Shown here: in pieces, positions 1 through 59,397 of the stretch | Position numbering within the stretch: position 1 is the first letter of the stretch | Layout: every line of letters begins with the position of its first letter | Virus record (IMG/VR): IMGVR_UViG_3300005882_000001 | Location: 1 to 59,397 of that record | DNA from: a virus | Strand: one strand, 5' to 3' | DNA: 59,397 nucleotides | Position numbers and translations under genes: made by a program | The notes under the pieces: generated by a model | Databases searched by the model: none | What the model was told of the DNA's origin: nothing | The model's input: the letters and a program-made list of their open reading frames with translations, nothing else

Positions 1-99
1 TTTTCTGGTGCTGCAATACCGTGAAGTTTTACCAAAGAATCAATGGCTTTGATTTCTTCCGTTGCGTCTTTGGCTTTGGCATGTGCCTCCATATATAAC
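1..99. repeat. Terminal overlap; bases 1-99 are identical to 59299-59397 (closed circular contig or short direct terminal repeat)
   Basis: By direct comparison, ttttctggtgctgcaataccgtgaag...gtgcctccatatataac occurs at both ends. A minus-strand reading frame continues across the junction. Confidence 0.95.
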
Positions 100-380
100 A
101 TGGTTGCATCGTCTCGAGTAAATTTAATATCTTTCGGGGCCCGGTAGCTTTCAACAACGTTGAAGAAACTTCGCACTTGTTCTATGGCCCGTACCACTTT
201 TTGGTCAGATGCCATTTCAAGCGCTTGGATAGGTAATATCCCCAAATGTGCTGCGGCTTTGAATGGTGACATTCCGCGCACAGTTAAGTTCACGAACTCT
301 TGCTCTTGAGCGGTCAAATCACCGGCGGCGACATATGTTGGTTTTTGTGGTGCTGTTGAGGGCATATTGTTTTTTGACAT
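1..380 (-). CDS. terS: Terminase small subunit, 5' portion (the gene wraps around the contig ends and continues at 59298 down to 59175)
   Basis: Minus-strand ATG at 380 gives MSKNNMPSTAPQKPTYVAAGDLTAQEQEFVNLTVRGMSPFKAAAHLGILPIQALEMASDQKVVRAIE... The frame is open to base 1 and joins in frame to ...APEKREVKVSSESQ... at the other end, about 167 aa in total. The N-terminal LTxxQxxF...G.S...AA HTH pattern is typical of small terminases. The 3' end overlaps the TerL start. Confidence 0.75.
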   Translation of the reverse strand, partial: MSKNNMPSTAPQKPTYVAAGDLTAQEQEFVNLTVRGMSPFKAAAHLGILPIQALEMASDQKVVRAIEQVRSFFNVVESYRAPKDIKFTRDDATMLYMEAHAKAKDATEEIKAIDSLVKLHGIAAPE

Positions 381-416
381 AGCTTCTTAATACCCGTTGG
401 TGGTTACTCGACTGTG

Positions 417-450
417 ACTATAGCACTATGTGAAATTTTTTAGAAAAAAT
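417..450 (-). promoter_or_regulatory. Candidate extended -10 promoter for the terS/late operon
   Basis: The minus strand reads ...CACATAGTGCTATAGTCAC. TGcTATAGT is the complement of 417-425, about 35 nt upstream of the terS ATG. The -35 element is weak. Confidence 0.3.
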
Positions 451-611
451 TTTTTGAAAAATGTTTCCAGTTTTTTCGGAAATGTTTTTTGTCAAATGCC
501 GTTTGCTGTTTGGTTTTGTCGATTGACTAGTGACTTGTGAAATTTGCTGGGTGTCCTTGGGCTTGGGCTTACACCCACGCCCGGTGGAACAAGTTCCGGT
601 TTTGGATTCGC

Positions 612-768
612 ACTCAGCACCCACCCCCACCCTCGTCTCACAAATTGAACCTAGTGGCGTGGGACCCCTATCACAAACTCACGGAAACTCACAGTTGGCT
701 GGTGGCCTTCGGCCCCCATCCATTGACTCACGAACTCACAAACTCGCTGACGCTCGTTCGTAACTCAC
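612..768 (+). repeat. Cluster of ACTCAC hexamer repeats (iteron or operator candidates)
   Basis: Exact ACTCAC occurs at 677, 687, 726, 734 and 763. Variants are ACTCAG at 612, TCTCAC at 636 and ACTCGC at 742. Neighbouring copies are 8-10 bp apart. Confidence 0.7.
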
Positions 769-798
769 GTGTCATTAACACTATCGGAGGAACATGAC

Positions 799-1035
799 AT
801 GCGTATTATCTTTGCAATCTCTATGCTTTTTATCTCTATCGCTTACGGTGGCGTTATGCTTGAAGTCTTTCTTGAGCAATACGCCAAGGACAACGGCTTA
901 GCTTATATAAGCCAACTCCCGTTCTCGATGCTAGCTAGCGCCATTATTCACGGTATAGCTGGCGCTTGTTGGATGTTGTGCGCTGAAGAATTTAAATACA
1001 GAGACGAGGTACGGAAACATGAAAGCGAGAACTAG
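799..1035 (+). CDS. Small membrane protein
   Basis: GGAGG at 786-790 lies 8 nt before the ATG at 799. MRIIFAISMLFISIAYGGVMLEVF... and ...SAIIHGIAGACWMLCA give two hydrophobic helices. The track ORF start at 769 is less likely. Confidence 0.65.
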   Translation: MRIIFAISMLFISIAYGGVMLEVFLEQYAKDNGLAYISQLPFSMLASAIIHGIAGACWMLCAEEFKYRDEVRKHESEN

Positions 1036-1108
1036 AACGTGGTTACTAGCCATCGGTTTAATACTGATGGTTAGTGCCTACTCGCTGGCGCTCACTCGTT
1101 TCTATTAA
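1019..1108 (+). CDS. Possible 29-aa membrane peptide
   Basis: The ATG overlaps the end of the upstream gene. The product is MKARTRTWLLAIGLILMVSAYSLALTRFY, a basic N-terminus followed by one TM helix. It is below the track size cut-off. Confidence 0.25.
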   Translation: MKARTRTWLLAIGLILMVSAYSLALTRFY

Positions 1109-1135
1109 CGCCATTGACAATTCGGAGGAAATATT

Positions 1136-1348
1136 ATGGCTAAAGTAATTTTTAACTCAGTTGCAGAATTTCGTGAAGCAATTGAGATATCGAATGACGG
1201 ACTGGTGGTGCGTAGCAATCGCCGGTCTGTTGAGGTTTCTTTGTCATTGTCTGTTGAAGGCAGTGACAAGGATGTAAGCGACTGGTTACAGTCTCGTGGT
1301 ATCTGGGGCATGAACCCGGAGCAATTCTGGATGATTTGCGGTTTATGA
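1136..1348 (+). CDS. Hypothetical protein
   Basis: GGAGGA lies 7 nt upstream of the ATG. 70-aa ORF. Confidence 0.7.
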   Translation: MAKVIFNSVAEFREAIEISNDGLVVRSNRRSVEVSLSLSVEGSDKDVSDWLQSRGIWGMNPEQFWMICGL

Positions 1349-1419
1349 GGCCGCTTATCATTCTTTCTTTTTTAATCTTGTTGAAAATGTCGAACAATTC
1401 GAAAAATTGGAGAAATATT

Positions 1420-2163
1420 ATGACTAAGTTAACACTTGATGATTTACAGATTGACGCACAATTACGCCCAGTTACAAATGGCGAATTAGCAAAAGCCACC
1501 AACGAGGAATTAGCAGAGATTTTACTTGCTGAATCCGTTCAGTTTATTGCTGGCCGTAAACCCCAAGAGGGCGCATCGGCATCTGTCATCGGCGTTTATC
1601 AATTGGCAAGCGCCGCAGTACAGACATCAGCGTTTGAGGTTATTCGCGACCGTATCGTTCACTTGAATGATAAGATTGCGAAAGCCCGCCAATCAGGTAA
1701 TGACGAGAACATTCCGGCCTACCAGCGAGCAGTGATGTATTTGTTGAATTTTATCCGTCGTCTGCAATCGCAAAACGCTCGGGGTTGTTATTTCCTGAAA
1801 CGTTTAGCGGAACGTCGCGAAGAAGCCCGTGACCCACGTGAAGTCCGTACACAATATGACGGTTTTCGGTTTGTTGGCTTTGATGCTGAACAAATCACCG
1901 AAATCGACGACATGTTGTACGACCAGCTCACCAAAGGTTATGGCTTATTGTTGCAGCTTGCCGATAGCTGGACAGTACAGAACATGGGTTATTTACCTTA
2001 TGCCACTGTACAGATTGACGGTGAGTATCGTGACATTCATGACGCAAAAGCACTGGCTGATGCATTAGAGATGTCGATGCCGAACATGCCAACCGAAGCC
2101 GAGACGCTAGCCGCACTTGGCTTAGGTGGAGCGCCAGCAGCAAAAAGCGAAAAGGCTAAGTAA
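1420..2163 (+). CDS. Hypothetical protein (247 aa)
   Basis: The internal ATG at 1420 is preceded by GGAGAA and gives MTKLTLDDLQ... The upstream part of the track ORF (from 1336) overlaps the previous gene and looks non-coding. A terminator follows. Confidence 0.7.
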   Translation: MTKLTLDDLQIDAQLRPVTNGELAKATNEELAEILLAESVQFIAGRKPQEGASASVIGVYQLASAAVQTSAFEVIRDRIVHLNDKIAKARQSGNDENIPAYQRAVMYLLNFIRRLQSQNARGCYFLKRLAERREEARDPREVRTQYDGFRFVGFDAEQITEIDDMLYDQLTKGYGLLLQLADSWTVQNMGYLPYATVQIDGEYRDIHDAKALADALEMSMPNMPTEAETLAALGLGGAPAAKSEKAK

Positions 2164-2175
2164 GCTGCACCCCAC

Positions 2176-2217
2176 ACCCGCCCTGTTCTCACACCGAGGA
2201 TAGGGTGGGTTTTTTTA
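2176..2217 (+). terminator. Rho-independent terminator
   Basis: The stem acccgccct / agggtgggt is 9 bp with one G-U pair. The loop is 17 nt and is followed by T7. Confidence 0.7.
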
Positions 2218-2256
2218 TGCCAGATATACCCCGGTATCCACTGAAGGAATGTGCCC

Positions 2257-2436
2257 ATGGACTTATACAAAGTGTTTTTGTACTCCGACCAACCGCAGAA
2301 AGGTAACGCCAGCTGCGTGGTACGAGCGACCACAATTCAGGCCGCTGATTTATTGGCCCAGGCTATCGCATATAGCATGACGCAGATTGACCCAGACGAT
2401 GACACATGGTTTCACACCGTTGAAGCCGTCGAATAA
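2257..2436 (+). CDS. Hypothetical protein (59 aa)
   Basis: GAAGGA lies 7 nt before the ATG at 2257. The track start at 2251 is GTG. Confidence 0.55.
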   Translation: MDLYKVFLYSDQPQKGNASCVVRATTIQAADLLAQAIAYSMTQIDPDDDTWFHTVEAVE

Positions 2437-2455
2437 CACCTGTTCCCCGTTCCCT

Positions 2456-2499
2456 GCCCTTGGCGCTTGACCTCCGACGAGTGCCTTGGGTGGTTTTTT
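2456..2499 (+). terminator. Probable Rho-independent terminator
   Basis: gccctTggcgc ... gtgccTTgggt forms a stem with an internal TT/TT mismatch, followed by T6. Confidence 0.45.
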
Positions 2500-2683
2500 A
2501 ACGAATGTTATGTTTGTTAAATAAATGTGCGGAGTGAAAATTCATAGGGTAAATCCGCATTTGGCGGGTGGCTACAACAAACGACGAGTGGTGTCAATAG
2601 GTAAAAACTGCTTTTTGCCAATTTCAACTGAAATTTAACAATTGACGTGGGCTGTGGGCCGATTGCTCAGATTTGTTACATTG

Positions 2684-2698
2684 ACTGGTCTGACCAGT
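2684..2698. promoter_or_regulatory. Perfect 15-bp palindrome ACTGGTC-T-GACCAGT (operator candidate)
   Basis: Read directly from the sequence. It overlaps a TTGACT hexamer at 2681-2686. Confidence 0.5.
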
Positions 2699-2919
2699 GC
2701 AAAAAACCCAAGCCACTCAACGGGTGCAGAGGACATTCAACAATTTTTTTACATTTACTTGGAGTAACCCAGTTTAGTTTTTTTTTTAATATTACCTTTT
2801 TGTGTCTCATTTTTGAGACAGATTTAAATATTAAAAAATCATTATATAAGTATAAAAAACCACCAAAAGCCACTCAACCCCAGCCACACCAAGGGCTACA
2901 GGCCGATAACAAGCTGTAT

Positions 2920-2946
2920 TTGTCAAAAATATGAGAATGTTAATAA
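2920..2946 (+). promoter_or_regulatory. Candidate sigma70-like promoter
   Basis: TTGTCA (2920-2925), a 15-nt spacer, then TGtTAATAA as an extended -10 (2938-2946). It lies about 35 nt upstream of the 2983 gene. Confidence 0.3.
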
Positions 2947-2982
2947 AAAGTTATCAGTTACTAGGCCAAAAGGAGGGTAACA

Positions 2983-3237
2983 ATGAATAAATTCACGCAA
3001 GGCAAGTGGTCGGTAAAAGAGTACTCCAATGGAGATTTGGAGATGTACTGCACTGGTTATTCAGACGGTTGTATCATGAGTAACGAAACATACTACCCGT
3101 GGAACCCCAACAACGAGCATGATTGGTATTTATTCGCCACCGCAGGAACAACCGCCACCAAGCTAGCCGAAGCTGGTTATGATTCGGCAGCGTATAGCAA
3201 GGCGTTTAATTTGCTTAAACAGTGTCGGGGTGAGTGA
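2983..3237 (+). CDS. Hypothetical protein
   Basis: A strong RBS, AAAGGAGGG, lies 6 nt before the ATG. 84 aa. Confidence 0.8.
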   Translation: MNKFTQGKWSVKEYSNGDLEMYCTGYSDGCIMSNETYYPWNPNNEHDWYLFATAGTTATKLAEAGYDSAAYSKAFNLLKQCRGE

Positions 3238-3422
3238 TGGAATGTGTACATTGCGGTAACGATTTACCAGAAGATCCACACGACACAACTTTTTGCAATT
3301 ACAACAGCCCCCGTTATTCAGAGGGTACACATACAGGCAATATCTACCGATGCGAACATTGCGAAGAGGACACAATCGAGCTTGTTCAAGAAAATGGGAG
3401 GTTAGAATCATGGAGTTATTGA
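3237..3422 (+). CDS. Zinc-ribbon protein (CxxC...CxxC)
   Basis: The product is MECVHCGNDL...YRCEHCEEDT. The start makes a TGATG overlap with the upstream stop. Confidence 0.65.
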   Translation: MECVHCGNDLPEDPHDTTFCNYNSPRYSEGTHTGNIYRCEHCEEDTIELVQENGRLESWSY

Positions 3423-3637
3423 CTAACGAACAAATTGCAGAGTTGAAGCGGATTATTGAGCGTTTGCGTGATTTCGTATCAAGAAAACTAAAACACAACA
3501 CCAGTAAGGCGTTAGCGTATAAAGAAGCAAGCGCAGACAGTCACAATTTTCATGGTGGTTGGTCGAAAGGATACCATGAGGGCATTGTATCAGTATGTGA
3601 GGAAGTGCTGGACTTATTAAAAGGAGAATCCAAATGA
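3410..3637 (+). CDS. Hypothetical protein (75 aa)
   Basis: GGGAGG lies 8 nt before the ATG at 3410 and gives MELLTNEQIAELKRI... The longer track ORF from 3293 overlaps the previous gene. Confidence 0.65.
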   Translation: MELLTNEQIAELKRIIERLRDFVSRKLKHNTSKALAYKEASADSHNFHGGWSKGYHEGIVSVCEEVLDLLKGESK

Positions 3638-3963
3638 GTGATTTAACTAATAAGGCAATAGAAGTATCGCGAAGAATTTGTGAAATTGAAGAGCGGTTAG
3701 CGTGCCTTGATTTAACTGTACACGAAGCCGAGGATTTGCGCTATGAAAAAGCAGAACTAGAAGAATGGGACGAGGCGCTAAGTGCATACTTTAATGCTAG
3801 AAATAGTTGCGAACAACTCCAACAGCGCGTGGCGGAGCTTGAGAAAGAACGTGACGCACTGGCGGCACATGTCGAGCGTATTTACTCAATAGCCGAAAGC
3901 AAAAGTCATGGGATTGCTGACCTGCGCGCTGTTATTGGGCAACCACCCACAAAACAAAAATGA
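3634..3963 (+). CDS. Coiled-coil protein
   Basis: ATGA overlap with the upstream stop. The sequence is heptad-like and E/L/A-rich. Confidence 0.7.
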   Translation: MSDLTNKAIEVSRRICEIEERLACLDLTVHEAEDLRYEKAELEEWDEALSAYFNARNSCEQLQQRVAELEKERDALAAHVERIYSIAESKSHGIADLRAVIGQPPTKQK

Positions 3964-4166
3964 AAAATAACCCAGTAAAACGCGCTCTGCTCTTGTTCGA
4001 GTACCATAATACGTCACCTTATTACTTCAGGTACATCGCCTCTAGCCCCGTTTACTTGTTAAGCAACCTGGACAAAGAACTAATAGCACTATTAAACGCT
4101 GAAAACCTAATTCCCTTGCCATCCGTATACACACTTCTTATCGAATTCCTGATAAACGACACATGA
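3960..4166 (+). CDS. Small-paralog-array (SPA) family member, divergent first copy
   Basis: ATGA overlap. Central block LDKELIALLNAENLI and C-terminus YTLLIEFLINDT. Confidence 0.7.
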   Translation: MKNNPVKRALLLFEYHNTSPYYFRYIASSPVYLLSNLDKELIALLNAENLIPLPSVYTLLIEFLINDT

Positions 4167-4426
4167 CAATACCAGCTGATATCAACAACGCCTGTTTAAT
4201 GATGCAACCTAGCATGACCCTAGACACGCAACACTTGTCACAAGAAAGTATCGACCGGCACTTGATATCAGCACTCAACCACAGCACGAGCATTGAACCA
4301 GAACACGAACTATGGGTGTTTGAACGGGTATCAAAAAACACCCACTCCCGTTCGCCATTGTTCACTTACGCAAAGCAAACGTTGTATTTCCTATGGCAAG
4401 GTGCACTCTTCAATGAAAATAGCTGA
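4163..4426 (+). CDS. SPA family member, WQGALFNE subfamily
   Basis: ATGA overlap. Blocks ADINNACLMM, IDRHLISALNHS and LYFLWQGALFNENS. Confidence 0.8.
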   Translation: MTIPADINNACLMMQPSMTLDTQHLSQESIDRHLISALNHSTSIEPEHELWVFERVSKNTHSRSPLFTYAKQTLYFLWQGALFNENS

Positions 4427-4697
4427 TTTAACCTACGACACCGTAAACGCGTACGCTGTGCTAAAACTAGAGCAACTGACTGTATTAGATAACGACCTAC
4501 AAAAACCCCAAATCGACCGTGAATTAATTGACGCCCTTAGCGCAAAACAACTAATACTAGACAAAAAACACTTCATTTTTTGGATATTCGAGAAACTCGT
4601 AAAGGTCGGCAACGACTTGGAACACCACGCCGTGTTTGAAACCAAAACGCGGAATTTATATGTCCTCTGGCAAGGAGCTCTTTTCAATGAACGGTGA
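4413..4697 (+). CDS. SPA family member, WQGALFNE subfamily
   Basis: The ATG is embedded in the upstream ttcAATGAA. Blocks IDRELIDALSAKQLIL and LYVLWQGALFNER. The track ORF start at 4293 lies inside the previous gene. Confidence 0.8.
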   Translation: MKIADLTYDTVNAYAVLKLEQLTVLDNDLQKPQIDRELIDALSAKQLILDKKHFIFWIFEKLVKVGNDLEHHAVFETKTRNLYVLWQGALFNER

Positions 4698-4932
4698 CCT
4701 AAGAAATGCAATCGTCGCCACACGCCTATGCGACTTAATACCCGACGAGCGGCACTTAGCCGACAACGCCTTGCTAAGAGCACTCGACGCAAAACAATTA
4801 GTGATAGACCAAGGCCATTATTTCGGCTGGGTATTTATAAAACAAGGCAGATACGGAATACACCCGGTGTTCGACACTAAAACGCAGAATTTATATATCC
4901 TATGGCAAGGAGCTCTTTTTAATGAACAGTGA
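4687..4932 (+). CDS. SPA family member, WQGALFNE subfamily
   Basis: GGAG lies 9 nt before the ATG at 4687, and both sit inside the upstream WQGALFNE codons. Blocks DLRNAIVATR, ADNALLRALDAKQLVI and LYILWQGALFNEQ. Confidence 0.85.
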   Translation: MNGDLRNAIVATRLCDLIPDERHLADNALLRALDAKQLVIDQGHYFGWVFIKQGRYGIHPVFDTKTQNLYILWQGALFNEQ

Positions 4933-5179
4933 TATAAGAACTGCAATCGCTGTCTCCAACGCACATGGTTTGGCATTCAACAAGCAATATCAACATGCCG
5001 CCGACCGCACCTTGATAAAAGCACTCGACGCAAAACAAATAATACACCAAAGTTTCTATATTACCTGGTTCTTTATTAAAGAAACCACACTAGGCTTAGA
5101 CCCGGTATTTACCAGCATGCAGAATTTATACATCCTATGGCAAGGAGCACTCTTCAATGAACAAATATCGCATCAGTAA
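4922..5179 (+). CDS. SPA family member, WQGALFNE subfamily
   Basis: Blocks DIRTAIAVSN, ADRTLIKALDAKQII and LYILWQGALFNEQISHQ. It shares an 18-nt identity (gcactcgacgcaaaacaa) with the previous copy. Confidence 0.85.
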   Translation: MNSDIRTAIAVSNAHGLAFNKQYQHAADRTLIKALDAKQIIHQSFYITWFFIKETTLGLDPVFTSMQNLYILWQGALFNEQISHQ

Positions 5180-5888
5180 AAGAGAAGCGCATAAATTAGT
5201 ATTGCCATGTGGCACTATACTACGTCGAATAGTCGCTCTAAAAGAATTCAAACTGCAACCATACGGCACATGCATAGTCATAAAACCTGGTGACGTCGGC
5301 GGCTATGTCGAAACAACAAAGAACCTCGACCAACGGGGTAATTGTTGGATATTGAATAATGCAAAAGCCTATGGCCAAGCGTTTGTAACAAAAGACGCAG
5401 TGCTTATGGACTCAGCTGAAGTATTTGGCAAAGCCATTGTTACAGACCAAACGGTCATACGCAATGCAGCCAGAATATATGACACTGCTATAATTCGCGG
5501 CGAGTCGCAAATAACCGGGCCAAAAACCCAGGTCTATGGCAACGCGCGAATATGGATGTTAAAACTAAACCAGCTATATAACATTAAAGTATTCGGCAGA
5601 GCTAGAATAACCGATGGGACGCTGCCAGACTTTACCGATAGGGTAAACGTATTAGAAATATCCGAAGAACCCACAATAATAAGCACATTTCCATATACAG
5701 TGAGAATCACCGATAAGCACACCATAATCAGCTGTCAGACAGAAAAACATAGCTATTGGCTCAAAGCAAAGCCCAAAGATGTATCAGATAACCCAAGGAT
5801 TCAAAAGCTATGGAAACAACACGGCGATGTGGTTAAGCACTTTATCAAATATCACAAAAAATTGGTAAAAGATGCCGCGCAAAGATAA
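5157..5888 (+). CDS. Beta-helix repeat protein (hexapeptide or bactofilin-like repeats) embedded in the array
   Basis: Repeated small-hydrophobic pattern: NAKAYGQAFVTKDAVLMDSAEVFGKAIVTDQTVIRNAARIYDTAIIRGESQITGPKTQVYGNARI. Its RBS and ATG lie inside the upstream WQGALFNE codons. Confidence 0.7.
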   Translation: MNKYRISKREAHKLVLPCGTILRRIVALKEFKLQPYGTCIVIKPGDVGGYVETTKNLDQRGNCWILNNAKAYGQAFVTKDAVLMDSAEVFGKAIVTDQTVIRNAARIYDTAIIRGESQITGPKTQVYGNARIWMLKLNQLYNIKVFGRARITDGTLPDFTDRVNVLEISEEPTIISTFPYTVRITDKHTIISCQTEKHSYWLKAKPKDVSDNPRIQKLWKQHGDVVKHFIKYHKKLVKDAAQR

Positions 5889-6162
5889 CAGCCCCTATAT
5901 AATGCCCCTGTTGTGGTTTGAAGTATTCAAACAAAACCCAGATTATTTTACCAGAGTATCCATAGACTCACATAATCTGCGGGAACTTGACCAGGATATA
6001 ATAAGAATACTCAGCCGCCTGTTTTATAGCGAACGCAAAGTAATACTCGCTAAGCACTTTATAACACCACACGGCGAATATTACTTTTCCCTCAACGCAG
6101 TATTCACACAAATAACACACGACCTCTACATGGAGTACTTAATGAATGACCATGAACACTGA
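5872..6162 (+). CDS. SPA family member, LMNDD subfamily (divergent)
   Basis: Blocks LDQDIIRILSRLF and HDLYMEYLMNDHEH. The start is uncertain; 5902 is an alternative. Confidence 0.7.
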   Translation: MPRKDNSPYIMPLLWFEVFKQNPDYFTRVSIDSHNLRELDQDIIRILSRLFYSERKVILAKHFITPHGEYYFSLNAVFTQITHDLYMEYLMNDHEH

Positions 6163-6427
6163 CCTACAAGCCACTCGGGTAGTATTACGGGACGATATTC
6201 CATTCTTTAACGCAAAAAGACCATTTGACCCTGAAATTACCATAAGCCATTTCAATCAAAACATACTAAGAGTACTAGATTACGACTCAGCAGTGTTATA
6301 CCCCGACCCGCAGGAAAGTAACTCTATAAGGATATATCTCGAATCAGAATACCAGCGCAGTATAGTCTTCGCATTTAGCAACTCGCTGCTTGACCTATTT
6401 TATTATTTCTTAATGAACGACGATTGA
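6146..6427 (+). CDS. SPA family member, LMNDD subfamily
   Basis: Blocks TDLQATRVVL, FNQNILRVLDYDSAVL and LLDLFYYFLMNDD at the C-terminus. Confidence 0.85.
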   Translation: MTMNTDLQATRVVLRDDIPFFNAKRPFDPEITISHFNQNILRVLDYDSAVLYPDPQESNSIRIYLESEYQRSIVFAFSNSLLDLFYYFLMNDD

Positions 6428-6437
6428 TAAGCTGATT

Positions 6438-6728
6438 ATGGGTAATTTAATCGACATACACGCCGCAAAGCTCATGTTCACCGGCTCCTGGCTAAGAATA
6501 GAAAACCACAACAAAATGCAATATGCCAAAAAGCTAGATGACAGCATCATAGATTTATTGACCTTCAAAAAACTCATGATTTATAACATTGGTACTACCG
6601 TGGGAGAATTCGTAAAGGTAAGAGTTGTACACCCTGATGACCCTGATAAAAAACTACGTCACCCAATGTATGCATTTGACACCCCGCTCTATGACTTATT
6701 TTATTACTTCTTAATGGCGGACGACTAA
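6438..6728 (+). CDS. SPA family member, LMNDD subfamily
   Basis: Blocks IDIHAAKLMF, LDDSIIDLLTFKKLMI and LYDLFYYFLMADD. Confidence 0.85.
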   Translation: MGNLIDIHAAKLMFTGSWLRIENHNKMQYAKKLDDSIIDLLTFKKLMIYNIGTTVGEFVKVRVVHPDDPDKKLRHPMYAFDTPLYDLFYYFLMADD

Positions 6729-6994
6729 TGTTCAGAGAACTTTTATGCTTAGCAACCAGACAGCGTTATCATTACCGAGCACGCCTCGAGTATAGAACGC
6801 CTGATAACAAAATCTTAATGACCATGACTTTTACTTTACTCGTCAACAACCCAAAACACAGCGACGACCATCGCAAAATAAAAAAAGACATAGGCCCCGA
6901 GCTAATAGAAAAAATCACTCGGCACAGATTATGCAACGGTCACTTAGTTTATGAACCGATTGCTTACTTAGGGTTATTTAAAAAATCATGCTAA
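6728..6994 (+). CDS. Hypothetical protein (not an SPA member)
   Basis: TAATG overlap. 88 aa, basic, and lacking the family blocks. Confidence 0.6.
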   Translation: MFRELLCLATRQRYHYRARLEYRTPDNKILMTMTFTLLVNNPKHSDDHRKIKKDIGPELIEKITRHRLCNGHLVYEPIAYLGLFKKSC

Positions 6995-7278
6995 CTGTTG
7001 ATGTATACTCAGCCCTCGGCCTGCTCGACCGGATATATGAAGTTCCATTAGACCCGGACCCATGGCGTATAGAATTCATAAAAGAACAAATGAACGCTGA
7101 ATTCCTAGATTTACTTTACGCGGAGTCCTTAATACTAGTATACCGAAATCCCACTCACTACTATTACATGCGAGTAAATATCCAAGAAAAAGACCCCCAC
7201 ATCGAAGCGTCAACCAAATATGTGTTTACTAACCCCATCTTTGATGTGTTCTATTATTTCTTAATGAACGACGACTAA
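6988..7278 (+). CDS. SPA family member, LMNDD subfamily
   Basis: Blocks MNAEFLDLLYAESLIL and IFDVFYYFLMNDD. Confidence 0.85.
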   Translation: MLTVDVYSALGLLDRIYEVPLDPDPWRIEFIKEQMNAEFLDLLYAESLILVYRNPTHYYYMRVNIQEKDPHIEASTKYVFTNPIFDVFYYFLMNDD

Positions 7279-7291
7279 ACAGCGAAAAACC

Positions 7292-7552
7292 ATGAAACCC
7301 GATGATATATCTATAGCATGTGAATTGTTTGTATCATGCCCAGACCTGGACCAAGAACCACAAACAATAGACGACATGTTCAGAGATACTGTCAGTATCC
7401 TAAACCTAGGTAACGTGATACTAACACCAACCAAAGAAACTTATGGCTATTGTTTTTGGGCAATAGGCACCAACAAGCAGCAATGCAACACATATCTTTT
7501 TGATGATTTCGTTTATGACTTATTTTTCTATTTCTTAATGAACGACGAGTAG
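7292..7552 (+). CDS. SPA family member, LMNDD subfamily
   Basis: Blocks DDISIACELF, FRDTVSILNLGNVIL and VYDLFFYFLMNDE. Confidence 0.85.
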   Translation: MKPDDISIACELFVSCPDLDQEPQTIDDMFRDTVSILNLGNVILTPTKETYGYCFWAIGTNKQQCNTYLFDDFVYDLFFYFLMNDE

Positions 7553-7558
7553 CCCTCA

Positions 7559-7864
7559 TTGCTAAACGCAGACATAAGAACCACAGCCAGGTGCCTTAAT
7601 CAAAAAGGCGTTTACGATTTCATACAAGTCATGGCATCTGAAATGGAAGTCTTTAAACCAAAAATAGACGACCAAATAAACCGTCAGGTAATACGGTTAC
7701 TCAACTATAAACAAATAACCATAAGAAACCTACCTGGAGCATCGTTAACTTCGTTATATCTCAGAAGTTCATTTGAAAAAACAAATGAAACACCAGAGTA
7801 TCTATTTAACTCAACAATCTATGACTTGATGTTTTTCTTTTTATTAAATGACGATTGCCCATGA
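7559..7864 (+). CDS. SPA family member, LMNDD subfamily (TTG start)
   Basis: The TTG start gives LNADIRTTARCL, which parallels MLNAGDINRV of the copy at 8368. Blocks INRQVIRLLNYKQITI and IYDLMFFFLLNDDCP. Confidence 0.75.
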   Translation: MLNADIRTTARCLNQKGVYDFIQVMASEMEVFKPKIDDQINRQVIRLLNYKQITIRNLPGASLTSLYLRSSFEKTNETPEYLFNSTIYDLMFFFLLNDDCP

Positions 7865-8112
7865 AACCTGCTGACATCCACATAATAAAAGAGATATTTA
7901 CCAATCGCTCAAAAATAGACATAAATCAGGGGGCGATAAATGAGATGCTTTATGACATTGTCTATATATTAAATCTAAAAAGCATCGAACTGGTAACAAG
8001 CAGGCTAACTTACGGTTACTGTTTCCGCCTGCAAAGAGATAAAAACAACTACTTTCTTTTTAATGATTTGGCCCAAGACCTATTTTTCTACTTCTTAATG
8101 GCGGATGACTAG
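7861..8112 (+). CDS. SPA family member, LMNDD subfamily
   Basis: ATGA overlap at 7861. Blocks ADIHIIKEIF, LYDIVYILNLKSIEL and AQDLFFYFLMADD. Confidence 0.85.
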   Translation: MKPADIHIIKEIFTNRSKIDINQGAINEMLYDIVYILNLKSIELVTSRLTYGYCFRLQRDKNNYFLFNDLAQDLFFYFLMADD

Positions 8113-8115
8113 CCA

Positions 8116-8364
8116 ATGGCATTCAACGACATAAAAATTTCAATAGAAGTATTAAGCCTCTATCAACGCGGATTCATATTACCGGTAGATGCACCCAAAG
8201 ACCTTGATTCAGATATCGTCGCCTTACTTGACCAAGAAATACTAAGAATATCCACCCATCCTACTAGCTGTGGCATAGCCATAACCACCAGGTATACAAT
8301 AGGCTATGTCTTTCAGATAATTGAAAACGACCTATATTGCTTATTTCTAATGATGGACGACTAA
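8116..8364 (+). CDS. SPA family member, LMNDD subfamily
   Basis: Blocks NDIKISIEVL, LDSDIVALLDQEILRI and ENDLYCLFLMMDD. Confidence 0.85.
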   Translation: MAFNDIKISIEVLSLYQRGFILPVDAPKDLDSDIVALLDQEILRISTHPTSCGIAITTRYTIGYVFQIIENDLYCLFLMMDD

Positions 8365-8367
8365 TAC

Positions 8368-8601
8368 ATGCTAAATGCAGGGGACATAAATCGAGTTGCA
8401 TTCCTCCTTCGCTATTCATTATTTTTTACTCCATTAAATATTAATGAAATACGGCGCATAGACCAAAGCCTAATTCGCTGGTTACGCCGCGAAAGACTAA
8501 TAGTTCCAAAAGACCACCACCGCCCTGTGCCAGATGGCATTATAGTAACCAAAACGCAGGTATTATGGCTTCAGTATGTCAACGAGCTAATCCATGAATA
8601 A
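8368..8601 (+). CDS. SPA family member (NELI-type C-terminus)
   Basis: Blocks GDINRVAFLL, IDQSLIRWLRRERLIV and LWLQYVNELIHE. Confidence 0.8.
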   Translation: MLNAGDINRVAFLLRYSLFFTPLNINEIRRIDQSLIRWLRRERLIVPKDHHRPVPDGIIVTKTQVLWLQYVNELIHE

Positions 8602-8849
8602 CACCGCTTATACCCAGGAAATAAGAGACGTACTACGGTTACTAAATAGCAAAAAACATGTCATCACCCACACTGAACGAAAATATCGACGAATGCTTAA
8701 TAAAAGCGCTCGACCATAAGCAGCTAACATTTAACCTTAACCGCCATTTTTGGTTTGCTTATACCCACAAACAGTCAGAAAGACCAACACCGGTATTTTT
8801 ATTTATCATCACAGCCTTAAGGTTTACCTATTATGCAAATGTTGATTAA
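8594..8849 (+). pseudogene. SPA family member split by a frameshift at an A6 run
   Basis: The ATG at 8594 gives MNNTAYTQEIRDVLRLLNSKK, which matches the family N-terminal block, up to the A6 run at 8651-8656. The family central block (NIDECLIKALDHKQLTF) and C-terminus then continue in the +1 frame, which is the track ORF 8658-8849. One A fewer in the run would restore a single ORF of about 84 aa. Confidence 0.6.
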
Positions 8850-9063
8850 AAGCATTAAAGTATTCGCAATTATACAAACCGTTCTATTTATGTTTGTTGG
8901 CCTAGGCTTCATCGCGAACGAAGTGGTCTTTAGCATTGACCCAGAAATACTGCCTTCAAAATCAGCATTCAACCTGTATTTCTTTTTAGGCATTATCAGT
9001 TACGGAGTGCTAACGGCAATTGCAACAACAATCCGGACCGTATATCGTTTCGCATTAAAGTAA
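8833..9063 (+). CDS. Two-TM membrane protein embedded in the array
   Basis: The hydrophobic segments are VFAIIQTVLFMFVGLGFIA and LYFFLGIISYGVLTAIATTI. Confidence 0.7.
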   Translation: MQMLIKSIKVFAIIQTVLFMFVGLGFIANEVVFSIDPEILPSKSAFNLYFFLGIISYGVLTAIATTIRTVYRFALK

Positions 9064-9075
9064 GAGCCTGGTTAA

Positions 9076-9324
9076 ATGAGACACGACACACAAATGACGG
9101 TGAGGGTACTGAGCCTAAAAAGAATCCCAGACTTCGACTATGCGAGCTACATGATACCAACCAAAAAACAAATTGATATAATCATAGTAAGAGCCCTAGA
9201 CTCTAATTCATTGGTAGTGGACTATAACCGACAGTTCGGGATAATTGTCAGCTTTAACGAACCATTATTTAGCTACCGAATAAATCACATCGCGTTCTTA
9301 TTCTATTTAAATGAATTAATATGA
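9076..9324 (+). CDS. SPA family member (NELI-type C-terminus)
   Basis: Blocks TQMTVRVLSL, IDIIIVRALDSNSLVV and IAFLFYLNELI. Confidence 0.8.
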   Translation: MRHDTQMTVRVLSLKRIPDFDYASYMIPTKKQIDIIIVRALDSNSLVVDYNRQFGIIVSFNEPLFSYRINHIAFLFYLNELI

Positions 9325-9488
9325 TAGACGTTCATCTAATGATTAGTGCTGACTTAATTGCGCGAAAAACAAGCCTAAAAAATGTCAACGAAGTATTGGC
9401 CATTCTCGCTTGGTTCGAAGACCAATCACATAGTTTCGCGCACCTTTTCCTAAAACACAGTTACTTATCCCATGCTAAAAATTTCTAG
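9321..9488 (+). CDS. Small hypothetical ORF (55 aa)
   Basis: ATGA overlap with the upstream stop. It fills an otherwise empty 150-bp gap and is below the track cut-off. Confidence 0.4.
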   Translation: MIDVHLMISADLIARKTSLKNVNEVLAILAWFEDQSHSFAHLFLKHSYLSHAKNF

Positions 9489-9723
9489 TACACCGTACAG
9501 CAGAGAAAACTCGACAATTATCGCTGCTACCATCCTGCACACATATAAAAAAGCCCCCCATCTCTATAATGGGAATACGATATTAAATCAGTGCAGACCT
9601 GAAAGAATAGATGAACTTCTTCGGTTTATAATACAAAGCGAAACTGCGTTTGATGCGTTTTGGTTATCTCAAAACTTAATGATTCAATTCATAACGCAGA
9701 CAGAAATCTATGATACCCAATGA
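9472..9723 (+). CDS. Hypothetical protein, possibly a very divergent SPA member
   Basis: 83 aa. RIDELLRFIIQSE loosely resembles the central block. Confidence 0.55.
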   Translation: MLKISSTPYSRENSTIIAATILHTYKKAPHLYNGNTILNQCRPERIDELLRFIIQSETAFDAFWLSQNLMIQFITQTEIYDTQ

Positions 9724-9949
9724 AATTCGCCTCGTTAATAAAATAATAGAAGGCCATGCGTTCTACAATTTACTTGGCCAAGACAAACGCGCATACGAAA
9801 AATTGACTATGAAAGAAATAGCGCTTGGCAAACCGAAAAGCGAATACCTAATTACAGCCAACGGCATGCTTTGCAAAAAACAAATAGTCTTCGCAGCCTT
9901 TTTCGCCGACCTTTATTTCTTATGGTATAAGTACGCAGAAGATTTGTAG
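9710..9949 (+). CDS. SPA family member (divergent)
   Basis: Blocks NEIRLVNKII and FAAFFADLYFLWYKYAEDL. Confidence 0.7.
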   Translation: MIPNEIRLVNKIIEGHAFYNLLGQDKRAYEKLTMKEIALGKPKSEYLITANGMLCKKQIVFAAFFADLYFLWYKYAEDL

Positions 9950-9956
9950 GTACACC

Positions 9957-10247
9957 ATGTCAGACCAACTAAAATTACCCCGCTATGACGTGCTTTGGGC
10001 GAGCATAGTACTTGACGATAAAAATCTGTTAGATGACCTAGAAAAAATACAGGAATACACAGAAATAAAACTAAACCGAATAAGACAGCTACTCTTAGAA
10101 GGGTGTTTTTTAAGGTTATCAAAATACAACGGTCTTTATCTAAAGAAAGGTAACCGAATACGCGAACTACACCAATGGGCGGTAGACCTGTTTGTTGTCT
10201 TTATTTATGAAGAAAAAAATATACCATGGCGATGCAAACTCCGATAA
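9957..10247 (+). CDS. SPA family member, YD[VI]LWA pair
   Basis: Blocks LPRYDVLWASIVLDD and AVDLFVVFIYEE, followed by a short extension that overlaps the next start. Confidence 0.75.
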   Translation: MSDQLKLPRYDVLWASIVLDDKNLLDDLEKIQEYTEIKLNRIRQLLLEGCFLRLSKYNGLYLKKGNRIRELHQWAVDLFVVFIYEEKNIPWRCKLR

Positions 10248-10459
10248 CTACACCCGAACTTAAGTATGACATCCTCTGGGCAGATATAATCCTCGAATTG
10301 CCATTCTTAAACATCACACCACGGTTTCGTCATGCGGTTAACATTTCAGTAAAACCACTAAAAAGACCGGTGTACATAACCAAAGCAGGTATTACAGGTT
10401 TTAAAACCAGCGACTATTTAATCGACTTATTAGTTCTTTGGAAAATCAAAAATGACTAA
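10226..10459 (+). CDS. SPA family member, YD[VI]LWA pair
   Basis: Blocks ELKYDILWADIILE and LIDLLVLWKIKND. Confidence 0.75.
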   Translation: MAMQTPITTPELKYDILWADIILELPFLNITPRFRHAVNISVKPLKRPVYITKAGITGFKTSDYLIDLLVLWKIKND

Positions 10460-10679
10460 ACCAGACATAAAAATGGCGGCGGTTACATTATCCAGTGAAC
10501 ACGCCGGCTACTGCCTAGAAAATTCAACCATGGTCAAAGCCCAAAGATATGCGGCAAAATCCCTACCAGACAACCATGATATAAATTTCGAGGAGAATGA
10601 CTTAACCGACGCACGGATTATCGTTTTTGGAAACATTATCCTTGATTTAGCTTTCGTGTTCTATCTCAATGAAGAATGA
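10452..10679 (+). CDS. SPA family member
   Basis: Blocks PDIKMAAVTLS and NIILDLAFVFYLNEE. Confidence 0.8.
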   Translation: MTKPDIKMAAVTLSSEHAGYCLENSTMVKAQRYAAKSLPDNHDINFEENDLTDARIIVFGNIILDLAFVFYLNEE

Positions 10680-10884
10680 TATCTTTCACGCGGCCAAGGT
10701 AGCTTCATTAATAAGCGTATCTAGAATACATATTAACGTGTGCCACAGTGAGATAATAGCAAAAAACATCCTGCTCGATGACGTTATGTTTACCAAAAAC
10801 GCTGTTGTACTGAAAAACAACATAATGCCGATATTCTTTTCCCCTGTATCTGATGTTATCTTTGCAGGTATGCACTATGCATGA
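10669..10884 (+). CDS. SPA family member (divergent C-terminus)
   Basis: Blocks NDIFHAAKVAS and VSDVIFAGMHYA. Confidence 0.65.
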   Translation: MKNDIFHAAKVASLISVSRIHINVCHSEIIAKNILLDDVMFTKNAVVLKNNIMPIFFSPVSDVIFAGMHYA

Positions 10885-11119
10885 TATCTCCTACGCATGC
10901 CAAATGATAATGCACGAGGAAACAGGATTGATATGCCGCCGCTGGTGCAAATACCATGTCCGTATAGTTAAAAAAAGAATTGAGCAACACAAATTAACCT
11001 GGTCCAATGTTGTAATGGGTAGACACGGAATACATGATGAAAAACAAGCTTCTTTCATAAACCAGCTATCCTATACGGACCTAAATATGCTTTGGGAATT
11101 GTACAATGCTACCGATTAG
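10877..11119 (+). CDS. SPA family member
   Basis: The ATG at 10877 overlaps the upstream stop by 8 nt. Blocks HDISYACQMIM and YTDLNMLWELYNATD. Confidence 0.7.
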   Translation: MHDISYACQMIMHEETGLICRRWCKYHVRIVKKRIEQHKLTWSNVVMGRHGIHDEKQASFINQLSYTDLNMLWELYNATD

Positions 11120-11351
11120 GCAAGGTCTTGAAGAACTATCGTTTATGCTGGGGTATTACCACCAAAGCCTAATTTTCCCAACACCAGATTCAATAAGCCA
11201 ACTAAAACTATCACAACGACTATCCCCACACAGACTATGGGTTATTCAAAAAGATTTAGTCGAAGGATTGTTAAATGACTGTCCATCACCAAGGGAAATG
11301 TGGGAATATAGGACCATGTTACATATATGGTGTTGGTACGCAGATGGCTAG
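11106..11351 (+). CDS. SPA family member (divergent)
   Basis: Blocks LEELSFMLGY and RTMLHIWCWYADG. Confidence 0.6.
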   Translation: MLPIRQGLEELSFMLGYYHQSLIFPTPDSISQLKLSQRLSPHRLWVIQKDLVEGLLNDCPSPREMWEYRTMLHIWCWYADG

Positions 11352-11532
11352 TATCCCAAAAATAACGTTACGGATTATATGCGCGATTCTTAGTGCAGAC
11401 ACGCTATACGTATTTGGAAAACCATTACGGTTTTTTATCGTAAAAAAAGGGAAACAGTACATCTACCCCGTCTTTTCGTCACTAGGCAACGAATTATATG
11501 CAGAATTTGTTAGACAAGACCGAAGCAGCTGA
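11344..11532 (+). CDS. SPA family member (short, divergent)
   Basis: The ATG at 11344 overlaps the upstream stop. Blocks ITLRIICAIL and GNELYAEFVRQD. Confidence 0.6.
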   Translation: MASIPKITLRIICAILSADTLYVFGKPLRFFIVKKGKQYIYPVFSSLGNELYAEFVRQDRSS

Positions 11533-11533
11533 T

Positions 11534-11746
11534 ATGCAAATAATGCTGTTATTCAAACAACATGTTGATTGCGAAGATTTTTTCAGCGAAAACAACCCCG
11601 GTATATTCCATAAGCAAGTCTTGCAAAAAGAGGAAAGCGTAGAAGTGGAACACATCATACGCACAAAGAGTAAAATGAAAAAAGACCTGGAACTATATTT
11701 ATTAACCCATACATTCTTTTTGCATGACCAAGGACTAATGAAATGA
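11534..11746 (+). CDS. SPA-related subfamily FFLQEQGL
   Basis: Blocks CEDFFSENNPGIF and THTFFLHDQGLMK. The AAGGA RBS of the next gene lies inside the QGL codons. Confidence 0.75.
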   Translation: MQIMLLFKQHVDCEDFFSENNPGIFHKQVLQKEESVEVEHIIRTKSKMKKDLELYLLTHTFFLHDQGLMK

Positions 11747-12006
11747 GCCAGCTACCACGCGAGCTTAGTGGACAAATTTATGCCATGTTCTCAGGGCTTG
11801 TAAATGTACATGGGTTTTTTAATAACGAAAACCCAAGAGTATATGCCGAGAAAGAGATTCTTGCGGATATCATCTCAGAAACATGTATTCTCTTATCAAA
11901 AAATGGACCTAAGCTGCACCATAAAAACATCACCGGCGGATTCTTCGTATTAAGAAGCCTTGTATACCACACATTCTTTCTGCAAGAACAAGGGTTAATA
12001 AAATGA
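11743..12006 (+). CDS. SPA-related subfamily FFLQEQGL
   Basis: ATGA overlap. Blocks VHGFFNNENPRVY and YHTFFLQEQGLIK. Confidence 0.8.
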   Translation: MSQLPRELSGQIYAMFSGLVNVHGFFNNENPRVYAEKEILADIISETCILLSKNGPKLHHKNITGGFFVLRSLVYHTFFLQEQGLIK

Positions 12007-12245
12007 CAAGCCTAGATAACCAAATCTATGCTGTATTTAGTGACCGCATGAAAACAGAAGATTTTTTTGATATTGACTTACCAAATACGCTATACACCAG
12101 AAAAAGGCTACAAAAAATATCACTCGACGAGATTCATTTTATTTTTACGCTAAGCAAACACATGCCTGGTGATTTTATATATGGCCTAAAAGAGCTAACT
12201 ATATACAACACGTTTCTTTTGCAAGAACAAGGACTTATGCTATGA
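12003..12245 (+). CDS. SPA-related subfamily FFLQEQGL
   Basis: ATGA overlap. Blocks TEDFFDIDLPNTLY and IYNTFLLQEQGLML. Confidence 0.8.
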   Translation: MTSLDNQIYAVFSDRMKTEDFFDIDLPNTLYTRKRLQKISLDEIHFIFTLSKHMPGDFIYGLKELTIYNTFLLQEQGLML

Positions 12246-12520
12246 AAAAATTCATCATTTCACTTGTTATAGTTTTTGCTTTGCTAATTATACCAACTAC
12301 ATTAACCCAAGAAACCTATTCGCTAATATGCAAAGATTCAGTAACCTATCAGCAAACGTTCAAAGCAGAGAACCTAGAAGCTGAGCCAAAGCAAATTGAC
12401 AAAAACAGTTACCGCTGGACCATGAACAAAGTACTTACTGGAACCTATAACTTGGACGAGTCAGAATACTGTGTTATAAACAAGCACAGGATTCCACGAG
12501 ATATACCACCATGGCGATAA
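12242..12520 (+). CDS. Secreted or membrane-anchored small protein
   Basis: The N-terminal signal-like segment is MKKFIISLVIVFALLIIPTTLT. ATGA overlap. Confidence 0.7.
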   Translation: MKKFIISLVIVFALLIIPTTLTQETYSLICKDSVTYQQTFKAENLEAEPKQIDKNSYRWTMNKVLTGTYNLDESEYCVINKHRIPRDIPPWR

Positions 12521-12663
12521 AAACAGAACAAACCAAAGACAACCGTATCCTAATTGTAATTCCACGAGATACTCCACCTCATGAAAAGCACAAAGCGTAC
12601 AACGAAATCCGTCGGCAAAACCCGAAAGCGAAAGCAGTGGACTTCAAGTACAGTGACGAGTGA
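12511..12663 (+). CDS. Possible 50-aa ORF
   Basis: The ATG overlaps the upstream stop. It contains IPRDTPP, which echoes IPRDIPP at the end of the upstream protein. It competes with the 12581 ORF for the same DNA. Confidence 0.3.
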   Translation: MAIKTEQTKDNRILIVIPRDTPPHEKHKAYNEIRRQNPKAKAVDFKYSDE

Positions 12664-12853
12664 CCTTTGGCATTTGTCCATCCGCACTAGGCAAGCCCTA
12701 TTCCGCAGTGGTATATTCACCGTAGCCCAAGTCAAAGGGCACCGTAATATACGTGCAGTACCGGGAATAGGGGAAAAGCTTTATGCTGAAATTGAAGAAA
12801 AAATATTTGCCCGAGGATATACTTCGCGCGGCAATCATCCTAGGAACCGGTAA
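12581..12853 (+). CDS. Small protein with an RNA polymerase alpha C-terminal-domain-like helix-hairpin-helix
   Basis: LSIRTRQALFRSGIFTVAQVKGHRNIRAVPGIGEKLYAEIEEKI follows the alpha-CTD pattern LSvRs.N.L...gI.tv.dL......l..v.n.G.KSl.EI. The N-terminus is basic. The start is uncertain. Confidence 0.55.
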   Translation: MKSTKRTTKSVGKTRKRKQWTSSTVTSDLWHLSIRTRQALFRSGIFTVAQVKGHRNIRAVPGIGEKLYAEIEEKIFARGYTSRGNHPRNR

Positions 12854-12865
12854 GACCCCGTACAT

Positions 12866-13237
12866 ATGGCTAAACACAAACCAAACCAACCACCACCGGC
12901 TCAAAGTGGTGAGCCTGTACAATCTGTACAAAGCCCATGTGCCCAAGCATTGTTAATTCTAGCAGCGCAAAGAGAGCTACCTAGAGTAAAACAATATTTC
13001 CGTAGTTTAATTAAACGCCATCCATCAATGTTCTGGTGGGGAGTAAACAATCTCCTAGAACCGGACGGGCTTTTATTTGAGCGTTATAGAATCGCATCAA
13101 TAACAAGTCACCCGGTTAGAACACGATACATGAGACTTCATCATTCGTGGGACGCAGAATTTATGTTTGAAAAACTGTGGATGGTTTATGAGCTTCAGAG
13201 TAGAAACCTTAAAAATAAGCCCGTTGTTAGTCCTTGA
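12866..13237 (+). CDS. Hypothetical protein
   Basis: 123-aa ORF with its ATG 13 nt after the upstream stop. Confidence 0.65.
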   Translation: MAKHKPNQPPPAQSGEPVQSVQSPCAQALLILAAQRELPRVKQYFRSLIKRHPSMFWWGVNNLLEPDGLLFERYRIASITSHPVRTRYMRLHHSWDAEFMFEKLWMVYELQSRNLKNKPVVSP

Positions 13238-13460
13238 TTTTGATTGTGCAACCCAAAAACGCGCCATTCGGTTATCACACCAACCGCAACAACTCAAAAA
13301 AATCATGGGCATCAACAAAAAGTCCAATTTGTACCAGGACGACATAACAATAGCGGCATATCTTATAGGATTAAAAAATATATTTGAATTTCCGCGATAT
13401 GTTTATATGAACCCAGCGGCGATATTACTAGCTTTATTTCTATTACATAATGAAATTTAA
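13188..13460 (+). CDS. Hypothetical protein, possible outlying SPA-like member
   Basis: The C-terminus AAILLALFLLHNEI resembles the ...FLFYLNELI tails. The start is ambiguous: ATG at 13188 or 13305, and the track start at 13167 is TTG. Confidence 0.45.
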   Translation: MSFRVETLKISPLLVLDFDCATQKRAIRLSHQPQQLKKIMGINKKSNLYQDDITIAAYLIGLKNIFEFPRYVYMNPAAILLALFLLHNEI

Positions 13461-13968
13461 CCCAAACAACTTAGCACCAAAAAAGTGTCTGCAACAAACC
13501 ATGTCTTTTATCAGACGTTGCGGCTATTACGACCCGGCACGCTATTATTCATGGATGTATTTAAAGATTTTAATGTTTTTTAAATATGGACCTATAACGT
13601 TCAGTAAACCTGATATAAACCAACTGGAGAGCACCACCATGCCTATCACTCGCATTGAATCAAACCCGGCTAACATTAAAGCACTACGCAATCAAATCGC
13701 AGCGGCTAAACTGTTAGGTGAAACCACCACACAAGTAGAAGACGAACAGCTAAAAGGCAAGATTATTCTTGATGACTATTGGTTGTTTGTTATCCGTGAT
13801 TACCTACGTGAAGAAGGTATTGATAACATCGTACTTCCCGAAGAAGCCGCGTTCTTTGTCACAGCAACAGCACAAAATGTGCCTATTGCTGTATACGCCG
13901 CCGCTAGTTTCAAAACCGTGCTTGCTGTAGATAATCTTGACCGTATCTTGGCTGAGCGCAAAAAGTAA
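13450..13968 (+). CDS. Hypothetical protein
   Basis: 172-aa ORF. The in-frame ATG at 13639, preceded by GGAGAG, is an alternative start. Confidence 0.6.
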   Translation: MKFNPNNLAPKKCLQQTMSFIRRCGYYDPARYYSWMYLKILMFFKYGPITFSKPDINQLESTTMPITRIESNPANIKALRNQIAAAKLLGETTTQVEDEQLKGKIILDDYWLFVIRDYLREEGIDNIVLPEEAAFFVTATAQNVPIAVYAAASFKTVLAVDNLDRILAERKK

Positions 13969-13983
13969 AACCCGGAGTCCACA

Positions 13984-14751
13984 ATGACCACATTACATCT
14001 GATTTCAGGCCTCTTACTAGGGGCGATAACCGTTTTCTTTTTTGCTACGACCTGGTCTAGTATCAAAAGACGTGTGACAAACAAGCATTACACCAAAAAA
14101 TACTTGGAAGCCAAACTTGGCGAGGATAAAGAAGAAGTACAAAAACTGCACATCGCAAATCGCCTAGCCATGAAAACTTTCAAGTTTTACAATTCACTAA
14201 GCCATTCGTTTTATGGCATATTGCTTTTAGCCTGTACTTTTGGTGTATTGCCCTATCTGTTTATTACATCGGCTACAAATACCGCATTGGCTTTACAGAT
14301 TGCCTTAACAAGCATTGTCTTTAATGCTGCATTGCTAGTAGGAACAGGCCGGAATTTATCGCTAACCCCCATGTCACAAGTATTTGCCATTCATAAAAAC
14401 AGGCTAACTACTTTAGATGGCATGACAGAAGGGCAGCTAAAACACGACCTTGAAATCATTGAGAAAGTTTATAACCTCAACGAAAAAGAAAGCGCTGTTT
14501 TGGCCGCCCCGGTAATGCAATCAGATATCTTCGACAAAGAAGCCATTCGAGAAATGGTCGCCCGTCGTGCTAGTGATTACATGGACCATGTAAGCGAAAA
14601 AAGCGGTGGTTCACCACACAAAGACGACGTTGAAGTATTAAGCATGTCACTCGAAGAAGCCCTTAATTCTGATTTACCAGAAAGAATCAAAGAGCAAATT
14701 CGAAACCGTGTTGCTGAAGAAGAAGCAAAAGAAACTAAAAAGGTCCACTAG
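13984..14751 (+). CDS. Multi-pass membrane protein
   Basis: There are several hydrophobic helices (LISGLLLGAITVFFFATTW, FYGILLLACTFGVLPYLFI, LQIALTSIVFNAALLVG) and an acidic C-terminal tail. Confidence 0.75.
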   Translation: MTTLHLISGLLLGAITVFFFATTWSSIKRRVTNKHYTKKYLEAKLGEDKEEVQKLHIANRLAMKTFKFYNSLSHSFYGILLLACTFGVLPYLFITSATNTALALQIALTSIVFNAALLVGTGRNLSLTPMSQVFAIHKNRLTTLDGMTEGQLKHDLEIIEKVYNLNEKESAVLAAPVMQSDIFDKEAIREMVARRASDYMDHVSEKSGGSPHKDDVEVLSMSLEEALNSDLPERIKEQIRNRVAEEEAKETKKVH

Positions 14752-14753
14752 CC

Positions 14754-15035
14754 ATGGCATTTTTAATTCGCAAATTACTGTTTGGGCTGATTTATGCCCT
14801 AGGAGTGGATGTGATTAACAACCCCCACAAATACAAAAAACCAGCGCAAAAAACAGCAGGAGTTATAAAACAAGCCGGTATCAAAGTAACCGTCGTTGCC
14901 GTGATATTAGCGATAATTGCTCTTTTTGCACAATTGTTTTTTGTAGCAGTAATTATCGTTGCCGGTGCCACCATCATCGGCGCTATTCTAAGATGGAAGG
15001 AGAAACGCAATGGACGACCAATCACCAAAGACTGA
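14754..15035 (+). CDS. Membrane protein
   Basis: VTVVAVILAIIALFAQLFFVAVIIVAGATIIGAIL forms a long hydrophobic hairpin. Confidence 0.7.
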   Translation: MAFLIRKLLFGLIYALGVDVINNPHKYKKPAQKTAGVIKQAGIKVTVVAVILAIIALFAQLFFVAVIIVAGATIIGAILRWKEKRNGRPITKD

Positions 15036-15321
15036 TGGTCATGAAAAGCCACTATTTAAACAAGCCGATAACAAAACATTTGATTCAAAAGACAAATGGC
15101 AAGCGGCCTGCGGCTTTTTCCTAGGGCCAGAAAACATTGAATTCATTGATATGGATAAAATGCACACAGCCTGCTTCTTACGGGAGCTTGACCCCAACGA
15201 AGCCGTTTCTCCACAATATCGAAAACTGAAACAGGTTTTTGATACAGACACCCCTATTGGTATCTTTCGTAATGATACCAACCGCGGGCGTATTAACCTA
15301 AACAAGTTAGAAGGACTCTAA
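15010..15321 (+). CDS. Hypothetical protein
   Basis: 103-aa ORF that overlaps the upstream gene end. Confidence 0.6.
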   Translation: MDDQSPKTDGHEKPLFKQADNKTFDSKDKWQAACGFFLGPENIEFIDMDKMHTACFLRELDPNEAVSPQYRKLKQVFDTDTPIGIFRNDTNRGRINLNKLEGL

Positions 15322-15323
15322 TT

Positions 15324-15839
15324 ATGAGCCGCATTATTAATGTACCAGATGAAGAATTTGCCAAAGAACTGAGCATCGCTTTTGATATGTCTCGAGAACT
15401 ACCTTATCGAGTACTCGGCGCAGAAAAAGCAGAGGACGGTATCACAAAAGCAACACAGATATTAAATAGCCAGATACGAGACCTCGCAAGCAAATTGACA
15501 GATGAAATTGAAAAACAAAACAAAGAAATTTCATCCTGGCTACGAGACAACTGGCAAGATACCCTAGCGGAAGCTAAAAGCCGAGGGGCTAAGAACCCAG
15601 AACTTGTAACAAAAAGCATTGCTGCTATGCACGCTATCGAAACATCCAAGCTGCTAACTAATGCACTTCGGACCGTAACATTAGTTTCGATGATTAGAGA
15701 AACAAAAATCCACGATACCTGCGATGCAAAAGTACAACAGTTGATGCTACAAGGCGGTATCGAAAGCATGTTCTCTGACCAAGAAAAACAACATTTTACT
15801 GAAGCATTCCTCCGTACCCTAAGCGAACTGCTTAAATAA
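15324..15839 (+). CDS. Hypothetical protein
   Basis: 171-aa ORF with its ATG 3 nt after the upstream stop. Confidence 0.7.
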   Translation: MSRIINVPDEEFAKELSIAFDMSRELPYRVLGAEKAEDGITKATQILNSQIRDLASKLTDEIEKQNKEISSWLRDNWQDTLAEAKSRGAKNPELVTKSIAAMHAIETSKLLTNALRTVTLVSMIRETKIHDTCDAKVQQLMLQGGIESMFSDQEKQHFTEAFLRTLSELLK

Positions 15840-15890
15840 GCGAATATCTTTTTTAACCACTACCAATAGTAAACACTAAGGACTATTAAT

Positions 15891-16919
15891 ATGCACGCAT
15901 CACAAGTTATCAAGACGATTGAATGGCACATGCAAATGCGCAAAAACGGGAAACCAATGCGCTTAACACCAATGATTTTATCCGCACCTGGCGTTGGTAA
16001 GTCATCTGTTGTTTATCAAGCCGCTGGCAATTGTGAAGTCAATATCATTGAATTCCGCCCGGCCAACCACGGTATCGAAGACTTAATTGGCTTGCCGAAT
16101 TTCAACACAGACGCCCAGGGCCGAACTCGTTCCAGCTTTGCAACCCCTGACTGGTTACCAGATGAAGAACGCGATGGTAAATACGGCATCTTGTTCATTG
16201 ACGAATTACCACAGGCACAGTTGTCCATGCAAAACGCATTGAGCCAATTGATTCTGGACCATCGTATCCATGATTATGTGCTACCTCCAGGTTGGCAAAT
16301 CGTATGTGCTGGTAACCGTACACAAGACCGCGCCGGTACAACCAAAACTCCATCGCAACTTAACAACCGTATCCGTTTCATTGACATGGAATTCTCGGTG
16401 AAAGAATGGATTGACTGGGCAATTGACACCAATCTGCGCCCTGAATTAATCGGTTTTGCTAAGTTCCGCCCAAGCACTATTGACCCGAAAAACTTCGACC
16501 CAGCTCGTCAGGTTAACTGTACACCACGCTCATTCGCAGACTGCACCGGTGTCATTGACGCGCCAGAAGACTTGCGTTTCTCATTACTCAAAGGTGGCAT
16601 CGGCGAAGGTGAAGCGGCAGAGTTCGAAGCATTCTTGCGAGTGTACATGAACTTACCGGCGTTTGAGGATATTCTGAAAAACCCAACAGCCATCCAAGTT
16701 GACATGTCCAAACCTGACATCGTATGTGCCCTGCAAACTATGTTAGCGCATAACGTCGACGCAAAAACAGCAGACAAAGTGGATGCTTTTATCCAACGGA
16801 TGCCAGCTGACCACCAAGCGGCATATTACCAAGACGCTTTACGTGCCAAACGCAAAGAGCTCGTTATGTCTGATGCGTTCTCACGCTTCTTAGACGACAA
16901 CGGCGAGTTGTTATCGTAA
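15891..16919 (+). CDS. AAA+ ATPase, MoxR/AAA_5-like
   Basis: Walker A is LSAPGVGKSS and Walker B is GILFIDELPQA. The sensor-like segment is VCAGNRTQDRAG. It is paired with a downstream VWA protein. Confidence 0.8.
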   Translation: MHASQVIKTIEWHMQMRKNGKPMRLTPMILSAPGVGKSSVVYQAAGNCEVNIIEFRPANHGIEDLIGLPNFNTDAQGRTRSSFATPDWLPDEERDGKYGILFIDELPQAQLSMQNALSQLILDHRIHDYVLPPGWQIVCAGNRTQDRAGTTKTPSQLNNRIRFIDMEFSVKEWIDWAIDTNLRPELIGFAKFRPSTIDPKNFDPARQVNCTPRSFADCTGVIDAPEDLRFSLLKGGIGEGEAAEFEAFLRVYMNLPAFEDILKNPTAIQVDMSKPDIVCALQTMLAHNVDAKTADKVDAFIQRMPADHQAAYYQDALRAKRKELVMSDAFSRFLDDNGELLS

Positions 16920-16995
16920 AAGTCAGACCCCCGCACGCTGGCTCTGCGGACCAAAACCAGCACAAATTTAATTCAATTTGAAGGATTCAACGACA

Positions 16996-18228
16996 ATGAA
17001 TAACTCCCCGTTAAGTCAGACACCTGAGCACATGATGAAAATGATGAAAGCGCGTATTCCCCTGCGTATTAATCATCCATTTTTTGGCTCTTTGCTCTAC
17101 AAAGCCAACATGCGCCCAGAACCAAAAGTCGAAAAACTTGCGACCGAAGGCCGGGATATCTTTTACAACCCAGAATACGTGGAATCAGTATCGCAAGAAC
17201 GAGTGCAGTATGACTTATGTGAAAACATCATGCACAAAGCCCTACTCCACCCGCTTCGTGTTCAAGGTCGTGACTTAGAACGCTGGAACGAAGCTTGCGT
17301 GTACTCCATTTCGGCCTTTCTGAAACAATGCGGATTACAATTACCCGAAGACGTGCTTTATGACAGTAAGTATGATGACGTTACTTCATGGGCAGCCGAA
17401 GATATTTACCTCGATTTAATCCGCCGCAAACCACCAAGCAACAATAACCCGAATCACCAACCTGGTTCTGGTTTCTCCAGTGGTAGCCCAGACCATTTAT
17501 TGGATAACAACCACGACCCATCCGATGGTGGTGACAAAAACGAACAGCCAAAAGACCAATCAGGCATGACGCAGATGGAACAGGAAATGAAACAAGACCT
17601 GGCCGCTGCTCGTCAAATGCAAAAAGCCGCCACCGGTAAAGTGCCTGACGTTATTGAAAATCTCGTGCAAAACATCCTTCAGCCTAAAGAAGATTGGCGC
17701 GTACGTTTACGGGAATTCATGATGAATGGCGGCTTTGATGATGTCACTTGGCGTCGCCCCAAACGTCGTATGTTCGCCCACGGGGTTTACTTACCTATCG
17801 TGGAATCCGAAACTATGGGCAACTGGGCTTGCTTGTTTGATACATCTGGCTCAATTTACGCTTGCGAAGAAACTTTGAAAACGTTCATGGGCGAGATTAA
17901 CGCCATTGTCGAGGACCTTAACCCGAAGAAAACAACGGTTATCCAGTGCAATTGTCGAGTAACCAAAATCGAAGAGTTCGAACAGGGCTCAGAAGTTAAG
18001 TTCAAGCTCAAAGGCGGTGGCGGTACAGCATTTAGCCCAGCAATTGACGCCGCACTTGAACTCGATGAAGACCCAGAAGTCATTATCTACTTCACTGATT
18101 TATACGCTAACGACTTCGGTTCTGATCCAGGCGTCCCAGTGCTTTGGGCAGTTTACGATAATCCTGGCCCAATCCGTGAATTACAAGAACAAGTACCATT
18201 TGGACAAGTGATTAAAATCGAGGATTAA
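16996..18228 (+). CDS. VWA-domain protein (partner of the MoxR-like ATPase)
   Basis: The MIDAS motif is LFDTSGSI, and the C-terminal half also carries GGGGTAF and YFTDLYAND. The ATG at 16996 is preceded by GAAGGA; the track start at 16978 is TTG. Confidence 0.75.
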   Translation: MNNSPLSQTPEHMMKMMKARIPLRINHPFFGSLLYKANMRPEPKVEKLATEGRDIFYNPEYVESVSQERVQYDLCENIMHKALLHPLRVQGRDLERWNEACVYSISAFLKQCGLQLPEDVLYDSKYDDVTSWAAEDIYLDLIRRKPPSNNNPNHQPGSGFSSGSPDHLLDNNHDPSDGGDKNEQPKDQSGMTQMEQEMKQDLAAARQMQKAATGKVPDVIENLVQNILQPKEDWRVRLREFMMNGGFDDVTWRRPKRRMFAHGVYLPIVESETMGNWACLFDTSGSIYACEETLKTFMGEINAIVEDLNPKKTTVIQCNCRVTKIEEFEQGSEVKFKLKGGGGTAFSPAIDAALELDEDPEVIIYFTDLYANDFGSDPGVPVLWAVYDNPGPIRELQEQVPFGQVIKIED

Positions 18229-18230
18229 TA

Positions 18231-18728
18231 ATGCGCACCCAAGATACATTGGAATACGCCATTATCCGTGATTTTTATAATAACCGCCGAGCCAAACGCT
18301 CGGGGGTTAGACTCATAAATCACATTAACGAAGGCATTTACATTCTTGATAAACTTAATGCCAACTTATTAACCAAACGGGCTTATTGCTTACACCCCAT
18401 TGTGCAAAACAACGAACCATGTGACGTAAGTAAAAGCTCAGCCTATGCCTTGGCTTGCGAATATAGAGATAAGGCCAACGCATATTTATGTCGACCTGTA
18501 ACTGACCACGTCAAAGACATTCGTGATGTGCATGTCCTCGTCGGCGATATGTCACTAGAATGTGCACAGATGCTATTCGCTGATAAATTACAAAACTTTA
18601 ACGACTTCATGATTTACCACTACGGAAATCATGACCGCTCGTTCCAGTTATATAACTACTTTCATTTATGGTTGAAGTACCTAACAACCTACTACATTAA
18701 AGGACCATTCAATGGAAGCTATTTCTAG
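18231..18728 (+). CDS. Hypothetical protein
   Basis: 165-aa ORF immediately after the VWA gene. There is a weak, degenerate HD-domain-like pattern (RSGVRLINHINEGIYIL...AYCLHP), which I do not consider sufficient for a functional call. Confidence 0.65.
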   Translation: MRTQDTLEYAIIRDFYNNRRAKRSGVRLINHINEGIYILDKLNANLLTKRAYCLHPIVQNNEPCDVSKSSAYALACEYRDKANAYLCRPVTDHVKDIRDVHVLVGDMSLECAQMLFADKLQNFNDFMIYHYGNHDRSFQLYNYFHLWLKYLTTYYIKGPFNGSYF

Positions 18729-18984
18729 ACTACGCAAAGTATCGGTAACTCATGTCATCGCCTTGACCCGGTTACCATACAAACTACCATTTAAAACCGC
18801 TGATGTTGAACAAAAGCTCATTGAATTCGAAGATGTACCAAAACTTATCCAGCACTTAACCAGAGCAGGGTATGTAGAGTGTATTAGCCGTAGTCATGCC
18901 AAACAACACGGCAACACTTACGTACTAACACCACGCGGCGCAGAAATAATTAATTTGTTCGAAACATTAATGGAGGACAACTAA
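18712..18984 (+). CDS. Small winged-helix-like DNA-binding protein (putative)
   Basis: LIQHLTRAGYVECISRSHAKQHGNTYVLTPRGAEII resembles a MarR/PadR-style recognition helix plus wing. Confidence 0.5.
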   Translation: MEAISRLRKVSVTHVIALTRLPYKLPFKTADVEQKLIEFEDVPKLIQHLTRAGYVECISRSHAKQHGNTYVLTPRGAEIINLFETLMEDN

Positions 18985-18985
18985 C

Positions 18986-19903
18986 ATGCAACTAGGTATG
19001 CAACGACGCCAGTGGCTTTTGCAAAAACTAGCAGAGACCCTGGGCCCCGATATTTTTGAAGATTTCAACACACAAGCGCAAGAACTGTTTGATGAAATCA
19101 TCGAAAAACGTATCGAATTAAAACGTGAACTTAACACGAAAGTGCCATTTTTTTCGCAGTATAGCGATAACACTTTCTATACCTATGGCAGCCACTTCAT
19201 CAAAAAAGAGAACCAGACAAACGAGTCTAGATTCACCCCAGAACCACTTTCTGATTGTAAAATTCTCTCTTCGCTAAATGCTACAAAAACAAGCGATGCG
19301 CCCAGATTAACAATCCCAGTTTTGTATCCGCAGATTCTCAGTCGTTATGGAACTCGGTTCGAAAAACCAATTGATTTAACCGAAGACTATGAAGACTTAG
19401 ACTTAATCGCGATGAGCAAAATGGTAAGCAACCACATTACTGGCCATGCGACTTCTCGTTTTATCATTCACCCGTTTAAACAAGACATATACGAGATAAG
19501 AAAACAGGCGGGCCTTCCGCATCAATTCACAACCGGTTTAGTTTATGACCCAACAGGTGAAATAAAACAAGGGATCGAAGATCTCAAAATAACACGGGAA
19601 CAAAACCAGCGCGAATATTACAAAATGCTCATTCAAGTTCATAATTTCCTGGTAACGGCTACAACCTTAGACCAGGTCATTGAATCTTGGCCATCACTAA
19701 AATTGGTTATTCCGCAAGAATGGTTCCAAGAAGCACAAGACCGTAAGCAGAAAGCGGAAGAAAAACGCAAGCAGAAGCTTATTAATGAGCAATTAGCAGA
19801 AGCACGCAAAGAAGTCGCAGGTGAGCGGCAAGAACTAGGCGCTGGACTAGACAAGGAAATTGGTCGACAATTATATGCCAAACGACTAGTTGGAGAAATC
19901 TAA
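18986..19903 (+). CDS. Hypothetical protein
   Basis: 305-aa ORF with a K/E-rich C-terminal coiled coil. Confidence 0.7.
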   Translation: MQLGMQRRQWLLQKLAETLGPDIFEDFNTQAQELFDEIIEKRIELKRELNTKVPFFSQYSDNTFYTYGSHFIKKENQTNESRFTPEPLSDCKILSSLNATKTSDAPRLTIPVLYPQILSRYGTRFEKPIDLTEDYEDLDLIAMSKMVSNHITGHATSRFIIHPFKQDIYEIRKQAGLPHQFTTGLVYDPTGEIKQGIEDLKITREQNQREYYKMLIQVHNFLVTATTLDQVIESWPSLKLVIPQEWFQEAQDRKQKAEEKRKQKLINEQLAEARKEVAGERQELGAGLDKEIGRQLYAKRLVGEI

Positions 19904-20142
19904 TGCGAGTACTCTATGGCATCACAGTAGAAGACGAACGCCGGCTCGCCGACGAAGTTAAAACCTTTCGCGAATCGCGAGACGTATCGCAACACGAAAT
20001 GGCTATTTTACTTGATGTCTCCCGAGCAACTTACAATCGTAAAGAGCGCGGGGAAACCCCATTCCACTTCCTTGAACTTTATGTAATGGCCCGAACTTTT
20101 GGTGTTAGACTGTCAACTATCGCACCATCATTCGTATCATAA
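19903..20142 (+). CDS. XRE-family helix-turn-helix regulator
   Basis: FRESRDVSQHEMAILLDVSRATYNRKERGETPF matches the HTH_3 pattern. TAATG overlap. Confidence 0.75.
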   Translation: MRVLYGITVEDERRLADEVKTFRESRDVSQHEMAILLDVSRATYNRKERGETPFHFLELYVMARTFGVRLSTIAPSFVS

Positions 20143-20150
20143 GGCTAACT

Positions 20151-23021
20151 ATGCAAACCCTTGATGTAACCATAGATTTAGAAACGTATTTCGACGCTCA
20201 GTATTCATTGACCAAAAAAACCATCACAACGATGGATTATGTGCGTGACCCACGGTTTGAATTACAGGGCATGTCGATAAAAATTGGTGGGAGCCGGACG
20301 CGGTATTATGACACTACGGAAGCGATACAAAAACAAATCGCTAATCTAAAAAAGTTACAAAAAACTCATAAAATTAATTTGATTGGGCAAAATACCAAGT
20401 TCGATGCGCTGGTATTAAATGAGCGTTTGGGTTTTACTCCGGATTATTATTCCGACACCCAAGCCATGTCCAAAGGCTTATGGCCGCATTATCCATCTAA
20501 TCTTGAGGCCATTGCCAAACGTCTATGGCCAAATGACAAAGAAAAACACAAGCTAGACGGCCTAACAGCAGTAAAAGGCGTACGCCGTGAAGACTTCACC
20601 AGAGCCATGCGCCACAAACTAGGCGTATACTGCGTACGTGATAGCGATATTACCTATCAAGCTTTCAAAATCATGAAGCAGTGGATGCCGCAGTCTGAGC
20701 TTGATGTTATCAACATGACCGTGCGCATGTTTGTCGAACCACAATTTGTGCTAGACACCCGATTGATGCAACAGGTTATTGAGCAAGCAAAAACTGAAGA
20801 ATCAGTTGCCGTTAAAATGATGCAAGAAGCCCACCCGGATTACCCGGTCACTCGGCAGACATTCACTAGCAACCAACAATTCGTTAATTTTTTAAAATAT
20901 CTTGGTATAAACGACTCCGAAATACCAACCAAAATATCCCCCCGCACTGGTAAAGTGACGCCCGCGCTTGGCAAAAACGATGTGCCGTTCATTAAATTTA
21001 AAAATGACAATATCCATCTTGCCAAAATATTCCAGACCCGTGAATTTCTCAAAAGCTCTATCTCACGCACCCGCGCGCAGAAACTCATTCAAGCGGTTGA
21101 GCATCACCCAGAGAAAAAACTTTGTGTGCCCTTGGCCTATTACCAAGCACACACCGGGCGCTATGGAGGCAACGAAGGGCTGAACTTACAAAACTTGCAA
21201 CGCAAAAGCCACCATCGACTTGCGCTTACAGCACCGGAAGGCTCATTCGTTTATGTAATCGACTCGTCTAATATCGAAGCCCGTATGCTCGCCTGGTTTG
21301 CTAATGAACATGGGCTCCTTGACCAGTTTCGTAACAAAGAAGATGTATACTCAACCCTCGCCAGTAAGATTTACGATATTGAAGTCACTAAACAAACACA
21401 CCCAGGCGAACGCGGCGTAGGCAAAGTCGCCTGTATTGCCGAAGGCCAACGAGTGTTGACCGACAAAGGGCTGGTACCTATTGAAAAAGTTACTACTGGA
21501 CATAAGGTATGGGATGGGCTAGGCTTCGTGAGCCACCACGGCGTAGTAGACCAAGGCGTAAAAGAGGTTATTACCTATGACGGACTCACAGCAACACCCG
21601 ACCATATTGTATTCACCACCGAAGGACGCCAGATTCCGTTCGGGGAAATCGCATCCTCGATGGGCTGGCTCGCAGTTACCGGATATGGTAGGCACCCAAT
21701 TCGGTTTAGTGAAGATCATATCTGCGCAAGTCAAACGCAAAAACGGCAGCCGAAAACTGAAATGCCAATGCACATCCTGTGGGGTTGTAAAATGGATAAA
21801 CATAAACAACCTAACAAGTGGGAAGACCAATGGCTGCCAAAGTTGTTCACAAACACTATCCAAACATTCGACAATCCTTGGTCGCCGGTACGATGCTATA
21901 GTAGCCAGAGTGAGCAGGGAAACCAGCCCATCGTACCCCAACTACGGGGGGCGTGGGATAGAGAATCGGTTCAAGAGCAGAAAAGATTTCATACTCTATG
22001 TGGAAAAACATTTACCGCATCAAAACTACAAAGGAATGGAAATCGACCGGATAAACAACAACGGCCATTACGAACCGGGGAACTTACGACTTGTTGCGCG
22101 TCGGGTGAATACAAACAACCGCAGGTGTACCCAAACGATGCTTTTTCAAGGCAAAATGGTACCGATTACCGAGCTACCTACTCCATATTCATACAACCCG
22201 CTGTGGCGAATGGCGGAAGACGGCTTGACTTGGGAACAAATGATAAACCGGGCAATATTAGCAGTAGTCCAAAAGCGCAAAAACTGGCAAAAAATCAAAC
22301 AACGGCTAGAGTCTATGACATCCTTAATGCAGGTCCACGGCATCGTTTTACCGTGGAAGGGAAGTTAGTACATAACTGCCTTGGGCTTGGCTACCAGATG
22401 GGCGCACCGAAATTTTTCGATACATTACGTTCGGGACCAATGGGTATGGACCCCATCGACTGTGACTTCAACTTCGCTGAGCGGGTTGTCAAAACATTCC
22501 GTAACACTTACCCCAACATTGTACGTTCTTGGAAAACCGGCCAACATGTCATCACTAAAATGACCCGCGGTGGTATGGAAGAGCCTTGGGGCCCACTCAT
22601 GATTTATGAACGCGCATTGATGTTACCAAACGGGATGTGCCTGCATTATCCAGAGCTGTCAGTCACAGAAATCGAAACCGTCACTGGGGTTAATTACGAA
22701 TATAATTATAAGACCTACGATTTTAAGTCCAAAAAGTTCGTAGACAGAAAAATCTATGGGGGTAAACTCATAGAGAACATCGTCCAAGCATTAGCCCGAA
22801 TTGTAATTATTGACCAAATGCTCAGGATTGATGCTATGCTAAAAGAATACGGCGGTCGTGTTGTCCTCCAAGTGCATGACGAAATCATCGCAATTGCTCC
22901 AAAAGAGAAAGCCGATGAAATCTTTGCTAAGATGACCGCTATAATGTCAACTCCACCAGCATGGTGCCACGACCTCCCGCTTGATTCAGAAGGCGGCTTC
23001 GACACCTGCTATAGTAAATAG
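20151..23021 (+). CDS. Family-A DNA polymerase with 3'-5' exonuclease domain, interrupted by an intein (precursor 956 aa)
   Basis: Exonuclease motifs are TIDLETYF, GQNTKFDALVL and YCVRDSDITY. Polymerase motif A is VIDSSNIEARMLAW. Motif B, RGVGKVA / CLGLGYQMG, is split by the intein. Motif C is LQVHDEIIA. Confidence 0.9.
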   Translation: MQTLDVTIDLETYFDAQYSLTKKTITTMDYVRDPRFELQGMSIKIGGSRTRYYDTTEAIQKQIANLKKLQKTHKINLIGQNTKFDALVLNERLGFTPDYYSDTQAMSKGLWPHYPSNLEAIAKRLWPNDKEKHKLDGLTAVKGVRREDFTRAMRHKLGVYCVRDSDITYQAFKIMKQWMPQSELDVINMTVRMFVEPQFVLDTRLMQQVIEQAKTEESVAVKMMQEAHPDYPVTRQTFTSNQQFVNFLKYLGINDSEIPTKISPRTGKVTPALGKNDVPFIKFKNDNIHLAKIFQTREFLKSSISRTRAQKLIQAVEHHPEKKLCVPLAYYQAHTGRYGGNEGLNLQNLQRKSHHRLALTAPEGSFVYVIDSSNIEARMLAWFANEHGLLDQFRNKEDVYSTLASKIYDIEVTKQTHPGERGVGKVACIAEGQRVLTDKGLVPIEKVTTGHKVWDGLGFVSHHGVVDQGVKEVITYDGLTATPDHIVFTTEGRQIPFGEIASSMGWLAVTGYGRHPIRFSEDHICASQTQKRQPKTEMPMHILWGCKMDKHKQPNKWEDQWLPKLFTNTIQTFDNPWSPVRCYSSQSEQGNQPIVPQLRGAWDRESVQEQKRFHTLCGKTFTASKLQRNGNRPDKQQRPLRTGELTTCCASGEYKQPQVYPNDAFSRQNGTDYRATYSIFIQPAVANGGRRLDLGTNDKPGNISSSPKAQKLAKNQTTARVYDILNAGPRHRFTVEGKLVHNCLGLGYQMGAPKFFDTLRSGPMGMDPIDCDFNFAERVVKTFRNTYPNIVRSWKTGQHVITKMTRGGMEEPWGPLMIYERALMLPNGMCLHYPELSVTEIETVTGVNYEYNYKTYDFKSKKFVDRKIYGGKLIENIVQALARIVIIDQMLRIDAMLKEYGGRVVLQVHDEIIAIAPKEKADEIFAKMTAIMSTPPAWCHDLPLDSEGGFDTCYSK
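21432..22376 (+). mobile_element. Class-1 intein (315 codons) inserted in polymerase motif B
   Basis: The N-terminal splice residue is the Cys of CIAEGQRVLTDKG. Block B is GLTATPDH. The C-terminal blocks are VYDILNAGPRHRFTVEGKLVHN, followed by the +1 Cys (TGC at 22377). Removing the intein restores RGVGKVA-CLGLGYQMG. Confidence 0.85.
21685..22368 (+). CDS. HNH homing endonuclease encoded in the +1 frame, nested inside the intein
   Basis: The product starts MVGTQFGLVKII and carries CQCTSCG...GCQSCS, YGGRGIENRF and EIDRINNNGHYEPGNLRLVARRVNTNN. The stop TAG at 22366-22368 lies 8 nt before the extein Cys codon. The track ORF begins at 21577, but that part overlaps genuine Hint sequence. Confidence 0.75.
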   Translation: MVGTQFGLVKIISAQVKRKNGSRKLKCQCTSCGVVKWININNLTSGKTNGCQSCSQTLSKHSTILGRRYDAIVARVSRETSPSYPNYGGRGIENRFKSRKDFILYVEKHLPHQNYKGMEIDRINNNGHYEPGNLRLVARRVNTNNRRCTQTMLFQGKMVPITELPTPYSYNPLWRMAEDGLTWEQMINRAILAVVQKRKNWQKIKQRLESMTSLMQVHGIVLPWKGS

Positions 23022-23031
23022 GATTTTTTAT

Positions 23032-23196
23032 ATGGCACTCGTCCTTGGCGTAAAACACGGTCAGGAAATCACACTGACCACCCCTGACGGTACAAAAACA
23101 ACCATCATTTTCAAACGTGTTGGTAATAAACAAAAAACTAACCGCCTTGTTATTGAAGCCCCAAAGTCTGTTGCTATCAATCGAACTAAGCGCTAA
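23032..23196 (+). CDS. CsrA-like small RNA-binding protein (54 aa)
   Basis: MALVLGVKHGQEITLTTPDGTKTTIIFKRVGNKQKTNRLVIEAPKSVAINRTKR follows the CsrA pattern (L.L.Rk.GE.i.i...v.v.....g..vrigi.AP..v.i.R.E). The track ORF start at 22981 lies inside the polymerase gene. Confidence 0.6.
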   Translation: MALVLGVKHGQEITLTTPDGTKTTIIFKRVGNKQKTNRLVIEAPKSVAINRTKR

Positions 23197-23201
23197 TAAC
23201 T

Positions 23202-25826
23202 ATGATTGACATCACCTTTCTAAAATCAGCGGAAAATATACCGTTGCGTAAGACCTACTCTCCAGATGGGGACAAGGCTTACCCTAACGTCGCCAGTTTT
23301 ACCTCTGAAACCGTGCAAATCCAACCCACGGCAGGGGGATTGCAGGCATTTTATAAACACCTTGAGGATTACGGCTCTCGAGGATGGGCCATGCTCAAAG
23401 GTAAAGCCAAATACGATATTAAAAAGCAAACGCGCAAAGGGCTTACCGATAAATTCGAACAAACACAGCATATCGTTCTTGATATTGATGGGTTTGAACT
23501 CGACGGCTATGACCCAACCCATAACACGCCAATCACTCAAGATTTTGTAAAAAACGTAGCCGAACAAATCATTAACTTATTACCAAAAGCGTTTAAACAT
23601 GTTTCTTACATTGTTGGCGTTAGCTCTAGTTTCGGGCGCAAACCAACGATTAATTTACATTTTCACTTTTTATTAACAAAACCAATCAGTCCAGCGGCAC
23701 TTGCCGATTGGTTTAAAGCACTGAACTTTGCGTTGCCTGCTGTCGAAAACCAATTACAATTATCGGCGTCAAAGAAATTTCTTAAGTACATCATTGACCC
23801 TGTCGTAGCACGAAACGGGCAGATTATTTATATCGCCCCACCTGAATACGACCGCACACCAGACCCGGTATTACCTGATGCGCGTTTGGTCTTAGTGGAA
23901 AAACAATTCCCGACCATCGAACTCGGCCCTCTTGTAGCAGAAGCCGACCCTGAAGTAGTGCGTGAAGCAACAAATAATAAAATCCGCAAGCTGTATAAAA
24001 AACTGGGCTTTCGTTACAAAGCACCTAAATATGTCACCATCCAATCAGCCGGCGCCAGTGAGCAAGTGCTGAGCAACCCAGGCAGGATGCGGATTGAATA
24101 TGCTTACACCGATGGTAAATACGCCAGGTTTAATATCAACAACGGCGACTCTAACGCTTACTGGATTTATCTCGATAATCCACGCATTATGTATTCGTTC
24201 AAAGGCGACGACCCGTTTGATTTTTCAGTAGCCGCTCCTGACACTTATCAGTGGGTACTCGAAAATCTATGTGGCCACAAAGCCGTACCGAGTATCTACG
24301 AATACACGGTAGTGCATGATATTGACCGAGATACTTATGCAAAAGTTATTTACAACAAAAACACCAATCAGTTAGTCGACTTTTTCACATCGAAAAAAGA
24401 CTCACTCGACGACTGGATGAAGTCCCATAACAAACTTATGCCGGACCCAATCGAACCGTTTAAGATTGACTTCGACCCTAAAGGTTCAGCAATCCAAGTT
24501 GATATAGCTAATCGTTATATAAACCGGTTCACTCCATCACGTTACTTAAGTGCACCGCCGACATTTGACCCGGCTGTAGAGTTCCAAAACCCATTGGAAT
24601 ACGGCTATGCCTATCAGTTGCACCAAAAGTGCCCGTTTATTTATAACATCATCAATCATATGATTGGTGGCGAACCAGTGACATTCGAACACTTTATTAA
24701 CTGGCTAGCCTTTGTTGTTAAAGAACGCGAAAAAGCACAGACCGCTTGGCTAATTCAAGGCACCACCGGCACAGGTAAGGGGCTATTTTTCAAGAAAATC
24801 ATGCACCCGTTACTAACCGAAGGCTCAAGCCCTGACTTAGTTCTTATGAAACGTATGGTTGACCTTGACGACCAATTCAACGGATATATGGAATCGTGCT
24901 TGTTTATGATGGTCGATGAATTTCGTATGGGTGATTCAAAGAAAACCCAAGCCATCGAAAACATGCTCAAAAACCAAATCACTGAGCCACTCGGAACAAT
25001 CCGCGGCATGCGCCAAAACCCCGTGCAACGCCGGCTCTATACAAACTTTATCTTCTCAACCAATGACAATGATTCTTTGATTATTGCCAGCAACGACCGA
25101 CGTTATAACGTAGCTGAGCGTCAAAACGTAAAACTGGCTGTGGCATTTCCTAATATTGACGATAAAAACGCCGATGGAAAAATTGAAGCTGAACTTGCCG
25201 ACTTCGCCACGTTTTTGAAGTTATTCAAATACGACATCAAAGCCGTGCGCCGCCCGTTAGAAAACCGGGCCAAACAACGAATGCGCGAAGCCAGTGCCGA
25301 TATCCTCAGCCTGTTTATCAGTCACTTGGAAAACGGCGACCTTGTTCACTTCACTGATGTGCTGTATGACCAACCGAAATCAGCCATTGAAGAAAAACTA
25401 TATGAATCGGTCAAACGAACCATTATTAAATGGGTGGCTTACGCCAATAACCGGTCAGTGTTTGCCGACCGTAATGAACTCCGCCATGTGCTTGAGTATT
25501 TCAGTAACCGTGAAATTCCGAGGAACCGATTCTCAAAAATCATGGCCGGTAGCCGCTTCCCAGAAGAACGCGTGAAAATGCAATCCAAAATTGCCCGCGG
25601 CTTCCATTTTGATTTTATCATGGACCAAGAAGAACGAGCGCTTATCCTAAGTCGTATGGCGTCCGAAACTGAACGGGAGCTATTCGCCCGTGATGGTATT
25701 GACCTTTCTGATTTAGAAGACGTAGCCCATCGTGCGCAATCTGTACGGTTTACGCCGCCACAGCAATTGATTGACCGAGTAACCGAAGCAACAAAAGAAA
25801 TCAAAAAGGCACCTAGCGATGACTGA
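23202..25826 (+). CDS. Bifunctional primase-polymerase (AEP) / SF3 (D5-like) helicase
   Basis: The N-terminal AEP motifs are IVLDIDGF (DxD) and INLHFHFLL. The C-terminal Walker A is QGTTGTGKGLF and Walker B is LFMMVDEF. 874 aa. Confidence 0.8.
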   Translation: MIDITFLKSAENIPLRKTYSPDGDKAYPNVASFTSETVQIQPTAGGLQAFYKHLEDYGSRGWAMLKGKAKYDIKKQTRKGLTDKFEQTQHIVLDIDGFELDGYDPTHNTPITQDFVKNVAEQIINLLPKAFKHVSYIVGVSSSFGRKPTINLHFHFLLTKPISPAALADWFKALNFALPAVENQLQLSASKKFLKYIIDPVVARNGQIIYIAPPEYDRTPDPVLPDARLVLVEKQFPTIELGPLVAEADPEVVREATNNKIRKLYKKLGFRYKAPKYVTIQSAGASEQVLSNPGRMRIEYAYTDGKYARFNINNGDSNAYWIYLDNPRIMYSFKGDDPFDFSVAAPDTYQWVLENLCGHKAVPSIYEYTVVHDIDRDTYAKVIYNKNTNQLVDFFTSKKDSLDDWMKSHNKLMPDPIEPFKIDFDPKGSAIQVDIANRYINRFTPSRYLSAPPTFDPAVEFQNPLEYGYAYQLHQKCPFIYNIINHMIGGEPVTFEHFINWLAFVVKEREKAQTAWLIQGTTGTGKGLFFKKIMHPLLTEGSSPDLVLMKRMVDLDDQFNGYMESCLFMMVDEFRMGDSKKTQAIENMLKNQITEPLGTIRGMRQNPVQRRLYTNFIFSTNDNDSLIIASNDRRYNVAERQNVKLAVAFPNIDDKNADGKIEAELADFATFLKLFKYDIKAVRRPLENRAKQRMREASADILSLFISHLENGDLVHFTDVLYDQPKSAIEEKLYESVKRTIIKWVAYANNRSVFADRNELRHVLEYFSNREIPRNRFSKIMAGSRFPEERVKMQSKIARGFHFDFIMDQEERALILSRMASETERELFARDGIDLSDLEDVAHRAQSVRFTPPQQLIDRVTEATKEIKKAPSDD

Positions 25827-26574
25827 GTTTAACCCGCCGAAAGGCATGGGCTTTCAGCCCGGTAAAAAAGTTGATGTAACTACGGTCAAACGAGAAACCG
25901 GCAAAGTAAAATACTGGGCGTTCACATCACTGATGAACTTCGAAGAGTGCCCGTACCGGATTTATTTAAAGTCAATCCGCAAAGTACAAGGCGAACAATC
26001 CGACGCCGCTAATCGAGGTAATGAAATCCATGACCTCGCCGAACAGTATGTGCGCAACCCCAATGGCCCAATTCCTAAAGAACTGGCTAAATTCGAAGAT
26101 GACTTTGCCGTACTCGTTGAAGCATTCAAAGAAGGTAAAGTCGAACTCGAAGAAAAATGGGGTATCACCCAATCATGGGAACAATGCACTTGGGAGCAGT
26201 ATGATATTCTCTGGGGGCGTATCAAACTCGATGCGTTTCACCGTGAAACAGAAACGTTCGCCCGCTGTATTGACTACAAAACCGGTAAGAAATTCGGTAA
26301 TGAACTAAAGCATGGACTCCAAGGCATGGTGTACATGATTGCCGCTTTCGCCCGTTATCCAGAACTAGAAACCATCAAAGTAGAATTCTGGTATCTCGAT
26401 AAAGGTGAGCGCCTTGAGCGGGTCTTTACTCGTAGCCAGGCAGAAGTATTGAAGCAACGTATCCATAACCGAGCGTTAGCGATGACTACAGCACACCACT
26501 TCCCACCAAACCCGTCTAAATCAACGTGTAAATATTGTTCATATAGAGAGGTTTGTGAATATGTCGAAAAATAA
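25819..26574 (+). CDS. PD-(D/E)XK nuclease, Cas4/RecB-like with a Cys cluster
   Basis: The motifs are GNEIHDLAE, IDYKTGK, an N-terminal EECPYR and a C-terminal CKYCSYREVC. This gives four Cys residues placed as in Cas4-type Fe-S nucleases. Confidence 0.7.
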   Translation: MTEFNPPKGMGFQPGKKVDVTTVKRETGKVKYWAFTSLMNFEECPYRIYLKSIRKVQGEQSDAANRGNEIHDLAEQYVRNPNGPIPKELAKFEDDFAVLVEAFKEGKVELEEKWGITQSWEQCTWEQYDILWGRIKLDAFHRETETFARCIDYKTGKKFGNELKHGLQGMVYMIAAFARYPELETIKVEFWYLDKGERLERVFTRSQAEVLKQRIHNRALAMTTAHHFPPNPSKSTCKYCSYREVCEYVEK

Positions 26575-26740
26575 TAAGCAGAAGACCCCATTCGATTACC
26601 ACCAACGACTACGGTTCGCGATGGAATCAGCACTCGAGTCCACACTGGAAGGCGAATTTTTTAATTCAGCCCGACTAAAAGATGTGGACGAAGCAATTAT
26701 GGAAATCATGCTATTCGTCGGAATTCAACAAGGAGAGTAG
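26561..26740 (+). CDS. Hypothetical protein (59 aa)
   Basis: ATG at 26561; the track start at 26555 is GTG. The ORF fills the gap before the helicase. Confidence 0.5.
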   Translation: MSKNNKQKTPFDYHQRLRFAMESALESTLEGEFFNSARLKDVDEAIMEIMLFVGIQQGE

Positions 26741-26741
26741 T

Positions 26742-28118
26742 ATGACTAAAGCTTTACCCCCTTGCTACCAACACCAAGAAGACACCGCGAACTTTTGGGC
26801 GCATCAATCTAAAATCATCGCCAACTTCTCTGACGCGGGCACAGGCAAAACGCGGGCGACACTCGAAGGCTATATACGGCGACCCAACCGCAAGCGTATG
26901 TTGGTTGTCGGAGCCCTTTCGATTCTTGAACCGGCTTGGTATCAAGATATCCTGAAATGGACACCTAACTTACGTGCCAGTATTGCTTATGCAGGTAAGC
27001 GCGAAGAAGCGTTCAACGCAGACACCGACATCGTAATTATTAATCATGATGGCGTAAATTGGATTAAAAAAGAATTAGAGAAAAATCCAAATTTTCTAGA
27101 TGACTTCGATACCTTAGTGGTTGATGAATCAACAGCGTTTAAAAACCGAACCGCAGGTCGGACCAAAGCGATATTTAAAATAGCTCCACATTTTGAATAC
27201 AAGGCTATCTTGACCGGTACACCTAACCCAAATGGACTAGATGATTTGTGGTCCCAGATTTATATCCTTGACCAAGGCGATCGCTTAACGCCGAACTTCT
27301 TCCATTACCGCAACTCAGTGCAAACACCAAAACAAGTGGGGCCTGACCCGCGTATGGTGAAATGGGTAGATAAACCCCATGCTCGAGACACCGTAGCAGC
27401 GGCACTTGCTGATATTACAATCCGCTACAACCTGGAAGAATGCATCGACATGCCAGAGTGCATAACCAAAGACATTGTGGTGAAGCTCCCGAAAAAAGTC
27501 ATGGATACTTACCACGACCTGCAACTCGAAATGCAAACGCTACTCGATTCCGGCGTAGTTATTTCCGCAGTGCACGCAGGCGCATTGTTGCAAAAACTTC
27601 AACAAATCACCACTGGCTGTGTTTATGCTAACGGCAACATGGAACCGATTTATGACGAGCGCTATGAACTTGTGCTCGACTTAGTCCAAGAAGTAAATCA
27701 ATCACTCGTAGCCTTTAACTACAAACACGAAGTTGAAGGCCTTAAGCGTGTCGCCGAAAAACGTAAAATCCGCTACGCTGTTATCAACGGCGACACTCCG
27801 GTAAACCAGCGTAATAAAATCGTAGCCCAGTACCAAGCAAATGAACTTGATGTTATCTTTGCCCATCCACAATCAGCTGGACATGGTCTAACATTAACTG
27901 AAGGAACGCGAACCATTTGGGCTTCGCCTACTTACAACGCCGAGCATTATGTGCAGTTAAATCGTCGTTTGTATCGTGCAGGCCAAACAAAACGGACTGA
28001 AATCATTCGTATTATTGCACAAGACACCGTGCAAGAACGGATATATAATAAACTTGACGGTAAAACCCAGTCGTTGGACGACACCTTATCGTTGTTGCGT
28101 GAATTAGCGCAAAAATAA
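26742..28118 (+). CDS. SNF2/DEAD-like SF2 helicase
   Basis: AGGAGAG lies before the ATG at 26742. The helicase motifs are SDAGTGKT, LVVDESTAFKN, LTGTPNPN, SAGHGLTLT and QLNRRLYRAGQ. Confidence 0.8.
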   Translation: MTKALPPCYQHQEDTANFWAHQSKIIANFSDAGTGKTRATLEGYIRRPNRKRMLVVGALSILEPAWYQDILKWTPNLRASIAYAGKREEAFNADTDIVIINHDGVNWIKKELEKNPNFLDDFDTLVVDESTAFKNRTAGRTKAIFKIAPHFEYKAILTGTPNPNGLDDLWSQIYILDQGDRLTPNFFHYRNSVQTPKQVGPDPRMVKWVDKPHARDTVAAALADITIRYNLEECIDMPECITKDIVVKLPKKVMDTYHDLQLEMQTLLDSGVVISAVHAGALLQKLQQITTGCVYANGNMEPIYDERYELVLDLVQEVNQSLVAFNYKHEVEGLKRVAEKRKIRYAVINGDTPVNQRNKIVAQYQANELDVIFAHPQSAGHGLTLTEGTRTIWASPTYNAEHYVQLNRRLYRAGQTKRTEIIRIIAQDTVQERIYNKLDGKTQSLDDTLSLLRELAQK

Positions 28119-28142
28119 TCCACCAATAAAAGGACCATCACC

Positions 28143-28505
28143 ATGGAAACTTTACTTAAAGACCTACTAAAAGCTGTTCGTCAGCATGAAAACAAAGCCG
28201 AACAATCAGCTGAATTACTAACCCAAGTAAATGAGCTGAGCCAAGAACTAATCGACTTAATCAGCGGCAACCAACAACCTACCGCTGAACGAGACGAAGC
28301 CACTGTAGCATTAGAGCGCAAAAAAGCTTCTCATAAGCTTGAGCGTTTAAACAGCTACGAACACAACAATGAGTTGTATCTGTTAGCCGACCGTGCAATC
28401 AACGAATTGTCACGCTTACAGGCAACTCTAAATGTCCAGTTTGAATCAGACACCGACGACACCGAGCAGTGCGAGGCGGAGGAAGAGGCTGTAGGGGCGG
28501 CATAA
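28143..28505 (+). CDS. Coiled-coil protein with an acidic tail
   Basis: 120-aa ORF ending in DTDDTEQCEAEEEAVGAA. Confidence 0.65.
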   Translation: METLLKDLLKAVRQHENKAEQSAELLTQVNELSQELIDLISGNQQPTAERDEATVALERKKASHKLERLNSYEHNNELYLLADRAINELSRLQATLNVQFESDTDDTEQCEAEEEAVGAA

Positions 28506-28891
28506 TGAGCGACTCTTACAAACTCGACATGGAAAAACTGATCGCGGACCTGTGCGAAGCACAGGACGCATATCGGGAAGCGCATAAAAAAGCCGAGGAA
28601 CTTAAGCGGATTTTTAATGCGCAACAGGAGGCGGTTCTGCATGTATTGGCAGAAACCAATAACCTCCAAGCAAAAGCCGCTAATCTTGCGACAGTGACAG
28701 CAGTTACCCGCCAAGTGCCTAACGCAATTGACTGGGATTCTGTTAATCGTTTTGTGCTCGATAATGAAGCGACTTACTTGTTCCAACGACGTCTTAACGC
28801 GTCTGCGGTACAAGAACTAGTAGCCCAGGGTATTGAATTACCTGGCGTTGAACTAGTTGACAAAACGACTTTGTCAATTAAGCGGTTATAA
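28505..28891 (+). CDS. Hypothetical protein (128 aa)
   Basis: ATGA overlap at 28505. The N-terminus is a coiled coil. The track start at 28469 is upstream and out of context. Confidence 0.65.
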   Translation: MSDSYKLDMEKLIADLCEAQDAYREAHKKAEELKRIFNAQQEAVLHVLAETNNLQAKAANLATVTAVTRQVPNAIDWDSVNRFVLDNEATYLFQRRLNASAVQELVAQGIELPGVELVDKTTLSIKRL

Positions 28892-28932
28892 CCACATAAC
28901 CACAGTAATCACAGTAAAAAAGGAAATCAATC

Positions 28933-29613
28933 ATGGCAAACAGCACTATGCCAGCAACAATCGCTACCGGTTCTACTTTACCAGCCCATTTGCAGTTGGG
29001 CTCGAACGCAGGTAACGAAAACGTTTCTACTTCAGACCTTCAAATCCCACGCTTAAAGCTGTTGCAAAAAATCAGCCCAGAGCTGGAAGAAGGGCATGAG
29101 AAATTCGTCAAGGGCGCAAAAGCCGGTCAGTTTTACAACACAGTAACAGGCAAAACCACTGAAGAATTGTATGTAATTAACATGCACTTCGCACGTGGCT
29201 ACTCTGTGTTCAAAAAACGCGCGAACGGTGGCGGCTTCTTCGGTGAATTTGAAAGCGAAGCGGAAGCAACAGAAGCAATGGTCGAAGCGAATGAAGACCC
29301 ATCGCAATTCGATATTGCAGAAAACCACCGCCACATGTTACTTTTGTTAGATGCTGACGGTAACGTCGACATGCCAGCGTTGATGGATTTTACCTCAACT
29401 AAAATCCGTACATCAAAAGCATGGAACTCAGATATCCAGGTCAATGCCGCAGGTAATTCGCCACGTTTCGGTCTTGTGTATCGCTTACACAGCGTCAAAC
29501 AGTCGAATGCCAAAGGTTCTTGGCATGGTGTAGGCTACGAGTTCGCCGGGTTTGCCAGCGAAGAGTTATTCGCGCAAGCAAAAGAGCAGTACGAAAAGCT
29601 CGTAGGCGCTTAA
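28933..29613 (+). CDS. Hypothetical protein; the position (last gene of the replication operon) is compatible with an SSB or annealing protein
   Basis: 226-aa ORF with an AAGGAAA RBS and a strong terminator downstream. No diagnostic motif was recognised, and the functional guess is positional only. Confidence 0.35.
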   Translation: MANSTMPATIATGSTLPAHLQLGSNAGNENVSTSDLQIPRLKLLQKISPELEEGHEKFVKGAKAGQFYNTVTGKTTEELYVINMHFARGYSVFKKRANGGGFFGEFESEAEATEAMVEANEDPSQFDIAENHRHMLLLLDADGNVDMPALMDFTSTKIRTSKAWNSDIQVNAAGNSPRFGLVYRLHSVKQSNAKGSWHGVGYEFAGFASEELFAQAKEQYEKLVGA

Positions 29614-29626
29614 TCTGAGTAGTTTT

Positions 29627-29650
29627 GCCCTCTCATAGAGAGGGCTTTTT
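29627..29650 (+). terminator. Rho-independent terminator
   Basis: gccctctc ata gagagggc forms an 8-bp G+C-rich stem, followed by TTTTT. Confidence 0.85.
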
Positions 29651-29726
29651 AGAGCACTCTTTCTGGAACTTGTGCTAACGTGCCTCTGTTACACAAACCC
29701 CGCTCCCAGTTAGAGTGCTCTAAAAA
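29646..29726. repeat. 15-bp perfect inverted repeat TTTTTAGAGCACTCT / AGAGTGCTCTAAAAA
   Basis: 29646-29660 is the exact reverse complement of 29712-29726, with a 51-nt spacer. Each arm contains the half-palindrome AGAGnnCTCT. Confidence 0.9.
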
Positions 29727-29963
29727 TGCTTAGCCATAAAAGGCACCGCCGACAGGGTTTACTTGCGAGCCCTACTCCTTATCGTAGGTTTGGTCAACTG
29801 CGGGCGGAAATCGACCACGTCAGAAAGTAGTTGTTGGTTACCTCGTCCAACAGACAGTGCAACGAGTAGCGTCATAAGGTTTCCACATGTCTCACACGAG
29901 CCAGAGGCCTCTTGCTGGTGCCGCGAACAAGAGGAAACTTCCACAATTATTAGGATTAAAACC
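29651..29963 (+). other. About 310-nt non-coding, hairpin-rich region (candidate structured RNA, leader, origin or regulatory region)
   Basis: It lies between a strong terminator and the AGGA-preceded ATG at 29964. Both overlapping track ORFs translate to C/W/S/R-rich implausible peptides. Several local stems are present, for example cctcttg/caagagg at 29908-29933 and tgttgg/ccaaca at about 29832-29852. Confidence 0.4.
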
Positions 29964-30209
29964 ATGCAAACTGAACAAACCCAAATCCACCAATTTACTG
30001 ACGAGCAATTGCAAGAGCATGACGCCGGTGTATTGCTAAATTTCATCGCTAACTTTTCGATGGAATGTTTAACCCAAGCAACCAAGCGTGACCATGTGTC
30101 AAAGACAATTAAATTGTCTGAAGAGCTGTTTTCATTCGCCACTGGCGAACGATTGCCTAATGAAATCCGCTCTGCCATGGCTTCGCATTTAGACAGGTTC
30201 GCAGAATGA
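29964..30209 (+). CDS. Hypothetical protein (81 aa)
   Basis: AGGA lies 8 nt before the ATG at 29964 and gives MQTEQTQIHQFTDEQLQEHD... The upstream part of the track ORF is judged non-coding. Confidence 0.65.
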   Translation: MQTEQTQIHQFTDEQLQEHDAGVLLNFIANFSMECLTQATKRDHVSKTIKLSEELFSFATGERLPNEIRSAMASHLDRFAE

Positions 30210-30658
30210 TTGAGTCAGAATATACTCGGCAATTTAATAAACGGCTCCCGGCCTTTATCAAGTCGTGGAAGATAAACGACAACTACCAAGGCGGGGTGCC
30301 GGATGCCTATTACTTTGTGCCGCATGCCCATGTCGAGTGGGAAGACAAATCGTACAAAGTAAAACCCGTTTCCATTTTCTGTGAGTTTAAGTATCTAGCC
30401 AAACTCCCGGTCAAACCAACCACGGTAATTAAACCTGACCTGAGCAAATTGCAAGTGGCTTGGCTTACTGACATTCGCAACTGCAAAGCGCTATCTGGTT
30501 TTGTTATTTTGGCGAGTGGCAACAAAGGCGTGTTGTTGACTTTACAGCAAGCACTCGACGGTATTACTACCGAATATTTTTTAACCTACGCACTTCCGTA
30601 CCAAGACCTCGCCGATAAACTGGCTAAGGAATTTTTAGATGAACCACATTTCGATTGA
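30206..30658 (+). CDS. PD-(D/E)XK nuclease, VRR-NUC-like
   Basis: The motifs are GGVPDAYYF, FCEFKY and LSKLQVAWL, matching the GxPD ... ExK ... Q pattern. Confidence 0.6.
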   Translation: MIESEYTRQFNKRLPAFIKSWKINDNYQGGVPDAYYFVPHAHVEWEDKSYKVKPVSIFCEFKYLAKLPVKPTTVIKPDLSKLQVAWLTDIRNCKALSGFVILASGNKGVLLTLQQALDGITTEYFLTYALPYQDLADKLAKEFLDEPHFD

Positions 30659-31214
30659 CCTTGAGACTTTTTCCACCGGACCGTACTCACTAATCACTTC
30701 AATTGGTATGGTCAAATTCGACCCCTACACAGGTGAAAAACTTGGTGAATTTTTCACGCATATTGATATTAACGACCAGATTCAGCGCGGACTCCGTATG
30801 GACCCAAATACAGTTGTTTGGTGGCTTCAGCAATCTGACGAAGCGCGTAAGAAATTATGCGAACCATACGATAAAACGAAGCTAATTCGACCTATCGCAC
30901 TTAGCGCAGTCGCCGCTTGTGAGGCAGTAAACCAGTTTCTGAACAAAAACGACCAAGTCGCGATTAAAAATCACACTATTGTCTGGGGCAATGGGCCAGG
31001 ATTCGATTGCAATATCCTTCGTGACTTATTCAAAGTCGTCGGCATCGAACCCCAGTGGAACTATTGGAACGAACGTTGTGTACGAACGGCAGTTGACCTC
31101 GCCGGTATCGACAAAAAGAAAATGAAGCGCGAGGGTGTCCACCATAATGCAATCGACGATGCTATGTTCCAAGCGCAATTGGTTGCTGAAGCATTCAAGG
31201 TACTCAAAGTATGA
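30639..31214 (+). CDS. DEDDh 3'-5' exonuclease
   Basis: The motifs are SIDLETFS (ExoI), GNGPGFDCNIL (ExoII) and HHNAIDDAMFQA (ExoIII, HxxxxD). An AAGGA RBS precedes the start. Confidence 0.8.
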   Translation: MNHISIDLETFSTGPYSLITSIGMVKFDPYTGEKLGEFFTHIDINDQIQRGLRMDPNTVVWWLQQSDEARKKLCEPYDKTKLIRPIALSAVAACEAVNQFLNKNDQVAIKNHTIVWGNGPGFDCNILRDLFKVVGIEPQWNYWNERCVRTAVDLAGIDKKKMKREGVHHNAIDDAMFQAQLVAEAFKVLKV

Positions 31215-31591
31215 CATCCATAGGCACCGGCCGTAATTCCATATATTGGATGACCAACTTGCTCCTGGCCGACGCGCTCGCGCGGAGGCTAGGTAATTCT
31301 CGCCACGCGGCAATCAACAGGTGCGCTCGTCGAGGGCGGGACGACGCCAAGGACCCTTGGCTCGCCGATACATTAAAAGAACTAATCGGCAAAGACCCGC
31401 ACATGATGTTGCTCGCTGTTCATAATATGCAAAATTCACTTATCGAAAGCCGAATGCTAAGAGCGGATGCTTTTTATGAAATATCAAAAGACGGAAAAAG
31501 ACCCCTTGGGATTACTCGAGTTCATAGCGCATTACCCAATCAAAGTCATTCCACTCGAACTGTATTGCAAAATATTCAGCGACACTCGTGA
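31211..31591 (+). CDS. Hypothetical protein (the 3' third overlaps the next ORF)
   Basis: ATGA overlap. The N-terminal two thirds look protein-like (LLLADALARRLGNSRHAAINRCARRG, possibly an HTH). The segment at 31250-31350 is locally G+C-rich. Confidence 0.5.
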   Translation: MTSIGTGRNSIYWMTNLLLADALARRLGNSRHAAINRCARRGRDDAKDPWLADTLKELIGKDPHMMLLAVHNMQNSLIESRMLRADAFYEISKDGKRPLGITRVHSALPNQSHSTRTVLQNIQRHS

Positions 31592-31754
31592 AGCCATCAT
31601 GAAACGCCTTACCCGCAAAACATGGGTAATGGGTGTGCATGTAAAAAAGCCGAAAGGCCAAAACAAGCTTTGGGTTGATTTACAAGAAATTGAAAACTGG
31701 GTGCGTGACACCCAACAACAGAGGAAAAAAGAAAATGGCACAAGTTCCAATTGA
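31476..31754 (+). CDS. Putative excisionase-like or winged-helix DNA-binding protein
   Basis: MKYQKTEKDPLGLLEFIAHYPIKVIPLELYCKIFSDTREAIMKRLTRKTWVMGVHVKKPKGQNKLWVDLQEIENWV resembles Xis/AlpA-like small DNA binders. Confidence 0.5.
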   Translation: MKYQKTEKDPLGLLEFIAHYPIKVIPLELYCKIFSDTREAIMKRLTRKTWVMGVHVKKPKGQNKLWVDLQEIENWVRDTQQQRKKENGTSSN

Positions 31755-31998
31755 ACGTTATAAAAACTTTTTTAGCCAGTTAAACGACGAGGGCTTTTCG
31801 TCTCAAGAAATCTTCAATTCACTTATGGCTATATCACTCCGTGTAGTAACCGATTTAGCCAACTCGAATGTGCTCGACACTGACTCCGACAATCGAGCAC
31901 GGGCCACTATTTCATTTAGTAGCCCGGAAGGAGAACCGCCAACGAATATCGTCTTTAATTTAGGAAAGGAATATTATCCTTCGCAAGAAGACCAATAA
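31735..31998 (+). CDS. Hypothetical protein (87 aa), last plus-strand gene
   Basis: GAGGAAAAAAG lies before the ATG at 31735 and gives MAQVPIERYKNFFSQ... Confidence 0.6.
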   Translation: MAQVPIERYKNFFSQLNDEGFSSQEIFNSLMAISLRVVTDLANSNVLDTDSDNRARATISFSSPEGEPPTNIVFNLGKEYYPSQEDQ

Positions 31999-32422
31999 CC
32001 CCTATGGGGTAAATATAGCGCATCAGAATACTGTCAATTTTCTCTTTCAAAGTACGGTGTTCTGTTGCGTTGTTTTCAATTCTATTTTCTAGCGCTTCAA
32101 TCTTAGAATCAATTTTGGACTGGTATACTTTCTCTTCATGCTCACAGTCCGCAACGCGGTGTTGTAACGCAACAAACTGAGCAGTAACCGTCTCTCGAAA
32201 TGCCTCAAGCGCCTTTACGCGTTCCATAAACATATCCTCGAACCGCTTAAACTGTTCTTGGTTTCTCGCCATTGATATATTCAGAGTCGTTTGGCTCTCG
32301 ACTAACTTCTCAATTGCATTATTCACATCACGCCGCCATTCCCGGCTTTCCGCCGCTTGTGCCTGTAACGTCTCATGTACAATCTCTTTAATATGCACGG
32401 TTTCTAGTTTTGGTTCATTCAT
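31955..32422 (-). CDS. Coiled-coil protein with a hydrophobic C-terminus, last gene of the lysis cluster
   Basis: 155 aa. The ATG overlaps the endolysin stop by 8 nt. The C-terminal segment is YIYPIGVIGLLA. Confidence 0.65.
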   Translation of the reverse strand: MNEPKLETVHIKEIVHETLQAQAAESREWRRDVNNAIEKLVESQTTLNISMARNQEQFKRFEDMFMERVKALEAFRETVTAQFVALQHRVADCEHEEKVYQSKIDSKIEALENRIENNATEHRTLKEKIDSILMRYIYPIGVIGLLAKDNIPFLN

Positions 32423-32837
32423 TGCCCACCGGACTCCAAGTCGTTAATTTTTTACAGTTGCGCACATCTACATGAGTCCATGTTGGTGTGCCTAACTCTA
32501 AGAACGTTAGATATTTAAACTTATGGTGGTGGTCTAGGAGGTAGGCTTGAACTTCTGGCGCACTCACGTTTTTGAATTTCAAATCCGCGGCACGACCAAG
32601 CGAGTGTTGAGAGTACGGAGAATAGTATTTACTTTCTATTGTCCGAAACCCTGATTCCTTAAACTCGCCGCCCCAGGCCCAATCATTAATTGTGCAGGCG
32701 CCGAACTCTTCACGAAGTTCATCGACTAATATTAATAATCGGTTATCCAATAATTCAATCGCTTTTTCACCACGGTCTGCATAAACGTGGGGTGGGACTA
32801 ACTCTTGAACTGAAAAATGCCTTAGGATGTAAATCAT
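32415..32837 (-). CDS. Endolysin, peptidase M15-type (L-alanyl-D-glutamate or D-Ala-D-Ala peptidase fold)
   Basis: SQHSLGRAADLKF (H..GrA.D) and WTHVDVRN (H.D) are the zinc ligand motifs. The ATG at 32837 forms TAATG with the o-spanin stop; the track start at 32870 is TTG. Confidence 0.8.
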   Translation of the reverse strand: MIYILRHFSVQELVPPHVYADRGEKAIELLDNRLLILVDELREEFGACTINDWAWGGEFKESGFRTIESKYYSPYSQHSLGRAADLKFKNVSAPEVQAYLLDHHHKFKYLTFLELGTPTWTHVDVRNCKKLTTWSPVGNE

Positions 32838-33055
32838 TAGTTGGTATCCTTTACAGATTGCGGGTCGCAAATCGCCTGGTGCCGAGCGTTCGCTTCGACA
32901 ATCTGACGTTTTGTTTCAGCCGACAAAACTTCTATTTCCCAGCTCGCCAACTTAATCATGCGCGTATAACACTTAATCGCGGGTGTGCTTCCGCAACTCT
33001 GCGTCAATAGCATCATCATTAAGATTGTCGACACGGTTAACAGCTTCTTGTACAT
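32837..33055 (-). CDS. o-spanin candidate (outer-membrane lipoprotein)
   Basis: The internal Met gives MYKKLLTVSTILMMMLLTQSCGSTP, a basic N-terminus, hydrophobic core and lipobox-like LTQSC. It is in a different frame from the i-spanin and overlaps it by 83 nt. Confidence 0.5.
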   Translation of the reverse strand: MYKKLLTVSTILMMMLLTQSCGSTPAIKCYTRMIKLASWEIEVLSAETKRQIVEANARHQAICDPQSVKDTN

Positions 33056-33182
33056 GCTTATCCGCCTCTGCATTTCGCTCATGTTGGTCGTTCTCTGCGG
33101 CTTCTTTACCAGACTTACGCCCAGTAAAGAAAGCCATAAGTAAAACGCCAACCGCGGCAAAAAAAGATACCAACCATTTCAT
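32973..33182 (-). CDS. i-spanin candidate
   Basis: MKWLVSFFAAVGVLLMAFFTG forms an N-terminal TM helix, followed by a charged helical region. The gene lies directly after the holin. Confidence 0.5.
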   Translation of the reverse strand: MKWLVSFFAAVGVLLMAFFTGRKSGKEAAENDQHERNAEADKHVQEAVNRVDNLNDDAIDAELRKHTRD

Positions 33183-33184
33183 TA

Positions 33185-33415
33185 CTATGCCTTGTCACGG
33201 GGTTGGATTTTCTTACCGCCCGCGCCAGTCGTTTCCACTTTTTGATTAGCAAAGAACATACCTTTGATTTTCAAAAGAAACGAATGGATTTTGGCCAATA
33301 CTTGGTTGTCTTTGTCTGTTTCAGTCCACTTTGCGAAATACTGCAAAGCACCAACCACAGCTAACAAACCAATAACAATTGAGCCGATTGAGGTCATCAA
33401 AGAATCAGGTTCCAT
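33185..33415 (-). CDS. Holin candidate
   Basis: 76 aa with one TM helix (SIGSIVIGLLAVVGALQYF) and a basic C-terminus. It is the first gene of the lysis cluster. Confidence 0.55.
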   Translation of the reverse strand: MEPDSLMTSIGSIVIGLLAVVGALQYFAKWTETDKDNQVLAKIHSFLLKIKGMFFANQKVETTGAGGKKIQPRDKA

Positions 33416-33417
33416 AA

Positions 33418-33651
33418 CTATTTACCTTTTTTCTTTGCCGGTTTCGTTTCCTCTGTATCTTCCGGCGGATTGTACGAAAGTAAAGATAGCATCTGCCCTA
33501 AAGTCAATTCAGGGTCTTCCGCATCTTTACCAATTTTTTGCTTAACGACATCAACGATTTCACTTACCATACGTTGGTAGTGGTCACGTTCTGCCTGTAA
33601 ATCAAAACAACGAATTTTTAGGTTGTTAATTACTTGTTGGTGGTCATTCAT
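33418..33651 (-). CDS. Hypothetical protein
   Basis: 77-aa ORF with a basic C-terminal tail, PAKKKGK. Confidence 0.6.
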   Translation of the reverse strand: MNDHQQVINNLKIRCFDLQAERDHYQRMVSEIVDVVKQKIGKDAEDPELTLGQMLSLLSYNPPEDTEETKPAKKKGK

Positions 33652-33659
33652 AACAGTCC

Positions 33660-33998
33660 TTACGATAAATACGAAGTTGAAAAATCTGCTTCACAGACAG
33701 TAATCAAATCTTCCGTCGGTTCACTATTTAAAGTGATATTAATCTGCGCATGACCTTCTGGAGTAACAAACTCAATAGGCCGAGCGCCATTGTCTTTTGC
33801 TGTCTGGCTTGTCCAGTATAGTACACCATAACTAATTCGAACAGAAGAATGTTCGCTACTAGCATACTGCCCAGTGCCTAAGTCCAAATTCACGCCTTGT
33901 TGTGAACTGCTCGTCATATTAGCATAGTTAATAGCAAACACAGGGTCGGTGTGAGTTACACCATATCCGTCTATAAAATCACCAGTAAAATTAATCAT
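33660..33998 (-). CDS. Hypothetical protein (possibly tail-associated)
   Basis: 112-aa ORF directly downstream of the fibre genes. Confidence 0.6.
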   Translation of the reverse strand: MINFTGDFIDGYGVTHTDPVFAINYANMTSSSQQGVNLDLGTGQYASSEHSSVRISYGVLYWTSQTAKDNGARPIEFVTPEGHAQINITLNSEPTEDLITVCEADFSTSYLS

Positions 33999-34010
33999 AG
34001 AACTATCCTC

Positions 34011-35243
34011 TTATGGTCCAAAGAACCTAAACGCGTAATGGGCGTCAGCGATGACTTGATAAGCAGTGTTCAGAGTGCTCCGTGCATAAATCCTAACATA
34101 TCCTTTATAAGTACGTTCGGAGTTAGACGGGCATGTAACAGACAAAGTTACCCCTGAATTTGTCACCCAAGTGTTGTTAGTATTACTCATACTAACCCCG
34201 GTGTAAATATTATTCCCAGCGTTCGCTGGGTCTTGATATAAAACATATTTATACTGCATGGCCGTAAATGCGATATTTCCGTAGCCAAGTATAGGGTCTT
34301 GGCTTTGCCCTCGGTTAAAGGCCCAAGACAACATGCCGGTTCTGGAACTTCCTACTGTCGATATAGAATATGTCTGCGGCGATGGTGGTTTGGAATAAAA
34401 CAAAGAATGGTACGCCCCGTAAAATTGACTAATCCTAAGTGAGGAGCCGTTGGTCGATATACTTGAATTTTGTGACAAAGGCGGGACTAATGGCCCGCCT
34501 CGGTAATAAGCACCAAGGTTTTGTGGTACTGACACATAAACTTCATCCCCGCCAAAATGGTCAATAATATCTGATAGTGCGATTGTACCACTTGTGATAC
34601 CTAATGGAATCAATTCACCAGAACCAGGGTTAGCCATTGTTGTAACAACAACTGAATCAGAAACTCCGCCACATGATACTGTACAAGTTTTAGAAGAACT
34701 GTATGCATTATTCGATAACACTTGTACATCAATGTTGTCGTTGTTGTATGCAGTAAAACTCGTCGCCCAACTCCCACCGTTACGACGTATCTGTCCATTA
34801 CTAGATGACATTGTCACACCAGTGTTAATACCTGTTAGTTTAAAACTACCTGCAAATACCCATGTATTTAGCGGAACACCTGAAATGTTTGGACCAATAT
34901 TAAATTGGTCTGGTGTTGTATCAGTAGAACTGTTAATTGTTATACTTAGAAGCTGAGTAGTTCCATAACCAGCGTAAAGCGCAGGTTTATACTGGTTAGT
35001 TAAAGTACCTAAAGGAGCGTTAGTCTTTATATAGCGAGTTCCGGAAGCACCAGGGGCTAGGGTCAAATTAGACGTACTAGTAAAATATGTGCTATTGAAG
35101 CCGGATACTGTTGCTGATGCAGAAGAGTTTGATGCACAAACAAAAGTTATTGAGTCCCCTTGCGCCACAGTAAGTGACGTAGGGGAAATAATTGTCGCAT
35201 TCATATTTGAACGACCGATAACTGATACCGTATGATTAGCCAT
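34011..35243 (-). CDS. Tail fibre or receptor-binding-like protein
   Basis: 410 aa with an S/T/N/G-rich, beta-rich composition. The start overlaps the upstream fibre gene stop. Confidence 0.6.
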   Translation of the reverse strand: MANHTVSVIGRSNMNATIISPTSLTVAQGDSITFVCASNSSASATVSGFNSTYFTSTSNLTLAPGASGTRYIKTNAPLGTLTNQYKPALYAGYGTTQLLSITINSSTDTTPDQFNIGPNISGVPLNTWVFAGSFKLTGINTGVTMSSSNGQIRRNGGSWATSFTAYNNDNIDVQVLSNNAYSSSKTCTVSCGGVSDSVVVTTMANPGSGELIPLGITSGTIALSDIIDHFGGDEVYVSVPQNLGAYYRGGPLVPPLSQNSSISTNGSSLRISQFYGAYHSLFYSKPPSPQTYSISTVGSSRTGMLSWAFNRGQSQDPILGYGNIAFTAMQYKYVLYQDPANAGNNIYTGVSMSNTNNTWVTNSGVTLSVTCPSNSERTYKGYVRIYARSTLNTAYQVIADAHYAFRFFGP

Positions 35244-38073
35244 TCAACCGCTCCTTAATTTCATCAACTTGGTCTTTCAAGTCTTTGATTGCCTCAATCA
35301 ATAAACCAAGCATCGCAGAATTTGAAACCTGCTTCAATCCATCTGGCGCCTCATGTACCCCTTCAGGTAATACTTTTTCGAAGTCTTGTGCAATATAACC
35401 AGCCTCGCGGCGGTTACTGCCGTCTTTCATGAACGTATATCCGGTTAGTTCGCAAACTTTACTAAGTCCATTTTCAATACGCCCAAGGTCAGATTTAGTT
35501 CTTATATCTGATGTGTTTACGTGGTCTTCGGCGTAACATTTACCCTCAACATCTAAATATGCTTTAAGGCCTGCACTTTGGGTATTTGTCGGCGCTCGTT
35601 CAATATGTAAACCGAAAGGCGCGCGGTTTGAATCATATGAGTTAGACCTAATTTGTACGTCTTGATTATCCCCTGTTCTAAACTCAAGCCTTGGTTGACT
35701 GCCAGAAGCCTGACTACCGGCCATAGTTTCAATAATCATTCTAGATAAACCAGACGCTTTTGCATGGATATACCCACATGCTTCTAGTCTAGAACTTAGA
35801 AACATACCATCTATGCCTATGGCGGAACATAGCCTATTATTTCTATAGATATAAAGTCCTTCTGAAGCAATTACGTTTACATTAGGGTGTGTCTGTCTAA
35901 TCCAACTCAAACCATAAGAAGCTGGAGTATAGTTCTGACCGTATCCAGTACCTTGCCATGCTGCACCAATAGCCCAAATATTAGCACCCCATGTGCCAGA
36001 GCCAGGTGAGCTTTCATTATACCCACCATGTAATCCTCGGCGAACTTCGATACCATCAGCGCTATCAACACGTATTTTTCCTGAACTATAAATACCATTA
36101 GTAGGTACAAGGCTTCTATCAGCGTAACTATTGCTTACTAGTAATTCATTAGTATTAATTGGTAAAGCGGCACTCCCATTTAAGAAACTAAATGCTGTCC
36201 TACCATTGGAATTAATACTGCTTGCTTCTAAAGCAGCACCACCGACTACAGCGAAACCACCATCTGAAAATATTCTTTTATTAAAATAGAAATAAGGCCT
36301 ATCTGTATAGATATGTGCATATGATGCATTTGCAGGACCAAAATCTATGTATCCGTTAGTAGTGCTATGCCTTAAACCACCCCAAGTGTTAACTGAAGCA
36401 TTAGTAATATCAGCCCAAGTATGAGTATGTCCACTCGGCGGGAACGTCGATGGTTTGTTTGTAATATCCGCCCAATCAGTATTAACCGTAACACCATCAC
36501 TACTTACCACAGTTTCGTTCGCTGTTATCGAAATCACTGAGTTCGATGGATATTGCGATGATAGTGCAGTAACTTCAATAGTATAAGTCGTTGTTCCAGC
36601 AGGTGGAGTAAACGTAATCGTATTTTGATAGGCAATCTGCCCACGATAAACACGCGTCGTTCCCGGCTCACCGCCGTTTATATCATACACGGTGCCGGTA
36701 ACGGTATGCGTTGTTTGACCGTTAGGTAACGTTAAATAAGTAGCACCTGACTTAATACGATAAGTAATCGACGGAGGAGCCACTGTCGAAGGACCGCCGC
36801 CATCAATATTAATCACAATCGAGTTTTGTGTGCTACCCGCTGAGGTGAAACTTGGCGAAGCCGTTGACCCAAGTCCTGCGCTAAAGTTACGTGTCGCAGT
36901 TACTTGGCCACCGGTAGTGATTGCGTTCGGGTCGCGGCGTACTAAAGTGTTCCAAAGCGCTGGGTCAATGTGATGGTCTTTAATTGTCGCCGATGGCAGA
37001 CTTAATGCCGCAATTACAGTAAGCGTATCTAAAACAGCGCCGCCACCTGTTAATTTTTCTGCGGTAAGTTTACGAATCCGAGCGTCATCAATAAAGGTCA
37101 CACCGTTTTCGACAATAAACGGGATGTTACCGGCGCTTGCTGTGCTGTCGTTGTAGCTGTTTAAGAACGCAACACGGTCGGCAGATAAATAAATCTGCGT
37201 CCCAGAAGTCGAACCGGCGATTAAACCAATACCCGCAACCCGGCCATCGGCCTGTACTTTCAGCGTAAGTTCCGATGTGATGTTATTAATATCACTAGTA
37301 TTTGTCGAAATACTTAATTCCGCTGCGGCTACTTTATCAATCAACCCCGTATTCGGGTCATATACAGAGGACTGAAGTTGTGTGATACTCGACGCCTGAT
37401 TAGACGTTGTTGTATTTAGCGTACTTATTTGTGATTCATGGCTAGCAATCAAGTCGATTTCTGCTTGCAACGCCTGCACAAACTTATCTTTGGTAATTTG
37501 TTCAGTCAATTCTTCAAGCAAACGCGATGGGTTATAATCAATAGTTACTAATGTACCCGTAGTAGAACTTATTGGCCCTAATCGCCCGTCTTGTCCTAAA
37601 TGTCGGACCCAATAAACATAAGTGGCACCCGGCGTTACCAAATCAGAATATTGAGGCGCTGGTGTAACACCAACTTCAGTTGCGTCTGTGAATGCCGCAG
37701 GCGTTCCATTTATGTTACCGGAAGCATCAGTTTCCACTCGATAAATAATACTAAGCGCATGGTTTGCAGTTTGGCTGGGTTGGTCCCATCGCAAAAGTGC
37801 ATATTCCAAGCCGACATCAATTGCCAGTCCAGTAACACCCGGCGGGATTGGTAAACCTGGGCCGTCGTTTATTGTCGATTGCACGAGTTGCTGAACAACT
37901 TTCACACCCTCGCCTTGCTGTAAGTCGCGAAAAGTTACCGCCCGGTCAAGTTTATTGCCACGAGAACCTTGGAATACTTCAACAATTTCAGCGATGCTTT
38001 CGATTGCACGACGAGTTTGCGCATCAATACCAGCGCCAGCGCGCATAACAGCGGACTTGTGGCGTTTTGTCAT
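35236..38073 (-). CDS. Tail fibre or spike with a C-terminal intramolecular chaperone (peptidase S74-like) domain
   Basis: The C-terminus reads SDIRTKSDLGRIENGLSKVCELTGYTFMKDGSNRREAGYIAQDFEKVLPEGV...MLGLLIEAIKDLKDQVDEIKERL. An FN3-like segment (YALLRWDQPS...YVYWVRH) and coiled-coil stretches are also present. Confidence 0.8.
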   Translation of the reverse strand: MTKRHKSAVMRAGAGIDAQTRRAIESIAEIVEVFQGSRGNKLDRAVTFRDLQQGEGVKVVQQLVQSTINDGPGLPIPPGVTGLAIDVGLEYALLRWDQPSQTANHALSIIYRVETDASGNINGTPAAFTDATEVGVTPAPQYSDLVTPGATYVYWVRHLGQDGRLGPISSTTGTLVTIDYNPSRLLEELTEQITKDKFVQALQAEIDLIASHESQISTLNTTTSNQASSITQLQSSVYDPNTGLIDKVAAAELSISTNTSDINNITSELTLKVQADGRVAGIGLIAGSTSGTQIYLSADRVAFLNSYNDSTASAGNIPFIVENGVTFIDDARIRKLTAEKLTGGGAVLDTLTVIAALSLPSATIKDHHIDPALWNTLVRRDPNAITTGGQVTATRNFSAGLGSTASPSFTSAGSTQNSIVINIDGGGPSTVAPPSITYRIKSGATYLTLPNGQTTHTVTGTVYDINGGEPGTTRVYRGQIAYQNTITFTPPAGTTTYTIEVTALSSQYPSNSVISITANETVVSSDGVTVNTDWADITNKPSTFPPSGHTHTWADITNASVNTWGGLRHSTTNGYIDFGPANASYAHIYTDRPYFYFNKRIFSDGGFAVVGGAALEASSINSNGRTAFSFLNGSAALPINTNELLVSNSYADRSLVPTNGIYSSGKIRVDSADGIEVRRGLHGGYNESSPGSGTWGANIWAIGAAWQGTGYGQNYTPASYGLSWIRQTHPNVNVIASEGLYIYRNNRLCSAIGIDGMFLSSRLEACGYIHAKASGLSRMIIETMAGSQASGSQPRLEFRTGDNQDVQIRSNSYDSNRAPFGLHIERAPTNTQSAGLKAYLDVEGKCYAEDHVNTSDIRTKSDLGRIENGLSKVCELTGYTFMKDGSNRREAGYIAQDFEKVLPEGVHEAPDGLKQVSNSAMLGLLIEAIKDLKDQVDEIKERLNG

Positions 38074-39764
38074 TATTCGATTTCCTCAAAAGTCTGCGCC
38101 AATGTAATGTCATAAACAATATTAGCAGTATCTATTTGATATTCCCATTCACACGCAAGGAAACCGCTCTGCAAATATTGTGCATATCGACTCGTTATTT
38201 GGATGGTTTGAGGATATTCATTGCCAAAAAAATCATACGCAGTAAGCGTCACTGTTACTGGGTAAGCATCCGCTGTTACCTGTATCAGTCCAAAATTAAT
38301 TTCCTGTGGCAATTTATGCCGACGTGATTTCCACTGAAGCGCTAACCGCGGGGCTTCGGGGTCAACCTTTACTAGTTCAAATTGGCCACTCGATGGAATG
38401 TCGCGAAGTAAATATAAACTATCACGTTTTGTGTCTGAATACCCACCGCAAATATCACCCCATTCAACCCACGACCAAGCGTTTTTGCCGCCGCGAATAT
38501 CGAAGATAAATCCGCCGAGGTTACAAAAGCCGACATAAGAGCCCTCAAAGTAATAGCCTTCGATACTTTCTGGCTCGAGTTCCAGCCATTCATCTTTTGT
38601 AAACAACTCTTCGGTAACTACGTTAACTGAAGTGCCGTTGACTACGCACATACCATCTGGTGATGCGTACATAATGGCGCCATCGACATTCACAATCGAG
38701 CGCTTTGAAACACAGGCTTGGTTTGAATTAAGCGGCGCGACTGTCATTGATGCTGGCGAATTGCCATAGGCAATATGCGGAGTGCCTGTTGTACCGATAA
38801 ACAGACCCTCGCCCATTACTGCGATACCAACAATGGTATATTTTTTTATCGCTGTTCGATAGTCGACCGGCCAAGCATGAAATACACCTTGTTCGGAAAA
38901 ACAAACTTCGTTGGCAGTGACCCCCGCTAAGAAGTTGTTTGGCATTGCCACAAGCGAGTGCAAAGGGCCGCCGATATTTATTGCTGTATTAGTATCGGGG
39001 GCTGGGTCCCAAGTAATTGATGGAATTTCTTCCCCCAAATCTTCACTATCGACATTGTCAACGAACGTCGTTGCGCCAAGTGGGGTTTCGCCAACGTATT
39101 GAAAAACACCGCCGGTCGTGCCTGAGTTAGTGCGATAGATTCGTTTTTTCGAAGCAGCGCCAAAATTAAAATCGCCGGTTGGTAGCGCAGGAAAAGATAG
39201 GCTGACATCCTGATGCTCAGGGTAATACTCCACCGTATTTGATGGTGAACATGGCTGTGACTCTCGCCCCCAGTCATCAACTAATGTATACACATAAGTC
39301 GAACGGATTAAATCAAGGTCACTAGTTTCTGCCCCGCCCGGCACAACACCTGTTACTGTTGCTACAACCCCATCCGGTGCAGTGGGTAAATTTAAATCAT
39401 ACCCAGGACCACCTGGGTATGGCGTATTTACGTCAATCATATCGTTGCGTAGTATCTTTGGGTTTGAGATACCATCGACAATAATCAAATACTTGAACGG
39501 GTCGTAGGCCAATGGCGCTTCGACAAAGTCAGTGTCGCGTAGCGAAAACAACCAATAAGTATCTTCGTATAAAAATACAGAACCTTTTATCGGGTTGTTT
39601 GAAATCAATGGCACATTGGTAGTAGTCAATGTAAGCCCATAAAAAGGCTCAAGTTGACGTCGGTCAAAACGCACATTCGTCGCAATTTGCGCCATAGTTT
39701 CTGGCAAATTACGTGGGTGGACTTTAGGTGCCACCCCGCTGAATTCTGTCTGTCGAATGCGCAT
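38073..39764 (-). CDS. Tail structural protein
   Basis: GGAAGGAA lies before the ATG at 39764; the track start at 39782 is TTG. 563 aa, lying between the giant virion protein and the fibres. Confidence 0.65.
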   Translation of the reverse strand: MRIRQTEFSGVAPKVHPRNLPETMAQIATNVRFDRRQLEPFYGLTLTTTNVPLISNNPIKGSVFLYEDTYWLFSLRDTDFVEAPLAYDPFKYLIIVDGISNPKILRNDMIDVNTPYPGGPGYDLNLPTAPDGVVATVTGVVPGGAETSDLDLIRSTYVYTLVDDWGRESQPCSPSNTVEYYPEHQDVSLSFPALPTGDFNFGAASKKRIYRTNSGTTGGVFQYVGETPLGATTFVDNVDSEDLGEEIPSITWDPAPDTNTAINIGGPLHSLVAMPNNFLAGVTANEVCFSEQGVFHAWPVDYRTAIKKYTIVGIAVMGEGLFIGTTGTPHIAYGNSPASMTVAPLNSNQACVSKRSIVNVDGAIMYASPDGMCVVNGTSVNVVTEELFTKDEWLELEPESIEGYYFEGSYVGFCNLGGFIFDIRGGKNAWSWVEWGDICGGYSDTKRDSLYLLRDIPSSGQFELVKVDPEAPRLALQWKSRRHKLPQEINFGLIQVTADAYPVTVTLTAYDFFGNEYPQTIQITSRYAQYLQSGFLACEWEYQIDTANIVYDITLAQTFEEIE

Positions 39765-39769
39765 GATAT

Positions 39770-42700
39770 TTATTCCTTCCAAAAATCATAATTGATTCCA
39801 AATATACTACCATTTAATTGATTATGCACTGGAATTCCACGCTTAACCCCCGCCGCGAAACCATCACTTAAGAATGTTTCCGCATGCCCAGCAGTTGGGC
39901 CAAGCAAACTAATCACTCCAGAATTACCGCGTTCGGTCGCATCAAACATGCCTTGGACTAAATTCAATGGCCCAAGTCCCCCGGCGCGGTCGAATAATTC
40001 ATAAGTGTAGCTTATCATATCCTCGTCGTCGGTCGGGTCTTCTTCGAAACCATATTTTATTGTTTCACGTAGACTTAACCCTAATGCAGCCAACGGTAAT
40101 AAGGATATGGAAGCCAACACAGTGGGGGCGGCGATTTCAAGTGGATTTCCAGTTTCAATTGCTCGAGAACGCATTTCACGATAGATACCACCCATAATAT
40201 TATGAGCAAACGCCCAGAAGAATGATTTTAATTGCCATACCAATTGGAAGCGCATATCGTTCGCCCATACCGGGCGTTGCCCTGCATCTGGACGCAATAC
40301 CGATTCCGTTACAAATTGGTCAAGCGCATCAAGCACTTTAACAATTGTTCTTGAATTTGGGTCTTTGGCCGACATGGATACCGGCTCGCCGAGTGATTCC
40401 CATAAGGCGACATCTGCGGCTTCAAGACCCAATTCACGTAAATAGCGTTCAGAACGTTTGTCACCGTTGCCTGCTTTGCGTGCATGTTCGCGGATAAAAT
40501 CTTTACCCATACCCATCGCAACAACTCGCGTCATCCGCGTGAATTGCTCAAGACCAGTAAAGCGGAAAAATGTTTCATTCCATTTTTGAACTTTCGGGTC
40601 CATGTACATTTCACCATACTGGCTTTGGATAATCGACACAATCGCGTCATGCTGCGCTAAGCCCATGATACGAGCTTGTTCCGCTAGCGTGTGGTACTGG
40701 CTAATATTCTTCAGCATATTTTTTACGTTCTTCGCAAAACTGCTAAAGTCTTTTGTCCGTACTAAGATATTACCGAAATCTGAAATACTAGCCGGTACAG
40801 CGAACAACAGCGTTGTGTAGTACTGAAGCGATACTAAATATTGCTGGAACTTCCGAGCCGTCGGGTTCATGTCGAGACCAGAACGACCAAGAATCGCATC
40901 CATCGCTTTACGCAATCGACGGCGGTCTTCTGGTTTATCCACAGACTCCATGACTTCTTCAAAGCGGCCCATCGGGTCCCAGAACTTAGGCGCTTCTGGT
41001 TTGTTATCCAGAAGTTTGCTTACTACATTTTCAAGAATTTTTATCTTGTTCTTGATGCGGCCTTTATCGCCGGCTTTCGCGTTTGCTAATTCTTTCTCTG
41101 CTGCTTTTACCGCATCCTTAGCACCCGCCAGGCTTTCTTCCCAGTCAGCTTTTTTCTTCTCGTATTTCTTTTTCAAGTCTTGCACGGTAGCAAAAAACTC
41201 TGGGTCAACATGACGGCCCTCAGCGCGGTCATTCATTAGTTTGTTGAATAACACATCAATAGCGCGGTAACCACCCATGCGTGATTCAAGCTCAGCACGT
41301 TTGGTGCCTTGTTTGATGTACTTGAACAAACGCGCGCTAGGTGCTTCCATAAACTGTTCAAGCTCACTATCTGGAATATCACGCAGCATCCGGCTATATT
41401 TCTGTGCCAATCCTACGGTTTGGATATTCGAGACAGCGAACGTGTGGTCAGCGTCCATACCATCGTTTTCAACAACATGTTTATAGAACGCTTCAATATA
41501 TTTATCCGCTTGTGCTTGAGTCAGTGGATTACCGTTTTTATCCTTTAGATATTTACGAATCAAATCGGTAAATTCTGCTTTGCCCTCAGCCGACATCAAC
41601 GTGTCCATTTTAAATACACGTGGTAAACGATACCCTGGTGTATTGCCCAAGCGCCCGCCCATACGAGAATTTAAATACGCCCAGAATTCGTCCATTTGTT
41701 TTTTAAACTCTGGATGAATTGTTTTTGGGTTAACTACATTGTCGACTAACCAAGCGTCCCAAGTTTTTGGGTCTTTCGGCAACAGTGAACTGAACACGTG
41801 TGTCCAACGTGCGCCCCAATGCTCTTTCGCATCTAAATAGCCTTGTTTGGCTGAGCGCTCTTCGCCGAGTTTTTCCCGCTTCACATAAGTCCAAGCCCGC
41901 GGCCCTTTGGTTTTTTCAAAACTTGGTGCTTTACTACCCGCCGGAATAGCACGCTCGGCTTTGAAGAAGTTGCCGTTGTGATAAACAATGTCGCCTTTGC
42001 CGTATGAATTTTTCGAGTTCCATACGCGTTTGATGGGGCGGTGCAAAACCTGGACGCTGGCGTCGTTAGATTGCGAACGTGTTTTTATTTGATTCGCAAA
42101 CTCATCGCCAACCAGGTTACGGAATTCAGTGTCAGTAAACCCGCCATAAGTATTAATGGTTTCGAAAAACTTAAACTTACCGTTACGGCGTTTTAACCGA
42201 TGCGCTTGTACTTTCATTTTACGCACAAGTTTATTGGCATCTGAAGCAAAACCCGCGCCTTGGCCGGTCATATTTTTATGCGTATCATAGCCAAAGTAAT
42301 GAGGCGCGCGAAACTTATTCTGTGCGATTACTGTACGCATGAACCGATTGAAACGGGCATTGGTGCGGAATCGCTCATTAAGCCCGTCGGTTAATGCATC
42401 GAACAATTCACGTAAGCGGGCGACCACACGCTCAAAAACAGGGTATGTTTTTTCCGCAAGACCGCCCGTGTCGGCTCTCTTAGATTTGTTTTCGATAAAC
42501 TGTTTAAATCTTTCCAGCTCACCCTCTTTTGCGAGGTTAAAGACAGGTACACCTTTGCGGGACGCCATATCTATTGCTTGGCCTGTACCACCCGTTTTTA
42601 TACTACGCTCGCTTGAAGTAGTTGCACCATCACGAGTCCAAGTCAATACAAAATCGACAGGGCTTTTTAAGTCACGTCCGAAGACTTGGTTAGTATTACG

Positions 42701-45700
42701 CGCCATTAAATCTAATGCGTATTGCTTTAGGTTTTTGCCGTTTGGGTGTATTTCTCTAGCTATGTTGCGTGTGACTTCCACAGCATCTTTTGCATAAAAT
42801 ATCTGCTTAGAGTTACCCGCGCCAGCTTCAAAGGCTGAATCTGCTCCTTTGGCACCACCCGAATTTAATGTATACCCTTTACCTGCTAAATACTCCGCAA
42901 TGCTTTTCATTGTTTCGAGTATTTCAGGTGGGGTGTTGCGGGAGCCTATTCCGGCGTAAACCATAGTATTTTGTCCGGCTTCGTATTCTGGAATACTATC
43001 AAAATCAGTAATTTTTGTATCCGCCATTTCCTCGTTTTTGGTTTTAGCGGGACCTACTTCTGCACTAGGGGCAACAGTTCCGGTTTCATCCACTATAAAT
43101 GCGCTCAGCTTATCTGCAAACCATTCTTCGAATTCTGCTTGGCTTAAATCTTGTTTACGCAATTCTTTCATTGCTTCTAAGCGCAAAGCACGAGATTCTG
43201 CTTGGCTCACGCTAGCCATGGTACGCGCATAGACATAGTGGCCGATTTCATGACCAAGTGCCATGGCACGATTAAATCGCGCCTGTTGGTTTGGCTTAGC
43301 CGAAGCAAACGGACGAAGCATAACTACGCCAAAGTCGCCCATTGGTACATAGGCCGCGTACGCGCCTTTGTTAATCGATTCCTGAGCTTCAAGCAGTAAT
43401 CGGAACCGGTAGTCTTTATGCACTCGGTTCGCAGGCACACCTAAGATTTTTGCGAACGCCCCGCGGAGTTCCGCCATATCTTTGGCAGATGAAGTCATCA
43501 CGTAGAAGTTAGAACCACTGCCAAGTACTTTTCGCACTTTGCCCATGATGGCTTTTTCTTCTTGGGTAATAGACGGTGTTGCAATTGTCTTATCCGACTT
43601 ACCGCCAAAAATTTGTTTCAGTTGTTTGAAACCAACTTCAAGTGTATTCGGAGTACGCTTATTCCCAGGAGCCTTTGAACCAACGCCGATGTCGGATTGG
43701 TTCTCATTCGCCTCGTCTATCATGCGTTTTTTGGCTTCGTCTTTTGCTTCGCGAGCAGCCGCCAAGTCGTCAAAATACTGTTGGAAGAAGTTCTCAGGGT
43801 TAGTATTTGAACTGAAATATTCAAACACGCCGTCGCGTTCCATCTGCAATAGTTGCTTCGGACTAAGCTGCGCCGCCCATAATTCCATAGGCAACGCCGG
43901 GCCCTCGGTGTTTTCAACATATGATAGATAAACATCTTCAACAGGCGAGTAAGCATCAGTTGGGTTATCAATCATGTCGAGTAACATGCGTCGACGCCCT
44001 TCGGTCGCTAAATCTAGTCGACTCAATCTACCAGCTTTTACTAATGGTGCTAAACGCTCAGCGACAATCGCTGCCTGGGCTGGGCTATCCTGCGCGGCTT
44101 TATGCAGGCGTTTATACATTTGTTCGATTGTTTCTTTAGTTGTGTCAAGCGCTGGTGCAAACTGCCCCATTGGGATTTGGCCTTTCAACCAAGACAGCCA
44201 TTCGAACGCCTGGCTTACCGCCGAACGTTTCACTTCACCAGTGATATCTACCGCAAATTTATTATTAACCAAGTCCGCATAGGTATAATCACGGTCAGGG
44301 GTTTTATAAATCACCGCGCTGTTTTTGTTTAAAAACTTGGCGTTGCCTTTAGCATCTTTGGTGATTTCCGTTGCCCCCATTAACTGCTGGCGTACGATAT
44401 CTGGGTTAGCAGAGTCTTCAACTAGAAGTTCATATACATAAGGGAACGTATCCAACATACGCTGGCGCAACGAAACTTGTTCGTTGTATGAATCACGATT
44501 AGCGTCAAGCAACATAGACAACAACTGATTCAAATTAACATGCGAGACTCCGCCGCGTTTGTTGGTGTAAACAAACAAACCAGAAATTGGCTCGCCTTTG
44601 CGGTTAGTTACAATAACCTGGCCCTCGTTGTCATATTCAACTTTTGCTGCTGGTATTGTGCCGCGTGCAGTTTGCCATGCGCGTTTAATTGCTTTACGAA
44701 GTGGCAAAGAACCAGCGGCATAATCCGCCGCCGTAAGTCCTTCGCTTTGTGCCTCTAGACGTTCGCTATCGGTTACATCCTCGTCGGCTTCATAATCAAT
44801 ATCGCTGTCCGTTTCTGAGTCTTCTTTTTTATAGCCTTTGGCTTCGTCTGCGGTACGTTTGCTCGAGACAATTTGCTCTCCACGCGTAGCGGCACTTGGC
44901 TCGATTACTTCAATAAAATAACCAGTGTCTTCATTACCGACAATTTCGAATTCAGTTAAATTAAACTCAGGTAGGCGGCCTAGCTCCGCAATAGCGGCGT
45001 TAGCAGTTTTCGCATCAGGAAACCCTTGTGACATTTTCTCTTCAAACTTGGAATCTTCCAAAGAAAACATGGCATCCTGCGCGGCTTTTGCATCGACATT
45101 ACCATTTGCGTCATGGAGCAGACCGCGTTTGTTTTCGCTGTTTGATAATTCACGATTGGCGTTCAAAATATTCATACCCAGGTATTTACGCTCTGGGTTT
45201 ATTGCTTCGCCATCGCTCGCCACATCGTCTGATTTTTCACTAACCGAAATTCGATAGGTTCCATCATCCAATTCAACTGGCTCAAAAATTTTCGATGGGT
45301 GAGCAGACGCCAATAGAGGAACAACATTATCCACTTGCTGTTTATTAAATGGCTTAGTTTTTTTAGCATCTTTGCTGGCGCTACGGTAGTTCACTCGATT
45401 ACCGCCGTCGATAAACAATAAATCAGGGCCAATGAATTCTGGCTCCTGTTGAGTTTCGATTGTCTTCGGCGTGCCGTCTTTGTTAACTCGTTGTGATAAT
45501 ACTTCTTGTGCTGTTTTACGTGAGCGCTCTTTCGCACTTGGTCCGAGTTTACGACGCTTCGCTATTACTTCTTCTGCGGTTTGTTCAGTCCACTCATGCA
45601 CCACCGGTTCTTGGCCGGTGCGCTCCCGTGCGGCGTTTTGTGCTGAAACTAATTGTTCTGGACCTTCGACAAGCACAGGAGAACCTTGCGCACCGGACTC

Positions 45701-47311
45701 GTCGACTGGAATAACCATGTGCGTTGGGTTCTCTGGTTTATTATCCACGCCATAGTTTTGCACTGCGCCGAGACCTCGTTCAGAAGCAAGCTGTTTTACT
45801 TCATCGACTTTATCTGGCGTAGTGACTAAAGAACCGCCGCGGGCAGATTCATCCTGAACACCTGGAATTGTATCAATACCCACTTCGACCATTTCGCCTG
45901 AGTACACAGCTTGTTGTAGTTCAAGCGGGAGTTGTTCTTCAGGTGAACGATAAAAGGCTTTTTGTTTACCGGCTTTCGTTGCTTTAACTGAAACAGAATT
46001 TTCTTCTTCGGTTACAGGTAGAGGCTTCTGGTTAGTAGCTAAATATTCGTCCGGTTGTGTAAAACCAGTTTTGCCTTCTAGTTGTTCCGGAGTAAGAACT
46101 AAATTAGGCTCAGCATTATGTTGCTGATTGCCAGCTAAGTATGGGTCTGGTTCTCTAAAACCGGTCTCGCCTTCCAACTGTTCCGGAGTAAGAACTAAAT
46201 TAGGTTCGGCGTTTCGCTGGTTCCCTGCCAAATATGGGTCAGGTTGTTCAAACCCACTAGTAGGCGTGGGTTCGGGTTGTAGGGGTGTGTCAACGGCTTC
46301 AGTAGAGTCGGCCACACCTGGTTCTGCGATATTTTCTTCATCGCTATATTCAAAGACAGGTTCTTCCGCGAAGCTTGTATCCGTAGCATCAGTTTTGTTT
46401 TTGAGATTTTCTTTAATAGCTTTATTTTGTTTTAGTGTTCTTGGAATCCCGCTAAGACCACCTAACGAACCACCGCCAAAATAAGCGCGAGTAGCACTGT
46501 TCCAGAATTTACTAAAAACTTCAGATTCTACAAGCTCTTCCCCAGTAAGCGCCGATATAGCAGTATCATCTAAAAGAGACTGCGCCCCTTCCGTCAAACC
46601 CTCAGCTAATCCCATAGAATTAAAGTCTTTTACTGCTTGCAGGGTAACACTTTTTGGTGTTTTAGGTAGATTGGCTGCTCCGCGTAATTTACCTGCTGGT
46701 TTTAATACAATATCGGATAGTTTATTTACCGGTAGGTATTCTAATCCGAGTTTACCAAGAGAAGTCGCGAGTACCGCCGCAGGGTCTTTAATATCACTAT
46801 CATTAAAACTTAGTTGCGTTTCACCAAGTAATTGAGGGGAACTTCCAGCCATCGCACCAGCGGACGAAGCTCGTTTTAGCGCAGATTTAGATAGCTGACT
46901 AGCAAGCGTTTTTCCAAAGGCGGCACGGGCCATAACGCCAGCGCCGCCAGAGCCTAGCATGGTTGCGGCTTGCGGTATAAATTCTGCGATGGATTCTAGG
47001 GCAAACGTACCTAGCTGTGCATAAGAATCAATATCTTCAAATTTTTGTATTGAAGCTGGGGCGAGCATTGCTTTGTTTAAATTATTCTCAACACCTTCCT
47101 GCGCCCATTCGCTAAGAGCCTCAGAACCAACTATATCTCCCAACCAATCAACAGAAGCATAAAGCATGGCGTCGAGGTTATCTTTACCTCTGGCGATGCC
47201 CTGCTCAAAATTACCACGGCCAGCGGCAGAATTTACATTCTGCCAATCTCCGAGTCGTGTACCGCTGATATCACCAGATTTTAATCGCTCGAGTCTGTCG
47301 TCTGTGGCCAT
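39770..47311 (-). CDS. Giant (2513 aa) multidomain virion/ejection ('polyvalent') protein
   Basis: A single uninterrupted ORF with an AAGGAAG RBS. It contains an HExxH motif (ALGHEIGHYV), a DprA/SLOG-like domain (YAGIGSRNTPP...LNSGGAKGADSAFEAGA), a CBM5/12-like motif, 29-aa tandem repeats and C-terminal hydrophobic segments. It lies within the structural module. Confidence 0.85.
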   Translation of the reverse strand: MATDDRLERLKSGDISGTRLGDWQNVNSAAGRGNFEQGIARGKDNLDAMLYASVDWLGDIVGSEALSEWAQEGVENNLNKAMLAPASIQKFEDIDSYAQLGTFALESIAEFIPQAATMLGSGGAGVMARAAFGKTLASQLSKSALKRASSAGAMAGSSPQLLGETQLSFNDSDIKDPAAVLATSLGKLGLEYLPVNKLSDIVLKPAGKLRGAANLPKTPKSVTLQAVKDFNSMGLAEGLTEGAQSLLDDTAISALTGEELVESEVFSKFWNSATRAYFGGGSLGGLSGIPRTLKQNKAIKENLKNKTDATDTSFAEEPVFEYSDEENIAEPGVADSTEAVDTPLQPEPTPTSGFEQPDPYLAGNQRNAEPNLVLTPEQLEGETGFREPDPYLAGNQQHNAEPNLVLTPEQLEGKTGFTQPDEYLATNQKPLPVTEEENSVSVKATKAGKQKAFYRSPEEQLPLELQQAVYSGEMVEVGIDTIPGVQDESARGGSLVTTPDKVDEVKQLASERGLGAVQNYGVDNKPENPTHMVIPVDESGAQGSPVLVEGPEQLVSAQNAARERTGQEPVVHEWTEQTAEEVIAKRRKLGPSAKERSRKTAQEVLSQRVNKDGTPKTIETQQEPEFIGPDLLFIDGGNRVNYRSASKDAKKTKPFNKQQVDNVVPLLASAHPSKIFEPVELDDGTYRISVSEKSDDVASDGEAINPERKYLGMNILNANRELSNSENKRGLLHDANGNVDAKAAQDAMFSLEDSKFEEKMSQGFPDAKTANAAIAELGRLPEFNLTEFEIVGNEDTGYFIEVIEPSAATRGEQIVSSKRTADEAKGYKKEDSETDSDIDYEADEDVTDSERLEAQSEGLTAADYAAGSLPLRKAIKRAWQTARGTIPAAKVEYDNEGQVIVTNRKGEPISGLFVYTNKRGGVSHVNLNQLLSMLLDANRDSYNEQVSLRQRMLDTFPYVYELLVEDSANPDIVRQQLMGATEITKDAKGNAKFLNKNSAVIYKTPDRDYTYADLVNNKFAVDITGEVKRSAVSQAFEWLSWLKGQIPMGQFAPALDTTKETIEQMYKRLHKAAQDSPAQAAIVAERLAPLVKAGRLSRLDLATEGRRRMLLDMIDNPTDAYSPVEDVYLSYVENTEGPALPMELWAAQLSPKQLLQMERDGVFEYFSSNTNPENFFQQYFDDLAAAREAKDEAKKRMIDEANENQSDIGVGSKAPGNKRTPNTLEVGFKQLKQIFGGKSDKTIATPSITQEEKAIMGKVRKVLGSGSNFYVMTSSAKDMAELRGAFAKILGVPANRVHKDYRFRLLLEAQESINKGAYAAYVPMGDFGVVMLRPFASAKPNQQARFNRAMALGHEIGHYVYARTMASVSQAESRALRLEAMKELRKQDLSQAEFEEWFADKLSAFIVDETGTVAPSAEVGPAKTKNEEMADTKITDFDSIPEYEAGQNTMVYAGIGSRNTPPEILETMKSIAEYLAGKGYTLNSGGAKGADSAFEAGAGNSKQIFYAKDAVEVTRNIAREIHPNGKNLKQYALDLMARNTNQVFGRDLKSPVDFVLTWTRDGATTSSERSIKTGGTGQAIDMASRKGVPVFNLAKEGELERFKQFIENKSKRADTGGLAEKTYPVFERVVARLRELFDALTDGLNERFRTNARFNRFMRTVIAQNKFRAPHYFGYDTHKNMTGQGAGFASDANKLVRKMKVQAHRLKRRNGKFKFFETINTYGGFTDTEFRNLVGDEFANQIKTRSQSNDASVQVLHRPIKRVWNSKNSYGKGDIVYHNGNFFKAERAIPAGSKAPSFEKTKGPRAWTYVKREKLGEERSAKQGYLDAKEHWGARWTHVFSSLLPKDPKTWDAWLVDNVVNPKTIHPEFKKQMDEFWAYLNSRMGGRLGNTPGYRLPRVFKMDTLMSAEGKAEFTDLIRKYLKDKNGNPLTQAQADKYIEAFYKHVVENDGMDADHTFAVSNIQTVGLAQKYSRMLRDIPDSELEQFMEAPSARLFKYIKQGTKRAELESRMGGYRAIDVLFNKLMNDRAEGRHVDPEFFATVQDLKKKYEKKKADWEESLAGAKDAVKAAEKELANAKAGDKGRIKNKIKILENVVSKLLDNKPEAPKFWDPMGRFEEVMESVDKPEDRRRLRKAMDAILGRSGLDMNPTARKFQQYLVSLQYYTTLLFAVPASISDFGNILVRTKDFSSFAKNVKNMLKNISQYHTLAEQARIMGLAQHDAIVSIIQSQYGEMYMDPKVQKWNETFFRFTGLEQFTRMTRVVAMGMGKDFIREHARKAGNGDKRSERYLRELGLEAADVALWESLGEPVSMSAKDPNSRTIVKVLDALDQFVTESVLRPDAGQRPVWANDMRFQLVWQLKSFFWAFAHNIMGGIYREMRSRAIETGNPLEIAAPTVLASISLLPLAALGLSLRETIKYGFEEDPTDDEDMISYTYELFDRAGGLGPLNLVQGMFDATERGNSGVISLLGPTAGHAETFLSDGFAAGVKRGIPVHNQLNGSIFGINYDFWKE
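46020..46260 (-). repeat. About 2.5 tandem copies of an 87-90-nt (29-30 aa) coding repeat inside the giant gene
   Basis: The protein reads GFEQPDPYLAGNQRNAEPNLVLTPEQLEGET / GFREPDPYLAGNQQHNAEPNLVLTPEQLEGKT / GFTQPDEYLATNQ. At the DNA level, tgttccggagtaagaactaaattagg is repeated at about 46082 and 46169. Confidence 0.9.
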
Positions 47312-47323
47312 GCGCTTCTTCCT

Positions 47324-49369
47324 TTAGCGCCCTTGTTTCATTTGTTCCAAGACGCGCTGAGTGTATTTATCAATAGATAACTTTTCGTTTTTCTGTTTAT
47401 GCCACTCTTCCGCAGAAGCGACAAAACCTAAAAGTGTTTTGTTTGGGTGGATACCATAATTCTTGTGCATTTCCGCAGCAAACGCAACTAATTGTTGCTG
47501 TTCTGATTCATCAACTAACCCGATAGTTCGGCCTACAGCATTTTTCAAACCAATAAACCCACCGAACATTTCGCGTACAATTGGTATATTGCCCAATGCT
47601 GAAGTATTAGCACGATGGGCCGCAGTCATTTCACTACCGTAACCCATACGTTTTAATTGTAATAATACATTACCAACAACAATGTCTTCTGTTGTTAAAT
47701 CTTCTTCAAAATAACCAGTAAAACTTTTATCATTTACGAGGTTAGTCATATGAACCATTTGAGTTAGGTCATTGGCATGTTTTGGGTCAAACAAATCGTA
47801 TGGTTTACCGTTTTTATCTACTACACCGTACCCACTTAATTGCTCCTGTGCTTCGATTAAGTCAGAATACATTTCGTTTGCATAGGATTCTATTTCTTCT
47901 TTAGTTAACTCAGAGCCTTTGCGTCCATCAGGAGTTACAAAGTTAGGGTTATTCACACCAATCATTACCGAATCTTTTACTAATTGCCGGCGTGATTTTT
48001 CGTTTGCCAATGCTTTTGCTTCATTATCGAGCCGCGCGCCTTGCAGCGCTGCGGCACGCTCCGCGTAGCTTTTCTCTGCCTCTGCATAATATTTTCTTGC
48101 TTGCGCTTGATTAGCTAATGACGCTGTTTTTTGCGTAGCAATTTTTGCTTCCAACTCATTCCGATAGCCGGTAGATACATATGTCTTGTACTCTTCTGGT
48201 GACCATAAACCAGCGCGCAACATAGGCAAACCGACTTGGGTACGGGTGTATTTTTTGACTTCTGGGCCGCGGCTAACAATTTCTTCTGCGCGTTGTTGCT
48301 GCTCAGAATTAATTGGGCCTTGTTTTTCCATCGCCTTTACTGGGTCCTTTACTGCTTCTTTTGCAGAAGTGCGCGGTATGCGAACCCCCGGCGTTGGGTC
48401 AGCCGCATCAGAAAATACCAACGGTTTTGTTGGCGCTTCGTTCTTATCAACCGGCTTTTCGTCATCAGTTGGTATATTATATGGTGGCGATATATTATCG
48501 CCAGTATACGCGCGAGTTCTGTAGGATGCTTCTGGTGTAGTTTTAAGCGCCGAAGCTACAAAATCTGATATACCCTGACCTAATGTTTTTTTGTTTCTAG
48601 GTTTATCATCATCTTCTGGCAAAATAACTAATGATGGGTCAACGGTTAATTCAGGCTTTTGCCGCACTGGTTGTTGTTCGGGAGCTGCGCCAAGAGGTGT
48701 TTGGCTAACCGTTGTATTACTACTCTGCACAGTAGTAGGTAAAACCTCAGCGTTTTCATTAGCCAACAACCTATTTTCGTACTCTTGCGAGGCGGCAATA
48801 TCTGTCGCCCCAAAGTTACCGCGGCTCGCAATCTGATTTACACGGGCGTTCACAAAGTCTGCGTCTTCTTTGCTGATTGGCATCAACGATGTGGTGCGAC
48901 GGCCACGTGCATCGGGCATAATAACACGTGCTTGTAATGAACCATCGGGCGCAGTAACTACGCCGCCGAAGAAACCATCAGTGCCTTCAGGTACACCAAC
49001 CATTTCATTGAACATGTTTTTGAGCGTTGGGTTAGTGTTAACCAAACTAGCAAACTGTACGTTTTGTTCGTCATTCAATGAAGTGATATCGAAGCCTTTG
49101 GTCATATCAATGCCGGTGCTTTCGAATAACTGCTGGATACCGTCGTGCTCGCGTCCGCGGGTTAGTAATTCGCGGTTCTGCTCATTCTGTAATTTAAGAC
49201 CGCCGGTTAATTCACGCTGATAATCATTCAGAACACCCTGGCGTTCGCGCTGTAACTCCATGGCTTCTTTTTCAAGCTTTAGGCGTTCTTGGTCAAAGTG
49301 AATCCCTTTCGCAAAAGAGAGTCCTTGCAAAAGCCCCGTCAAACCTGTGTCGAAATCCTGCGAGTACAT
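47324..49369 (-). CDS. Large internal virion or structural protein (681 aa)
   Basis: It lies immediately upstream of the giant gene. It has coiled-coil segments and a low-complexity middle. Confidence 0.65.
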   Translation of the reverse strand: MYSQDFDTGLTGLLQGLSFAKGIHFDQERLKLEKEAMELQRERQGVLNDYQRELTGGLKLQNEQNRELLTRGREHDGIQQLFESTGIDMTKGFDITSLNDEQNVQFASLVNTNPTLKNMFNEMVGVPEGTDGFFGGVVTAPDGSLQARVIMPDARGRRTTSLMPISKEDADFVNARVNQIASRGNFGATDIAASQEYENRLLANENAEVLPTTVQSSNTTVSQTPLGAAPEQQPVRQKPELTVDPSLVILPEDDDKPRNKKTLGQGISDFVASALKTTPEASYRTRAYTGDNISPPYNIPTDDEKPVDKNEAPTKPLVFSDAADPTPGVRIPRTSAKEAVKDPVKAMEKQGPINSEQQQRAEEIVSRGPEVKKYTRTQVGLPMLRAGLWSPEEYKTYVSTGYRNELEAKIATQKTASLANQAQARKYYAEAEKSYAERAAALQGARLDNEAKALANEKSRRQLVKDSVMIGVNNPNFVTPDGRKGSELTKEEIESYANEMYSDLIEAQEQLSGYGVVDKNGKPYDLFDPKHANDLTQMVHMTNLVNDKSFTGYFEEDLTTEDIVVGNVLLQLKRMGYGSEMTAAHRANTSALGNIPIVREMFGGFIGLKNAVGRTIGLVDESEQQQLVAFAAEMHKNYGIHPNKTLLGFVASAEEWHKQKNEKLSIDKYTQRVLEQMKQGR

Positions 49370-49379
49370 ATGCGTTCCT

Positions 49380-50087
49380 TTAAATTAAAAATGCCATCAG
49401 CGCGGCAGTGGCTAACCCTAAATTCTGATTACGCGCAGAAGCCGAAGCATTAGCATTCGCCATCTCACGACTGGCTTGCATGCCTGCCGCTTGGCTTAAG
49501 CCTTGCGACCCTTGTTGTGCGGCACCTAACGCTGTTGAAATTAATTCAGCGCGACGGTTTTGGTTCGTATCACGTTGCTGAATCCGAGCGTTATTTATCG
49601 CTGCATCTGATTCTTGTGCTGTAGTAAAACTGCCACGGCGTTCAAGCGCTTTGCGTTGCGCCGGCGTTAGGCTGGCTAATGAACGTGAAGCTTGGCGACC
49701 ACGAATTTCGCTCGTACGTTCGCCCATGCCTTCGATACGGTCTTGCGCGCCTTCAACAATATCCCGTGAGTTAGCTGACTCAATCATGTCGTCAATCAAC
49801 GGCTGGTACATATCTTGGTATGTACGCCAATCACGCATCGAGACATCCGACAGCGTTTGGTCTGGGTCGGTGACATTTCGCAACGTAGTTGCGCCGCGAA
49901 CACCTAAATCCATATCGTTAGGGCCACCGATAATCTGACGACCTGGTTCACCGCCTAAAAAAACCATGCCACCACGACGATACTGCGCCATTTTATTAAA
50001 ACCAGTACCCATCGGCGTGACTCGTTCGCCTTGCATGCGGTATGTTGTTGGTCGGGCTACACCCAACGGAAGCGCGTCTAGGCTCAT
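49380..50087 (-). CDS. Virion structural protein (putative)
   Basis: 235-aa ORF in the structural block. Confidence 0.6.
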   Translation of the reverse strand: MSLDALPLGVARPTTYRMQGERVTPMGTGFNKMAQYRRGGMVFLGGEPGRQIIGGPNDMDLGVRGATTLRNVTDPDQTLSDVSMRDWRTYQDMYQPLIDDMIESANSRDIVEGAQDRIEGMGERTSEIRGRQASRSLASLTPAQRKALERRGSFTTAQESDAAINNARIQQRDTNQNRRAELISTALGAAQQGSQGLSQAAGMQASREMANANASASARNQNLGLATAALMAFLI

Positions 50088-50659
50088 TATGTTGGTACTC
50101 CCAATTTATTCGGGCTGTTTGCCGCGGCATCAACAACTTCGTCGTCGGCAAAAATACCTAAATCATTTTTATAAGCATAGCTTAAACCGCCGGCGAGTGT
50201 CCCGCCAGCTTGCATTAAAGCACCGCGTTTTGCCATATCGCGTTGGACTTTGTCCTGCGCTTTTTTGTTAGCAATATCCGCTAAACTGGCCATGCTGTTT
50301 TGCGCAGTTGCCGATAAGCCTTTACCGGTTCGAAGCGCACGGTTAATAGATTGACCGCGATGTTCTTTCGCTTGCGTAGTACCTTCAATCATCGCCACGT
50401 TACGCGCGTTTTCAAGCGTATCGACAGTCGCCAGGGACTTAAACGGGCTGGCGCGGTTAGTCGGTATTTGGCGCGCCATAATAGCTTGGTCCGCAGAAAT
50501 TTGTCCGAGTACTTCGCGCGTTCGGTCGCGCTTTGATTCATTAACAAAATCTTTACCAATCTTGCCTTGGATATACTGCGATTCGCGCGAGGTAGCGTCC
50601 GCGATGCGAGCGAGCGTACTTTCGTGTACCGATTTTTCTGCTTTAGGTGCACTTGACAT
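50087..50659 (-). CDS. Virion structural protein (putative)
   Basis: 190-aa ORF. ATGA-type overlap with the downstream gene. Confidence 0.6.
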   Translation of the reverse strand: MSSAPKAEKSVHESTLARIADATSRESQYIQGKIGKDFVNESKRDRTREVLGQISADQAIMARQIPTNRASPFKSLATVDTLENARNVAMIEGTTQAKEHRGQSINRALRTGKGLSATAQNSMASLADIANKKAQDKVQRDMAKRGALMQAGGTLAGGLSYAYKNDLGIFADDEVVDAAANSPNKLGVPT

Positions 50660-51094
50660 TTATTTTACCTCTCGCACAAATGTTACCGACAACGCTGGGA
50701 AAAACTTAAATTTTGCTAAGCGCCGATTCCAAGCGTCTGCGCGTTTCGTTCCAAACTTAATATTAATCGCATTTAATCGTTTTGCCAATGAATCTAAATA
50801 ATCTATGGCTAATTCTAAATCAGCACGACTTAACCGAGTTCGGGCATACGCAATCCATACAAATAGGCTTAGGTTATCATTCAGGTCGTACTCTTCAGTT
50901 AATAACATAAACCCAATTGTTTTGCCGCTTTTTTTCGCCACAACAACCACCGCGGCGTGTTCTAGTAATTTGGCCTCGATATGGTGCCAGTTATGTTGTT
51001 CTTTCGAACGACGGCTAAAGTCTACTAACCAATCTCGATGGGTAACCAAGAACTCCAAAGACCGCTCTGGGGTTAACATGTTATAGGTTACCAT
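50660..51094 (-). CDS. Hypothetical protein with a weak GNAT-like pattern
   Basis: The pattern is AAVVVVAKKSGKTIGFMLL followed by VWIAYARTRLSRADLELAIDYLDSLAKRL. No canonical R/QxxGxG/A motif is present. Confidence 0.55.
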   Translation of the reverse strand: MVTYNMLTPERSLEFLVTHRDWLVDFSRRSKEQHNWHHIEAKLLEHAAVVVVAKKSGKTIGFMLLTEEYDLNDNLSLFVWIAYARTRLSRADLELAIDYLDSLAKRLNAINIKFGTKRADAWNRRLAKFKFFPALSVTFVREVK

Positions 51095-51687
51095 GAAAAT
51101 TTAGCCACCCTGACAATTCGATTGCCCGCCGCTTGCGCCCGGCGTGTTGCTTCCATCACGCCTGCATTGAAAATACTCATATGGTAACTCACGCTATTCG
51201 GCGAAGACCACTGGCGTTCCGGCATGGCTAAAAGCCGACCCGCCGCGCCATGGGCGATAGATTCACCATATCGCTCGTAAATCCCGTCTGGGATTTCTGT
51301 CGCATCACGCTTGGTTGTGACTGAAAATACAATTTCAATCGTTTCATCGCGCTTCAGCGCAGGGGTAATTTCTACATCCCCATCAGCGTTTACAATGAAT
51401 TTAAAATTGTTGTTCTTTGCATCAAACCCAACTTCGGAATCGCCCTGGTATTCATATTTCCGGGTGCGTACGGATTCAACGCGATTTAATCGAGTTTCAG
51501 GAGGTAGGGTTAGTATAAACGTAGAAACACCGTCACTAGCGGCAGAAAAAGTTTGGCGCTCTTTCCAGATAAAACTACGGTCGAAAAACTCCGTCAGTGC
51601 ATTTCGCAACTCGCGGAGTGAAACAATATCAGGAGCCGCCGTTGCATAATGGCGCACATCAGGTAATAGTTTTTCGATTAACGCCAT
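51088..51687 (-). CDS. Virion structural protein (putative)
   Basis: 199-aa ORF in the head-to-tail region. Confidence 0.6.
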   Translation of the reverse strand: MALIEKLLPDVRHYATAAPDIVSLRELRNALTEFFDRSFIWKERQTFSAASDGVSTFILTLPPETRLNRVESVRTRKYEYQGDSEVGFDAKNNNFKFIVNADGDVEITPALKRDETIEIVFSVTTKRDATEIPDGIYERYGESIAHGAAGRLLAMPERQWSSPNSVSYHMSIFNAGVMEATRRAQAAGNRIVRVAKFSW

Positions 51688-51693
51688 AATTCA

Positions 51694-52401
51694 TTACCCC
51701 ATCGCCTTGCTTTGCGCCACTTCGTTGTTAGGACTAACCGTTAACTGCGCTTGGGCACGTAGGCCTAAAGATTCACGAAACAACTGATAATGCCGTTGCG
51801 CTCGTGCGCTGGTTTCCGCATTTCCTGCATCTTTCATATAAGCGCGGAATAATACGTAGTCTACCACTTGGTTAGCGTAAATGTCATTAATCGTTAGATT
51901 ATCACTAACTGTGGAAATATCGGTCGGGTTTTTGGAGTAAATAACTTCCAATTTACCTGTGCCGTCGTTAGGCGGAAACACATAAAACTGGCGAGGCGAA
52001 TTGTCCTCGTAGAAATATACACTGACTTCTGACAAGTCTTTGTTGGTATAGATTTCATCGGTTGCATCATGCCAGTTTGGATACTCAGCAATAAACGCGT
52101 CGAGGTCTGACGCATAAACGGAACGACCGGGTAAGTCATTAGTTACGCCTTTGTTCATGTTGCGGATACATTTAATCAAAGAAATGCTTCCCGCCGGGAG
52201 TGTTTGCAAACTACCAGCAACGAGGTTAAGTACCTCGGTCGCTGGGTTTGCCGATGGCTTCGCCACAACAATTTCGCGCTGGGCATCGTTAATCCATTGG
52301 ATTAATTCCGAATCCTTCCAGCGTACACCACCGCCCACGGGGTTCGTGTCCTGCAAAATAGTGCGGGCACGGTCGATGATATATTGAACTGAAATTGACA
52401 T
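51694..52401 (-). CDS. Virion structural protein (putative head-tail adaptor region)
   Basis: 235-aa ORF downstream of the capsid gene. Confidence 0.6.
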   Translation of the reverse strand: MSISVQYIIDRARTILQDTNPVGGGVRWKDSELIQWINDAQREIVVAKPSANPATEVLNLVAGSLQTLPAGSISLIKCIRNMNKGVTNDLPGRSVYASDLDAFIAEYPNWHDATDEIYTNKDLSEVSVYFYEDNSPRQFYVFPPNDGTGKLEVIYSKNPTDISTVSDNLTINDIYANQVVDYVLFRAYMKDAGNAETSARAQRHYQLFRESLGLRAQAQLTVSPNNEVAQSKAMG

Positions 52402-52414
52402 GGCTTAGCCCTCG

Positions 52415-52612
52415 TTATTTTTTATCTTCTTTTTTCTCGTCATTCTTAGGTGCTTTACCACCTTTGGTGACGATATCAAGACCATTGCATGCGTTCACTT
52501 CTTCGAACAAAGTGTCTGGGATTTCTCGTTCCTCGCCAGCTTTAACAAGGCACGAATAGCCACGCATACTAACAACGCGTATATCTTTTTGGGTTGGGTT
52601 TTTGACTTTCAT
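52415..52612 (-). CDS. Small protein downstream of the capsid gene
   Basis: 65 aa with a K/E-rich tail. Confidence 0.55.
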   Translation of the reverse strand: MKVKNPTQKDIRVVSMRGYSCLVKAGEEREIPDTLFEEVNACNGLDIVTKGGKAPKNDEKKEDKK

Positions 52613-52682
52613 AATGAGTCCTCAATTAATCGGAAAAAGAAAAGGTATCGGCGTCCTGCCTTACCCCCTCCACCACCAATCG

Positions 52683-53813
52683 TTAAAGTGCAGCGTCGAT
52701 TGCTACTACACCAAAGTCTTGTGCGTCACCGCTTACGTGAGACTGGAATACTGGCTTACGGAAGCCAAGCATTTTACCAATCGAAATACCGATTTGGTTT
52801 TTGTAGTCGAAGTCTTCTTCGTCCCAATAACCTGCACCGATATCTGCCATGGCCAGTGCTTGCGCACCACACATCAACACGCGTTGACCGTCGGTCTCGC
52901 CGTTGGCACCCCACTTGCTACCCGGAGTAGTACCACCATCCGGAGAACCGGCCGCGCCAGTAGTGTTGTAAACGTGACGGAAACTATGGACCCAAGCGCC
53001 ATCGATTTGGAAGCTTTCGCCACCAGCAAACAACGGGTTTGAGCTACCTCGAACACCAGCGTTACGAACGTTCGCCAAGAAGTCTGGGTCAAGTTTCAGT
53101 TGTGCCATACCTTTTGGAGTAACGAAGAAATGGTAAACTTCAGAGTTACCTTTCATCTTCACGCCGCGGATATAGTTATCACGACCGAAAGCCTGAGCCA
53201 TAACCAAGTGCTTGTAGCCAAACTTGTCCGTAGCGGTCAACTGAGTGTTGTCACCATCCTCGGCTAAATCTGTACCTGCTACACGCAAGTGACGGCGGCT
53301 GGTCGGCGCACTAACTTCAGAAGCAAATTCAAGCGAACTGAAGGTTGTACCGGCGCGAGCGCCACCGTTGTTTTTCTGGGTGTAAGCAACACCTGAAAGG
53401 GTTAAGAATGCAAGCTGGTCAACACGGTCACCTAACCAATAACCGAGAACATCTTTCGAAGTTTCACGGAAATTGACAATCGACTTTTGGTCAGCAACAC
53501 GACCGGTAGTACGGTTCGCGTTACGCAATTGGTCGATTTCGATGACTTGGTCGAACGCTTTGATTGCCTCTTCGTTGCCTTCCAAGTCGTTGTCACCTGC
53601 AACACCATCACTCTCAAGGTCCGGTACTAAGGTATACACCGCTCGGGTTCCGCGTTCAGAAGCAGTTAGTTCGGTAATGCGATGAATCATCGCGTTATGT
53701 GAAGAACCCATAAAGTTCGTCACGAAAGATGAGTTACGTGCGACATTCCAGACCTGACGAGCCCAAACTGTTTTTTGCTCGGTAGTCAGAGCCGCAAAGT
53801 TAGTCTTTGCCAT
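52683..53813 (-). CDS. Major capsid protein (HK97 fold; the N-terminus resembles the N4 gp56-type family as I recall it)
   Basis: The product starts MAKTNFAALTTEQKTVWARQVWNVARNSSFVTNFMGSSHNAMIHRITELT...DLESDGVAGDNDLEGNEEAI...IDQLRNANR. It lies after the scaffold gene and has its own promoter-like element. Confidence 0.8.
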   Translation of the reverse strand: MAKTNFAALTTEQKTVWARQVWNVARNSSFVTNFMGSSHNAMIHRITELTASERGTRAVYTLVPDLESDGVAGDNDLEGNEEAIKAFDQVIEIDQLRNANRTTGRVADQKSIVNFRETSKDVLGYWLGDRVDQLAFLTLSGVAYTQKNNGGARAGTTFSSLEFASEVSAPTSRRHLRVAGTDLAEDGDNTQLTATDKFGYKHLVMAQAFGRDNYIRGVKMKGNSEVYHFFVTPKGMAQLKLDPDFLANVRNAGVRGSSNPLFAGGESFQIDGAWVHSFRHVYNTTGAAGSPDGGTTPGSKWGANGETDGQRVLMCGAQALAMADIGAGYWDEEDFDYKNQIGISIGKMLGFRKPVFQSHVSGDAQDFGVVAIDAAL

Positions 53814-53987
53814 GAGATTTTTCCTCTCTCAAAATGAATAGTGTTTGTGTTTGGCCCGTTTCGTGGGGTAGACGCAGACATGGCTATTGTTTTATTTCGC
53901 TCCATGTACGAAACAATTCTTTTTGTTGCCATTAACCGTTGGCAGGGACGTATGACATGGATTGAGCATCCAAGGGGCTTTAACAAC

Positions 53988-54015
53988 AGAATAGCGTTTG
54001 TTATTTTTCTGTCAA
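53988..54015 (-). promoter_or_regulatory. Candidate sigma70-like promoter for the capsid gene
   Basis: The minus strand reads TTGACA, a 16-nt spacer, then TATTCT. It lies about 170 nt upstream of the capsid ATG. Confidence 0.45.
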
Positions 54016-54038
54016 GCAATTTGTTAATAAACCATGCG

Positions 54039-54061
54039 AAAAAAGCCCGAATCCTTCGGGC
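54039..54061 (-). terminator. Rho-independent terminator after the scaffold gene
   Basis: The minus strand reads GCCCGAA GGA TTCGGGC TTTTTT and begins 20 nt after the scaffold stop. Confidence 0.85.
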
Positions 54062-54080
54062 AACCAGGGGACTGGTATTT

Positions 54081-55172
54081 TTACACAATATCGCCGCGCG
54101 CACGGGCTAAATCTTCCGGTGATAACTTCGCAAATTCTTCATCCGGTAGCTCTGCCACTGGAGTAAACTCACGTTCAGTTGTCGCCCGGCCTTTGTTAAT
54201 CGGCGGTTGCTTCGAAGCCGCATCAATTTTTTCTTTGATGCTGGTTTTTGACGCCGGCGGTTTAGCTGGCTCTTGCGTCTGCGTCGCCTGCGTTGATGGC
54301 TTCACGCCATAGCCGCGAAGAATAACTGTTGCCGCTTTGTCGAGCGCTTCCGCGTAAGAGTACCGACCAGTAGCAATATAACCATCACGCGCTTCGATAA
54401 CTTCATCGAAAATATCTGGGTTAAATACGTCTTTGTTAGAAATATCTAACACCGGGTATTCTTTAGTTAATCGCTCTGCGGTTTGTTGCAGTTCGAGTTC
54501 CGCCTGCTGCTGTTTCGACTGCGTACTTACGTTTTCGACTGCTTTGACTGAGGCGGTTTCCGCTGCGGCAATCCGCGCATCAGCAATGGCTTTCGCCATA
54601 ACTTTAGCGGCTTTAGCCGGGTCCCCACCATCGAGCAATTCATCAAAGGTATCTTTTAATGTCGCCTCAAGCTCGGCGTCAATTTCTTCCGGATTTTTGC
54701 CTTGCGGCTGTTGCTTCGGTTCTTGTTTCGGTTGCTGGTCTTGTTGCTGCATCTGACGACGGAGCATTTCGAGCTGCGCTTGCATGTCGCGGTTAATCCG
54801 CTCTTGTTCTTTGCGGCGCTCAATCTCTTTGTTCAGCCGACCGACCGGAATCTTCGTGACGTTTTCGAGCGGGTCTTCTTCAGTCTCGTCGTCATCCGTC
54901 GCTTTAACATCTGACTCGGGTTCTTCTTCCTCGTCAGCCGTTTGCTCGGTCTTCTTGCTCTTCTCGCTTTCTACTTTTTCCTTCGGCGGTGCCTCCGGTT
55001 CTTCCGGTTCTTCTGTATCCAGTTCTTCCGGTGTCTCGTCGACAATTTCGTCGCCCTTGTCGAGCGTTGAAAAATCAATGTCGTCATCCTCGAACCCTTC
55101 GCCGAACGTATCACGTTCGATTTCTACGGTATCGAGGTCTTCGGTTTTTGGTGCTGGAGTTTTTTTACTCAT
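54081..55172 (-). CDS. Scaffolding protein
   Basis: 363 aa, highly acidic at the N-terminus (EELDTEEPEEPE...) with a Q/E/K-rich coiled coil. It lies between portal and capsid. Confidence 0.7.
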   Translation of the reverse strand: MSKKTPAPKTEDLDTVEIERDTFGEGFEDDDIDFSTLDKGDEIVDETPEELDTEEPEEPEAPPKEKVESEKSKKTEQTADEEEEPESDVKATDDDETEEDPLENVTKIPVGRLNKEIERRKEQERINRDMQAQLEMLRRQMQQQDQQPKQEPKQQPQGKNPEEIDAELEATLKDTFDELLDGGDPAKAAKVMAKAIADARIAAAETASVKAVENVSTQSKQQQAELELQQTAERLTKEYPVLDISNKDVFNPDIFDEVIEARDGYIATGRYSYAEALDKAATVILRGYGVKPSTQATQTQEPAKPPASKTSIKEKIDAASKQPPINKGRATTEREFTPVAELPDEEFAKLSPEDLARARGDIV

Positions 55173-57366
55173 TGCTCGTTCCTTTCTTTGCTGGTGGAGT
55201 TATTTGTTTTTCCGCAATGCGACTCAGCGCGCGGAATTCTTCGAGGTAATTTGTATGCGCATACTTCATGGCTTCAGACGCCATACGTCCGTCTTGTGCC
55301 ATCTGTTGTTTTTCTTTAGTCGTTTGGCTCGACATCTGTGACATCTGCAAACGGGCCGCTAAGCCTTCACGTTGCAATTGACGTTTCTGCTCGAATTCAA
55401 GCATTGATTTGTTCACGCCGCCTTCGCCAAGGTCAGCCACTTTAGCCATATTCAACATGGACTCTGACTGTAACTTGCGTACTTTCTCTTGCATCTCTGC
55501 AAGTTCAAGCTGAGCACGGGCCATAAGCATTTCGCGCTCAACTTGTGCCATTTGTTGCTCTTCTGGGCTAGGCTCACTGAAGCCTTCCATTTGTTTAAGT
55601 ACCGCCGACAAGTTTTCTTTGTCTTTTAAGTGTGAGTATTTCACCATTAAATAGGACGGAATCGGAACGCCGGCGGCGCGCAGCGAAGCGGCTTCGCCTA
55701 ACTGCATTTCATCAAAGGTATCGCGCGCTGGGCTAGATGAAATAACTACGTCGTATTCGCCAACGTTAACGTCGTTGATTATTTTATAAACGCCGTCAGC
55801 ATGAATCTGTTGGTTAATAATCATCTCTTCTTGCGGCTCACCTGGCTCAGTGTAATCGGTAATAAAGAACACACGCTCTTCGGTGTAAAAATCCTGCACC
55901 AGTTCGAGAATCTTTTCACCCAGCGCTTGGCGAGCGAGTTCAAGCGATGCAAACGGCACTTGCAGTTGCACCTGGCCGCGTGCTTGTTTTTGTTCAAGCG
56001 CAACACCCGACACGTACGCTGGACCTTCGCCGAGCATCGCTTCGTTAATACTCGAAATACTGCGGATATCCATCTGGCCTTTTTCGCTCAGACGGTCAAG
56101 GCCAGTTGGTACTGGGTTCGGTTTAATTTTCTGTGGCGCGAACGTAGTGCCTGGGTTAATCGACAAAACCACACCGGTTTTTGCGCCGACCTGAGCGAGC
56201 TCGTCGGTGGTCATATTGGCCAATGAGCCTTCTTCCAAAATCCAGCCGGAGTTGGCTGTGGTATTAATAATGTGCAACTCTTGTGAACGCGTTTTGTTGA
56301 AGAACTCTTGCGGGTCGAGTAGGTTGCGTACCATGCCAAACGGTTGACCGCGGCGGAAATATGGGAAATATGGGATGATGGTAAAGCTACGGTAAATAGA
56401 CCAGTCGTCGTGTAGCACTACATCAAGCGCGGTAACTGTCCAACGTACTCGTTTTACTCGACGTGAAATGACCGTGATGTTTTCATTACCCGGCATCTTT
56501 AAGAATTCTTCCATCTGCTCGTCTGTAGTATCATCAGGGACCGGGATTGATTCGCCAGTTATTTGGTCGATATAAAACTTACGGTTAGTTAATACCCGAT
56601 GCTGGCGCTCGATAACCCGCACGTTGCGGATGGTTTTTTTGCCTTCGTCAACGTCGTCTGTTCCTGGCATTTGGACTTCAGGCGTATCGCCAAAGGTATT
56701 GGACTTCAGGTCGATGAACTCTTGCCCGAAGCCGGAGCTATGTTCGCTAGACACAAAACTACGAATCTCGTCGGCTTTATCTTTGCCATACATTTGTTCG
56801 ATTTCATCCATGGTCATCCAGTTGATGGTAAAGACCTGGTTCCAATGTTTAGTATTTCGGGATTTCGCATCTGGGTCGGGGATTACTGTCAACGGGTCAA
56901 CCGAGGTTATGCGTACTTCGCCAAGCGGGTTTTCATCAAAATCAATCCGCACGTCATAATAGCCGCGGTCTTGAATCAGACCATCGGCATAAACTTCTGG
57001 TTCTATTTCTTTAGCGAAGCGGTTCTCGTCCAGAATGTGGTCAACGAGTTTGGTGAGAATTTCTGCTGACTGCGAGGTGGCACTGCCGCGTTTTGGTTTA
57101 AAACGAATATCCGCTCTCCGCGCGACCTGTTCGCCAAGGGCAATGTTTACGGTCGGGAGAATCTGGTTAATGGTAAGTGCCGGGCGTTGTTCTTCTTCTA
57201 GTACTGCTTTGTCTTCCGGCGACCACTGCTCACCGCAGTAAAAACGGTCACATTTTTGGGCGATTTTGATATAGTTCTCATGGCGGTTTTTATACGCCCG
57301 GCGAAACTGCGCGTTCTGCTGTTGCGCAACTCGTGTTTTGTCTTGTGTATTTTCCGTTTCCGCCAT
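55165..57366 (-). CDS. Portal protein
   Basis: 733 aa, immediately downstream of TerL and upstream of the scaffold. Size and position are typical of a portal. Confidence 0.8.
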   Translation of the reverse strand: MAETENTQDKTRVAQQQNAQFRRAYKNRHENYIKIAQKCDRFYCGEQWSPEDKAVLEEEQRPALTINQILPTVNIALGEQVARRADIRFKPKRGSATSQSAEILTKLVDHILDENRFAKEIEPEVYADGLIQDRGYYDVRIDFDENPLGEVRITSVDPLTVIPDPDAKSRNTKHWNQVFTINWMTMDEIEQMYGKDKADEIRSFVSSEHSSGFGQEFIDLKSNTFGDTPEVQMPGTDDVDEGKKTIRNVRVIERQHRVLTNRKFYIDQITGESIPVPDDTTDEQMEEFLKMPGNENITVISRRVKRVRWTVTALDVVLHDDWSIYRSFTIIPYFPYFRRGQPFGMVRNLLDPQEFFNKTRSQELHIINTTANSGWILEEGSLANMTTDELAQVGAKTGVVLSINPGTTFAPQKIKPNPVPTGLDRLSEKGQMDIRSISSINEAMLGEGPAYVSGVALEQKQARGQVQLQVPFASLELARQALGEKILELVQDFYTEERVFFITDYTEPGEPQEEMIINQQIHADGVYKIINDVNVGEYDVVISSSPARDTFDEMQLGEAASLRAAGVPIPSYLMVKYSHLKDKENLSAVLKQMEGFSEPSPEEQQMAQVEREMLMARAQLELAEMQEKVRKLQSESMLNMAKVADLGEGGVNKSMLEFEQKRQLQREGLAARLQMSQMSSQTTKEKQQMAQDGRMASEAMKYAHTNYLEEFRALSRIAEKQITPPAKKGTSNE

Positions 57367-57394
57367 GGTCTTTATCTCTCACGCCTGATTAGTG

Positions 57395-59188
57395 TTACGC
57401 GGTCATATGCCCGCGTTTATGTTTACCATTTTTTACATGCTGTTTCAATTTGTCCCGCCAAGATTTTTTCGGCTTCGGCTTCGGCTCAACAACCGAAGCG
57501 AAGCGGTCAAGCATCTGGAAGCACCACGCCAGTGAATCCACCTGGTCATCGTGTGTACCGGCTGGAAAACGTAGCATTTCACTTTTAAGTGAAGTCGCCC
57601 ATTCTGAGCCAGTCGGCAACAGCACCATGCCCTGCTGTAAGCGCGCCTGCAACGGACGGGCGCGAGCGATTTTGTCGCGTTTGCCTGTTTTGAGTCGCTC
57701 GACACTGAAGAATGTTCGAGTTTCCCGCATGCGCTTATTAAGTATCGGCCCAAGGCTCATTTCAATCTGCCCGGCCTCGCCGCCAACTAGCCTCGGTTTC
57801 CAGATACGAGCAATGCGCAACATCTCTTCAACAATTTCAAACGAATCCCAACGTCCGGCGGTTACGTCTAGTATATACGCAACGCCATTTTGCGCAACGC
57901 CAATTGTGGTGCCTACGCTAAAGTCGTTGGTTTCGTTCTGCCCAATCGCAAAATCCCACGCCTGATAGATGGCAAGGGACTCCAGCGGGGGGAGCTCCTG
58001 CTGTGTATAATATTTAAACCACGCTTGGCGAAAGTACGCGCCTTCGTCGGGCACTGGGTTCTGCTGATAAAGCGCCGCCCAATCACGTTCACCAATAGCG
58101 GCGCGTATTTTCTGCAACGCCTCAATCGGATATCGGTCACTGTGAAGTGCCCCCCCTTTCTTACGGAATTTTTCATCCATCTCGGCGACCGCTGGATATT
58201 TTATCACTTCCCATTTATCCGCGCCGCCTTTCTCTTGTTCCAATAACCAACCGGCTAAGTCATCATCGTGCCAGCGGGTCATAATCACCAGCACCCCGCC
58301 ACCCGGCGCAAGACGGGTGTAGAGTGTCGAAGTGTACCAGTCTTTTATTTTTTGGCGCGTGGTCGGAGACTCTGCTTCTTCGCGGTTTTTTACCGGGTCG
58401 TCGATAATAGCAATGTGAGCGCCGCGGCCCATAATTGCCCCCCCAACGCCAGCAGCTACGTAGCCTCCGGCAGCCGACGTGTTCCAACGTTCAGCGGATT
58501 GCGATGATTTATCGAGGCCGACGCCGAACATTAGATTGTAAGATTCATCCTGAATTAACCCCCGCACTTTACGCGAGAAGTCCAACGCGAGTTCTTGCGA
58601 ATAACTGGTGGCAATAATTTCGTGCTTCGGATTATGGCCCAGGTGCCAGGCTGGAAATGTTTTCGATGCAATCTCTGACTTACCCGAACGTGGTGGTAAG
58701 AATAACATTAACCGTGGCGACTTCCCTTCTACTACTTCCTGTGAAAACACCTCAAGCCGTCGGCATATATCTTTGTGCACCCAACCAGGTAAATAGCTGT
58801 CGTTGAAATACTGCACAAACGGTAACAAGTGCCGGCGGCTTAACTCTCTTCGTGCCAGCTCTTTACGAGCGGCTTGAGCTATTTTACTAGAACCACTACC
58901 CTGACTACCCTGACTTTTTATTTCTTTCTCTTTTGTTTTCGTTTTTATTTGTTCAGGTTCAGGTTCGGTTAAACTACGAATTTGGTCACGCTGATGCTGT
59001 GTGACTTGTGAAGAGGGTTGGTTGTTTTTGCCAAGTACCCCGGGATATTGCACTACGCTACGGCCAGGGTGGGATGTTTTTTCTGCTGCACATGTCGTGC
59101 AATACTCATCCCCTGGCGAGAACAATGTTATGGGTAGAGTGCGACTGCACACCGTACATTGTTTGTGGCTTATATTAGTCTTCGTCAT
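57395..59188 (-). CDS. terL: Terminase large subunit
   Basis: The Walker A-like segment is LFLPPRSGKSEIAS and the Walker B-like segment is HIAIIDDP. A C-terminal nuclease region (YQAWDFAIG...THDDQVDS) is present. GAGGAA lies before the ATG at 59188; the track start at 59203 is TTG. The N-terminal extension carries CTVC...CTTC. Confidence 0.9.
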   Translation of the reverse strand: MTKTNISHKQCTVCSRTLPITLFSPGDEYCTTCAAEKTSHPGRSVVQYPGVLGKNNQPSSQVTQHQRDQIRSLTEPEPEQIKTKTKEKEIKSQGSQGSGSSKIAQAARKELARRELSRRHLLPFVQYFNDSYLPGWVHKDICRRLEVFSQEVVEGKSPRLMLFLPPRSGKSEIASKTFPAWHLGHNPKHEIIATSYSQELALDFSRKVRGLIQDESYNLMFGVGLDKSSQSAERWNTSAAGGYVAAGVGGAIMGRGAHIAIIDDPVKNREEAESPTTRQKIKDWYTSTLYTRLAPGGGVLVIMTRWHDDDLAGWLLEQEKGGADKWEVIKYPAVAEMDEKFRKKGGALHSDRYPIEALQKIRAAIGERDWAALYQQNPVPDEGAYFRQAWFKYYTQQELPPLESLAIYQAWDFAIGQNETNDFSVGTTIGVAQNGVAYILDVTAGRWDSFEIVEEMLRIARIWKPRLVGGEAGQIEMSLGPILNKRMRETRTFFSVERLKTGKRDKIARARPLQARLQQGMVLLPTGSEWATSLKSEMLRFPAGTHDDQVDSLAWCFQMLDRFASVVEPKPKPKKSWRDKLKQHVKNGKHKRGHMTA

Positions 59189-59397
59189 TAATGACTTCCT
59201 CAAACTCAGCGTCTAATGCTTCGCTTTCAGCAAGGCGCAAAAGCTCTTCTGTTGGGAGCGACCGGATTTGTGATTCACTTGAGACTTTCACCTCACGTTT
59301 TTCTGGTGCTGCAATACCGTGAAGTTTTACCAAAGAATCAATGGCTTTGATTTCTTCCGTTGCGTCTTTGGCTTTGGCATGTGCCTCCATATATAAC
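59175..59397 (-). CDS. terS: Terminase small subunit, 3' portion (continuation of the gene that starts at 380)
   Basis: It is in frame across the circular junction and ends ...LRLAESEALDAEFEEVINDED with a stop at 59175-59177. It overlaps the TerL start by 14 nt. Confidence 0.75.
   Translation of the reverse strand, partial: LYMEAHAKAKDATEEIKAIDSLVKLHGIAAPEKREVKVSSESQIRSLPTEELLRLAESEALDAEFEEVINDED
59299..59397. repeat. Terminal overlap, second copy (identical to 1-99)
   Basis: Direct comparison of the two ends. Confidence 0.95.

Follow-up and report, generated by a model that had tools for sequence, protein, structure and literature searches.

The genome analysed here carries a head-to-tail array of one small-protein family, whose copies, 17 or more, take up about one-tenth of the 59-kb phage DNA, a metagenome genome. 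Profile-profile and block-HMM tests support 17 co-directional homologous genes, one of them frameshifted, between 3960 and 10679; all are on the plus strand and begin at 3960, 4163, 4413, 4687, 4922, 5872, 6146, 6438, 6988, 7292, 7559, 7855, 8116, 8368, 8594/8658, 9076 and 10452. The array is real, yet smaller and more mixed than first described: the original prediction had counted 23 clear members and three of a related subfamily, which is too high, and family membership cannot be shown for 9321-9723, 9957-10459 and 10669-12245, which make up about one third of the region. Two to three further partial members are probable (9710, 11344-11532 and 13305-13460). The family's most likely role, we infer, is that of a binder panel built on one scaffold and serving host interaction or counter-defence.

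The window, that is, the whole 59,397-nt stretch analysed, is closed by a 99-nt terminal repeat and is therefore a complete 59.3-kb genome, of which the region does fill one seventh, as claimed (8.3 of 59.3 kb). The capsid protein is ~52% identical to those of KPP25 and phiR18, and the element is best read as a KPP25-like podophage with the array in a hypervariable region. Upstream of the array is the first conserved gene on the plus strand (1336-2163), which has a homologue in phiA008 only; downstream of it are the replication genes, including a primase-like gene with a homologue in KPP25 only.

The small ORFs described as co-directional, with overlapping or abutting ends, are indeed present in the region. 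At least 17 copies stand head to tail on a single strand with no gap longer than 13 nt, and a Shine-Dalgarno-like sequence precedes 10 of the 32 array genes vs 22 of 30 genes elsewhere. This packing, mostly without Shine-Dalgarno sequences, makes it likely that the array is co-transcribed as one polycistronic message and translated by coupling. Sites resembling promoters or terminators were no more frequent in the region than expected from shuffles, and no promoter was found. The most conserved DNA repeats of the array (families D1-D4 and D7) lie at gene junctions.

Members are 62-101 aa long. All-vs-all BLASTP of the array ORFs returned 25 pairs at E<1e-3 and none in each of 30 shuffles, and the three motif blocks of the original prediction are all seen in the alignments. 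Subfamilies A and B match each other over 75 columns (hhalign 75%, E 2.6e-5), and block HMMs searched against 666 six-frame ORFs gave no match beyond the array. In the profile-profile and block-HMM tests, the ORFs at 9957, 10226, 10669, 10853, 11106 and 13167 and the trio at 11498-12245 scored at control level (<=3.4%), having at most a short N-terminal D-I-x-x-A motif or a C-terminal aromatic patch in common with the family. The distal third is made up of this trio, which is a separate three-gene family, a pair alike over 14 N-terminal residues only, and singletons.

The family had been called unrecognised, and database searches agree. We found no family match in Pfam, PHROGs, NCBIfam or PADLOC, nothing better than E 0.09 in PDB sequence-profile searches or with Foldseek against PDB and BFVD, no tblastn match among 50,697 phage records, and none when JGI metagenome contigs and IMG/VR were scanned by pattern. 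An exhaustive hmmsearch of 1.84 billion representative proteins returned 15 matches (P-numbers below), all from this phage or from a relative ~80% identical to it in Logan sample SRR29444286. In the data searched, the family is restricted to the lineage of this phage and one close relative.

The array opens with a divergent 68-aa member at 3960..4166 (P0020) with the C-terminus LIEFLINDT, which aligns with subfamily B over its full length (hhalign 79%, E 1.5e-5; dN/dS 0.46 against the L002 orthologue in the relative). The four subfamily A genes, recognised by WQGALFNE tails, follow at 4163-5179 as predicted. The first (4163..4426, 87 aa; dN/dS 0.44 against its orthologue) matches the other A members at BLASTP E-values of 1e-8 to 2e-11. 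The second (4413..4697, 94 aa; dN/dS 0.41) starts at the ATG at 4413, not at the TTG upstream at 4293, and matches the 4687 gene at 8e-20. The third (4687..4932, 81 aa) has an AAGGAG ahead of its start, within the QGALF codons of the upstream gene, and is 77% identical to L002:2062-2328, which stands in another order in the relative. The fourth (4922..5179, 85 aa) is likewise swapped in order, and its cassette is 94% identical to the relative at the nucleotide level (dS 0.11), vs ~79% in the flanks.

Eight subfamily B members occupy 5872-8364, where a set defined by F[YF]YFLM[NA]D[DE] had been proposed; the strict motif occurs in only five of the eight. They comprise a divergent 96-aa member with the tail YMEYLMNDHEH (5872..6162; P0018; HMM search iteration 2, E 5e-4), a 93-aa member ending in FYYFLMNDD (6146..6427; P0011; BLASTP and HMM search), two of 96 aa (6438..6728, found by BLASTP, dN/dS 0.17; and 6988..7278, used for structure prediction), one of 86 aa (7292..7552; BLASTP 8e-21 vs the 7855 gene; dN/dS 0.63), one of 101 aa with a TTG start (7559..7864; P0013; dN/dS 0.56), one of 83-85 aa with an alternative ATG at 7861 (7855..8112; P0012; dN/dS 0.13) and one of 82 aa with the tail LFLMMDD (8116..8364; HMM search iteration 0, E 1e-3; dN/dS 0.22).

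Four further members complete the set. A basic 77-aa protein with the tail YVNELIHE (8368..8601; P0010; dN/dS 0.42) aligns with subfamily A (hhalign 67%), as does the frameshifted copy at 8594..8849 (ORFs 8594-8719 and 8658-8849; hhalign 95%). The frameshift is real: the relative has the gene intact at 84 aa (L001:2474-2728), and compared with it this copy carries a 5-nt deletion at an A-run. The 82-aa member at 9076..9324 (P0007; tail FLFYLNELI) matches the 4687 gene at BLASTP 4e-4 and the 8658 ORF at 1.6e-5, and aligns over its full length with the 75-aa member at 10452..10679 (hhalign 68%; tail LAFVFYLNEE), whose orthologue is P0019.

The interruptions listed in the original prediction are correctly non-members. 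They are a basic 243-aa beta-solenoid protein (5157..5888; pI 9.7; phrog_5070 and phrog_7964, both of unknown function) with homologues dispersed over many unrelated phages; a basic ORF of 88 aa flanked by two B members (6728..6994; hhalign <=0.3%), kept in the relative with dN/dS 0.43; a 76-aa protein with two TM segments (8833..9063; maximum Kyte-Doolittle 19-residue window 2.39), missing from the relative as a whole-gene indel; and two small ORFs (9321-9488 and 9472-9723; hhalign <=0.8%), both kept in the relative (dN/dS 0.78 and 0.55). All are on the plus strand, as are the ORFs considered next.

The reference profile for these ORFs was CORE, built from the 17 members together with the relative's orthologues of them. 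The 79-aa ORF at 9710..9949 is a possible member whose family likeness lies in the C-terminal block (FFADLYFLWYKYAEDL) only: hhalign with CORE covers 15 columns at 24%, the score with the 10452 gene is 21%, and the block-HMM score is at background. The truncated 62-aa product of 11344..11532, a short form of the 11275 ORF, is a probable member that has the central and C blocks and lacks the N-terminal helix (51 co-linear columns with CORE; hhalign 38%, E 3e-4); with translation starting at 11344, the ORF has the -8 overlap usual for the array. The scores of this ORF and of the one at 9710 are both marginal. A possible mini-member lies at 13305..13460 within ORF 13167-13460, close to the outlier suggested originally at 13188-13460: a DDITIAAYL N-type motif is followed by the C-type motif YVYMNPAAILLALFLLHNEI, and the ORF is kept in the relative at L030:1876-2148. 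Although the order of its motifs fits the family, its hhalign score is only 3.4%.

Two groups proposed as subfamilies are present where described, but their family membership is unsupported, with control-level hhalign scores. The pair at 9957..10459 (9957-10247 and 10226-10459) has only a 14-residue N-terminal YD[VI]LWA motif in common (59% with each other over 14 columns; <=1.4% vs CORE). The three genes with FFLQEQGL tails (11498-11746, 11743-12006 and 12003-12245) resemble one another (BLASTP 1e-5 to 2e-8) and reach <=3.2% against CORE; this trio is confined to this phage and its relative, and its AF2 model (pLDDT 46) is too low in confidence to inform. We rejected the likeness between QGAL tails in subfamily A and QEQGL tails in the trio (C) as protein homology, because in both tails the codons double as Shine-Dalgarno sequence and ATG for the following gene. 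Three ORFs at 10669..11351 (10669-10884, 10877-11119 and 11106-11351; hhalign <=0.6%) were not placed in the family; the first two start with M-x-(N)-D-I-x-x-A. In the relative, the 10669 gene is missing, and the junction sequences place the indel endpoints within this N-terminal motif.

The two phages differ in the copies that they carry, with one cassette swapped, one copy extra and indels of whole genes. The relative carries the 6438 gene plus a second copy, 56% identical, immediately upstream, and the endpoints of whole-gene indels fall within conserved motifs. Together with the clustering of subfamilies, these differences uphold the proposal of repeated local duplication followed by divergence. 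At the sequence level, the comparison shows a family that expands, contracts and reorders through recombination between conserved ends, and unequal recombination is the best reading of how it evolves.

All ORFs other than the frameshifted copy are intact in both genomes, with dN/dS <1 (0.13-0.63 per gene against orthologues); the substitution data show each copy to be under purifying selection. When orthologue pairs are pooled, dN/dS is 0.10 in the C block (dS 0.57) vs 0.39-0.65 in other blocks; the dS of the C block is the highest among blocks and its non-synonymous change the lowest, and in paralogues its synonymous sites are saturated (pS 0.82-0.87). A low ratio despite the highest dS indicates that the protein is constrained rather than a DNA junction element, so the constant C-terminus is under protein-level selection. 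The original prediction had itself named similarity confined to nucleotide junctions as what would overturn it, and these values remove that possibility. Constraint is strongest at the C-terminus, in the helix with its acidic tip (F-x5-D-L-F-Y-Y-F-L-M-N-D-D and variants), whose extreme C-terminal place and acidic end are kept in 17 of 17 members, and is relaxed over the fast-diverging remainder, including the central block and a loop/beta region that varies in length and charge. Of the predicted "constant termini, variable middle", the constant C-terminus stands, whereas the middle is not uniformly variable, the central I-D-x-x-L-I-x-x-L block being conserved. With two genomes and saturated paralogue comparisons, dN/dS never exceeded 1, and thus positive diversifying selection is not demonstrated.

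Family members have no TM segments and range in pI from 4.1 to 10.0. The AF2 model of the 6988 protein, of moderate confidence and built on a shallow paralogue alignment, has the order H-H-E-E-E-H (pLDDT 72.5), and members are best read as small soluble alpha/beta proteins. Their C-terminal segment is a nearly all-hydrophobic helix that AF2 places within the fold, so it could be simply a folding core or oligomerisation helix. If the helix is a structural core only, as it may be, the idea of a common docking peptide falls.

We propose a model in which the copies would be specificity variants on a single binding scaffold. Each copy would bind a different host target stoichiometrically, the targets most plausibly being variants of defence or other host proteins, and the invariant C-terminal helix would serve all copies either as a core for folding or oligomerisation or as a docking element. 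Judging from the position of the array upstream on the replication-gene strand, the proteins are probably produced before or alongside the replication proteins. We give an even chance to this inferred function, that of a lineage-restricted multigene family of binding variants directed against host targets. The role put forward in the original prediction, in anti-defence, host takeover or poly-immunity with a C-terminal peptide that docks to one shared partner, stays speculative.

One alternative, which we consider unlikely, is that the helix and acidic tip dock in a hydrophobic groove of one host hub, e.g. the sliding clamp or an AAA+ protease (ClpX, Lon), while the variable body recruits targets or blocks the hub. 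SspB-type bacterial adaptors and poxvirus ankyrin/F-box proteins work as hub adaptors in this way, and the C block, by far the most constrained part (omega 0.10), keeps its terminal position and acidic end in every member. The bacterial clamp-binding pentapeptide has the consensus Q-L-[SD]-L-F, with which the subfamily A tail Q-G-A-L-F agrees at Q1, L4 and F5. However, the QGALF codons also encode AAGGAG and the next gene's ATG, which explains their conservation in subfamily A; Q-x-x-L-F is absent from the 13 other members, and AF2 packs the helix into the domain, leaving no free tail.

It is less probable still that the members are packaged and injected like T4 internal proteins, the constant peptide being a virion-targeting signal and the variable bodies disarming defences at entry. 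Their architecture matches that of the T-even Ip proteins (PMC12373910), and the phage has a large internal-virion/ejection module (phrog_511, a 2512-aa virion protein). Against this, the array shares the strand of the replication genes and precedes them, distant from and opposite to the structural module, with no sequence sign of late expression; its constant element is unlike the Ip signal, and a non-exhaustive scan of the structural proteins found no prohead protease.

Tandem small paralogues with diversified surfaces would also fit a poly-immunity or antitoxin panel against a toxin family, a reading that we regard as very improbable: the element is a lytic-type phage genome rather than a bacterial locus, the neighbours are small ORFans except for the beta-solenoid protein widespread in phages, and no PADLOC or Pfam model for immunity, TA or defence matches any member. 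A nucleotide junction or translation-coupling element, or recent gene conversion, with the ORFs fortuitous or decaying duplicates, is remotest of all, since the junction repeats, the coding of the next gene's Shine-Dalgarno sequence and ATG by the A and C tails, and the single frameshifted copy are outweighed by full-length protein homology, intact ORFs and a C-block substitution pattern that largely refutes it.

Among known systems, T-even Ip proteins carry a constant terminal signal on variable bodies; a genome encodes several of them, and each blocks a GmrSD variant of its own (PMC12373910). The array members are like them in having a constant terminal element on variable bodies and multiple copies per genome, but differ in that this element is C-terminal and hydrophobic rather than an N-terminal signal. 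Orphan immunity-gene arrays lie next to polymorphic toxin loci, whereas no toxin-like or large polymorphic gene stands beside or inside the present array. The equivalent regions of KPP25 and phiA008, in contrast to the array described here, are occupied by unrelated ORFans.

Between positions 3960 and 12245 of the plus strand, 32 small ORFs form an unbroken run in which neighbours overlap by 1-23 nt or are separated by gaps of at most 13 nt. An all-vs-all BLASTP comparison of these ORFs, which are named here by their start coordinates, yielded 25 pairs at E<1e-3, while each of 30 residue-shuffled control sets gave 0 pairs. The pairs fall into three groups: subfamily A, the genes with a WQGALFNE tail (4163, 4413, 4687 and 4922), to which 8658 and 9076 are attached; subfamily B (6146, 6438, 6988, 7292, 7559 and 7855); and a C trio (11498, 11743 and 12003). 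Iterated HMMs brought 8116 and 5872 into subfamily B. Profile-profile comparison joined A to B in a full-length match (75%, E 2.6e-5, 75 columns) and further connected 3960 to B (79%), 8658 to A (95%), 8368 to A (67%) and 10452 to 9076 (68%), with control ORFs of the same region at or below 0.8%. By these sequence comparisons, 17 ORFs within 3960-10679, all on one strand, are demonstrable homologues. The original prediction of a paralogous array is thus real in kind, but its count of 23 clear members plus 3 related ones is too high. The array occupies about 8-14% of the 59-kb genome.

The family proteins share an N block, a central block and a C block, the last being a C-terminal hydrophobic helix with an acidic tip. 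Beyond the 17 homologues, the short form of 11275 (start 11344) is co-linear over the central and C blocks (profile-profile 38%), and ORF 9710 matches in the C block only (24%). The distal ORFs were compared by hhalign with A, B and a pooled 38-sequence profile, and by block HMMs. ORFs 9957, 10226, 10669, 10853, 11106, the C trio and 13167 reached at most 3.4% in the profile-profile comparison, indistinguishable from control ORFs; across 666 six-frame ORFs, the block HMMs placed the distal ORFs at background and gave no match beyond the array. These comparisons gave no support for joining the distal ORFs (9957-12245 and 13167) to the family. Some unassigned ORFs have D-I-x-x-A close to their N-terminus or a patch of aromatic residues at the C-terminus, in the same order as in the family; the 13305-13460 part of ORF 13167, for instance, contains DDITIAAYL followed by YVYMNPAAILLALFLLHNEI. 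ORFs with such motifs only are possible members.

The interruptions of the array were correctly recognised as non-members: a beta-solenoid gene, 6728-6994, a 2-TM gene and 9321-9723. One copy had been called frameshifted, and it indeed lacks 5 nt at an A-run that are present in the intact 84-aa gene of a relative, an approximately 80% identical phage from Logan run SRR29444286. The beta-solenoid gene (5157-5888, plus strand) encodes a basic protein with a pI of 9.7, whose homologues are scattered in phages of Firmicutes, Bacteroides, Vibrio and Aeromonas and also occur in Acidovorax phage AP1; their depositors annotate them variously as LpxA-like, hexapeptide-repeat or bactofilin-like. Pseudomonas phage KPP25 has a pentapeptide-repeat protein at a comparable position. 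Directly after the array, 12242-12520 (plus strand) encodes a 92-aa protein whose N-terminus has a hydrophobic, signal-peptide-like segment, MKKFIISLVIVFALLIIPTT. It is kept in the relative, and its product may be secreted or membrane-anchored.

Part of what looks like a protein tail motif is set by translation signals. In subfamily A, the codons of W-Q-G-A-L-F-N-E (tggCAAGGAGctcttttcaATGaa) are at the same time the SD (AAGGAG or AAGGA) and ATG of the next gene, and the Q-E-Q-G-L codons of the C trio likewise hold the next gene's SD (AAGGAG or AAGGA) and start codon. This double use is found at junctions 4380-4426, 4650-4697, 4885-4932, 5120-5179 and 11720-12245. The 'QG' is present in both tails because both encode these signals, and the likeness of the A and C tails therefore drops out as evidence for membership of the C trio. 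The case shows that, where operons are tightly packed, the next gene's ribosome-binding site can confound C-terminal 'motifs'.

An SD-like sequence lies upstream of 10 of the 32 array genes versus 22 of 30 genes elsewhere in the genome. Most start codons in the array touch or overlap the stop codon before them, suggestive of coupled translation or re-initiation. Sigma-70 promoter-like and terminator-like sites showed no excess in or near the array, and the large proteins scanned included no phage RNA polymerase. The simplest reading would be a single host-RNAP transcript with translational coupling. Directly 3' of the first plus-strand gene (1336-2163) lies a strong intrinsic-terminator-like hairpin (2176-2210, plus strand; 15-bp stem, 8 GC pairs, T-run), and transcription of the array must therefore come from read-through or from a promoter within 2211-3960. 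The array follows this gene and its terminator and precedes the replication genes, and from genome position only we infer that it is expressed early. Its GC content is 0.38, compared with 0.42-0.50 in the rest of the genome.

To assess selection, we compared the window with three Logan contigs of the relative: L002 (covering window 1867-2953 and 3959-5870), L001 (~6390-11101) and L030 (11313-13475), which are 79-90% identical to it in nucleotide sequence. The array ORFs are open in both genomes, the sole frameshifted copy excepted, and 14 family orthologue pairs have dN/dS values of 0.13-0.63 (Nei-Gojobori), so that they are real, selected coding genes. In pooled orthologue pairs the C block has a dN/dS of 0.10, yet its dS is the highest of any block (0.57); the corresponding dN/dS values are 0.42 for the N block, 0.39 for the linker, 0.65 for the central block and 0.42 for the beta region. 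In paralogue comparisons, the C block is saturated at synonymous sites (pS 0.82-0.87) and has the lowest pN of the blocks. Since synonymous sites have diverged where nonsynonymous change is lowest, the C-terminal conservation acts on the protein, and both a DNA junction element and gene conversion were rejected as its cause. Similarity confined to nucleotide-level junctions, the main refuter of the original prediction, is disposed of by the C-block values.

Comparison of the two phages also revealed changes in gene order and content. The third and fourth A genes (4687 and 4922) are reversed in order. The 4922 cassette is 94% identical in nucleotide sequence to that of the relative (dS 0.11) while its flanks are only ~79% identical, which points to a recent cassette exchange. 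The relative has an additional 6438-like gene (56% identical) immediately upstream of its 6438 orthologue. Conversely, it lacks three features of the window: the 10669 gene, the 2-TM gene (8833-9063) and the block 2954-3958. That 1-kb block holds three or four genes, among them a 62-aa ORF (3234-3422) in which CxxC occurs as two pairs, and a coiled-coil-like ORF of 109 aa; in the relative, L002 runs from 2953 straight into 3959. The endpoints of the 10669 indel lie within a shared ATGAAnAATGAyATCT, which encodes the M-x-N-D-I N-terminus. Gene junctions are the best-conserved DNA repeats of the array and would serve as recombination substrates. The differences between the two phages are those expected of a recombining array, and the order swap, the extra copy and the whole-gene indels bear out the evolutionary part of the original interpretation.

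The family had been called unrecognised, a description that holds across the databases searched. Profile HMMs of Pfam-A, PHROGs v4, NCBIfam and PADLOC-DB gave no significant match; the best curated-family E-values (0.003-0.08) each involve one member and a different unrelated model. In a sequence-profile hmmsearch of the PDB, no E-value was better than 1. The AF2 model obtained for 6988-7278 from the 17-paralogue alignment has a pLDDT of 72.5 and an alpha-alpha-beta-beta-beta-alpha order, and Foldseek with this moderate-confidence model returned best E-values of 0.66 in the PDB and 0.094 in BFVD, with TM-scores of at most 0.38 (normalised by query length). When 5.8 billion proteins were searched by word index, and 1.84 billion cluster representatives exhaustively by hmmsearch, matches came only from the window contig and the Logan contigs of SRR29444286, as was also the case for the C trio. 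No match was obtained by tblastn with one family member against 50,697 phage records, and pattern scans with a B-only alignment against JGI metagenome contigs and IMG/VR returned 199 and 584 chance stretches, respectively, and no relative. AF2 of the 11498-12245 trio, run as a shared-fold test, reached a pLDDT of 46. The array family is a genuine orphan multigene family, apparently one not previously described.

A 99-nt exact direct repeat (1-99 = 59299-59397) joins the contig ends, and the window is therefore a complete phage genome of 59,298 bp, circular or circularly permuted. The minus strand (31.9-59.2 kb) carries the genes for terminase, portal, major head, internal-virion and tail-fibre proteins, and the plus strand those for DNA polymerase, a primase-like protein, helicase and exonuclease. 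By capsid protein, the nearest isolates are the Pseudomonas phages KPP25 and phiR18 (genus Kochitakasuvirus), at only ~52% identity, followed by Aeromonas phage phiA008 (48%) and Acidovorax phage AP1 (45%); the nearest capsid matches among IMG/VR contigs are ~57% identical. Neither the array nor 20 kb of the genome had a megablast match in the 50,697 phage records, and no Rfam family or tRNA was found in the window or near the array. The tail fibre has only weak similarity to those of Vibrio, Escherichia, Aeromonas and Klebsiella phages, matches that suggest a gammaproteobacterial host. A separate 10.4-kb JGI contig from sample 3300005086, which stops within the array, is identical at one end to 11519-15006 (3.5 kb). 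Between the accessory region and the replication genes, 15891-18228 (plus strand) encodes an ATPase (phrog_1297) and then a DUF2201 putative metallopeptidase with a VWA-like domain. A giant virion protein of 2512 aa (39770-47311, minus strand) has virion-structural C-terminal domains and a DprA-like DNA-recombination-mediator domain (phrog_768, residues 1448-1611), and its gene contains a 96-nt tandem duplication at 46028-46213.

Together, adjacency and co-orientation of homologues, content differences with breakpoints in repeats, and selection are all found here, and the array fits a tandemly amplified, selected, birth-and-death viral gene family on every point examined. We hold this evolutionary and structural description with high confidence. 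The family proteins have no TM segment, and their net charge ranges from -11 to +3 (pI 4.1-10.0); they are predicted to be soluble, and with so wide a range of charge and no TM segment they are neither a uniform DNA mimic nor a membrane-protein set. One scaffold carries three conserved blocks and loops of variable length, with constraint relaxed outside a nearly invariant, hydrophobic C-terminal helix with an acidic tip. This helix is wholly hydrophobic save one Asp (e.g. IFDVFYYFLM), and AF2 packs it into the domain; it may be a docking element, an oligomerisation element or simply the folding core.

Since this pattern, together with gene gain, loss and shuffling, matches viral host-interaction multigene families, there is close to an even chance that the array is a panel of stoichiometric binders, each for a different host target, with defence proteins as the most plausible targets. 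The binders would probably be produced ahead of the replication proteins or together with them. It is tempting to go further, to a repertoire on one new fold in which copy-specific host defence or housekeeping targets, a common C-helix and re-assortment by recombination are combined, a joint reading that we regard as unlikely to hold in full. Each copy would recognise a different host protein via its fast-evolving helix-loop and beta surface; the invariant C-helix would plug into one common hub or drive mixed oligomers among paralogues; and recombination at the conserved gene ends would re-assort the repertoire between co-circulating phages. The array would then be a bacterial-virus counterpart of the poxvirus Ank/PRANC or ASFV MGF families, compressed into 59 kb.

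Small phage genomes are thought to be under strong economy pressure, and the array takes about a tenth of this one. At least 17 diverged orphan copies under purifying selection imply a strong, probably multi-target demand, as from host-defence diversity. Should the copies turn out to act as inhibitors or adaptors, they would offer a ready-made natural set of specificity variants, built on a new scaffold of ~90 residues that has a single invariant helix, a series helpful in the search for new defence systems or host hubs, and the array would also be a clear phage case of birth-and-death evolution with cassette exchange.

Other explanations are less probable than the binder panel. The sliding-clamp-binding pentapeptide has the consensus Q-L-[SD]-L-F, and a panel of hub-docking or adaptor proteins, among them a version in which QGALF binds the clamp, is improbable: QGALF occurs in four A members only, is absent from the 13 other members, and has codons that are confounded with the SD and ATG of the next gene. 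T-even Ip1, Ip2 and Ip3 share with the array several small proteins per genome, with a short constant terminal sequence and variable bodies, but it is improbable to a greater degree that the family consists of Ip-like injected proteins. For such a role the array lies on the wrong strand and in the wrong module and has its constant element at the wrong end of the protein; in the AF2 model, the conserved N block (M-x3-D-I-x2-A) belongs to a predicted domain helix, and no prohead protease was found among the subset of structural proteins scanned. The poly-immunity array put forward in the original prediction is less likely still, with no toxin-like ORF found within or near 1-15000. A DNA junction artefact as the source of the family similarity is refuted by the synonymous saturation of the C block and has next to no probability.

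Among known systems, the closest analogues of the array are the T-even Ip loci, the rudivirus AcrID1 clusters and the accordions of eukaryotic DNA viruses, and by sequence and fold it belongs to none of them. T-even Ip proteins are non-essential, with bodies otherwise unrelated or variable, and their loci, like the array, are polymorphic between close relatives. In T4, each Ip blocks another variant of one defence family, GmrSD (PMC12373910). The constant element of the Ips is an N-terminal capsid-targeting signal, with which the proteins are packaged and injected, whereas that of the array is a C-terminal hydrophobic helix. Array bodies are demonstrably homologous and number at least 17, compared with about three T-even Ips; the array precedes the replication genes, at a distance from the structural module, and has no sequence or fold similarity to Ips.

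At the termini of the rudiviruses SIRV1, SIRV2 and SIRV3, clusters of the anti-defence protein AcrID1 resemble the array in that a family of small viral proteins has been amplified into neighbouring diverged paralogues. Four rudivirus genomes hold 26 of the 35 known homologues, with pairwise identity down to 7% (PMC11065993). AcrID1 is reported to have a solved structure (PMC7689449), and the array family has no PDB match by sequence profile or Foldseek that would indicate AcrID1 homology. Rudiviruses are archaeal, and their mostly monocistronic genes each have their own conserved early promoter, whereas the array is coupled and operon-like, with no repeated promoter; an anti-CRISPR role is known for AcrID1 only.

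Large eukaryotic DNA viruses carry multigene families or 'genomic accordions', such as ASFV MGF110/360/505, poxvirus ankyrin/PRANC and K3L amplification, and segmental amplification of tifA is reported for evolved T4. These cases and the array have in common tandem duplication with divergence, copy-number differences between strains, and repeat recombination as engine. The accordion cases concern genomes of at least 170 kb or transient laboratory amplification of identical units, whereas the array is old, highly diverged (25-55% amino acid identity) and maintained stably by a podophage of 59 kb.

In the nearest phages, the counterparts of the array by genomic position and strand are KPP25 ORF025-059 and the initial ~21 kb of the phiA008 plus strand, and all three regions are crowded with small hypothetical genes that differ by lineage. 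For the first plus-strand gene (1336-2163), phiA008 encodes a homologue (24.5% identity, E 3e-6) and KPP25 gave no match. Arrays of this family in these phages were rejected: the genes of the KPP25 region are all mutually unrelated, and phiA008 (L032) has at 4529-7151 its own, unrelated three-member paralogue set (BLASTP 2e-12 and 4e-5). The array position is the lineage-variable accessory region, and because the equivalent region of phiA008 has a paralogue set of its own, small-scale duplication here may be a recurring habit of the wider phage group. What is unusual about the array, besides having no homologues found elsewhere, is its scale, with at least 17 old, diverged copies filling about 8-14% of a 59-kb podophage genome.

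Follow-up and report, generated by a model that had tools for sequence, protein, structure and literature searches.

We report a likely case of a mobile intein–nuclease cassette that interrupts motif B of a family-A DNA polymerase gene in a phage, the nuclease being not a domain of the intein but a separate gene in the +1 frame. The window, that is, the whole stretch of DNA analysed, comprises 59,397 nt of the IMG/VR virus record IMGVR_UViG_3300005882_000001. The layout of the cassette is confirmed by its open reading frames (ORFs), the avoidance of stop codons, frame-specific selection, predicted folds, and conservation together with sporadic distribution in relatives.

The polymerase gene and its intein

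The polymerase frame (frame 0) contains the following features.

20151–23021, + strand: family-A DNA polymerase precursor, a single continuous ORF of 956 aa in frame 0
20151–21431, + strand: N-extein, 427 aa, with the C-terminal end ...ERGVGKVA
21432–22376, + strand: class-1 intein, 315 aa in frame 0, from Cys1 to His314-Asn315 (motifs read from the sequence)
21432–21707, + strand: Hint N-lobe, intein aa 1–92, with block A (Cys1) and block B (T55-x-x-H58, 21594–21605)
21708–22271, + strand: frame-0 linker, intein aa about 93–280, stop-free, hydrophilic and predicted to be disordered
22272–22376, + strand: Hint C-lobe, intein aa 281–315, with block F (VYDILNAGPRHRF) and block G (LVHN)
22377–23021, + strand: C-extein, starting at Cys+1 (CLGLGYQMG)

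The precursor ORF matches the Pfam families DNA_pol_A (E = 1.3e-21) and DNA_pol_A_exo1 (E = 2.8e-7) as well as phrog_17 (E = 2e-63). Residues 6–632 of the spliced extein align in one piece to the polymerases of Pseudomonas phages phiR18 and KPP25, which have no intein, and the site split by the insertion is polymerase motif B. The precise insertion in a conserved motif and the existence of intein-less homologues are characteristic of class-1 inteins, as are the two nucleophiles (Cys1 codon at 21432–21434, Cys+1 codon at 22377–22379) and the block B, F and G residues T55, H58, D296, H314 and N315, all of which are present (His314-Asn315 at 22371–22376). Moreover, T55, H58 and D296 are invariant among four aligned cassettes. 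The earlier note placed recognisable Hint blocks in the polymerase frame at the two intein ends only, which is indeed where Cys1 and T55xxH58, on one side, and D296 and His314-Asn315, on the other, are found. No Pfam or NCBIfam intein profile matched the intein. A Hint fold is nevertheless predicted for its ends: AF2 pLDDT is 94–98 for the Hint N-lobe and exceeds 94 for intein aa 1–90 and 291–315, the C-lobe rising from about 74 at aa 281–290 to as much as 95–97 at aa 291–315. When the folded part of the model was compared with the PDB using Foldseek, all 50 matches listed were inteins or BIL/Vint Hint domains, the top ones having a probability of 1.00, and DnaE and RecA inteins were among them.

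Between the two lobes the polymerase-frame translation is hydrophilic and motif-free, as described earlier. The frame (coordinate mod 3 = 0) has zero stops across 21300–22500, and the linker, modeled with pLDDT of about 40 and devoid of secondary structure, is predicted to be unstructured.

The nuclease-like gene in the +1 frame

The following features were located in the +1 frame, or upstream of its start codon.

21562–21567, + strand: Shine-Dalgarno (SD)-like AAGAGG, 9 nt upstream of ATG 21577 and inside the Hint 'K-E-V' codons
21577–22368, + strand: nuclease-like +1-frame ORF of 263 aa, followed by TAG, PHROG 'HNH endonuclease' family
21685–21687, + strand: alternative internal ATG (Met37), where homology to free-standing enzymes begins
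21763–21846, + strand: Cys cluster C63, C65, C68 ... C87, C90, a candidate zinc-ribbon element in the nuclease
21943–21960, + strand: YGGRGI motif, aa 123–128, the hallmark of the nuclease family
22036–22119, + strand: beta-beta-alpha core, aa 154–181 (MEIDRINNNGHYEPGNLRLVARRVNTNN), predicted from the AF2 model and alignment
22192–22335, + strand: predicted C-terminal helical HTH-like domain, aa 206–253, helices with pLDDT above 90

The +1 frame is open from 21562, i.e. already upstream of the ATG, to the TAG at 22366–22368, whereas the third frame is interrupted by 23 stops within the nuclease ORF. Between the end of the TAG and the Cys+1 codon (22377–22379) lie 8 nt, in agreement with the earlier note. 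The 227-aa ORF proposed there to start at ATG 21685 is open to this TAG, but it is a subset of the 263-aa ORF, whose first ATG is at 21577, and in the window no SD-like motif precedes ATG 21685. In the window, as in independent records such as Streptococcus Javan255 and Gardnerella vB_Gva_AB1, the nuclease ATG lies exactly 145 nt from the intein start, and the same offset is found in 54 out of 71 unique cassettes. The SD-like motif is present in 48 of these 54 unique relatives, and the Glu codon at the SD site is GAG in 34 relatives versus GAA in 5, against a background of 812:713.

The +1 product was said to carry clear HNH signatures, a description that PHROG profiles and structural matches support. 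The product matches PHROG families labelled HNH endonuclease (phrog_374, 3e-28; phrog_3377, 4e-19; phrog_2081, 1e-9), and in BFVD its model finds free-standing phage proteins named HNH or homing endonuclease with E of about 1e-12. However, searches with Pfam HNH models and against NCBIfam and PDB sequences gave no match, Foldseek found no significant or HNH match in the PDB, and the His position is occupied by Arg. Within the family, Pfam HNH_3 hits 3 out of 56 members only, with E of 0.16 or higher, and HTH_8 or HTH_30 is matched by a few nuclease homologues. The 'HNH' label is thus owed to PHROG and structural matches only.

Structure prediction in both frames, which had been suggested as a check, yielded a confident model for the +1 product (mean AF2 pLDDT 88.8) and a disordered polymerase-frame middle between the Hint lobes. 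In the nuclease model, beta strands are found at aa 45–75, a region that includes C65, invariant in a 56-sequence alignment, and C68, which together with C65 is invariant among four cassettes. Y123, G124 and R126 of the hallmark motif are invariant in the 56-sequence alignment and G127 and I128 nearly so. The core is modeled as strands 154–158 and 170–174 followed by helix 175–180; R158, G168 and N169 are invariant and D157 and N181 nearly invariant in the 56 homologues, so that the Asn positions are kept. Based on motif alignment to HNH_3, we take R158 to occupy the position of the HNH catalytic general-base His, the first H of H-N-H, and an Arg at this position is common to free-standing homologues too. 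Since an invariant Arg stands at the catalytic-His position, the nuclease chemistry of the +1 product is putative. The last helices of the HTH-like domain are encoded across Hint block F, which is read in the other frame.

Selection on the two frames, relatives and alternative explanations

The claim that the open polymerase frame is unlikely to be due to chance is borne out. Synonymous-codon shuffles of the +1 ORF yield a mean of 7.2–8.5 polymerase-frame stops, whereas zero are observed (P(0) = 2e-5 to 8e-5). Stops in the off-frames of homologous genes had been proposed as a null model, and five free-standing homologues have 23–41 stops in the equivalent frame, compared with none here. Furthermore, nuclease codons preceding a codon that begins with AA, AG or GA end in T in 0 out of 66 cases, versus 40 out of 196 elsewhere (Fisher P = 4.8e-6, which overstates independence because the loci are phylogenetically related). 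A polymerase-frame stop presumably inactivates the polymerase, and selection would therefore purge T at the third position of such nuclease codons, keeping the frame open.

Codon-position diversity computed over 21 diverged cassettes, given here in the order pol1/HNH3, pol2/HNH1 and pol3/HNH2, differs between the parts of the cassette. In Hint-N it is 0.245, 0.161 and 0.57, the Hint third position being the most variable; in the nuclease core it is 0.561, 0.313 and 0.25, the nuclease third position being the most variable; in Hint-C it is 0.163, 0.106 and 0.326, and the Hint-frame pattern is back. Purifying selection thus switches frame along the cassette, from Hint to nuclease and back to Hint. 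As polymerase-frame position 1 is the most variable in the linker, there is no amino-acid constraint in the polymerase frame there. Conserved fourfold Hint codons have a third-position diversity of 0.749, which falls to 0.287 in the overlap with the nuclease N-terminus, and the synonymous sites of Hint codons 49–85 are unusually conserved. Hint block-B coding sequence contains the ribosome-binding site of the nuclease as well as its start codon and initial 36 codons, and hence both frames are constrained, though only over about 60 codons (about 21577–21686 and about 22285–22368); in the other roughly 200 codons the polymerase frame appears to be constrained only to stay stop-free. The earlier note had about 200 dual-coding codons kept by selection, which is right as regards the selected absence of stops but apparently not as regards constraint on both frames. 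Its term 'overprinted' is likewise loose, given that the nuclease is a pre-existing gene type with abundant free-standing homologues and the polymerase-frame linker is a passenger reading.

A survey of related phage polymerases, also called for in that note, revealed the +1 layout in all related cassettes examined. Of the 118 full-length cassettes scored, every one places the nuclease homology at +1 with respect to Hint and none in frame. In 84 cassettes from the phage and IMG/VR sets, window included, the nuclease is at +1 and frame 0 has zero stops versus 9.5 expected; 52 further prophage loci show the same +1 layout with a stop-free frame 0, and so do APSE-1 and Shewanella SFCi1, in which frame 0 is open. 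Overall, frame 0 is stop-free in essentially every intact cassette. Among the carriers, over 100 phages and prophages besides the window, are Streptococcus Javan prophages, APSE-1 and phages of Gardnerella and Caulobacter. The cassette is present in some and absent from other Streptococcus prophage polymerases that share 81–88% nucleotide identity, and its insertion sites comprise several within polymerases as well as sites in helicases and other genes. The divergence of Hint correlates with that of the nuclease (Spearman 0.51, the P value overstating independence as the loci are related). The nuclease ORF is intact across cassettes with only about 40% amino-acid identity, and all family-invariant residues are present in the ORF of the window. 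At loci L053, L082 and L128–L137, the nuclease is truncated or deleted while frame 0 is intact, the deletion derivatives being mini-inteins. Free-standing homologues, in turn, occupy typical homing-endonuclease positions. Megablast found no close relative of the window, the best nuclease homologue being 57% identical, and the presence/absence polymorphism is therefore shown in relatives only.

From this layout we infer splicing, internal initiation, nuclease activity and homing. Ribosomes in the polymerase frame would read through the cassette and produce the 956-aa precursor, in which a disordered linker of about 190 aa, corresponding to the nuclease gene read off frame, would connect the Hint lobes (intein aa 1–92 and 281–315). 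Class-1 splicing (Cys1, TxxH, His-Asn, Cys+1) would remove all 315 aa and restore polymerase motif B. Separate initiation at the SD/ATG within Hint coding sequence (21562–21579) would give rise to a nuclease-like product, 263 aa long, of the 'HNH' type known from free-standing phage proteins, with a zinc ribbon, beta-beta-alpha core and HTH. This protein would most likely cut intein-less polymerase alleles in co-infection, whereupon repair would copy the cassette (homing).

Canonical HNH inteins are in frame, and compensating indels near 21570–21690 and 22260–22370, introduced by assembly or sequencing, could mask an in-frame nuclease. Such an artefact has next to no chance of accounting for the data, because the 145-nt offset is identical in independent records, the nuclease is at +1 in 118/118 cassettes, and frame 0, which would hold about 8 stops, holds none. 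The in-frame state might instead be reached during translation, with programmed +1 and then −1 frameshifting producing a Hint-HNH-Hint intein, or a single +1 shift producing an N-extein-HintN-nuclease fusion. The nuclease frame is open upstream of its ATG, the ORF overlaps Hint blocks at both ends, and the conserved synonymous sites noted above could reflect an RNA signal. Yet the start of the +1 ORF has a conserved SD-like motif and ATG, with synonymous bias toward the SD, and a frame 0 free of stops would be needless if ribosomes normally left it; we thus regard frameshifting as very improbable.

It is also improbable, albeit somewhat less so, that the +1 ORF is a decaying, functionless relic which is open by recent descent, with only polymerase read-through being selected. 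The relatives with a truncated or deleted nuclease and intact frame 0 fit this explanation and show that the host gene can do without the nuclease. By contrast, the purifying-selection pattern in the nuclease frame (3>1>2 in the 21 diverged cassettes), the full set of family-invariant residues in a confidently modeled product, and the persistence of the ORF at low amino-acid identity all speak for a maintained gene. Alternatively, the +1 protein could be expressed and selected as a DNA-binding regulator or as a nuclease with another role rather than as the homing nuclease of the intein. The invariant R158 in place of the general-base His, the lack of Pfam HNH or PDB HNH matches and the predicted HTH-like C-terminal domain are compatible with such a role, to which we assign a small but real chance. 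However, the free-standing homologues in typical homing-endonuclease positions share the Arg, and the cassette is sporadic among close exteins, has moved as a unit to many sites and host genes, and decays to mini-inteins, the life cycle to be expected of an intein whose homing enzyme is active. Thus, a mobile cassette with its own +1-frame nuclease gene remains the preferred explanation.

Known systems and the cassette family

Canonical bifunctional inteins whose HNH domain is in frame, reportedly described by Dalgaard et al. in 1997, share with the window the association with an HNH-type endonuclease. Theirs, however, is a domain of the intein polypeptide, whereas the nuclease of the window is a separate product in another frame. 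Fractured genes with split inteins are said (Dassa et al., 2009) to have a free-standing endonuclease between the halves, and they resemble the window in that a free-standing-type endonuclease gene lies between N- and C-terminal splicing parts. Fractured genes consist of two ORFs and splice in trans; the polymerase of the window is not split into two separate ORFs, frame 0 is continuous and cis splicing would apply.

The earlier note knew of no description of the arrangement, but an out-of-frame endonuclease in an intein is a known kind of arrangement and the present case is not new in principle: similar cases already appear in 2025 and 2026 preprints, in ShiLan (PMC11855218) and in RefSeq as APSE-1 P46 in P45. 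As expected of an intein of this kind, an endonuclease-type ORF lies inside the intein on the same strand in another frame (21577–22368 at +1 in 21432–22376), and the host/intein frame is stop-free without a recognisable fold. The APSE-1 P45 intein with P46 (NC_000935.1) has the same Hint and nuclease families, the nuclease at +1 and an open polymerase frame; RefSeq annotates P46 as 'HNH endonuclease', on the same strand as and nested in P45, 'DNA polymerase'. The APSE-1 intein site is different (...YGGKS|C...HN|CENICQAAARD, before motif C, versus motif B in the window), and APSE-1 does not have the +145 ATG geometry. Differential intein loss has been reported in APSE phages (PMC7313666), and the accessible parts of the APSE literature do not discuss the nested ORF as an out-of-frame homing endonuclease.

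According to the available text of a preprint on actinophage inteins (bioRxiv 10.1101/2025.01.02.630785), these likewise have a same-strand, off-frame endonuclease between the splicing blocks and an in-frame reading without recognisable structure, and its authors propose that a free-standing endonuclease gene invaded an intein. Unlike in the window, the nuclease is EndoVII-like (IPR004211) and in frame 3 (+2), and hosts and exteins are different; the same text covers few clusters and reports neither an embedded ribosome-binding site nor an analysis of frame-specific selection. The ShiLan domain of a mycobacteriophage DNA methylase also hides an HNH-type ORF in an alternative frame of an insertion that lacks stops in the host-gene frame, and, in the sections available, its host-frame reading is predicted to loop out and its distribution is sporadic (PMC11855218). 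It differs in that there is no intein, the insertion is thought to be retained in the protein, the host gene is non-essential, and the start codon is GTG without a detectable SD, unlike the ATG and SD-like motif of the window (PMC11855218). The homing endonuclease of a cyanobacterial dnaX intein is, per the accessible portion of the report, also encoded out of frame, although the host is cellular and the extein different (bioRxiv 10.64898/2026.09.14.751524).

There is about an even chance that, among inteins with an out-of-frame endonuclease, the cassettes represent the largest and oldest family seen so far: one cassette, inherited as a unit, that has spread through phages of at least six bacterial phyla and into helicases, other genes and several sites in polymerases, with the nuclease always at +1. 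The off-frame layout would then be a stable design under selection and not a transient step to an in-frame intein. If so, nuclease dosage would be uncoupled from polymerase synthesis, and the intein would not have to accommodate a folded insert. In the literature as far as it was accessible, we found no earlier description of the cassette family as such, though APSE-1 P46 has been annotated for years. On long contigs gene callers give only the polymerase, so that the nuclease genes are mostly missed, a systematic annotation gap. Cultured carriers include APSE-1, Caulobacter GB2A and Gardnerella vB_Gva_AB1, and Streptococcus Javan prophages carry the cassette as well. Inteins are usually taught as one polypeptide with splicing and homing domains. 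The present family suggests that a free-standing-type nuclease gene can persist very long inside an intein, in another frame, under selection on an essential polymerase, and its more than 100 cassettes provide abundant material for the model in which splicing comes first and the endonuclease invades later. Moreover, selection in an essential polymerase has seemingly not acted against the linkers, which are natural long disordered inserts, a point of relevance to intein engineering.

An intein with a second open frame in the polymerase gene

The window covers part of a phage genome and includes both a replication module and a structural module. The features central to the analysis are:

20151-23021, + strand: family-A DNA polymerase ORF, 956 aa (Pfam DNA_pol_A, E = 1.3e-21), with a 3'-5' exonuclease domain
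21432-22376, + strand: class-1 intein insertion, 945 nt, between ...ERGVGKVA and CLGLGYQMG...

The insertion lies inside polymerase motif B and displays the hallmarks of class-1 inteins, namely, Cys1, T55-x-x-H58, block F VYDILNAGPRHRF, His314-Asn315 and Cys+1. Without it, the polymerase is 641 aa long, and residues 6-632 align unbroken, at ~35% identity, to polymerases that lack an intein, those of Pseudomonas phages phiR18 and KPP25; since this alignment is in one piece, the intein boundaries are exact. Pfam and NCBIfam scans of the intein and of the +1 ORF gave no match, nor did megablast of the region against phage genomes.

The polymerase frame (frame 0) contains no stop across 21300-22500, and the +1 frame is open from 21562 to a TAG at 22366-22368, 8 nt before the Cys+1 codon; the position of this TAG is as read in the earlier note. 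The third frame has 23 stops inside the span of the nuclease ORF. When the +1 ORF was shuffled among synonymous codons, a mean of 7.2-8.5 polymerase-frame stops appeared, and zero stops were obtained in 2e-5 to 8e-5 of trials. Furthermore, a frame-0 stop requires T at the third position of a nuclease codon and a next codon starting with AA, AG or GA; T ends 0 of the 66 nuclease codons that stand before such a codon versus 40 of 196 elsewhere (P = 4.8e-6). The shuffles and the avoidance of T bear out the suspicion that an open off-frame of this length is very unlikely by chance. Free-standing homologous genes, proposed in the same note as a null model, have 23-41 stops in the equivalent frame (n = 5; phages of Acinetobacter, Vibrio, Staphylococcus, Butyrivibrio and Streptococcus). 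The out-of-frame layout is thus real, and chance does not explain it.

Structure prediction in both frames, also suggested earlier, separates the two products. The AlphaFold2 model of the +1 product, built from a 56-homologue alignment, has a mean pLDDT of 88.8 (mostly >87 for residues 31-250, ~60 for the first 30) and comprises a beta domain, which holds a Cys cluster, as well as a helical segment, a beta-beta-alpha unit at residues 154-180 and helices at the C-terminus. By contrast, the two ends of the polymerase-frame intein are modelled with confidence (aa 1-90, pLDDT 94-98; aa 291-315, pLDDT 95-97), whereas aa 98-270 are at ~40 without secondary structure, so that the refuting case named in the note, a linker that is itself a folded endonuclease in frame 0, does not hold. 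The PDB matches of the folded part are exclusively inteins and related Hint-fold domains, e.g. the DnaE and RecA inteins.

Three other ORFs of the window may be mentioned. A 416-aa ORF at 16978-18228 (+) lies ~2 kb upstream of the polymerase and, by its match to phrog_1314 'HNH endonuclease' (E = 2e-85), is a second HNH-annotated gene of the replication module. An antisense ORF at 21519-21941 (-; 140 aa, TTG start) overlaps Hint block B and the nuclease N-terminal region; we found no sign of its being a gene. Finally, a very large ORF at 39770-47311 (-; 2513 aa) in the structural module adjoins tail-fibre-like genes.

Layout and selection among relatives

With either frame as the query, tblastn gave full-length matches of ~40% identity in the DNA polymerase genes of Gardnerella phage vB_Gva_AB1 and six Streptococcus phages (PhiSdyV1524-fexAoptrA and five Javan prophages), at the same position for both frames. 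In the window, as in Javan255 and vB_Gva_AB1, the first ATG of the nuclease frame lies at an offset of 145 nt from the intein start. At a second polymerase site, this layout recurs in Caulobacter phages, APSE-1 and Shewanella SFCi1. Scanning IMG/VR by pattern yielded 225 relatives, 80 of which were retrieved for scoring. These 80, the window and three phage records make up 84 cassettes, every one of which has its nuclease homology at +1 to Hint and zero Hint-frame stops versus a mean of 9.5 expected from shuffling; the G+C content of the inteins spans 0.40-0.63. When one genome per bacterial species was scanned, a further 52 prophage cassettes with this layout came to light, in Bacillota, Actinomycetota (Gardnerella), Synergistota, Desulfobacterota, Lentisphaeria, Acidobacteriota and Pseudomonadota. 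The survey of related polymerases called for earlier returns the +1 layout throughout; the few cases that seemed to depart from it proved to be multi-intein genes or decayed prophage copies with frameshifts, in which the +1 relation persists locally.

Conservation of the layout in independent relatives rejects a sequencing artefact. An in-frame HNH intein is rejected as well, the nuclease being at +1 and no relative with the nuclease in frame with Hint being found among the scored cassettes. A split intein was likewise rejected as the identity of the 21432-22376 element, the polymerase being one continuous 956-aa ORF.

Diversity was averaged over pairs for each codon position in 21 distinct 930-nt cassettes, most of them 54-70% nucleotide-identical. 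The frames are one base apart, so that pol1 = HNH3, pol2 = HNH1 and pol3 = HNH2.

Mean pairwise diversity per codon position in three parts of the cassette
Region; pol1/HNH3; pol2/HNH1; pol3/HNH2
Hint-N only, nt 1-144; 0.245; 0.161; 0.57
Nuclease core, nt 256-780; 0.561; 0.313; 0.25
Hint-C, nt 851-930; 0.163; 0.106; 0.326

The most variable position is the polymerase-frame wobble in both Hint lobes and the nuclease-frame wobble in the nuclease core, where the polymerase frame behaves like an unconstrained reading. The overlap of the nuclease ORF with Hint block B is conserved at all three positions, and third-position diversity of conserved fourfold-degenerate Hint codons is 0.749 in codons 1-48 versus 0.287 in codons 49-85, which overlap the nuclease N-terminus. 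Consequently, constraint acts on both frames in ~37 codons at the 5' end and in ~25 codons at the 3' end. Between them, the intein encodes the nuclease, and the polymerase frame is merely kept stop-free. Of the ~200 dual-coding codons claimed earlier, the absence of frame-0 stops stands, but constraint in both frames is confined to the two ends.

Several relatives carry more than one element. One polymerase gene (locus L099, 1180-4182) contains two full cassettes with +1 nucleases and a third element, all inteins of the window's Hint family; another (L077, 333-2111) combines one mini-intein with one full cassette, and protein P0105 has two mini-inteins of this Hint family in a single polymerase. 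At L136 (406-1605), L150 (481-1704) and L101 (738-1128), the Hint N- and C-terminal blocks lie 0.07-0.9 kb apart. In L136 and L150 both blocks are in one frame, with many frame-0 stops in the scored spans (that of L136 includes extein and a second intein), and in L101 their frames differ; candidate readings for the three loci are a split intein, a fractured gene or some other nested insert. The called polymerases P0119, P0120, P0122 and P0117 start within the C-terminal block of a further upstream intein (e.g. ...KTYDIVNAGPKNRLMANGRIVSNS followed by GRNIQLQNLPQ), which suggests that this intein is interrupted by stops or split at that site. Among homologue matches P0001-P0101, +1 nuclease genes are called mainly on ~1 kb contigs with the polymerase ORF cut at both ends, and on long contigs only the polymerase is called; such nuclease genes are therefore systematically under-annotated.

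Start and identity of the nuclease

The earlier note began an intact 227-aa ORF at the ATG at 21685. The ORF is indeed intact, but the first +1-frame ATG is at 21577, with AAGAGG at 21562-21567, 9 nt upstream. An ATG is found at intein offset +145 in 54 of 71 unique cassettes, preceded by an SD-like motif in 48 of the 54 (often AAGGAGGT), and these bases double as codons of Hint residues K-E-V...Y-D. The Glu codon within the motif is GAG in 34 cases and GAA in 5, versus 812:713 in the flanking exteins (P = 1.2e-5, relatedness ignored). Conservation of the SD-like motif and ATG, the GAG bias and the downstream synonymous-site constraint favour independent internal initiation at 21577 (263 aa) over 21685, although either start is possible.

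The same note saw clear HNH signatures. In support, the +1 ORF matches phrog_374 'HNH endonuclease' (E = 3e-28), and its model matches predicted free-standing phage proteins (E ~1e-12) named HNH endonuclease, AP2-domain protein or HTH homing endonuclease. However, a Pfam scan of the 56 homologues gave just negligible HNH_3 matches, PDB sequence searches with the single protein and a profile gave only chance zinc-ribbon-like matches, and Foldseek of the model against the PDB gave nothing significant. The motif EIDRINNNGHYEPGNLRLVARRVN presumably corresponds, by pattern, to HNH_3-type motifs. In this alignment, an invariant R158 occupies the position of the general-base His, N169 is invariant and N181 nearly so; Arg at the R158 position is common to free-standing homologues. 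Given Arg for His and the lack of Pfam, NCBIfam and PDB matches, we refrain from classing the protein among canonical HNH enzymes. The HNH assignment rests on PHROG labels and structural matches, and the protein belongs to the 'YGGRGI...DRI(D/N)' family of phage proteins annotated as HNH endonucleases, with homing-endonuclease-gene-like behaviour.

Mobility, origin and known cases

Among close Streptococcus prophage polymerases, two (Javan255 and PhiSdyV1524) have the intein, which is missing from ~20 others (81-88% nucleotide identity) whose alignment runs uninterrupted across the site. Motif B is the insertion site of the cassette in family-A polymerases that differ greatly from one another; the cassette is also found at a second polymerase site, in helicases and in further genes. 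Divergence of Hint and nuclease is correlated (Spearman 0.51, 104 unique cassettes), as expected if both travel together. Related mini-inteins are common, and the deletion derivatives L082, L077 and L128-L137 are mini-inteins that lost the nuclease core and kept the ends. Sporadic presence, many sites, joint divergence and mini-inteins are what a homing cycle would be expected to leave, suggesting that the cassette is mobilized by homing. The cassette could plausibly have originated when a free-standing nuclease gene inserted into a mini-intein of a G+C-rich phage; during its later spread, mutations that create stops would have been purged continuously. P0 of an open passenger frame is ~1% at G+C-rich loci rather than 0.01%.

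Decaying copies were also observed. In L053 (2640-2879) the nuclease ORF is cut to 79 aa with the polymerase frame still open; L142, L146, L147 and L153 are decaying too, and in several decaying prophage copies Hint-N is cut off from what follows by a frame-0 stop or a frameshift. In Javan101/104/107/113 compared with Javan255, the 480 nt directly upstream of the intein are 99.2% identical and the 500 nt downstream have no megablast match, which marks a recombination breakpoint at or within the intein, as homing co-conversion or mosaic exchange would produce.

The arrangement had been thought undescribed, a view now outdated. A 2025 preprint (bioRxiv 10.1101/2025.01.02.630785) describes an endonuclease VII-like ORF in frame 3 of an intein as previously unreported and proposes that a free-standing endonuclease gene invaded an intein. 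The ShiLan 'hidden HNH' from the same group lies in a methylase gene without an intein (PMC11855218), and a September 2026 preprint concerns, by its title, an out-of-frame homing endonuclease in a cyanobacterial dnaX intein (bioRxiv 10.64898/2026.09.14.751524). In RefSeq, APSE-1 P46 'HNH endonuclease' is nested in P45 'DNA polymerase' (NC_000935.1), and by sequence comparison this intein is a member of the window's cassette family. For the family itself (its size, breadth, fixed +1 geometry and embedded ribosome-binding site), we found no description in the literature searched.

At the APSE-1 locus (L157, 2501-3421), P46 is annotated from an internal ATG (141 aa), but an open stretch of 222 codons in the +1 frame runs from locus position 2685. 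The part of this stretch upstream of the annotated start shares homology with the N-terminal domain of the nuclease in the window, so the annotation probably begins too far downstream. Salmonella phage SLMP1 (Jerseyvirus, MW201959.1; L084, 1756-2700) has a DNA polymerase I with a different intein at motif B (CLHRHTQVLTDGG...FLVAHN followed by CELGLGYEGG), a homologue of the window's nuclease family in the +2 frame (open 1845-2591) and no polymerase-frame stops versus 5.5 expected (P0 = 1.4e-4). Nuclease tblastn matches occur in 155 Salmonella phage records; the Jerseyvirus genome paper mentions inteins, the polymerase case being absent from it.

Overall, the window's intein with its out-of-frame nuclease is real and well supported, and belongs to a recently recognized kind rather than a new one. 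It represents a biologically neat case among out-of-frame endonuclease inteins.

What the first reader, a model, noticed from the sequence alone, without database searches (positions are those of the whole stretch)
39770..47311. 2513-aa multidomain virion protein at the position of the N4 virion RNA polymerase, with no recognisable RNAP motifs
This single ORF covers 7.5 kb, about 13 percent of the genome, in the structural block downstream of capsid-proximal virion genes and upstream of the tail genes. In N4-like phages, as I recall their gene order, that position holds the giant virion RNA polymerase. By eye I find no T7-like RNAP motifs. What I do find is an HExxH metallopeptidase motif, a DprA/SLOG-like nucleotide-binding domain, a CBM5/12-like motif, tandem repeats, acidic linkers and C-terminal hydrophobic helices (IAAPTVLASISLLPLAALGLSL). 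This mosaic fits the 'polyvalent protein' concept, meaning ejected multi-effector proteins. The genome also has no other RNAP gene and shows sigma70-like promoter elements, so early transcription probably uses host RNAP. A cryptic, highly divergent polymerase domain cannot be excluded by eye.
Basis: partly seen in the sequence, partly recalled or inferred. Interest (0 to 1): 0.75.

Follow-up and report, generated by a model that had tools for sequence, protein, structure and literature searches.

The report
Giant cargo-carrying phage ejection protein
This 2513-residue gene most likely encodes the largest of a short-tailed phage's injected ("ejection") proteins, a conserved two-ended delivery scaffold with about 1,500 residues of extra domains in its middle, and it is not a hidden RNA polymerase.

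Summary
The ORF is real: 39770-47311, minus strand, 2513 aa, 278 kDa.

- **Genome:** a closed 59.3-kb podovirus genome related to Pseudomonas phage KPP25 and Aeromonas phage phiA008. It is not an N4-like phage.
- **What the protein is:** its N-terminal ~300 aa and C-terminal ~430-660 aa are homologous to the ~1,000-aa virion protein of LUZ24/PaP3/tf-type phages. Profile E-values against tf gp51 are 3.5e-23 and 3.3e-44. [quoted passage not shown]
- **Cargo between the two modules (~1,500 aa):**
  - an ORFan stretch with almost no homologue among 1.84 billion proteins;
  - a gluzincin peptidase (HEIGH...EEWFAD);
  - a DprA-like SLOG domain (phrog_768, E 1e-46);
  - a weak CBM5/12-like hairpin.
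- **RNA polymerase:** no polymerase signal in sequence, profile or predicted-fold searches, and no RNAP gene elsewhere in the genome.
- **N4 link:** gene order and sizes (235, 681, 2513 aa) mirror N4 gp52, gp51, gp50. A relative's N-domain weakly hits the N4 vRNAP N-terminus (E 2e-6).
- **Family trait:** these proteins are essentially cysteine-free, like N4 vRNAPs.

This is a new member of a known, poorly characterised kind.

The parts
39770..47311 (-). Whole gene: 2513-aa (278.5 kDa, pI 5.7), cysteine-free giant ejection/polyvalent protein
   Evidence: identical protein on two JGI contigs
46361..47248 (-). N-terminal conserved module (residues ~22-317). It holds Gly/Ala-rich amphipathic segments and the LAEGLTEGAQ motif. 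It is shared by all 17 giant relatives, phiA008 gp66 and tf gp51.
   Evidence: jackhmmer; family HMM against tf gp51 E 3.5e-23; BLASTP E 0.001; weak link to the N4 vRNAP N-terminal domain
45992..46258 (-). Acidic, proline-rich linker with 2.5 tandem 32-aa repeats (residues ~352-440)
   Evidence: (family D7)
43592..45991 (-). ORFan cargo region (residues 441-1240). Small domains are separated by low-confidence or acidic linkers. Confidently modelled beads lie at residues 529-589 and 649-689. No polymerase fold was found.
   Evidence: exhaustive phmmer gave only one weak hit, to residues 445-569; no tblastn hit in phages; AF2; Foldseek
43085..43567 (-). Zincin-like (gluzincin) metallopeptidase, residues ~1249-1409. 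HEIGH at 1354-1358 (nt 43238-43252); third zinc ligand probably E1396 in FEEWFAD.
   Evidence: invariant G1325, H1354, E1355, G1357, H1358, F1394, E1396, W1397, D1400; pLDDT 80-89; top PDB fold hits are anthrax lethal factor, E 0.08-0.3
42476..42967 (-). DprA-like SLOG (Rossmannoid nucleotide/ssDNA-binding) domain, residues 1449-1612, with GSR...SGGAKGAD motifs
   Evidence: phrog_768 E 1.1e-46; 37-47% identity to stand-alone phage proteins; PsyrA E 4.8e-5; Pfam and TIGR DprA below cut-off
41957..42022 (-). CBM5/12-like beta-hairpin (residues 1764-1785), weak
   Evidence: Pfam E 0.012, below cut-off; the only beta element in AF2 model 1; short local Foldseek hits to Agrobacterium phage fibre proteins, probability 0.94-0.99
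39773..41764 (-). C-terminal conserved all-helical module. The core is residues 2080-2513; the family consensus extends upstream to ~1850. It includes the motif RFVxESVLxPNxAQRPxWANDP.
   Evidence: phrog_6958, phrog_30152 and phrog_35479; family HMM against tf gp51 E 3.3e-44 and KPP25 ORF088 E 1e-94; AF2
40070..40135 (-). Strongly hydrophobic, family-conserved helix (residues 2393-2414), followed by a RE(E/T)IK motif. Candidate membrane-spanning segment.
   Evidence: KD 1.86; conserved hydrophobic stretch in relatives
47324..49369 (-). Upstream 681-aa cysteine-free protein with no family hit. Candidate periplasmic-tunnel ejection partner (T7 gp15 / N4 gp51 / Pa223 gp54 position). Inferred from position and size only.
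   Evidence: N4 and Pa223 gene order
49380..50087 (-). 235-aa cysteine-free, Q/N/A/S-rich protein with a hydrophobic C-terminus. Candidate small ejection partner (T7 gp14-like position). Inferred only.
38073..39782 (-). Downstream ~563-569-aa virion protein. Related to PDB 8jov chain A (six chains in that entry), so more likely a tail hub/nozzle component than an internal protein.
   Evidence: phrog_511; PDB phmmer E 6e-44; JGI gene call of 563 aa

Best explanation
The gene encodes the largest ejection (internal virion) protein of a KPP25/phiA008-related podovirus. It is the functional counterpart of T7 gp16, Bruynoghevirus gp53 and N4 gp50.

**Shown here**
- Its N-terminal ~300 aa and C-terminal ~430-660 aa form a conserved 'chassis'.
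- This chassis is homologous to the ~1,000-aa chassis-only virion protein of LUZ24/PaP3/tf-type phages, and to the two ends of 17 other giant proteins of 1,880-4,190 aa.
- The ~1,500 aa between the two modules are lineage-specific cargo.

**Inferred mechanism**
- A few copies are packaged in the capsid as loosely folded beads on a string.
- After the small and the 681-aa ejection proteins have opened the envelope, the giant protein is threaded through the tail.
- The Gly-rich N-module and the hydrophobic C-terminal helix anchor it at the inner membrane.
- The cargo reaches the cytoplasm together with the DNA end.
- There the HExxH...E gluzincin may cut the polypeptide into separate effectors.
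- The DprA-like SLOG domain binds ssDNA or a nucleotide signal. This would protect the entering genome or blunt a defence, either a PRTase/DprA-type toxin-antitoxin system (ShosTA, PsyrTA) or NAD-derived signalling.
- The protein carries no RNA polymerase, so early transcription must rely on the host enzyme.
For: - **Chassis homology:** the family N-term HMM against tf gp51 gives E 3.5e-23 and the C-term HMM gives E 3.3e-44. tf gp51 has no peptidase. phrog_6958, a 1,052-position profile, covers both ends. BLASTP gives E 0.001.
- **Virion and ejection role of homologues:** Pa223 gp53 (1,055 aa) was found in virions by LC-MS and assigned as the gp16-like inner-membrane component. KPP25 ORF088 is deposited as a virion structural protein, and the family C-term HMM hits it at E 1e-94.
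- **Synteny and sizes** match N4 gp52, gp51, gp50 and Pa223 gp56, gp54, gp53.
- **Variable middle across the family:** relatives carry SNase, a 3'-5' exonuclease or an endonuclease. In P0002 the DprA-like domain sits on the other side of the peptidase.
- **Peptidase:** the catalytic motif is invariant, the region is confidently modelled, and the top fold hits are anthrax lethal factor. That is the same zincin that Iyer et al. matched for the N4 gp50 peptidase.
- **SLOG domain:** phrog_768 E 1e-46. In N4-like Stenotrophomonas phages the same domain is encoded within the first 1-2 kb of the genome.
- **Cysteines:** 0 in 2513 aa, against 0.71% in the other window proteins. Thirteen relatives checked and phiA008 gp66 hold 0 to 3 each, and eight N4-like vRNAPs hold 0 in 3,300-3,800 aa each.
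- **No RNAP anywhere in the genome**.
Against: - No proteomics or ejection data exist for this protein. Packaging is inferred from homologues.
- The Pa223 assignment of gp53 is itself bioinformatic plus mass spectrometry, and that Pa223 gp53 equals tf gp51/LUZ24 gp50 rests on size, synteny and annotation rather than a direct alignment here.
- The 681-aa and 235-aa neighbours show no detectable similarity to any known ejection protein, nor to the equal-sized phiA008 neighbour.
- Both AF2 models are poor (mean pLDDT 55-56). About 670 residues therefore remain structurally uninterpreted, and the lethal-factor fold hits are not significant on their own (E >= 0.08).
- Only one strongly hydrophobic segment is predicted.
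- Which compartment the cargo reaches, whether the peptidase self-cleaves, and what the SLOG domain binds are all untested.
- A CBM-like hairpin would fit a periplasmic rather than a cytoplasmic role for part of the protein.
Confidence: 0.72

Rival explanations
1. A cryptic, highly divergent virion RNA polymerase (N4-like single-subunit or crAss-like two-barrel) is hidden in the unannotated parts. The phage would then inject its own transcriptase.
For: - The protein sits at the same gene position as N4 gp50 and has a comparable size class.
- It has a zincin peptidase, as N4 gp50 does.
- About 670 residues (570-1240) have no homologue and are poorly modelled.
- The genome has no other RNAP.
Against: - Pfam, PHROG and NCBIfam give no RNAP hit even at E <= 1.
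- An HMM built from eight N4-like vRNAPs finds nothing in the protein (E 5.5).
- There is no DxDGD, NADFDGD or T7 motif A/B/C.
- The unannotated space is broken by acidic linkers into small beads. The longest uninterrupted part is well under the ~1,100 aa of the N4 polymerase domain.
- Residues 1615-2513 are predicted almost entirely alpha-helical.
- No polymerase appears among the PDB fold hits. The single 'RdRp' hit in BFVD has TM 0.09 and rmsd 34 A and is noise.
- Chassis-only relatives such as tf gp51 and Pa223 gp53 work without any polymerase, and tf uses host sigma70 promoters.
- None of the 16 relatives scanned has an RNAP domain.
Confidence: 0.03
2. A fixed structural virion component that is not ejected. 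Examples would be an internal core or scaffold-like body, or a tail-associated cell-wall-degrading protein. The enzyme-like domains would then act on the envelope from outside or in the periplasm.
For: - PHROG labels the C-terminal families only as 'virion structural protein'.
- A CBM5/12-like hairpin resembles elements of phage fibre proteins.
- One Bruynoghevirus homologue is annotated 'structural protein with peptidoglycan transglycosylase'.
- The gene lies next to tail hub and fibre genes.
Against: - No lysozyme, transglycosylase, M15 or M23 domain is detected.
- The peptidase is of the protein-cleaving zincin (lethal factor-like) type rather than a peptidoglycan peptidase.
- A DprA-like SLOG domain has no obvious substrate outside the cytoplasm.
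- The Pa223 homologue is present by mass spectrometry but invisible in the ordered capsid and tail density, as expected of a disordered internal ejection protein.
- The cysteine-free, linker-rich, beads-on-a-string make-up matches N4 gp50.
Confidence: 0.12
3. The long ORF is an annotation or assembly artefact, for example several genes fused by sequencing errors.
For: The protein is unusually long. The middle has no homologues.
Against: - The identical 2513-aa product is called on two independent contigs.
- The N- and C-terminal family modules lie at the two ends of one frame, exactly as in 17 relatives of 1,880-4,190 aa and in cultured phages KPP25, phiR18 and phiA008.
- The other five frames hold only short ORFs across the region.
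Confidence: 0.01

Closest known systems
Bruynoghevirus/Krylovvirus ~1,000-aa virion protein (Pa223 gp53, LUZ24 gp50, PaP3 orf19, tf gp51; phrog_6958), proposed T7 gp16-like inner-membrane ejection protein
   Same: - Homologous N-terminal and C-terminal modules (E 3.5e-23 and 3.3e-44).
- Cysteine-free.
- Encoded directly after a ~500-700-aa cysteine-free gene in the virion module.
- Found in virions by mass spectrometry in Pa223.
   Different: - These proteins are chassis only, with about 300 aa between the two modules and no peptidase or SLOG domain.
- The window protein has about 1,500 aa more, inserted between the modules.
- Pairwise identity is only about 21-24%.
Giant virion structural proteins of KPP25/phiR18 (Kochitakasuvirus, ~2,009-2,107 aa) and Aeromonas phage phiA008 gp66 (2,050 aa); phrog_30152
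   Same: - Closest cultured phages by capsid protein (48-52% identity).
- Same gene position. phiA008 also has a 681-aa gene just upstream.
- Shared C-terminal module (34% identity to phiA008; HMM E 1e-94 to KPP25).
- Shared N-module and an HExxH in phiA008 gp66.
   Different: - Only the ends align, about 14% of the query.
- The middle parts are unrelated.
- phiA008 gp66 carries an endonuclease-like N-terminal domain instead.
- None of these has the DprA-like domain.
N4 gp50 and other Schitoviridae virion RNA polymerases
   Same: - Largest and last gene of a small, medium, giant ejection-protein triplet.
- An internal zincin HExxH peptidase.
- Zero cysteines.
- Flexible beads-on-a-string build and a membrane-binding N-terminal domain.
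- Weak sequence link between N-terminal domains: P0016 against phrog_2206 E 2.2e-6, hhalign P 4.4e-4, and the Pa223 authors note the same.
   Different: - No RNA polymerase domain.
- No similarity to the N4 C-terminal domain (hhalign E 0.1).
- No direct BLAST or HMM similarity of this protein to gp50.
- The phage is not a schitovirus.
Polyvalent proteins of phages and conjugative elements (Iyer, Burroughs, Anand, de Souza, Aravind 2017, PMC5512222)
   Same: - Very large multidomain protein encoded among virion genes.
- The zincin-like peptidase is the hub domain.
- Relatives carry nucleases.
- Predicted delivery with the DNA and early action.
   Different: - A DprA/SLOG domain is not discussed as a polyvalent-protein domain in that paper's main text (0 mentions of SLOG, 1 passing mention of DprA).
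- None of the classic partners (ART, SNF2-methylase, MuF, ArdC-N) is detected here.
- Most of the cargo is ORFan.
Stand-alone phage DprA-like/SLOG proteins (phrog_768) and the DprA-like antitoxins ShosA and PsyrA
   Same: - 37-47% identity to ~170-aa phage proteins of T4-like, N4-like and jumbo phages.
- GSR...SGGAxGxD signature.
- Weak match to PsyrA (E 4.8e-5).
   Different: - Here the domain is fused inside a virion protein, whereas viral SLOG domains are 'typically standalone' (PMC9503650).
- It lacks the SAM and winged-helix domains of true DprA and scores below the DprA family cut-offs.

Membership tests
Bruynoghevirus gp53-type / phrog_6958-30152 ejection-protein family | Conserved N-terminal module (~300 aa, Gly-rich, xEGxTExxQ motif) | tested here: met
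   Present in all 17 giants and phiA008. Family HMM against tf gp51 E 3.5e-23. BLASTP E 0.001.
Bruynoghevirus gp53-type / phrog_6958-30152 ejection-protein family | Conserved C-terminal helical module with a hydrophobic helix | tested here: met
   phrog_6958 E 2e-24 and phrog_30152 E 8e-20. Family HMM against tf gp51 E 3.3e-44 and KPP25 ORF088 E 1e-94.
Bruynoghevirus gp53-type / phrog_6958-30152 ejection-protein family | Gene lies in the virion module directly after a mid-sized (500-900 aa) cysteine-free gene | tested here: met
   Window 681 aa, phiA008 681 aa, P0002 contig 886 aa, tf 487 aa; all have 0 Cys. The mid-sized proteins themselves are not detectably homologous.
Bruynoghevirus gp53-type / phrog_6958-30152 ejection-protein family | Physically present in virions and expelled on infection | not testable with these tools
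   Known only for homologues: Pa223 gp53 by LC-MS, and the KPP25 ORF088 annotation.
Polyvalent proteins (Iyer et al. 2017) | Two or more distinct globular effector-type domains in one large polypeptide, encoded with packaging or virion genes | tested here: met
   Peptidase, SLOG domain and at least two further modelled small domains, located between the capsid and tail genes.
Polyvalent proteins (Iyer et al. 2017) | Zincin-like metallopeptidase: beta-sheet, HExxH helix and a downstream Glu helix | tested here: met
   HEIGH and EEWFAD are invariant. AF2 gives strands, then the 1342-1365 helix, then the 1391-1410 helix, at pLDDT 80-89. Lethal factor is the top PDB hit but at E 0.08, so the fold match alone is weak.
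N4-like virion RNA polymerase (phrog_2206) | T7-like single-subunit RNA polymerase domain (~1,100 aa) | tested here: not met
   No Pfam or PHROG hit. A vRNAP HMM gives E 5.5. No motifs. No polymerase among fold hits.
N4-like virion RNA polymerase (phrog_2206) | Homologous N-terminal (membrane/injection) domain | tested here: inconclusive
   The relative P0016 (residues 264-662) hits phrog_2206 positions 227-582 at E 2.2e-6. hhalign of the family against the N4-like N-terminal domain gives P 4.4e-4 with reversed controls at 0.6. However, jackhmmer and direct searches are negative.
N4-like virion RNA polymerase (phrog_2206) | Homologous C-terminal (encapsidation/autoinhibition) domain | tested here: not met
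   hhalign E 0.1-0.13. hmmsearch scores about 2 bits.
DprA/Smf (PF02481, TIGR00732) | Score above the curated family cut-off; DprA Rossmann domain with its partner domains | tested here: not met
   Pfam 18.4 bits against 29.6, and TIGR00732 14.5 bits against 191. PDB DprA E 0.7. The domain belongs to the phage DprA-like family phrog_768 (E 1e-46), not to DprA proper.
CBM5/12 carbohydrate-binding module (PF02839) | Score above the Pfam gathering cut-off | tested here: not met
   16.1 bits against 26.2, covering only 22 of 44 profile positions. A beta-hairpin is modelled at low confidence.
Two-barrel (crAss gp66 / YonO-like) RNA polymerase | Double-psi beta-barrels with a DxDGD metal-binding motif | tested here: not met
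   No DxDGD. The only DxDxD is DSDID inside an acidic linker. No barrel-type fold hits.

The most novel reading that the evidence does not exclude
The N- and C-terminal modules could be a general, exchangeable protein-delivery chassis of podoviruses, shared by Bruynoghevirus gp53, the KPP25/phiA008 giants and, at its N-terminal end, N4 vRNAP. Arbitrary cargo would be inserted into this chassis. On that reading, N4's injected polymerase is one cargo variant of this lineage. The window protein would be another, delivering a so far unreported pre-made anti-defence payload. That payload would be a DprA-like SLOG domain that neutralises PRTase/DprA-type abortive-infection systems or NAD-derived immune signals before any phage gene is transcribed, plus about 670 aa of entirely new effector domains released by the built-in peptidase.
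Probability: 0.25. Interest if true: 0.65.

Novelty: new member of a known kind. Interest (0 to 1): 0.42.

Why it matters
**The N4 question.** How N4-type phages came to inject a 3,500-residue polymerase is an open question. This protein and its relatives show the same delivery position, the same cysteine-free, linker-rich build and an internal zincin peptidase. They span chassis-only (~1,000 aa) versions up to proteins of more than 4,000 aa, and their cargo swaps freely: nucleases, a DprA-like domain, ORFan domains. That makes the "ejection protein as cargo carrier" idea directly testable in culturable relatives (KPP25, phiA008, LUZ24-type phages).

**Leads for function.**
- A SLOG/DprA-like domain is nominated as a candidate virion-delivered anti-defence factor.
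- About 670 residues with almost no homologue among 1.84 billion representative proteins are flagged as a source of new effector folds.

**Practical use.** The chassis could in principle be exploited to deliver engineered proteins into Gram-negative cells.

**Limits.** As an individual finding it is a well-explained member of a known class, not a new kind of system.

Tried and rejected
1. **Direct comparison with N4 gp50.** BLASTP, family HMMs against gp50, a vRNAP HMM against the giants and jackhmmer from P0016 were all negative or far from significant. Only profile-level hints remain.
2. **Word-indexed homologue searches on segments.** Searches with residues 438-1202 (plain letters) and 1615-2130 returned nothing, not even the query's own protein. 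I treat them as uninformative rather than as evidence of absence. The exhaustive search covered 440-1440 only. Residues 1615-2080 were checked only by tblastn against phages and by family alignment.
3. **Structure prediction.** Both AF2 models have mean pLDDT of 55-56.
   - Foldseek against PDB gave no hit with E < 0.08.
   - The BFVD hits, including an 'RdRp' at E 1e-4, have TM <= 0.1 and rmsd of 30-70 A. I rejected them as matches between disordered models.
   - Weak macrodomain hits (E 1.3, probability 0.1) were noted but not accepted.
4. **Sequence search of PDB.** Nothing was found for the whole protein, the 681-aa neighbour, or the 235-aa and 190-aa neighbours.
5. **IMG/VR scans.** A scan with the C-terminal module found no relative. 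The family alignment was too divergent to build search patterns.
6. **Sigma70 promoter support for host-RNAP dependence.** Matches were not enriched over shuffles. A repeat search over the whole genome turned up paralogous small-gene arrays but no obvious phage-specific promoter consensus.
7. **Tape-measure or lysin reading.** No such domain was found.


Full report
**1. The observation**

The window holds one uninterrupted ORF on the minus strand, 39770-47311, ATG-started, 2513 aa. An AGGAAG ribosome-binding site lies 7 nt upstream of the ATG. The ATG follows the stop codon of the preceding 681-aa gene by 12 nt, so the two genes are probably translationally coupled.

The same 2513-aa product is recorded on two metagenomic contigs. 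A perfect 99-nt repeat at both ends of the window shows that the contig is a closed circle of 59,298 bp.

- a single HExxH motif (HEIGH, residues 1354-1358);
- a GSR...SGGAKGAD Rossmann-type domain;
- a W..Y.KGD.VYHNG.F hairpin;
- two and a half 32-aa tandem repeats (DNA 46028-46213, 96-nt period);
- acidic linkers;
- one strongly hydrophobic C-terminal helix.

The protein is 278.5 kDa, has a pI of 5.7 and contains no cysteine.

**2. Genome context**

PHROG, Pfam and PDB-sequence searches give the following minus-strand late module:

| Coordinates | Product |
|---|---|
| 57395-59203 | large terminase |
| 55165-57366 | portal |
| 54081-55172 | 363-aa protein |
| 52683-53813 | major capsid protein |
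| 51694-52401 | SU10-type adaptor |
| 49380-51687 | four small proteins |
| 47324-49369 | 681-aa protein with no family hit |
| 39770-47311 | the giant gene |
| 38073-39782 | ~565-aa protein matching PDB 8jov chain A (E 6e-44; six chains in that entry) |
| 35236-38073 | 945-aa tail fibre |

The plus strand carries DNA polymerase, primase, helicase, exonuclease and many small early genes.

The capsid protein is 52% identical to Pseudomonas phages KPP25 and phiR18 (Kochitakasuvirus), 48% to Aeromonas phage phiA008 and 46% to Acidovorax phage AP1. The phage belongs to that loose group of ~55-65-kb podoviruses. It is not a member of the N4-like Schitoviridae.

No RNA polymerase or sigma domain was found in any other ORF of 80 aa or more.

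**3. What the protein is related to**

tblastn against 50,697 phage genomes finds no full-length relative. Only two parts hit:
- the DprA-like segment (residues ~1430-1612) matches hundreds of phages;
- the last ~370 residues match phiA008, KPP25-type and LUZ24/tf-type podoviruses.

In phiA008 the match lies at the end of a 2,050-aa gene that follows a 681-aa gene, as in the window. In KPP25 and phiR18 it is the end of a ~2,009-2,107-aa 'virion structural protein'.

The large protein database returned 12 relatives, and the exhaustive search returned 4 more. All are giants of 1,880-4,190 aa. Local profile searches show that all of them share two things with the query:
- an N-terminal module of ~300 aa;
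- a C-terminal module of ~400 aa. The family consensus extends this to ~660 aa.

Most also carry one HE[ILVF]GH...EWFAD peptidase.

Everything else differs between relatives:
- Pfam finds staphylococcal-nuclease domains in three and a 3'-5' exonuclease in one.
- phiA008 and P0016 carry an endonuclease-like N-terminal domain.
- P0002 carries the same DprA-like domain, but on the other side of its peptidase.

**4. The chassis**

phrog_6958 is a 1,052-position profile that matches the N-module with its first third and the C-module with its last third. Its cultured members are the ~1,000-aa virion proteins of LUZ24/PaP3/tf-type phages.

Pseudomonas phage tf gp51 (1,021 aa) matches the family N-term HMM at E 3.5e-23 (residues 52-298) and the C-term HMM at E 3.3e-44 (residues 612-980). 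It has no peptidase and no cysteine. Pairwise BLASTP of the N-module gives E 0.001 over 262 collinear residues.

In tf the gene order is gp54 (312 aa), gp53, gp52 (487 aa), gp51 (1,021 aa). The cryo-EM and mass-spectrometry study of the Bruynoghevirus Pa223 (bioRxiv 10.1101/2025.06.11.659172) describes the same arrangement:
- gp56 (313 aa), assigned as the outer-membrane channel;
- gp54 (505 aa), seen around the portal and assigned as the periplasmic tunnel;

All three were detected in virions by LC-MS. gp53 is invisible in the ordered density.

That Pa223 gp53 corresponds to tf gp51, LUZ24 gp50 and PaP3 orf19 is inferred from size, order and annotation. I did not align Pa223 itself.

The window protein is therefore best described as this two-ended ejection-protein chassis with about 1,500 extra residues inserted between the ends.

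**5. Relation to N4**

N4's late module reads MCP, gp55, gp54, gp53, gp52 (150 aa), gp51 (644 aa), gp50 (3,500 aa). The window reads MCP, adaptor, small proteins, 235 aa, 681 aa, 2513 aa. The 2026 N4 study (PMC13434306) reports the following:
- gp52, gp51 and gp50 are the three ejection proteins;
- the gp50 N-terminal domain binds membranes (predicted helices at 224-278);
- gp50 is a flexible beads-on-a-string protein that has to pass a ~35 A channel.

Iyer et al. 2017 (PMC5512222) showed that gp50 carries a zincin HExxH peptidase after the polymerase. They also showed that this peptidase is the commonest hub of 'polyvalent proteins'.

Tests for homology gave mixed results:
- BLASTP and HMM-to-sequence comparisons with gp50 are negative.
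- Profile-profile comparison of the family N-module with eight N4-like N-terminal domains gives P 4.4e-4. It aligns LxEGxTEGxQ...Gly-rich with N4 residues 386-438. Reversed-sequence controls give 0.6.
- The N-domain of relative P0016 hits the N4 vRNAP PHROG at positions 227-582 with E 2.2e-6.
- The Pa223 authors independently note 'limited similarity' of gp53 with the N-terminus of N4 vRNAP.
- jackhmmer does not bridge the two families.
- The C-terminal domains show no similarity.

I therefore regard a common origin of the N-terminal membrane module as plausible but unproven. The rest of the resemblance I treat as functional analogy.

**6. Cysteines**

- The giant protein has 0 cysteines in 2513 residues. 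The other 23 window proteins examined average 0.71% (P about 2e-8 at that frequency). Against the cysteine-poor structural module alone (0.13%) the excess is only marginal.
- Across the family the pattern is consistent. P0001-P0011 and phiA008 gp66 have 0, and the two >4,000-aa members P0012 and P0013 have 3 each. P0014-P0017 were not counted.
- tf gp51, gp52 and gp54 have 0. The mid-sized upstream proteins have 0. N4 gp50, gp51 and gp52 have 0.
- All eight N4-like vRNAPs fetched have 0 in 3,332-3,785 residues.
- Neighbouring tail proteins do contain cysteines.

A cysteine-free make-up fits proteins that cross the oxidising periplasm partly unfolded. That explanation is my inference.

**7. The cargo, domain by domain**

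(a) *Residues ~330-440.* Acidic, proline-rich linker with the 32-aa repeats.

(b) *Residues 441-1240.* An exhaustive phmmer search of 1.84 billion representatives with residues 440-1440 found only the protein itself, three relatives that match the peptidase, and one weak hit (E 1.8e-4) to residues 445-569. tblastn against phages found nothing.
- AF2 models two small domains confidently: residues 529-589 (alpha/beta) and 649-689 (beta-beta-alpha-beta-beta).
- The rest is helices and strands of low confidence, interrupted by disordered acidic stretches.

(c) *Residues ~1249-1409, the peptidase.*
- Nine residues are invariant, including H1354, E1355, H1358 and E1396.
- The model shows strands followed by the HExxH helix and a Glu-bearing helix, at pLDDT 80-89.
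- The top PDB fold hits are anthrax lethal factor entries (E 0.08-0.3, probability up to 0.54). These are not significant alone, but lethal factor is the same zincin that Iyer et al. matched for the N4 peptidase.

(d) *Residues 1449-1612, the DprA-like SLOG domain.*
- phrog_768 E 1.1e-46.
- Pfam and TIGR DprA models score below their cut-offs.
- PDB DprA and LOG-like proteins score only E ~0.6-0.8.
- The PADLOC model of the DprA-like antitoxin PsyrA scores E 4.8e-5.

(e) *Residues 1615-1850.* Basic helical region containing the CBM5/12-like hairpin. Pfam gives E 0.012, below the cut-off. Short local Foldseek matches go to Agrobacterium phage fibre proteins.

(f) *Residues ~1850-2513.* The helical C-module with the hydrophobic helix at 2393-2414.

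**8. Is there a hidden polymerase?**

- No profile library reports one even at E <= 1.
- An HMM built from eight vRNAPs scores nothing.
- The metal-binding and T7 motifs are absent.
- Residues 1615-2513 are predicted almost wholly alpha-helical.
- The uninterpreted part (about 570-1240) is split by linkers into pieces far shorter than any known RNAP core.
- No PDB fold hit is a polymerase.
- The BFVD 'RdRp' hit has TM 0.09 and rmsd 34 A and is noise from aligning disordered models.
- Chassis-only relatives show that the family works without a polymerase. The tf authors map host sigma70 promoters in that genome.

The models are poor, so this is strong but not absolute exclusion. I put the probability at about 3%.

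Dependence on host RNAP follows instead from the absence of any phage RNAP gene.

**9. How it most likely works**

Shown:
- family membership;
- domain layout;
- intact catalytic motif of the peptidase;
- synteny.

Inferred from homologues and from published work on T7, N4, DEV and Pa223:
- A few copies are packaged inside the capsid.
- On adsorption the small and mid-sized partners are expelled first. The candidates are the 235-aa and 681-aa cysteine-free proteins, identified by position and size only; they have no detectable homologue in PDB or in phiA008.
- The giant follows as a string of small domains.
- Its N-module and C-terminal hydrophobic helix hold it at the inner membrane.

Speculative:
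- The peptidase releases the cargo domains, as Iyer et al. propose for polyvalent proteins.
- The SLOG domain acts at the very start of infection.

Two readings of the SLOG domain are open:
- *DprA-like.* It binds ssDNA or interacts with RecA, and so could stand in for the labile DprA-like antitoxins ShosA and PsyrA, which restrain PRTase toxins (PMC12961424).
- *SLOG-type.* It binds or cleaves NAD-derived immune signals, as predicted for viral SLOG domains, which are otherwise 'typically standalone' (PMC9503650).

In N4-like Stenotrophomonas phages the homologous gene lies within the first 1-2 kb of the genome. If those genomes are laid out like N4, whose early genes lie at the left end, that position fits a need for the domain at the earliest stage. 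Here the domain would arrive ready-made.

**10. Verdict**

The protein is an inner-membrane-type ejection protein of the phrog_6958/phrog_30152 family with inserted cargo.

It is a new member of a known but barely characterised kind. Three things lift it above routine:
- the clean chassis-plus-cargo series from ~1,000 to more than 4,000 aa;
- the possible shared N-terminal module with N4 vRNAP;
- a SLOG/DprA-like domain and ~670 ORFan residues as virion-delivered cargo.

Interest is moderate.

Noticed in passing
window 1-99 and 59299-59397: A perfect 99-nt direct repeat lies at the two ends of the window. The contig is therefore a circularly closed (or terminally redundant) complete genome of 59,298 bp (family D6).
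   Followed up: partly
window ~4300-8400 and ~11700-12250: Arrays of paralogous small early genes (~80-100 aa each) have conserved 3' ends and junctions, for example ...TTCTTAATGAACGACGACTAA, repeated 4-6 times at 235-560-nt spacing (families D1-D5 and D8). Function unknown.
   Followed up: no
window 38073-39782 (-): PHROG calls this ~565-aa protein an 'internal virion protein' (phrog_511). It matches PDB 8jov chain A, 'virion-associated phage protein' (six chains in that entry), at E 6e-44. It also contains 7 cysteines, unlike the putative ejection proteins. It is more likely a hexameric tail hub or nozzle part.
   Followed up: partly
N4-like vRNAPs in L004, L007-L013; tf gp51, gp52, gp54 in L014; window 47324-51687: Known and putative ejection proteins are cysteine-free across unrelated podovirus groups. 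Eight vRNAPs of 3,332-3,785 aa have 0 Cys, as do N4 gp51 and gp52, tf gp51, gp52 and gp54, and five consecutive window proteins. Adjacent tail proteins do have cysteines. This could serve as a simple predictor of ejected proteins.
   Followed up: partly
window 15891-16919 (+) and 16978-18228 (+): An ATPase (phrog_1297) is followed by a protein that PHROG names 'HNH endonuclease'. Pfam identifies the second protein as DUF2201_N putative metallopeptidase plus a VWA-like DUF2201 domain (E 6e-38 and 4e-21). The PHROG name looks wrong.
   Followed up: no
window 47324-49369 (-) and L001 4997-7042: The genes just upstream of the giant gene in the window and in phiA008 both encode exactly 681 aa. They show no BLASTP similarity at E < 0.01. 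This is either extreme divergence under a length constraint or coincidence.
   Followed up: partly
window 1-2600: The first ~2.6 kb have few convincing ORFs. They contain two long terminator-like hairpins with 15-bp stems, at 1195-1232 and 2176-2210 (+), the latter followed by a T-run. This could be a non-coding or regulatory early region.
   Followed up: no
window 20151-23021 (+): The 956-aa DNA polymerase matches polymerase PHROGs in two separate stretches (residues 5-427 and 764-956). An unrelated PHROG of unknown function matches residues 446-492, which suggests an inserted segment in the polymerase.
   Followed up: no
window residues ~500-700 of the giant protein (nt ~45200-45800): Foldseek gave a cluster of weak hits to alphavirus macrodomains (E 1.3-2, ~75 columns, probability ~0.1). 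These are not significant. Even so, SLOG and macro domains are reported to co-occur in phages, so the region deserves a better model.
   Followed up: no
tool behaviour: Word-indexed homologue searches with internal segments of the protein returned no hit at all, not even the protein itself, which the full-length query had found. Negative results from that tool on sub-segments should not be read as absence of homologues.
   Followed up: yes
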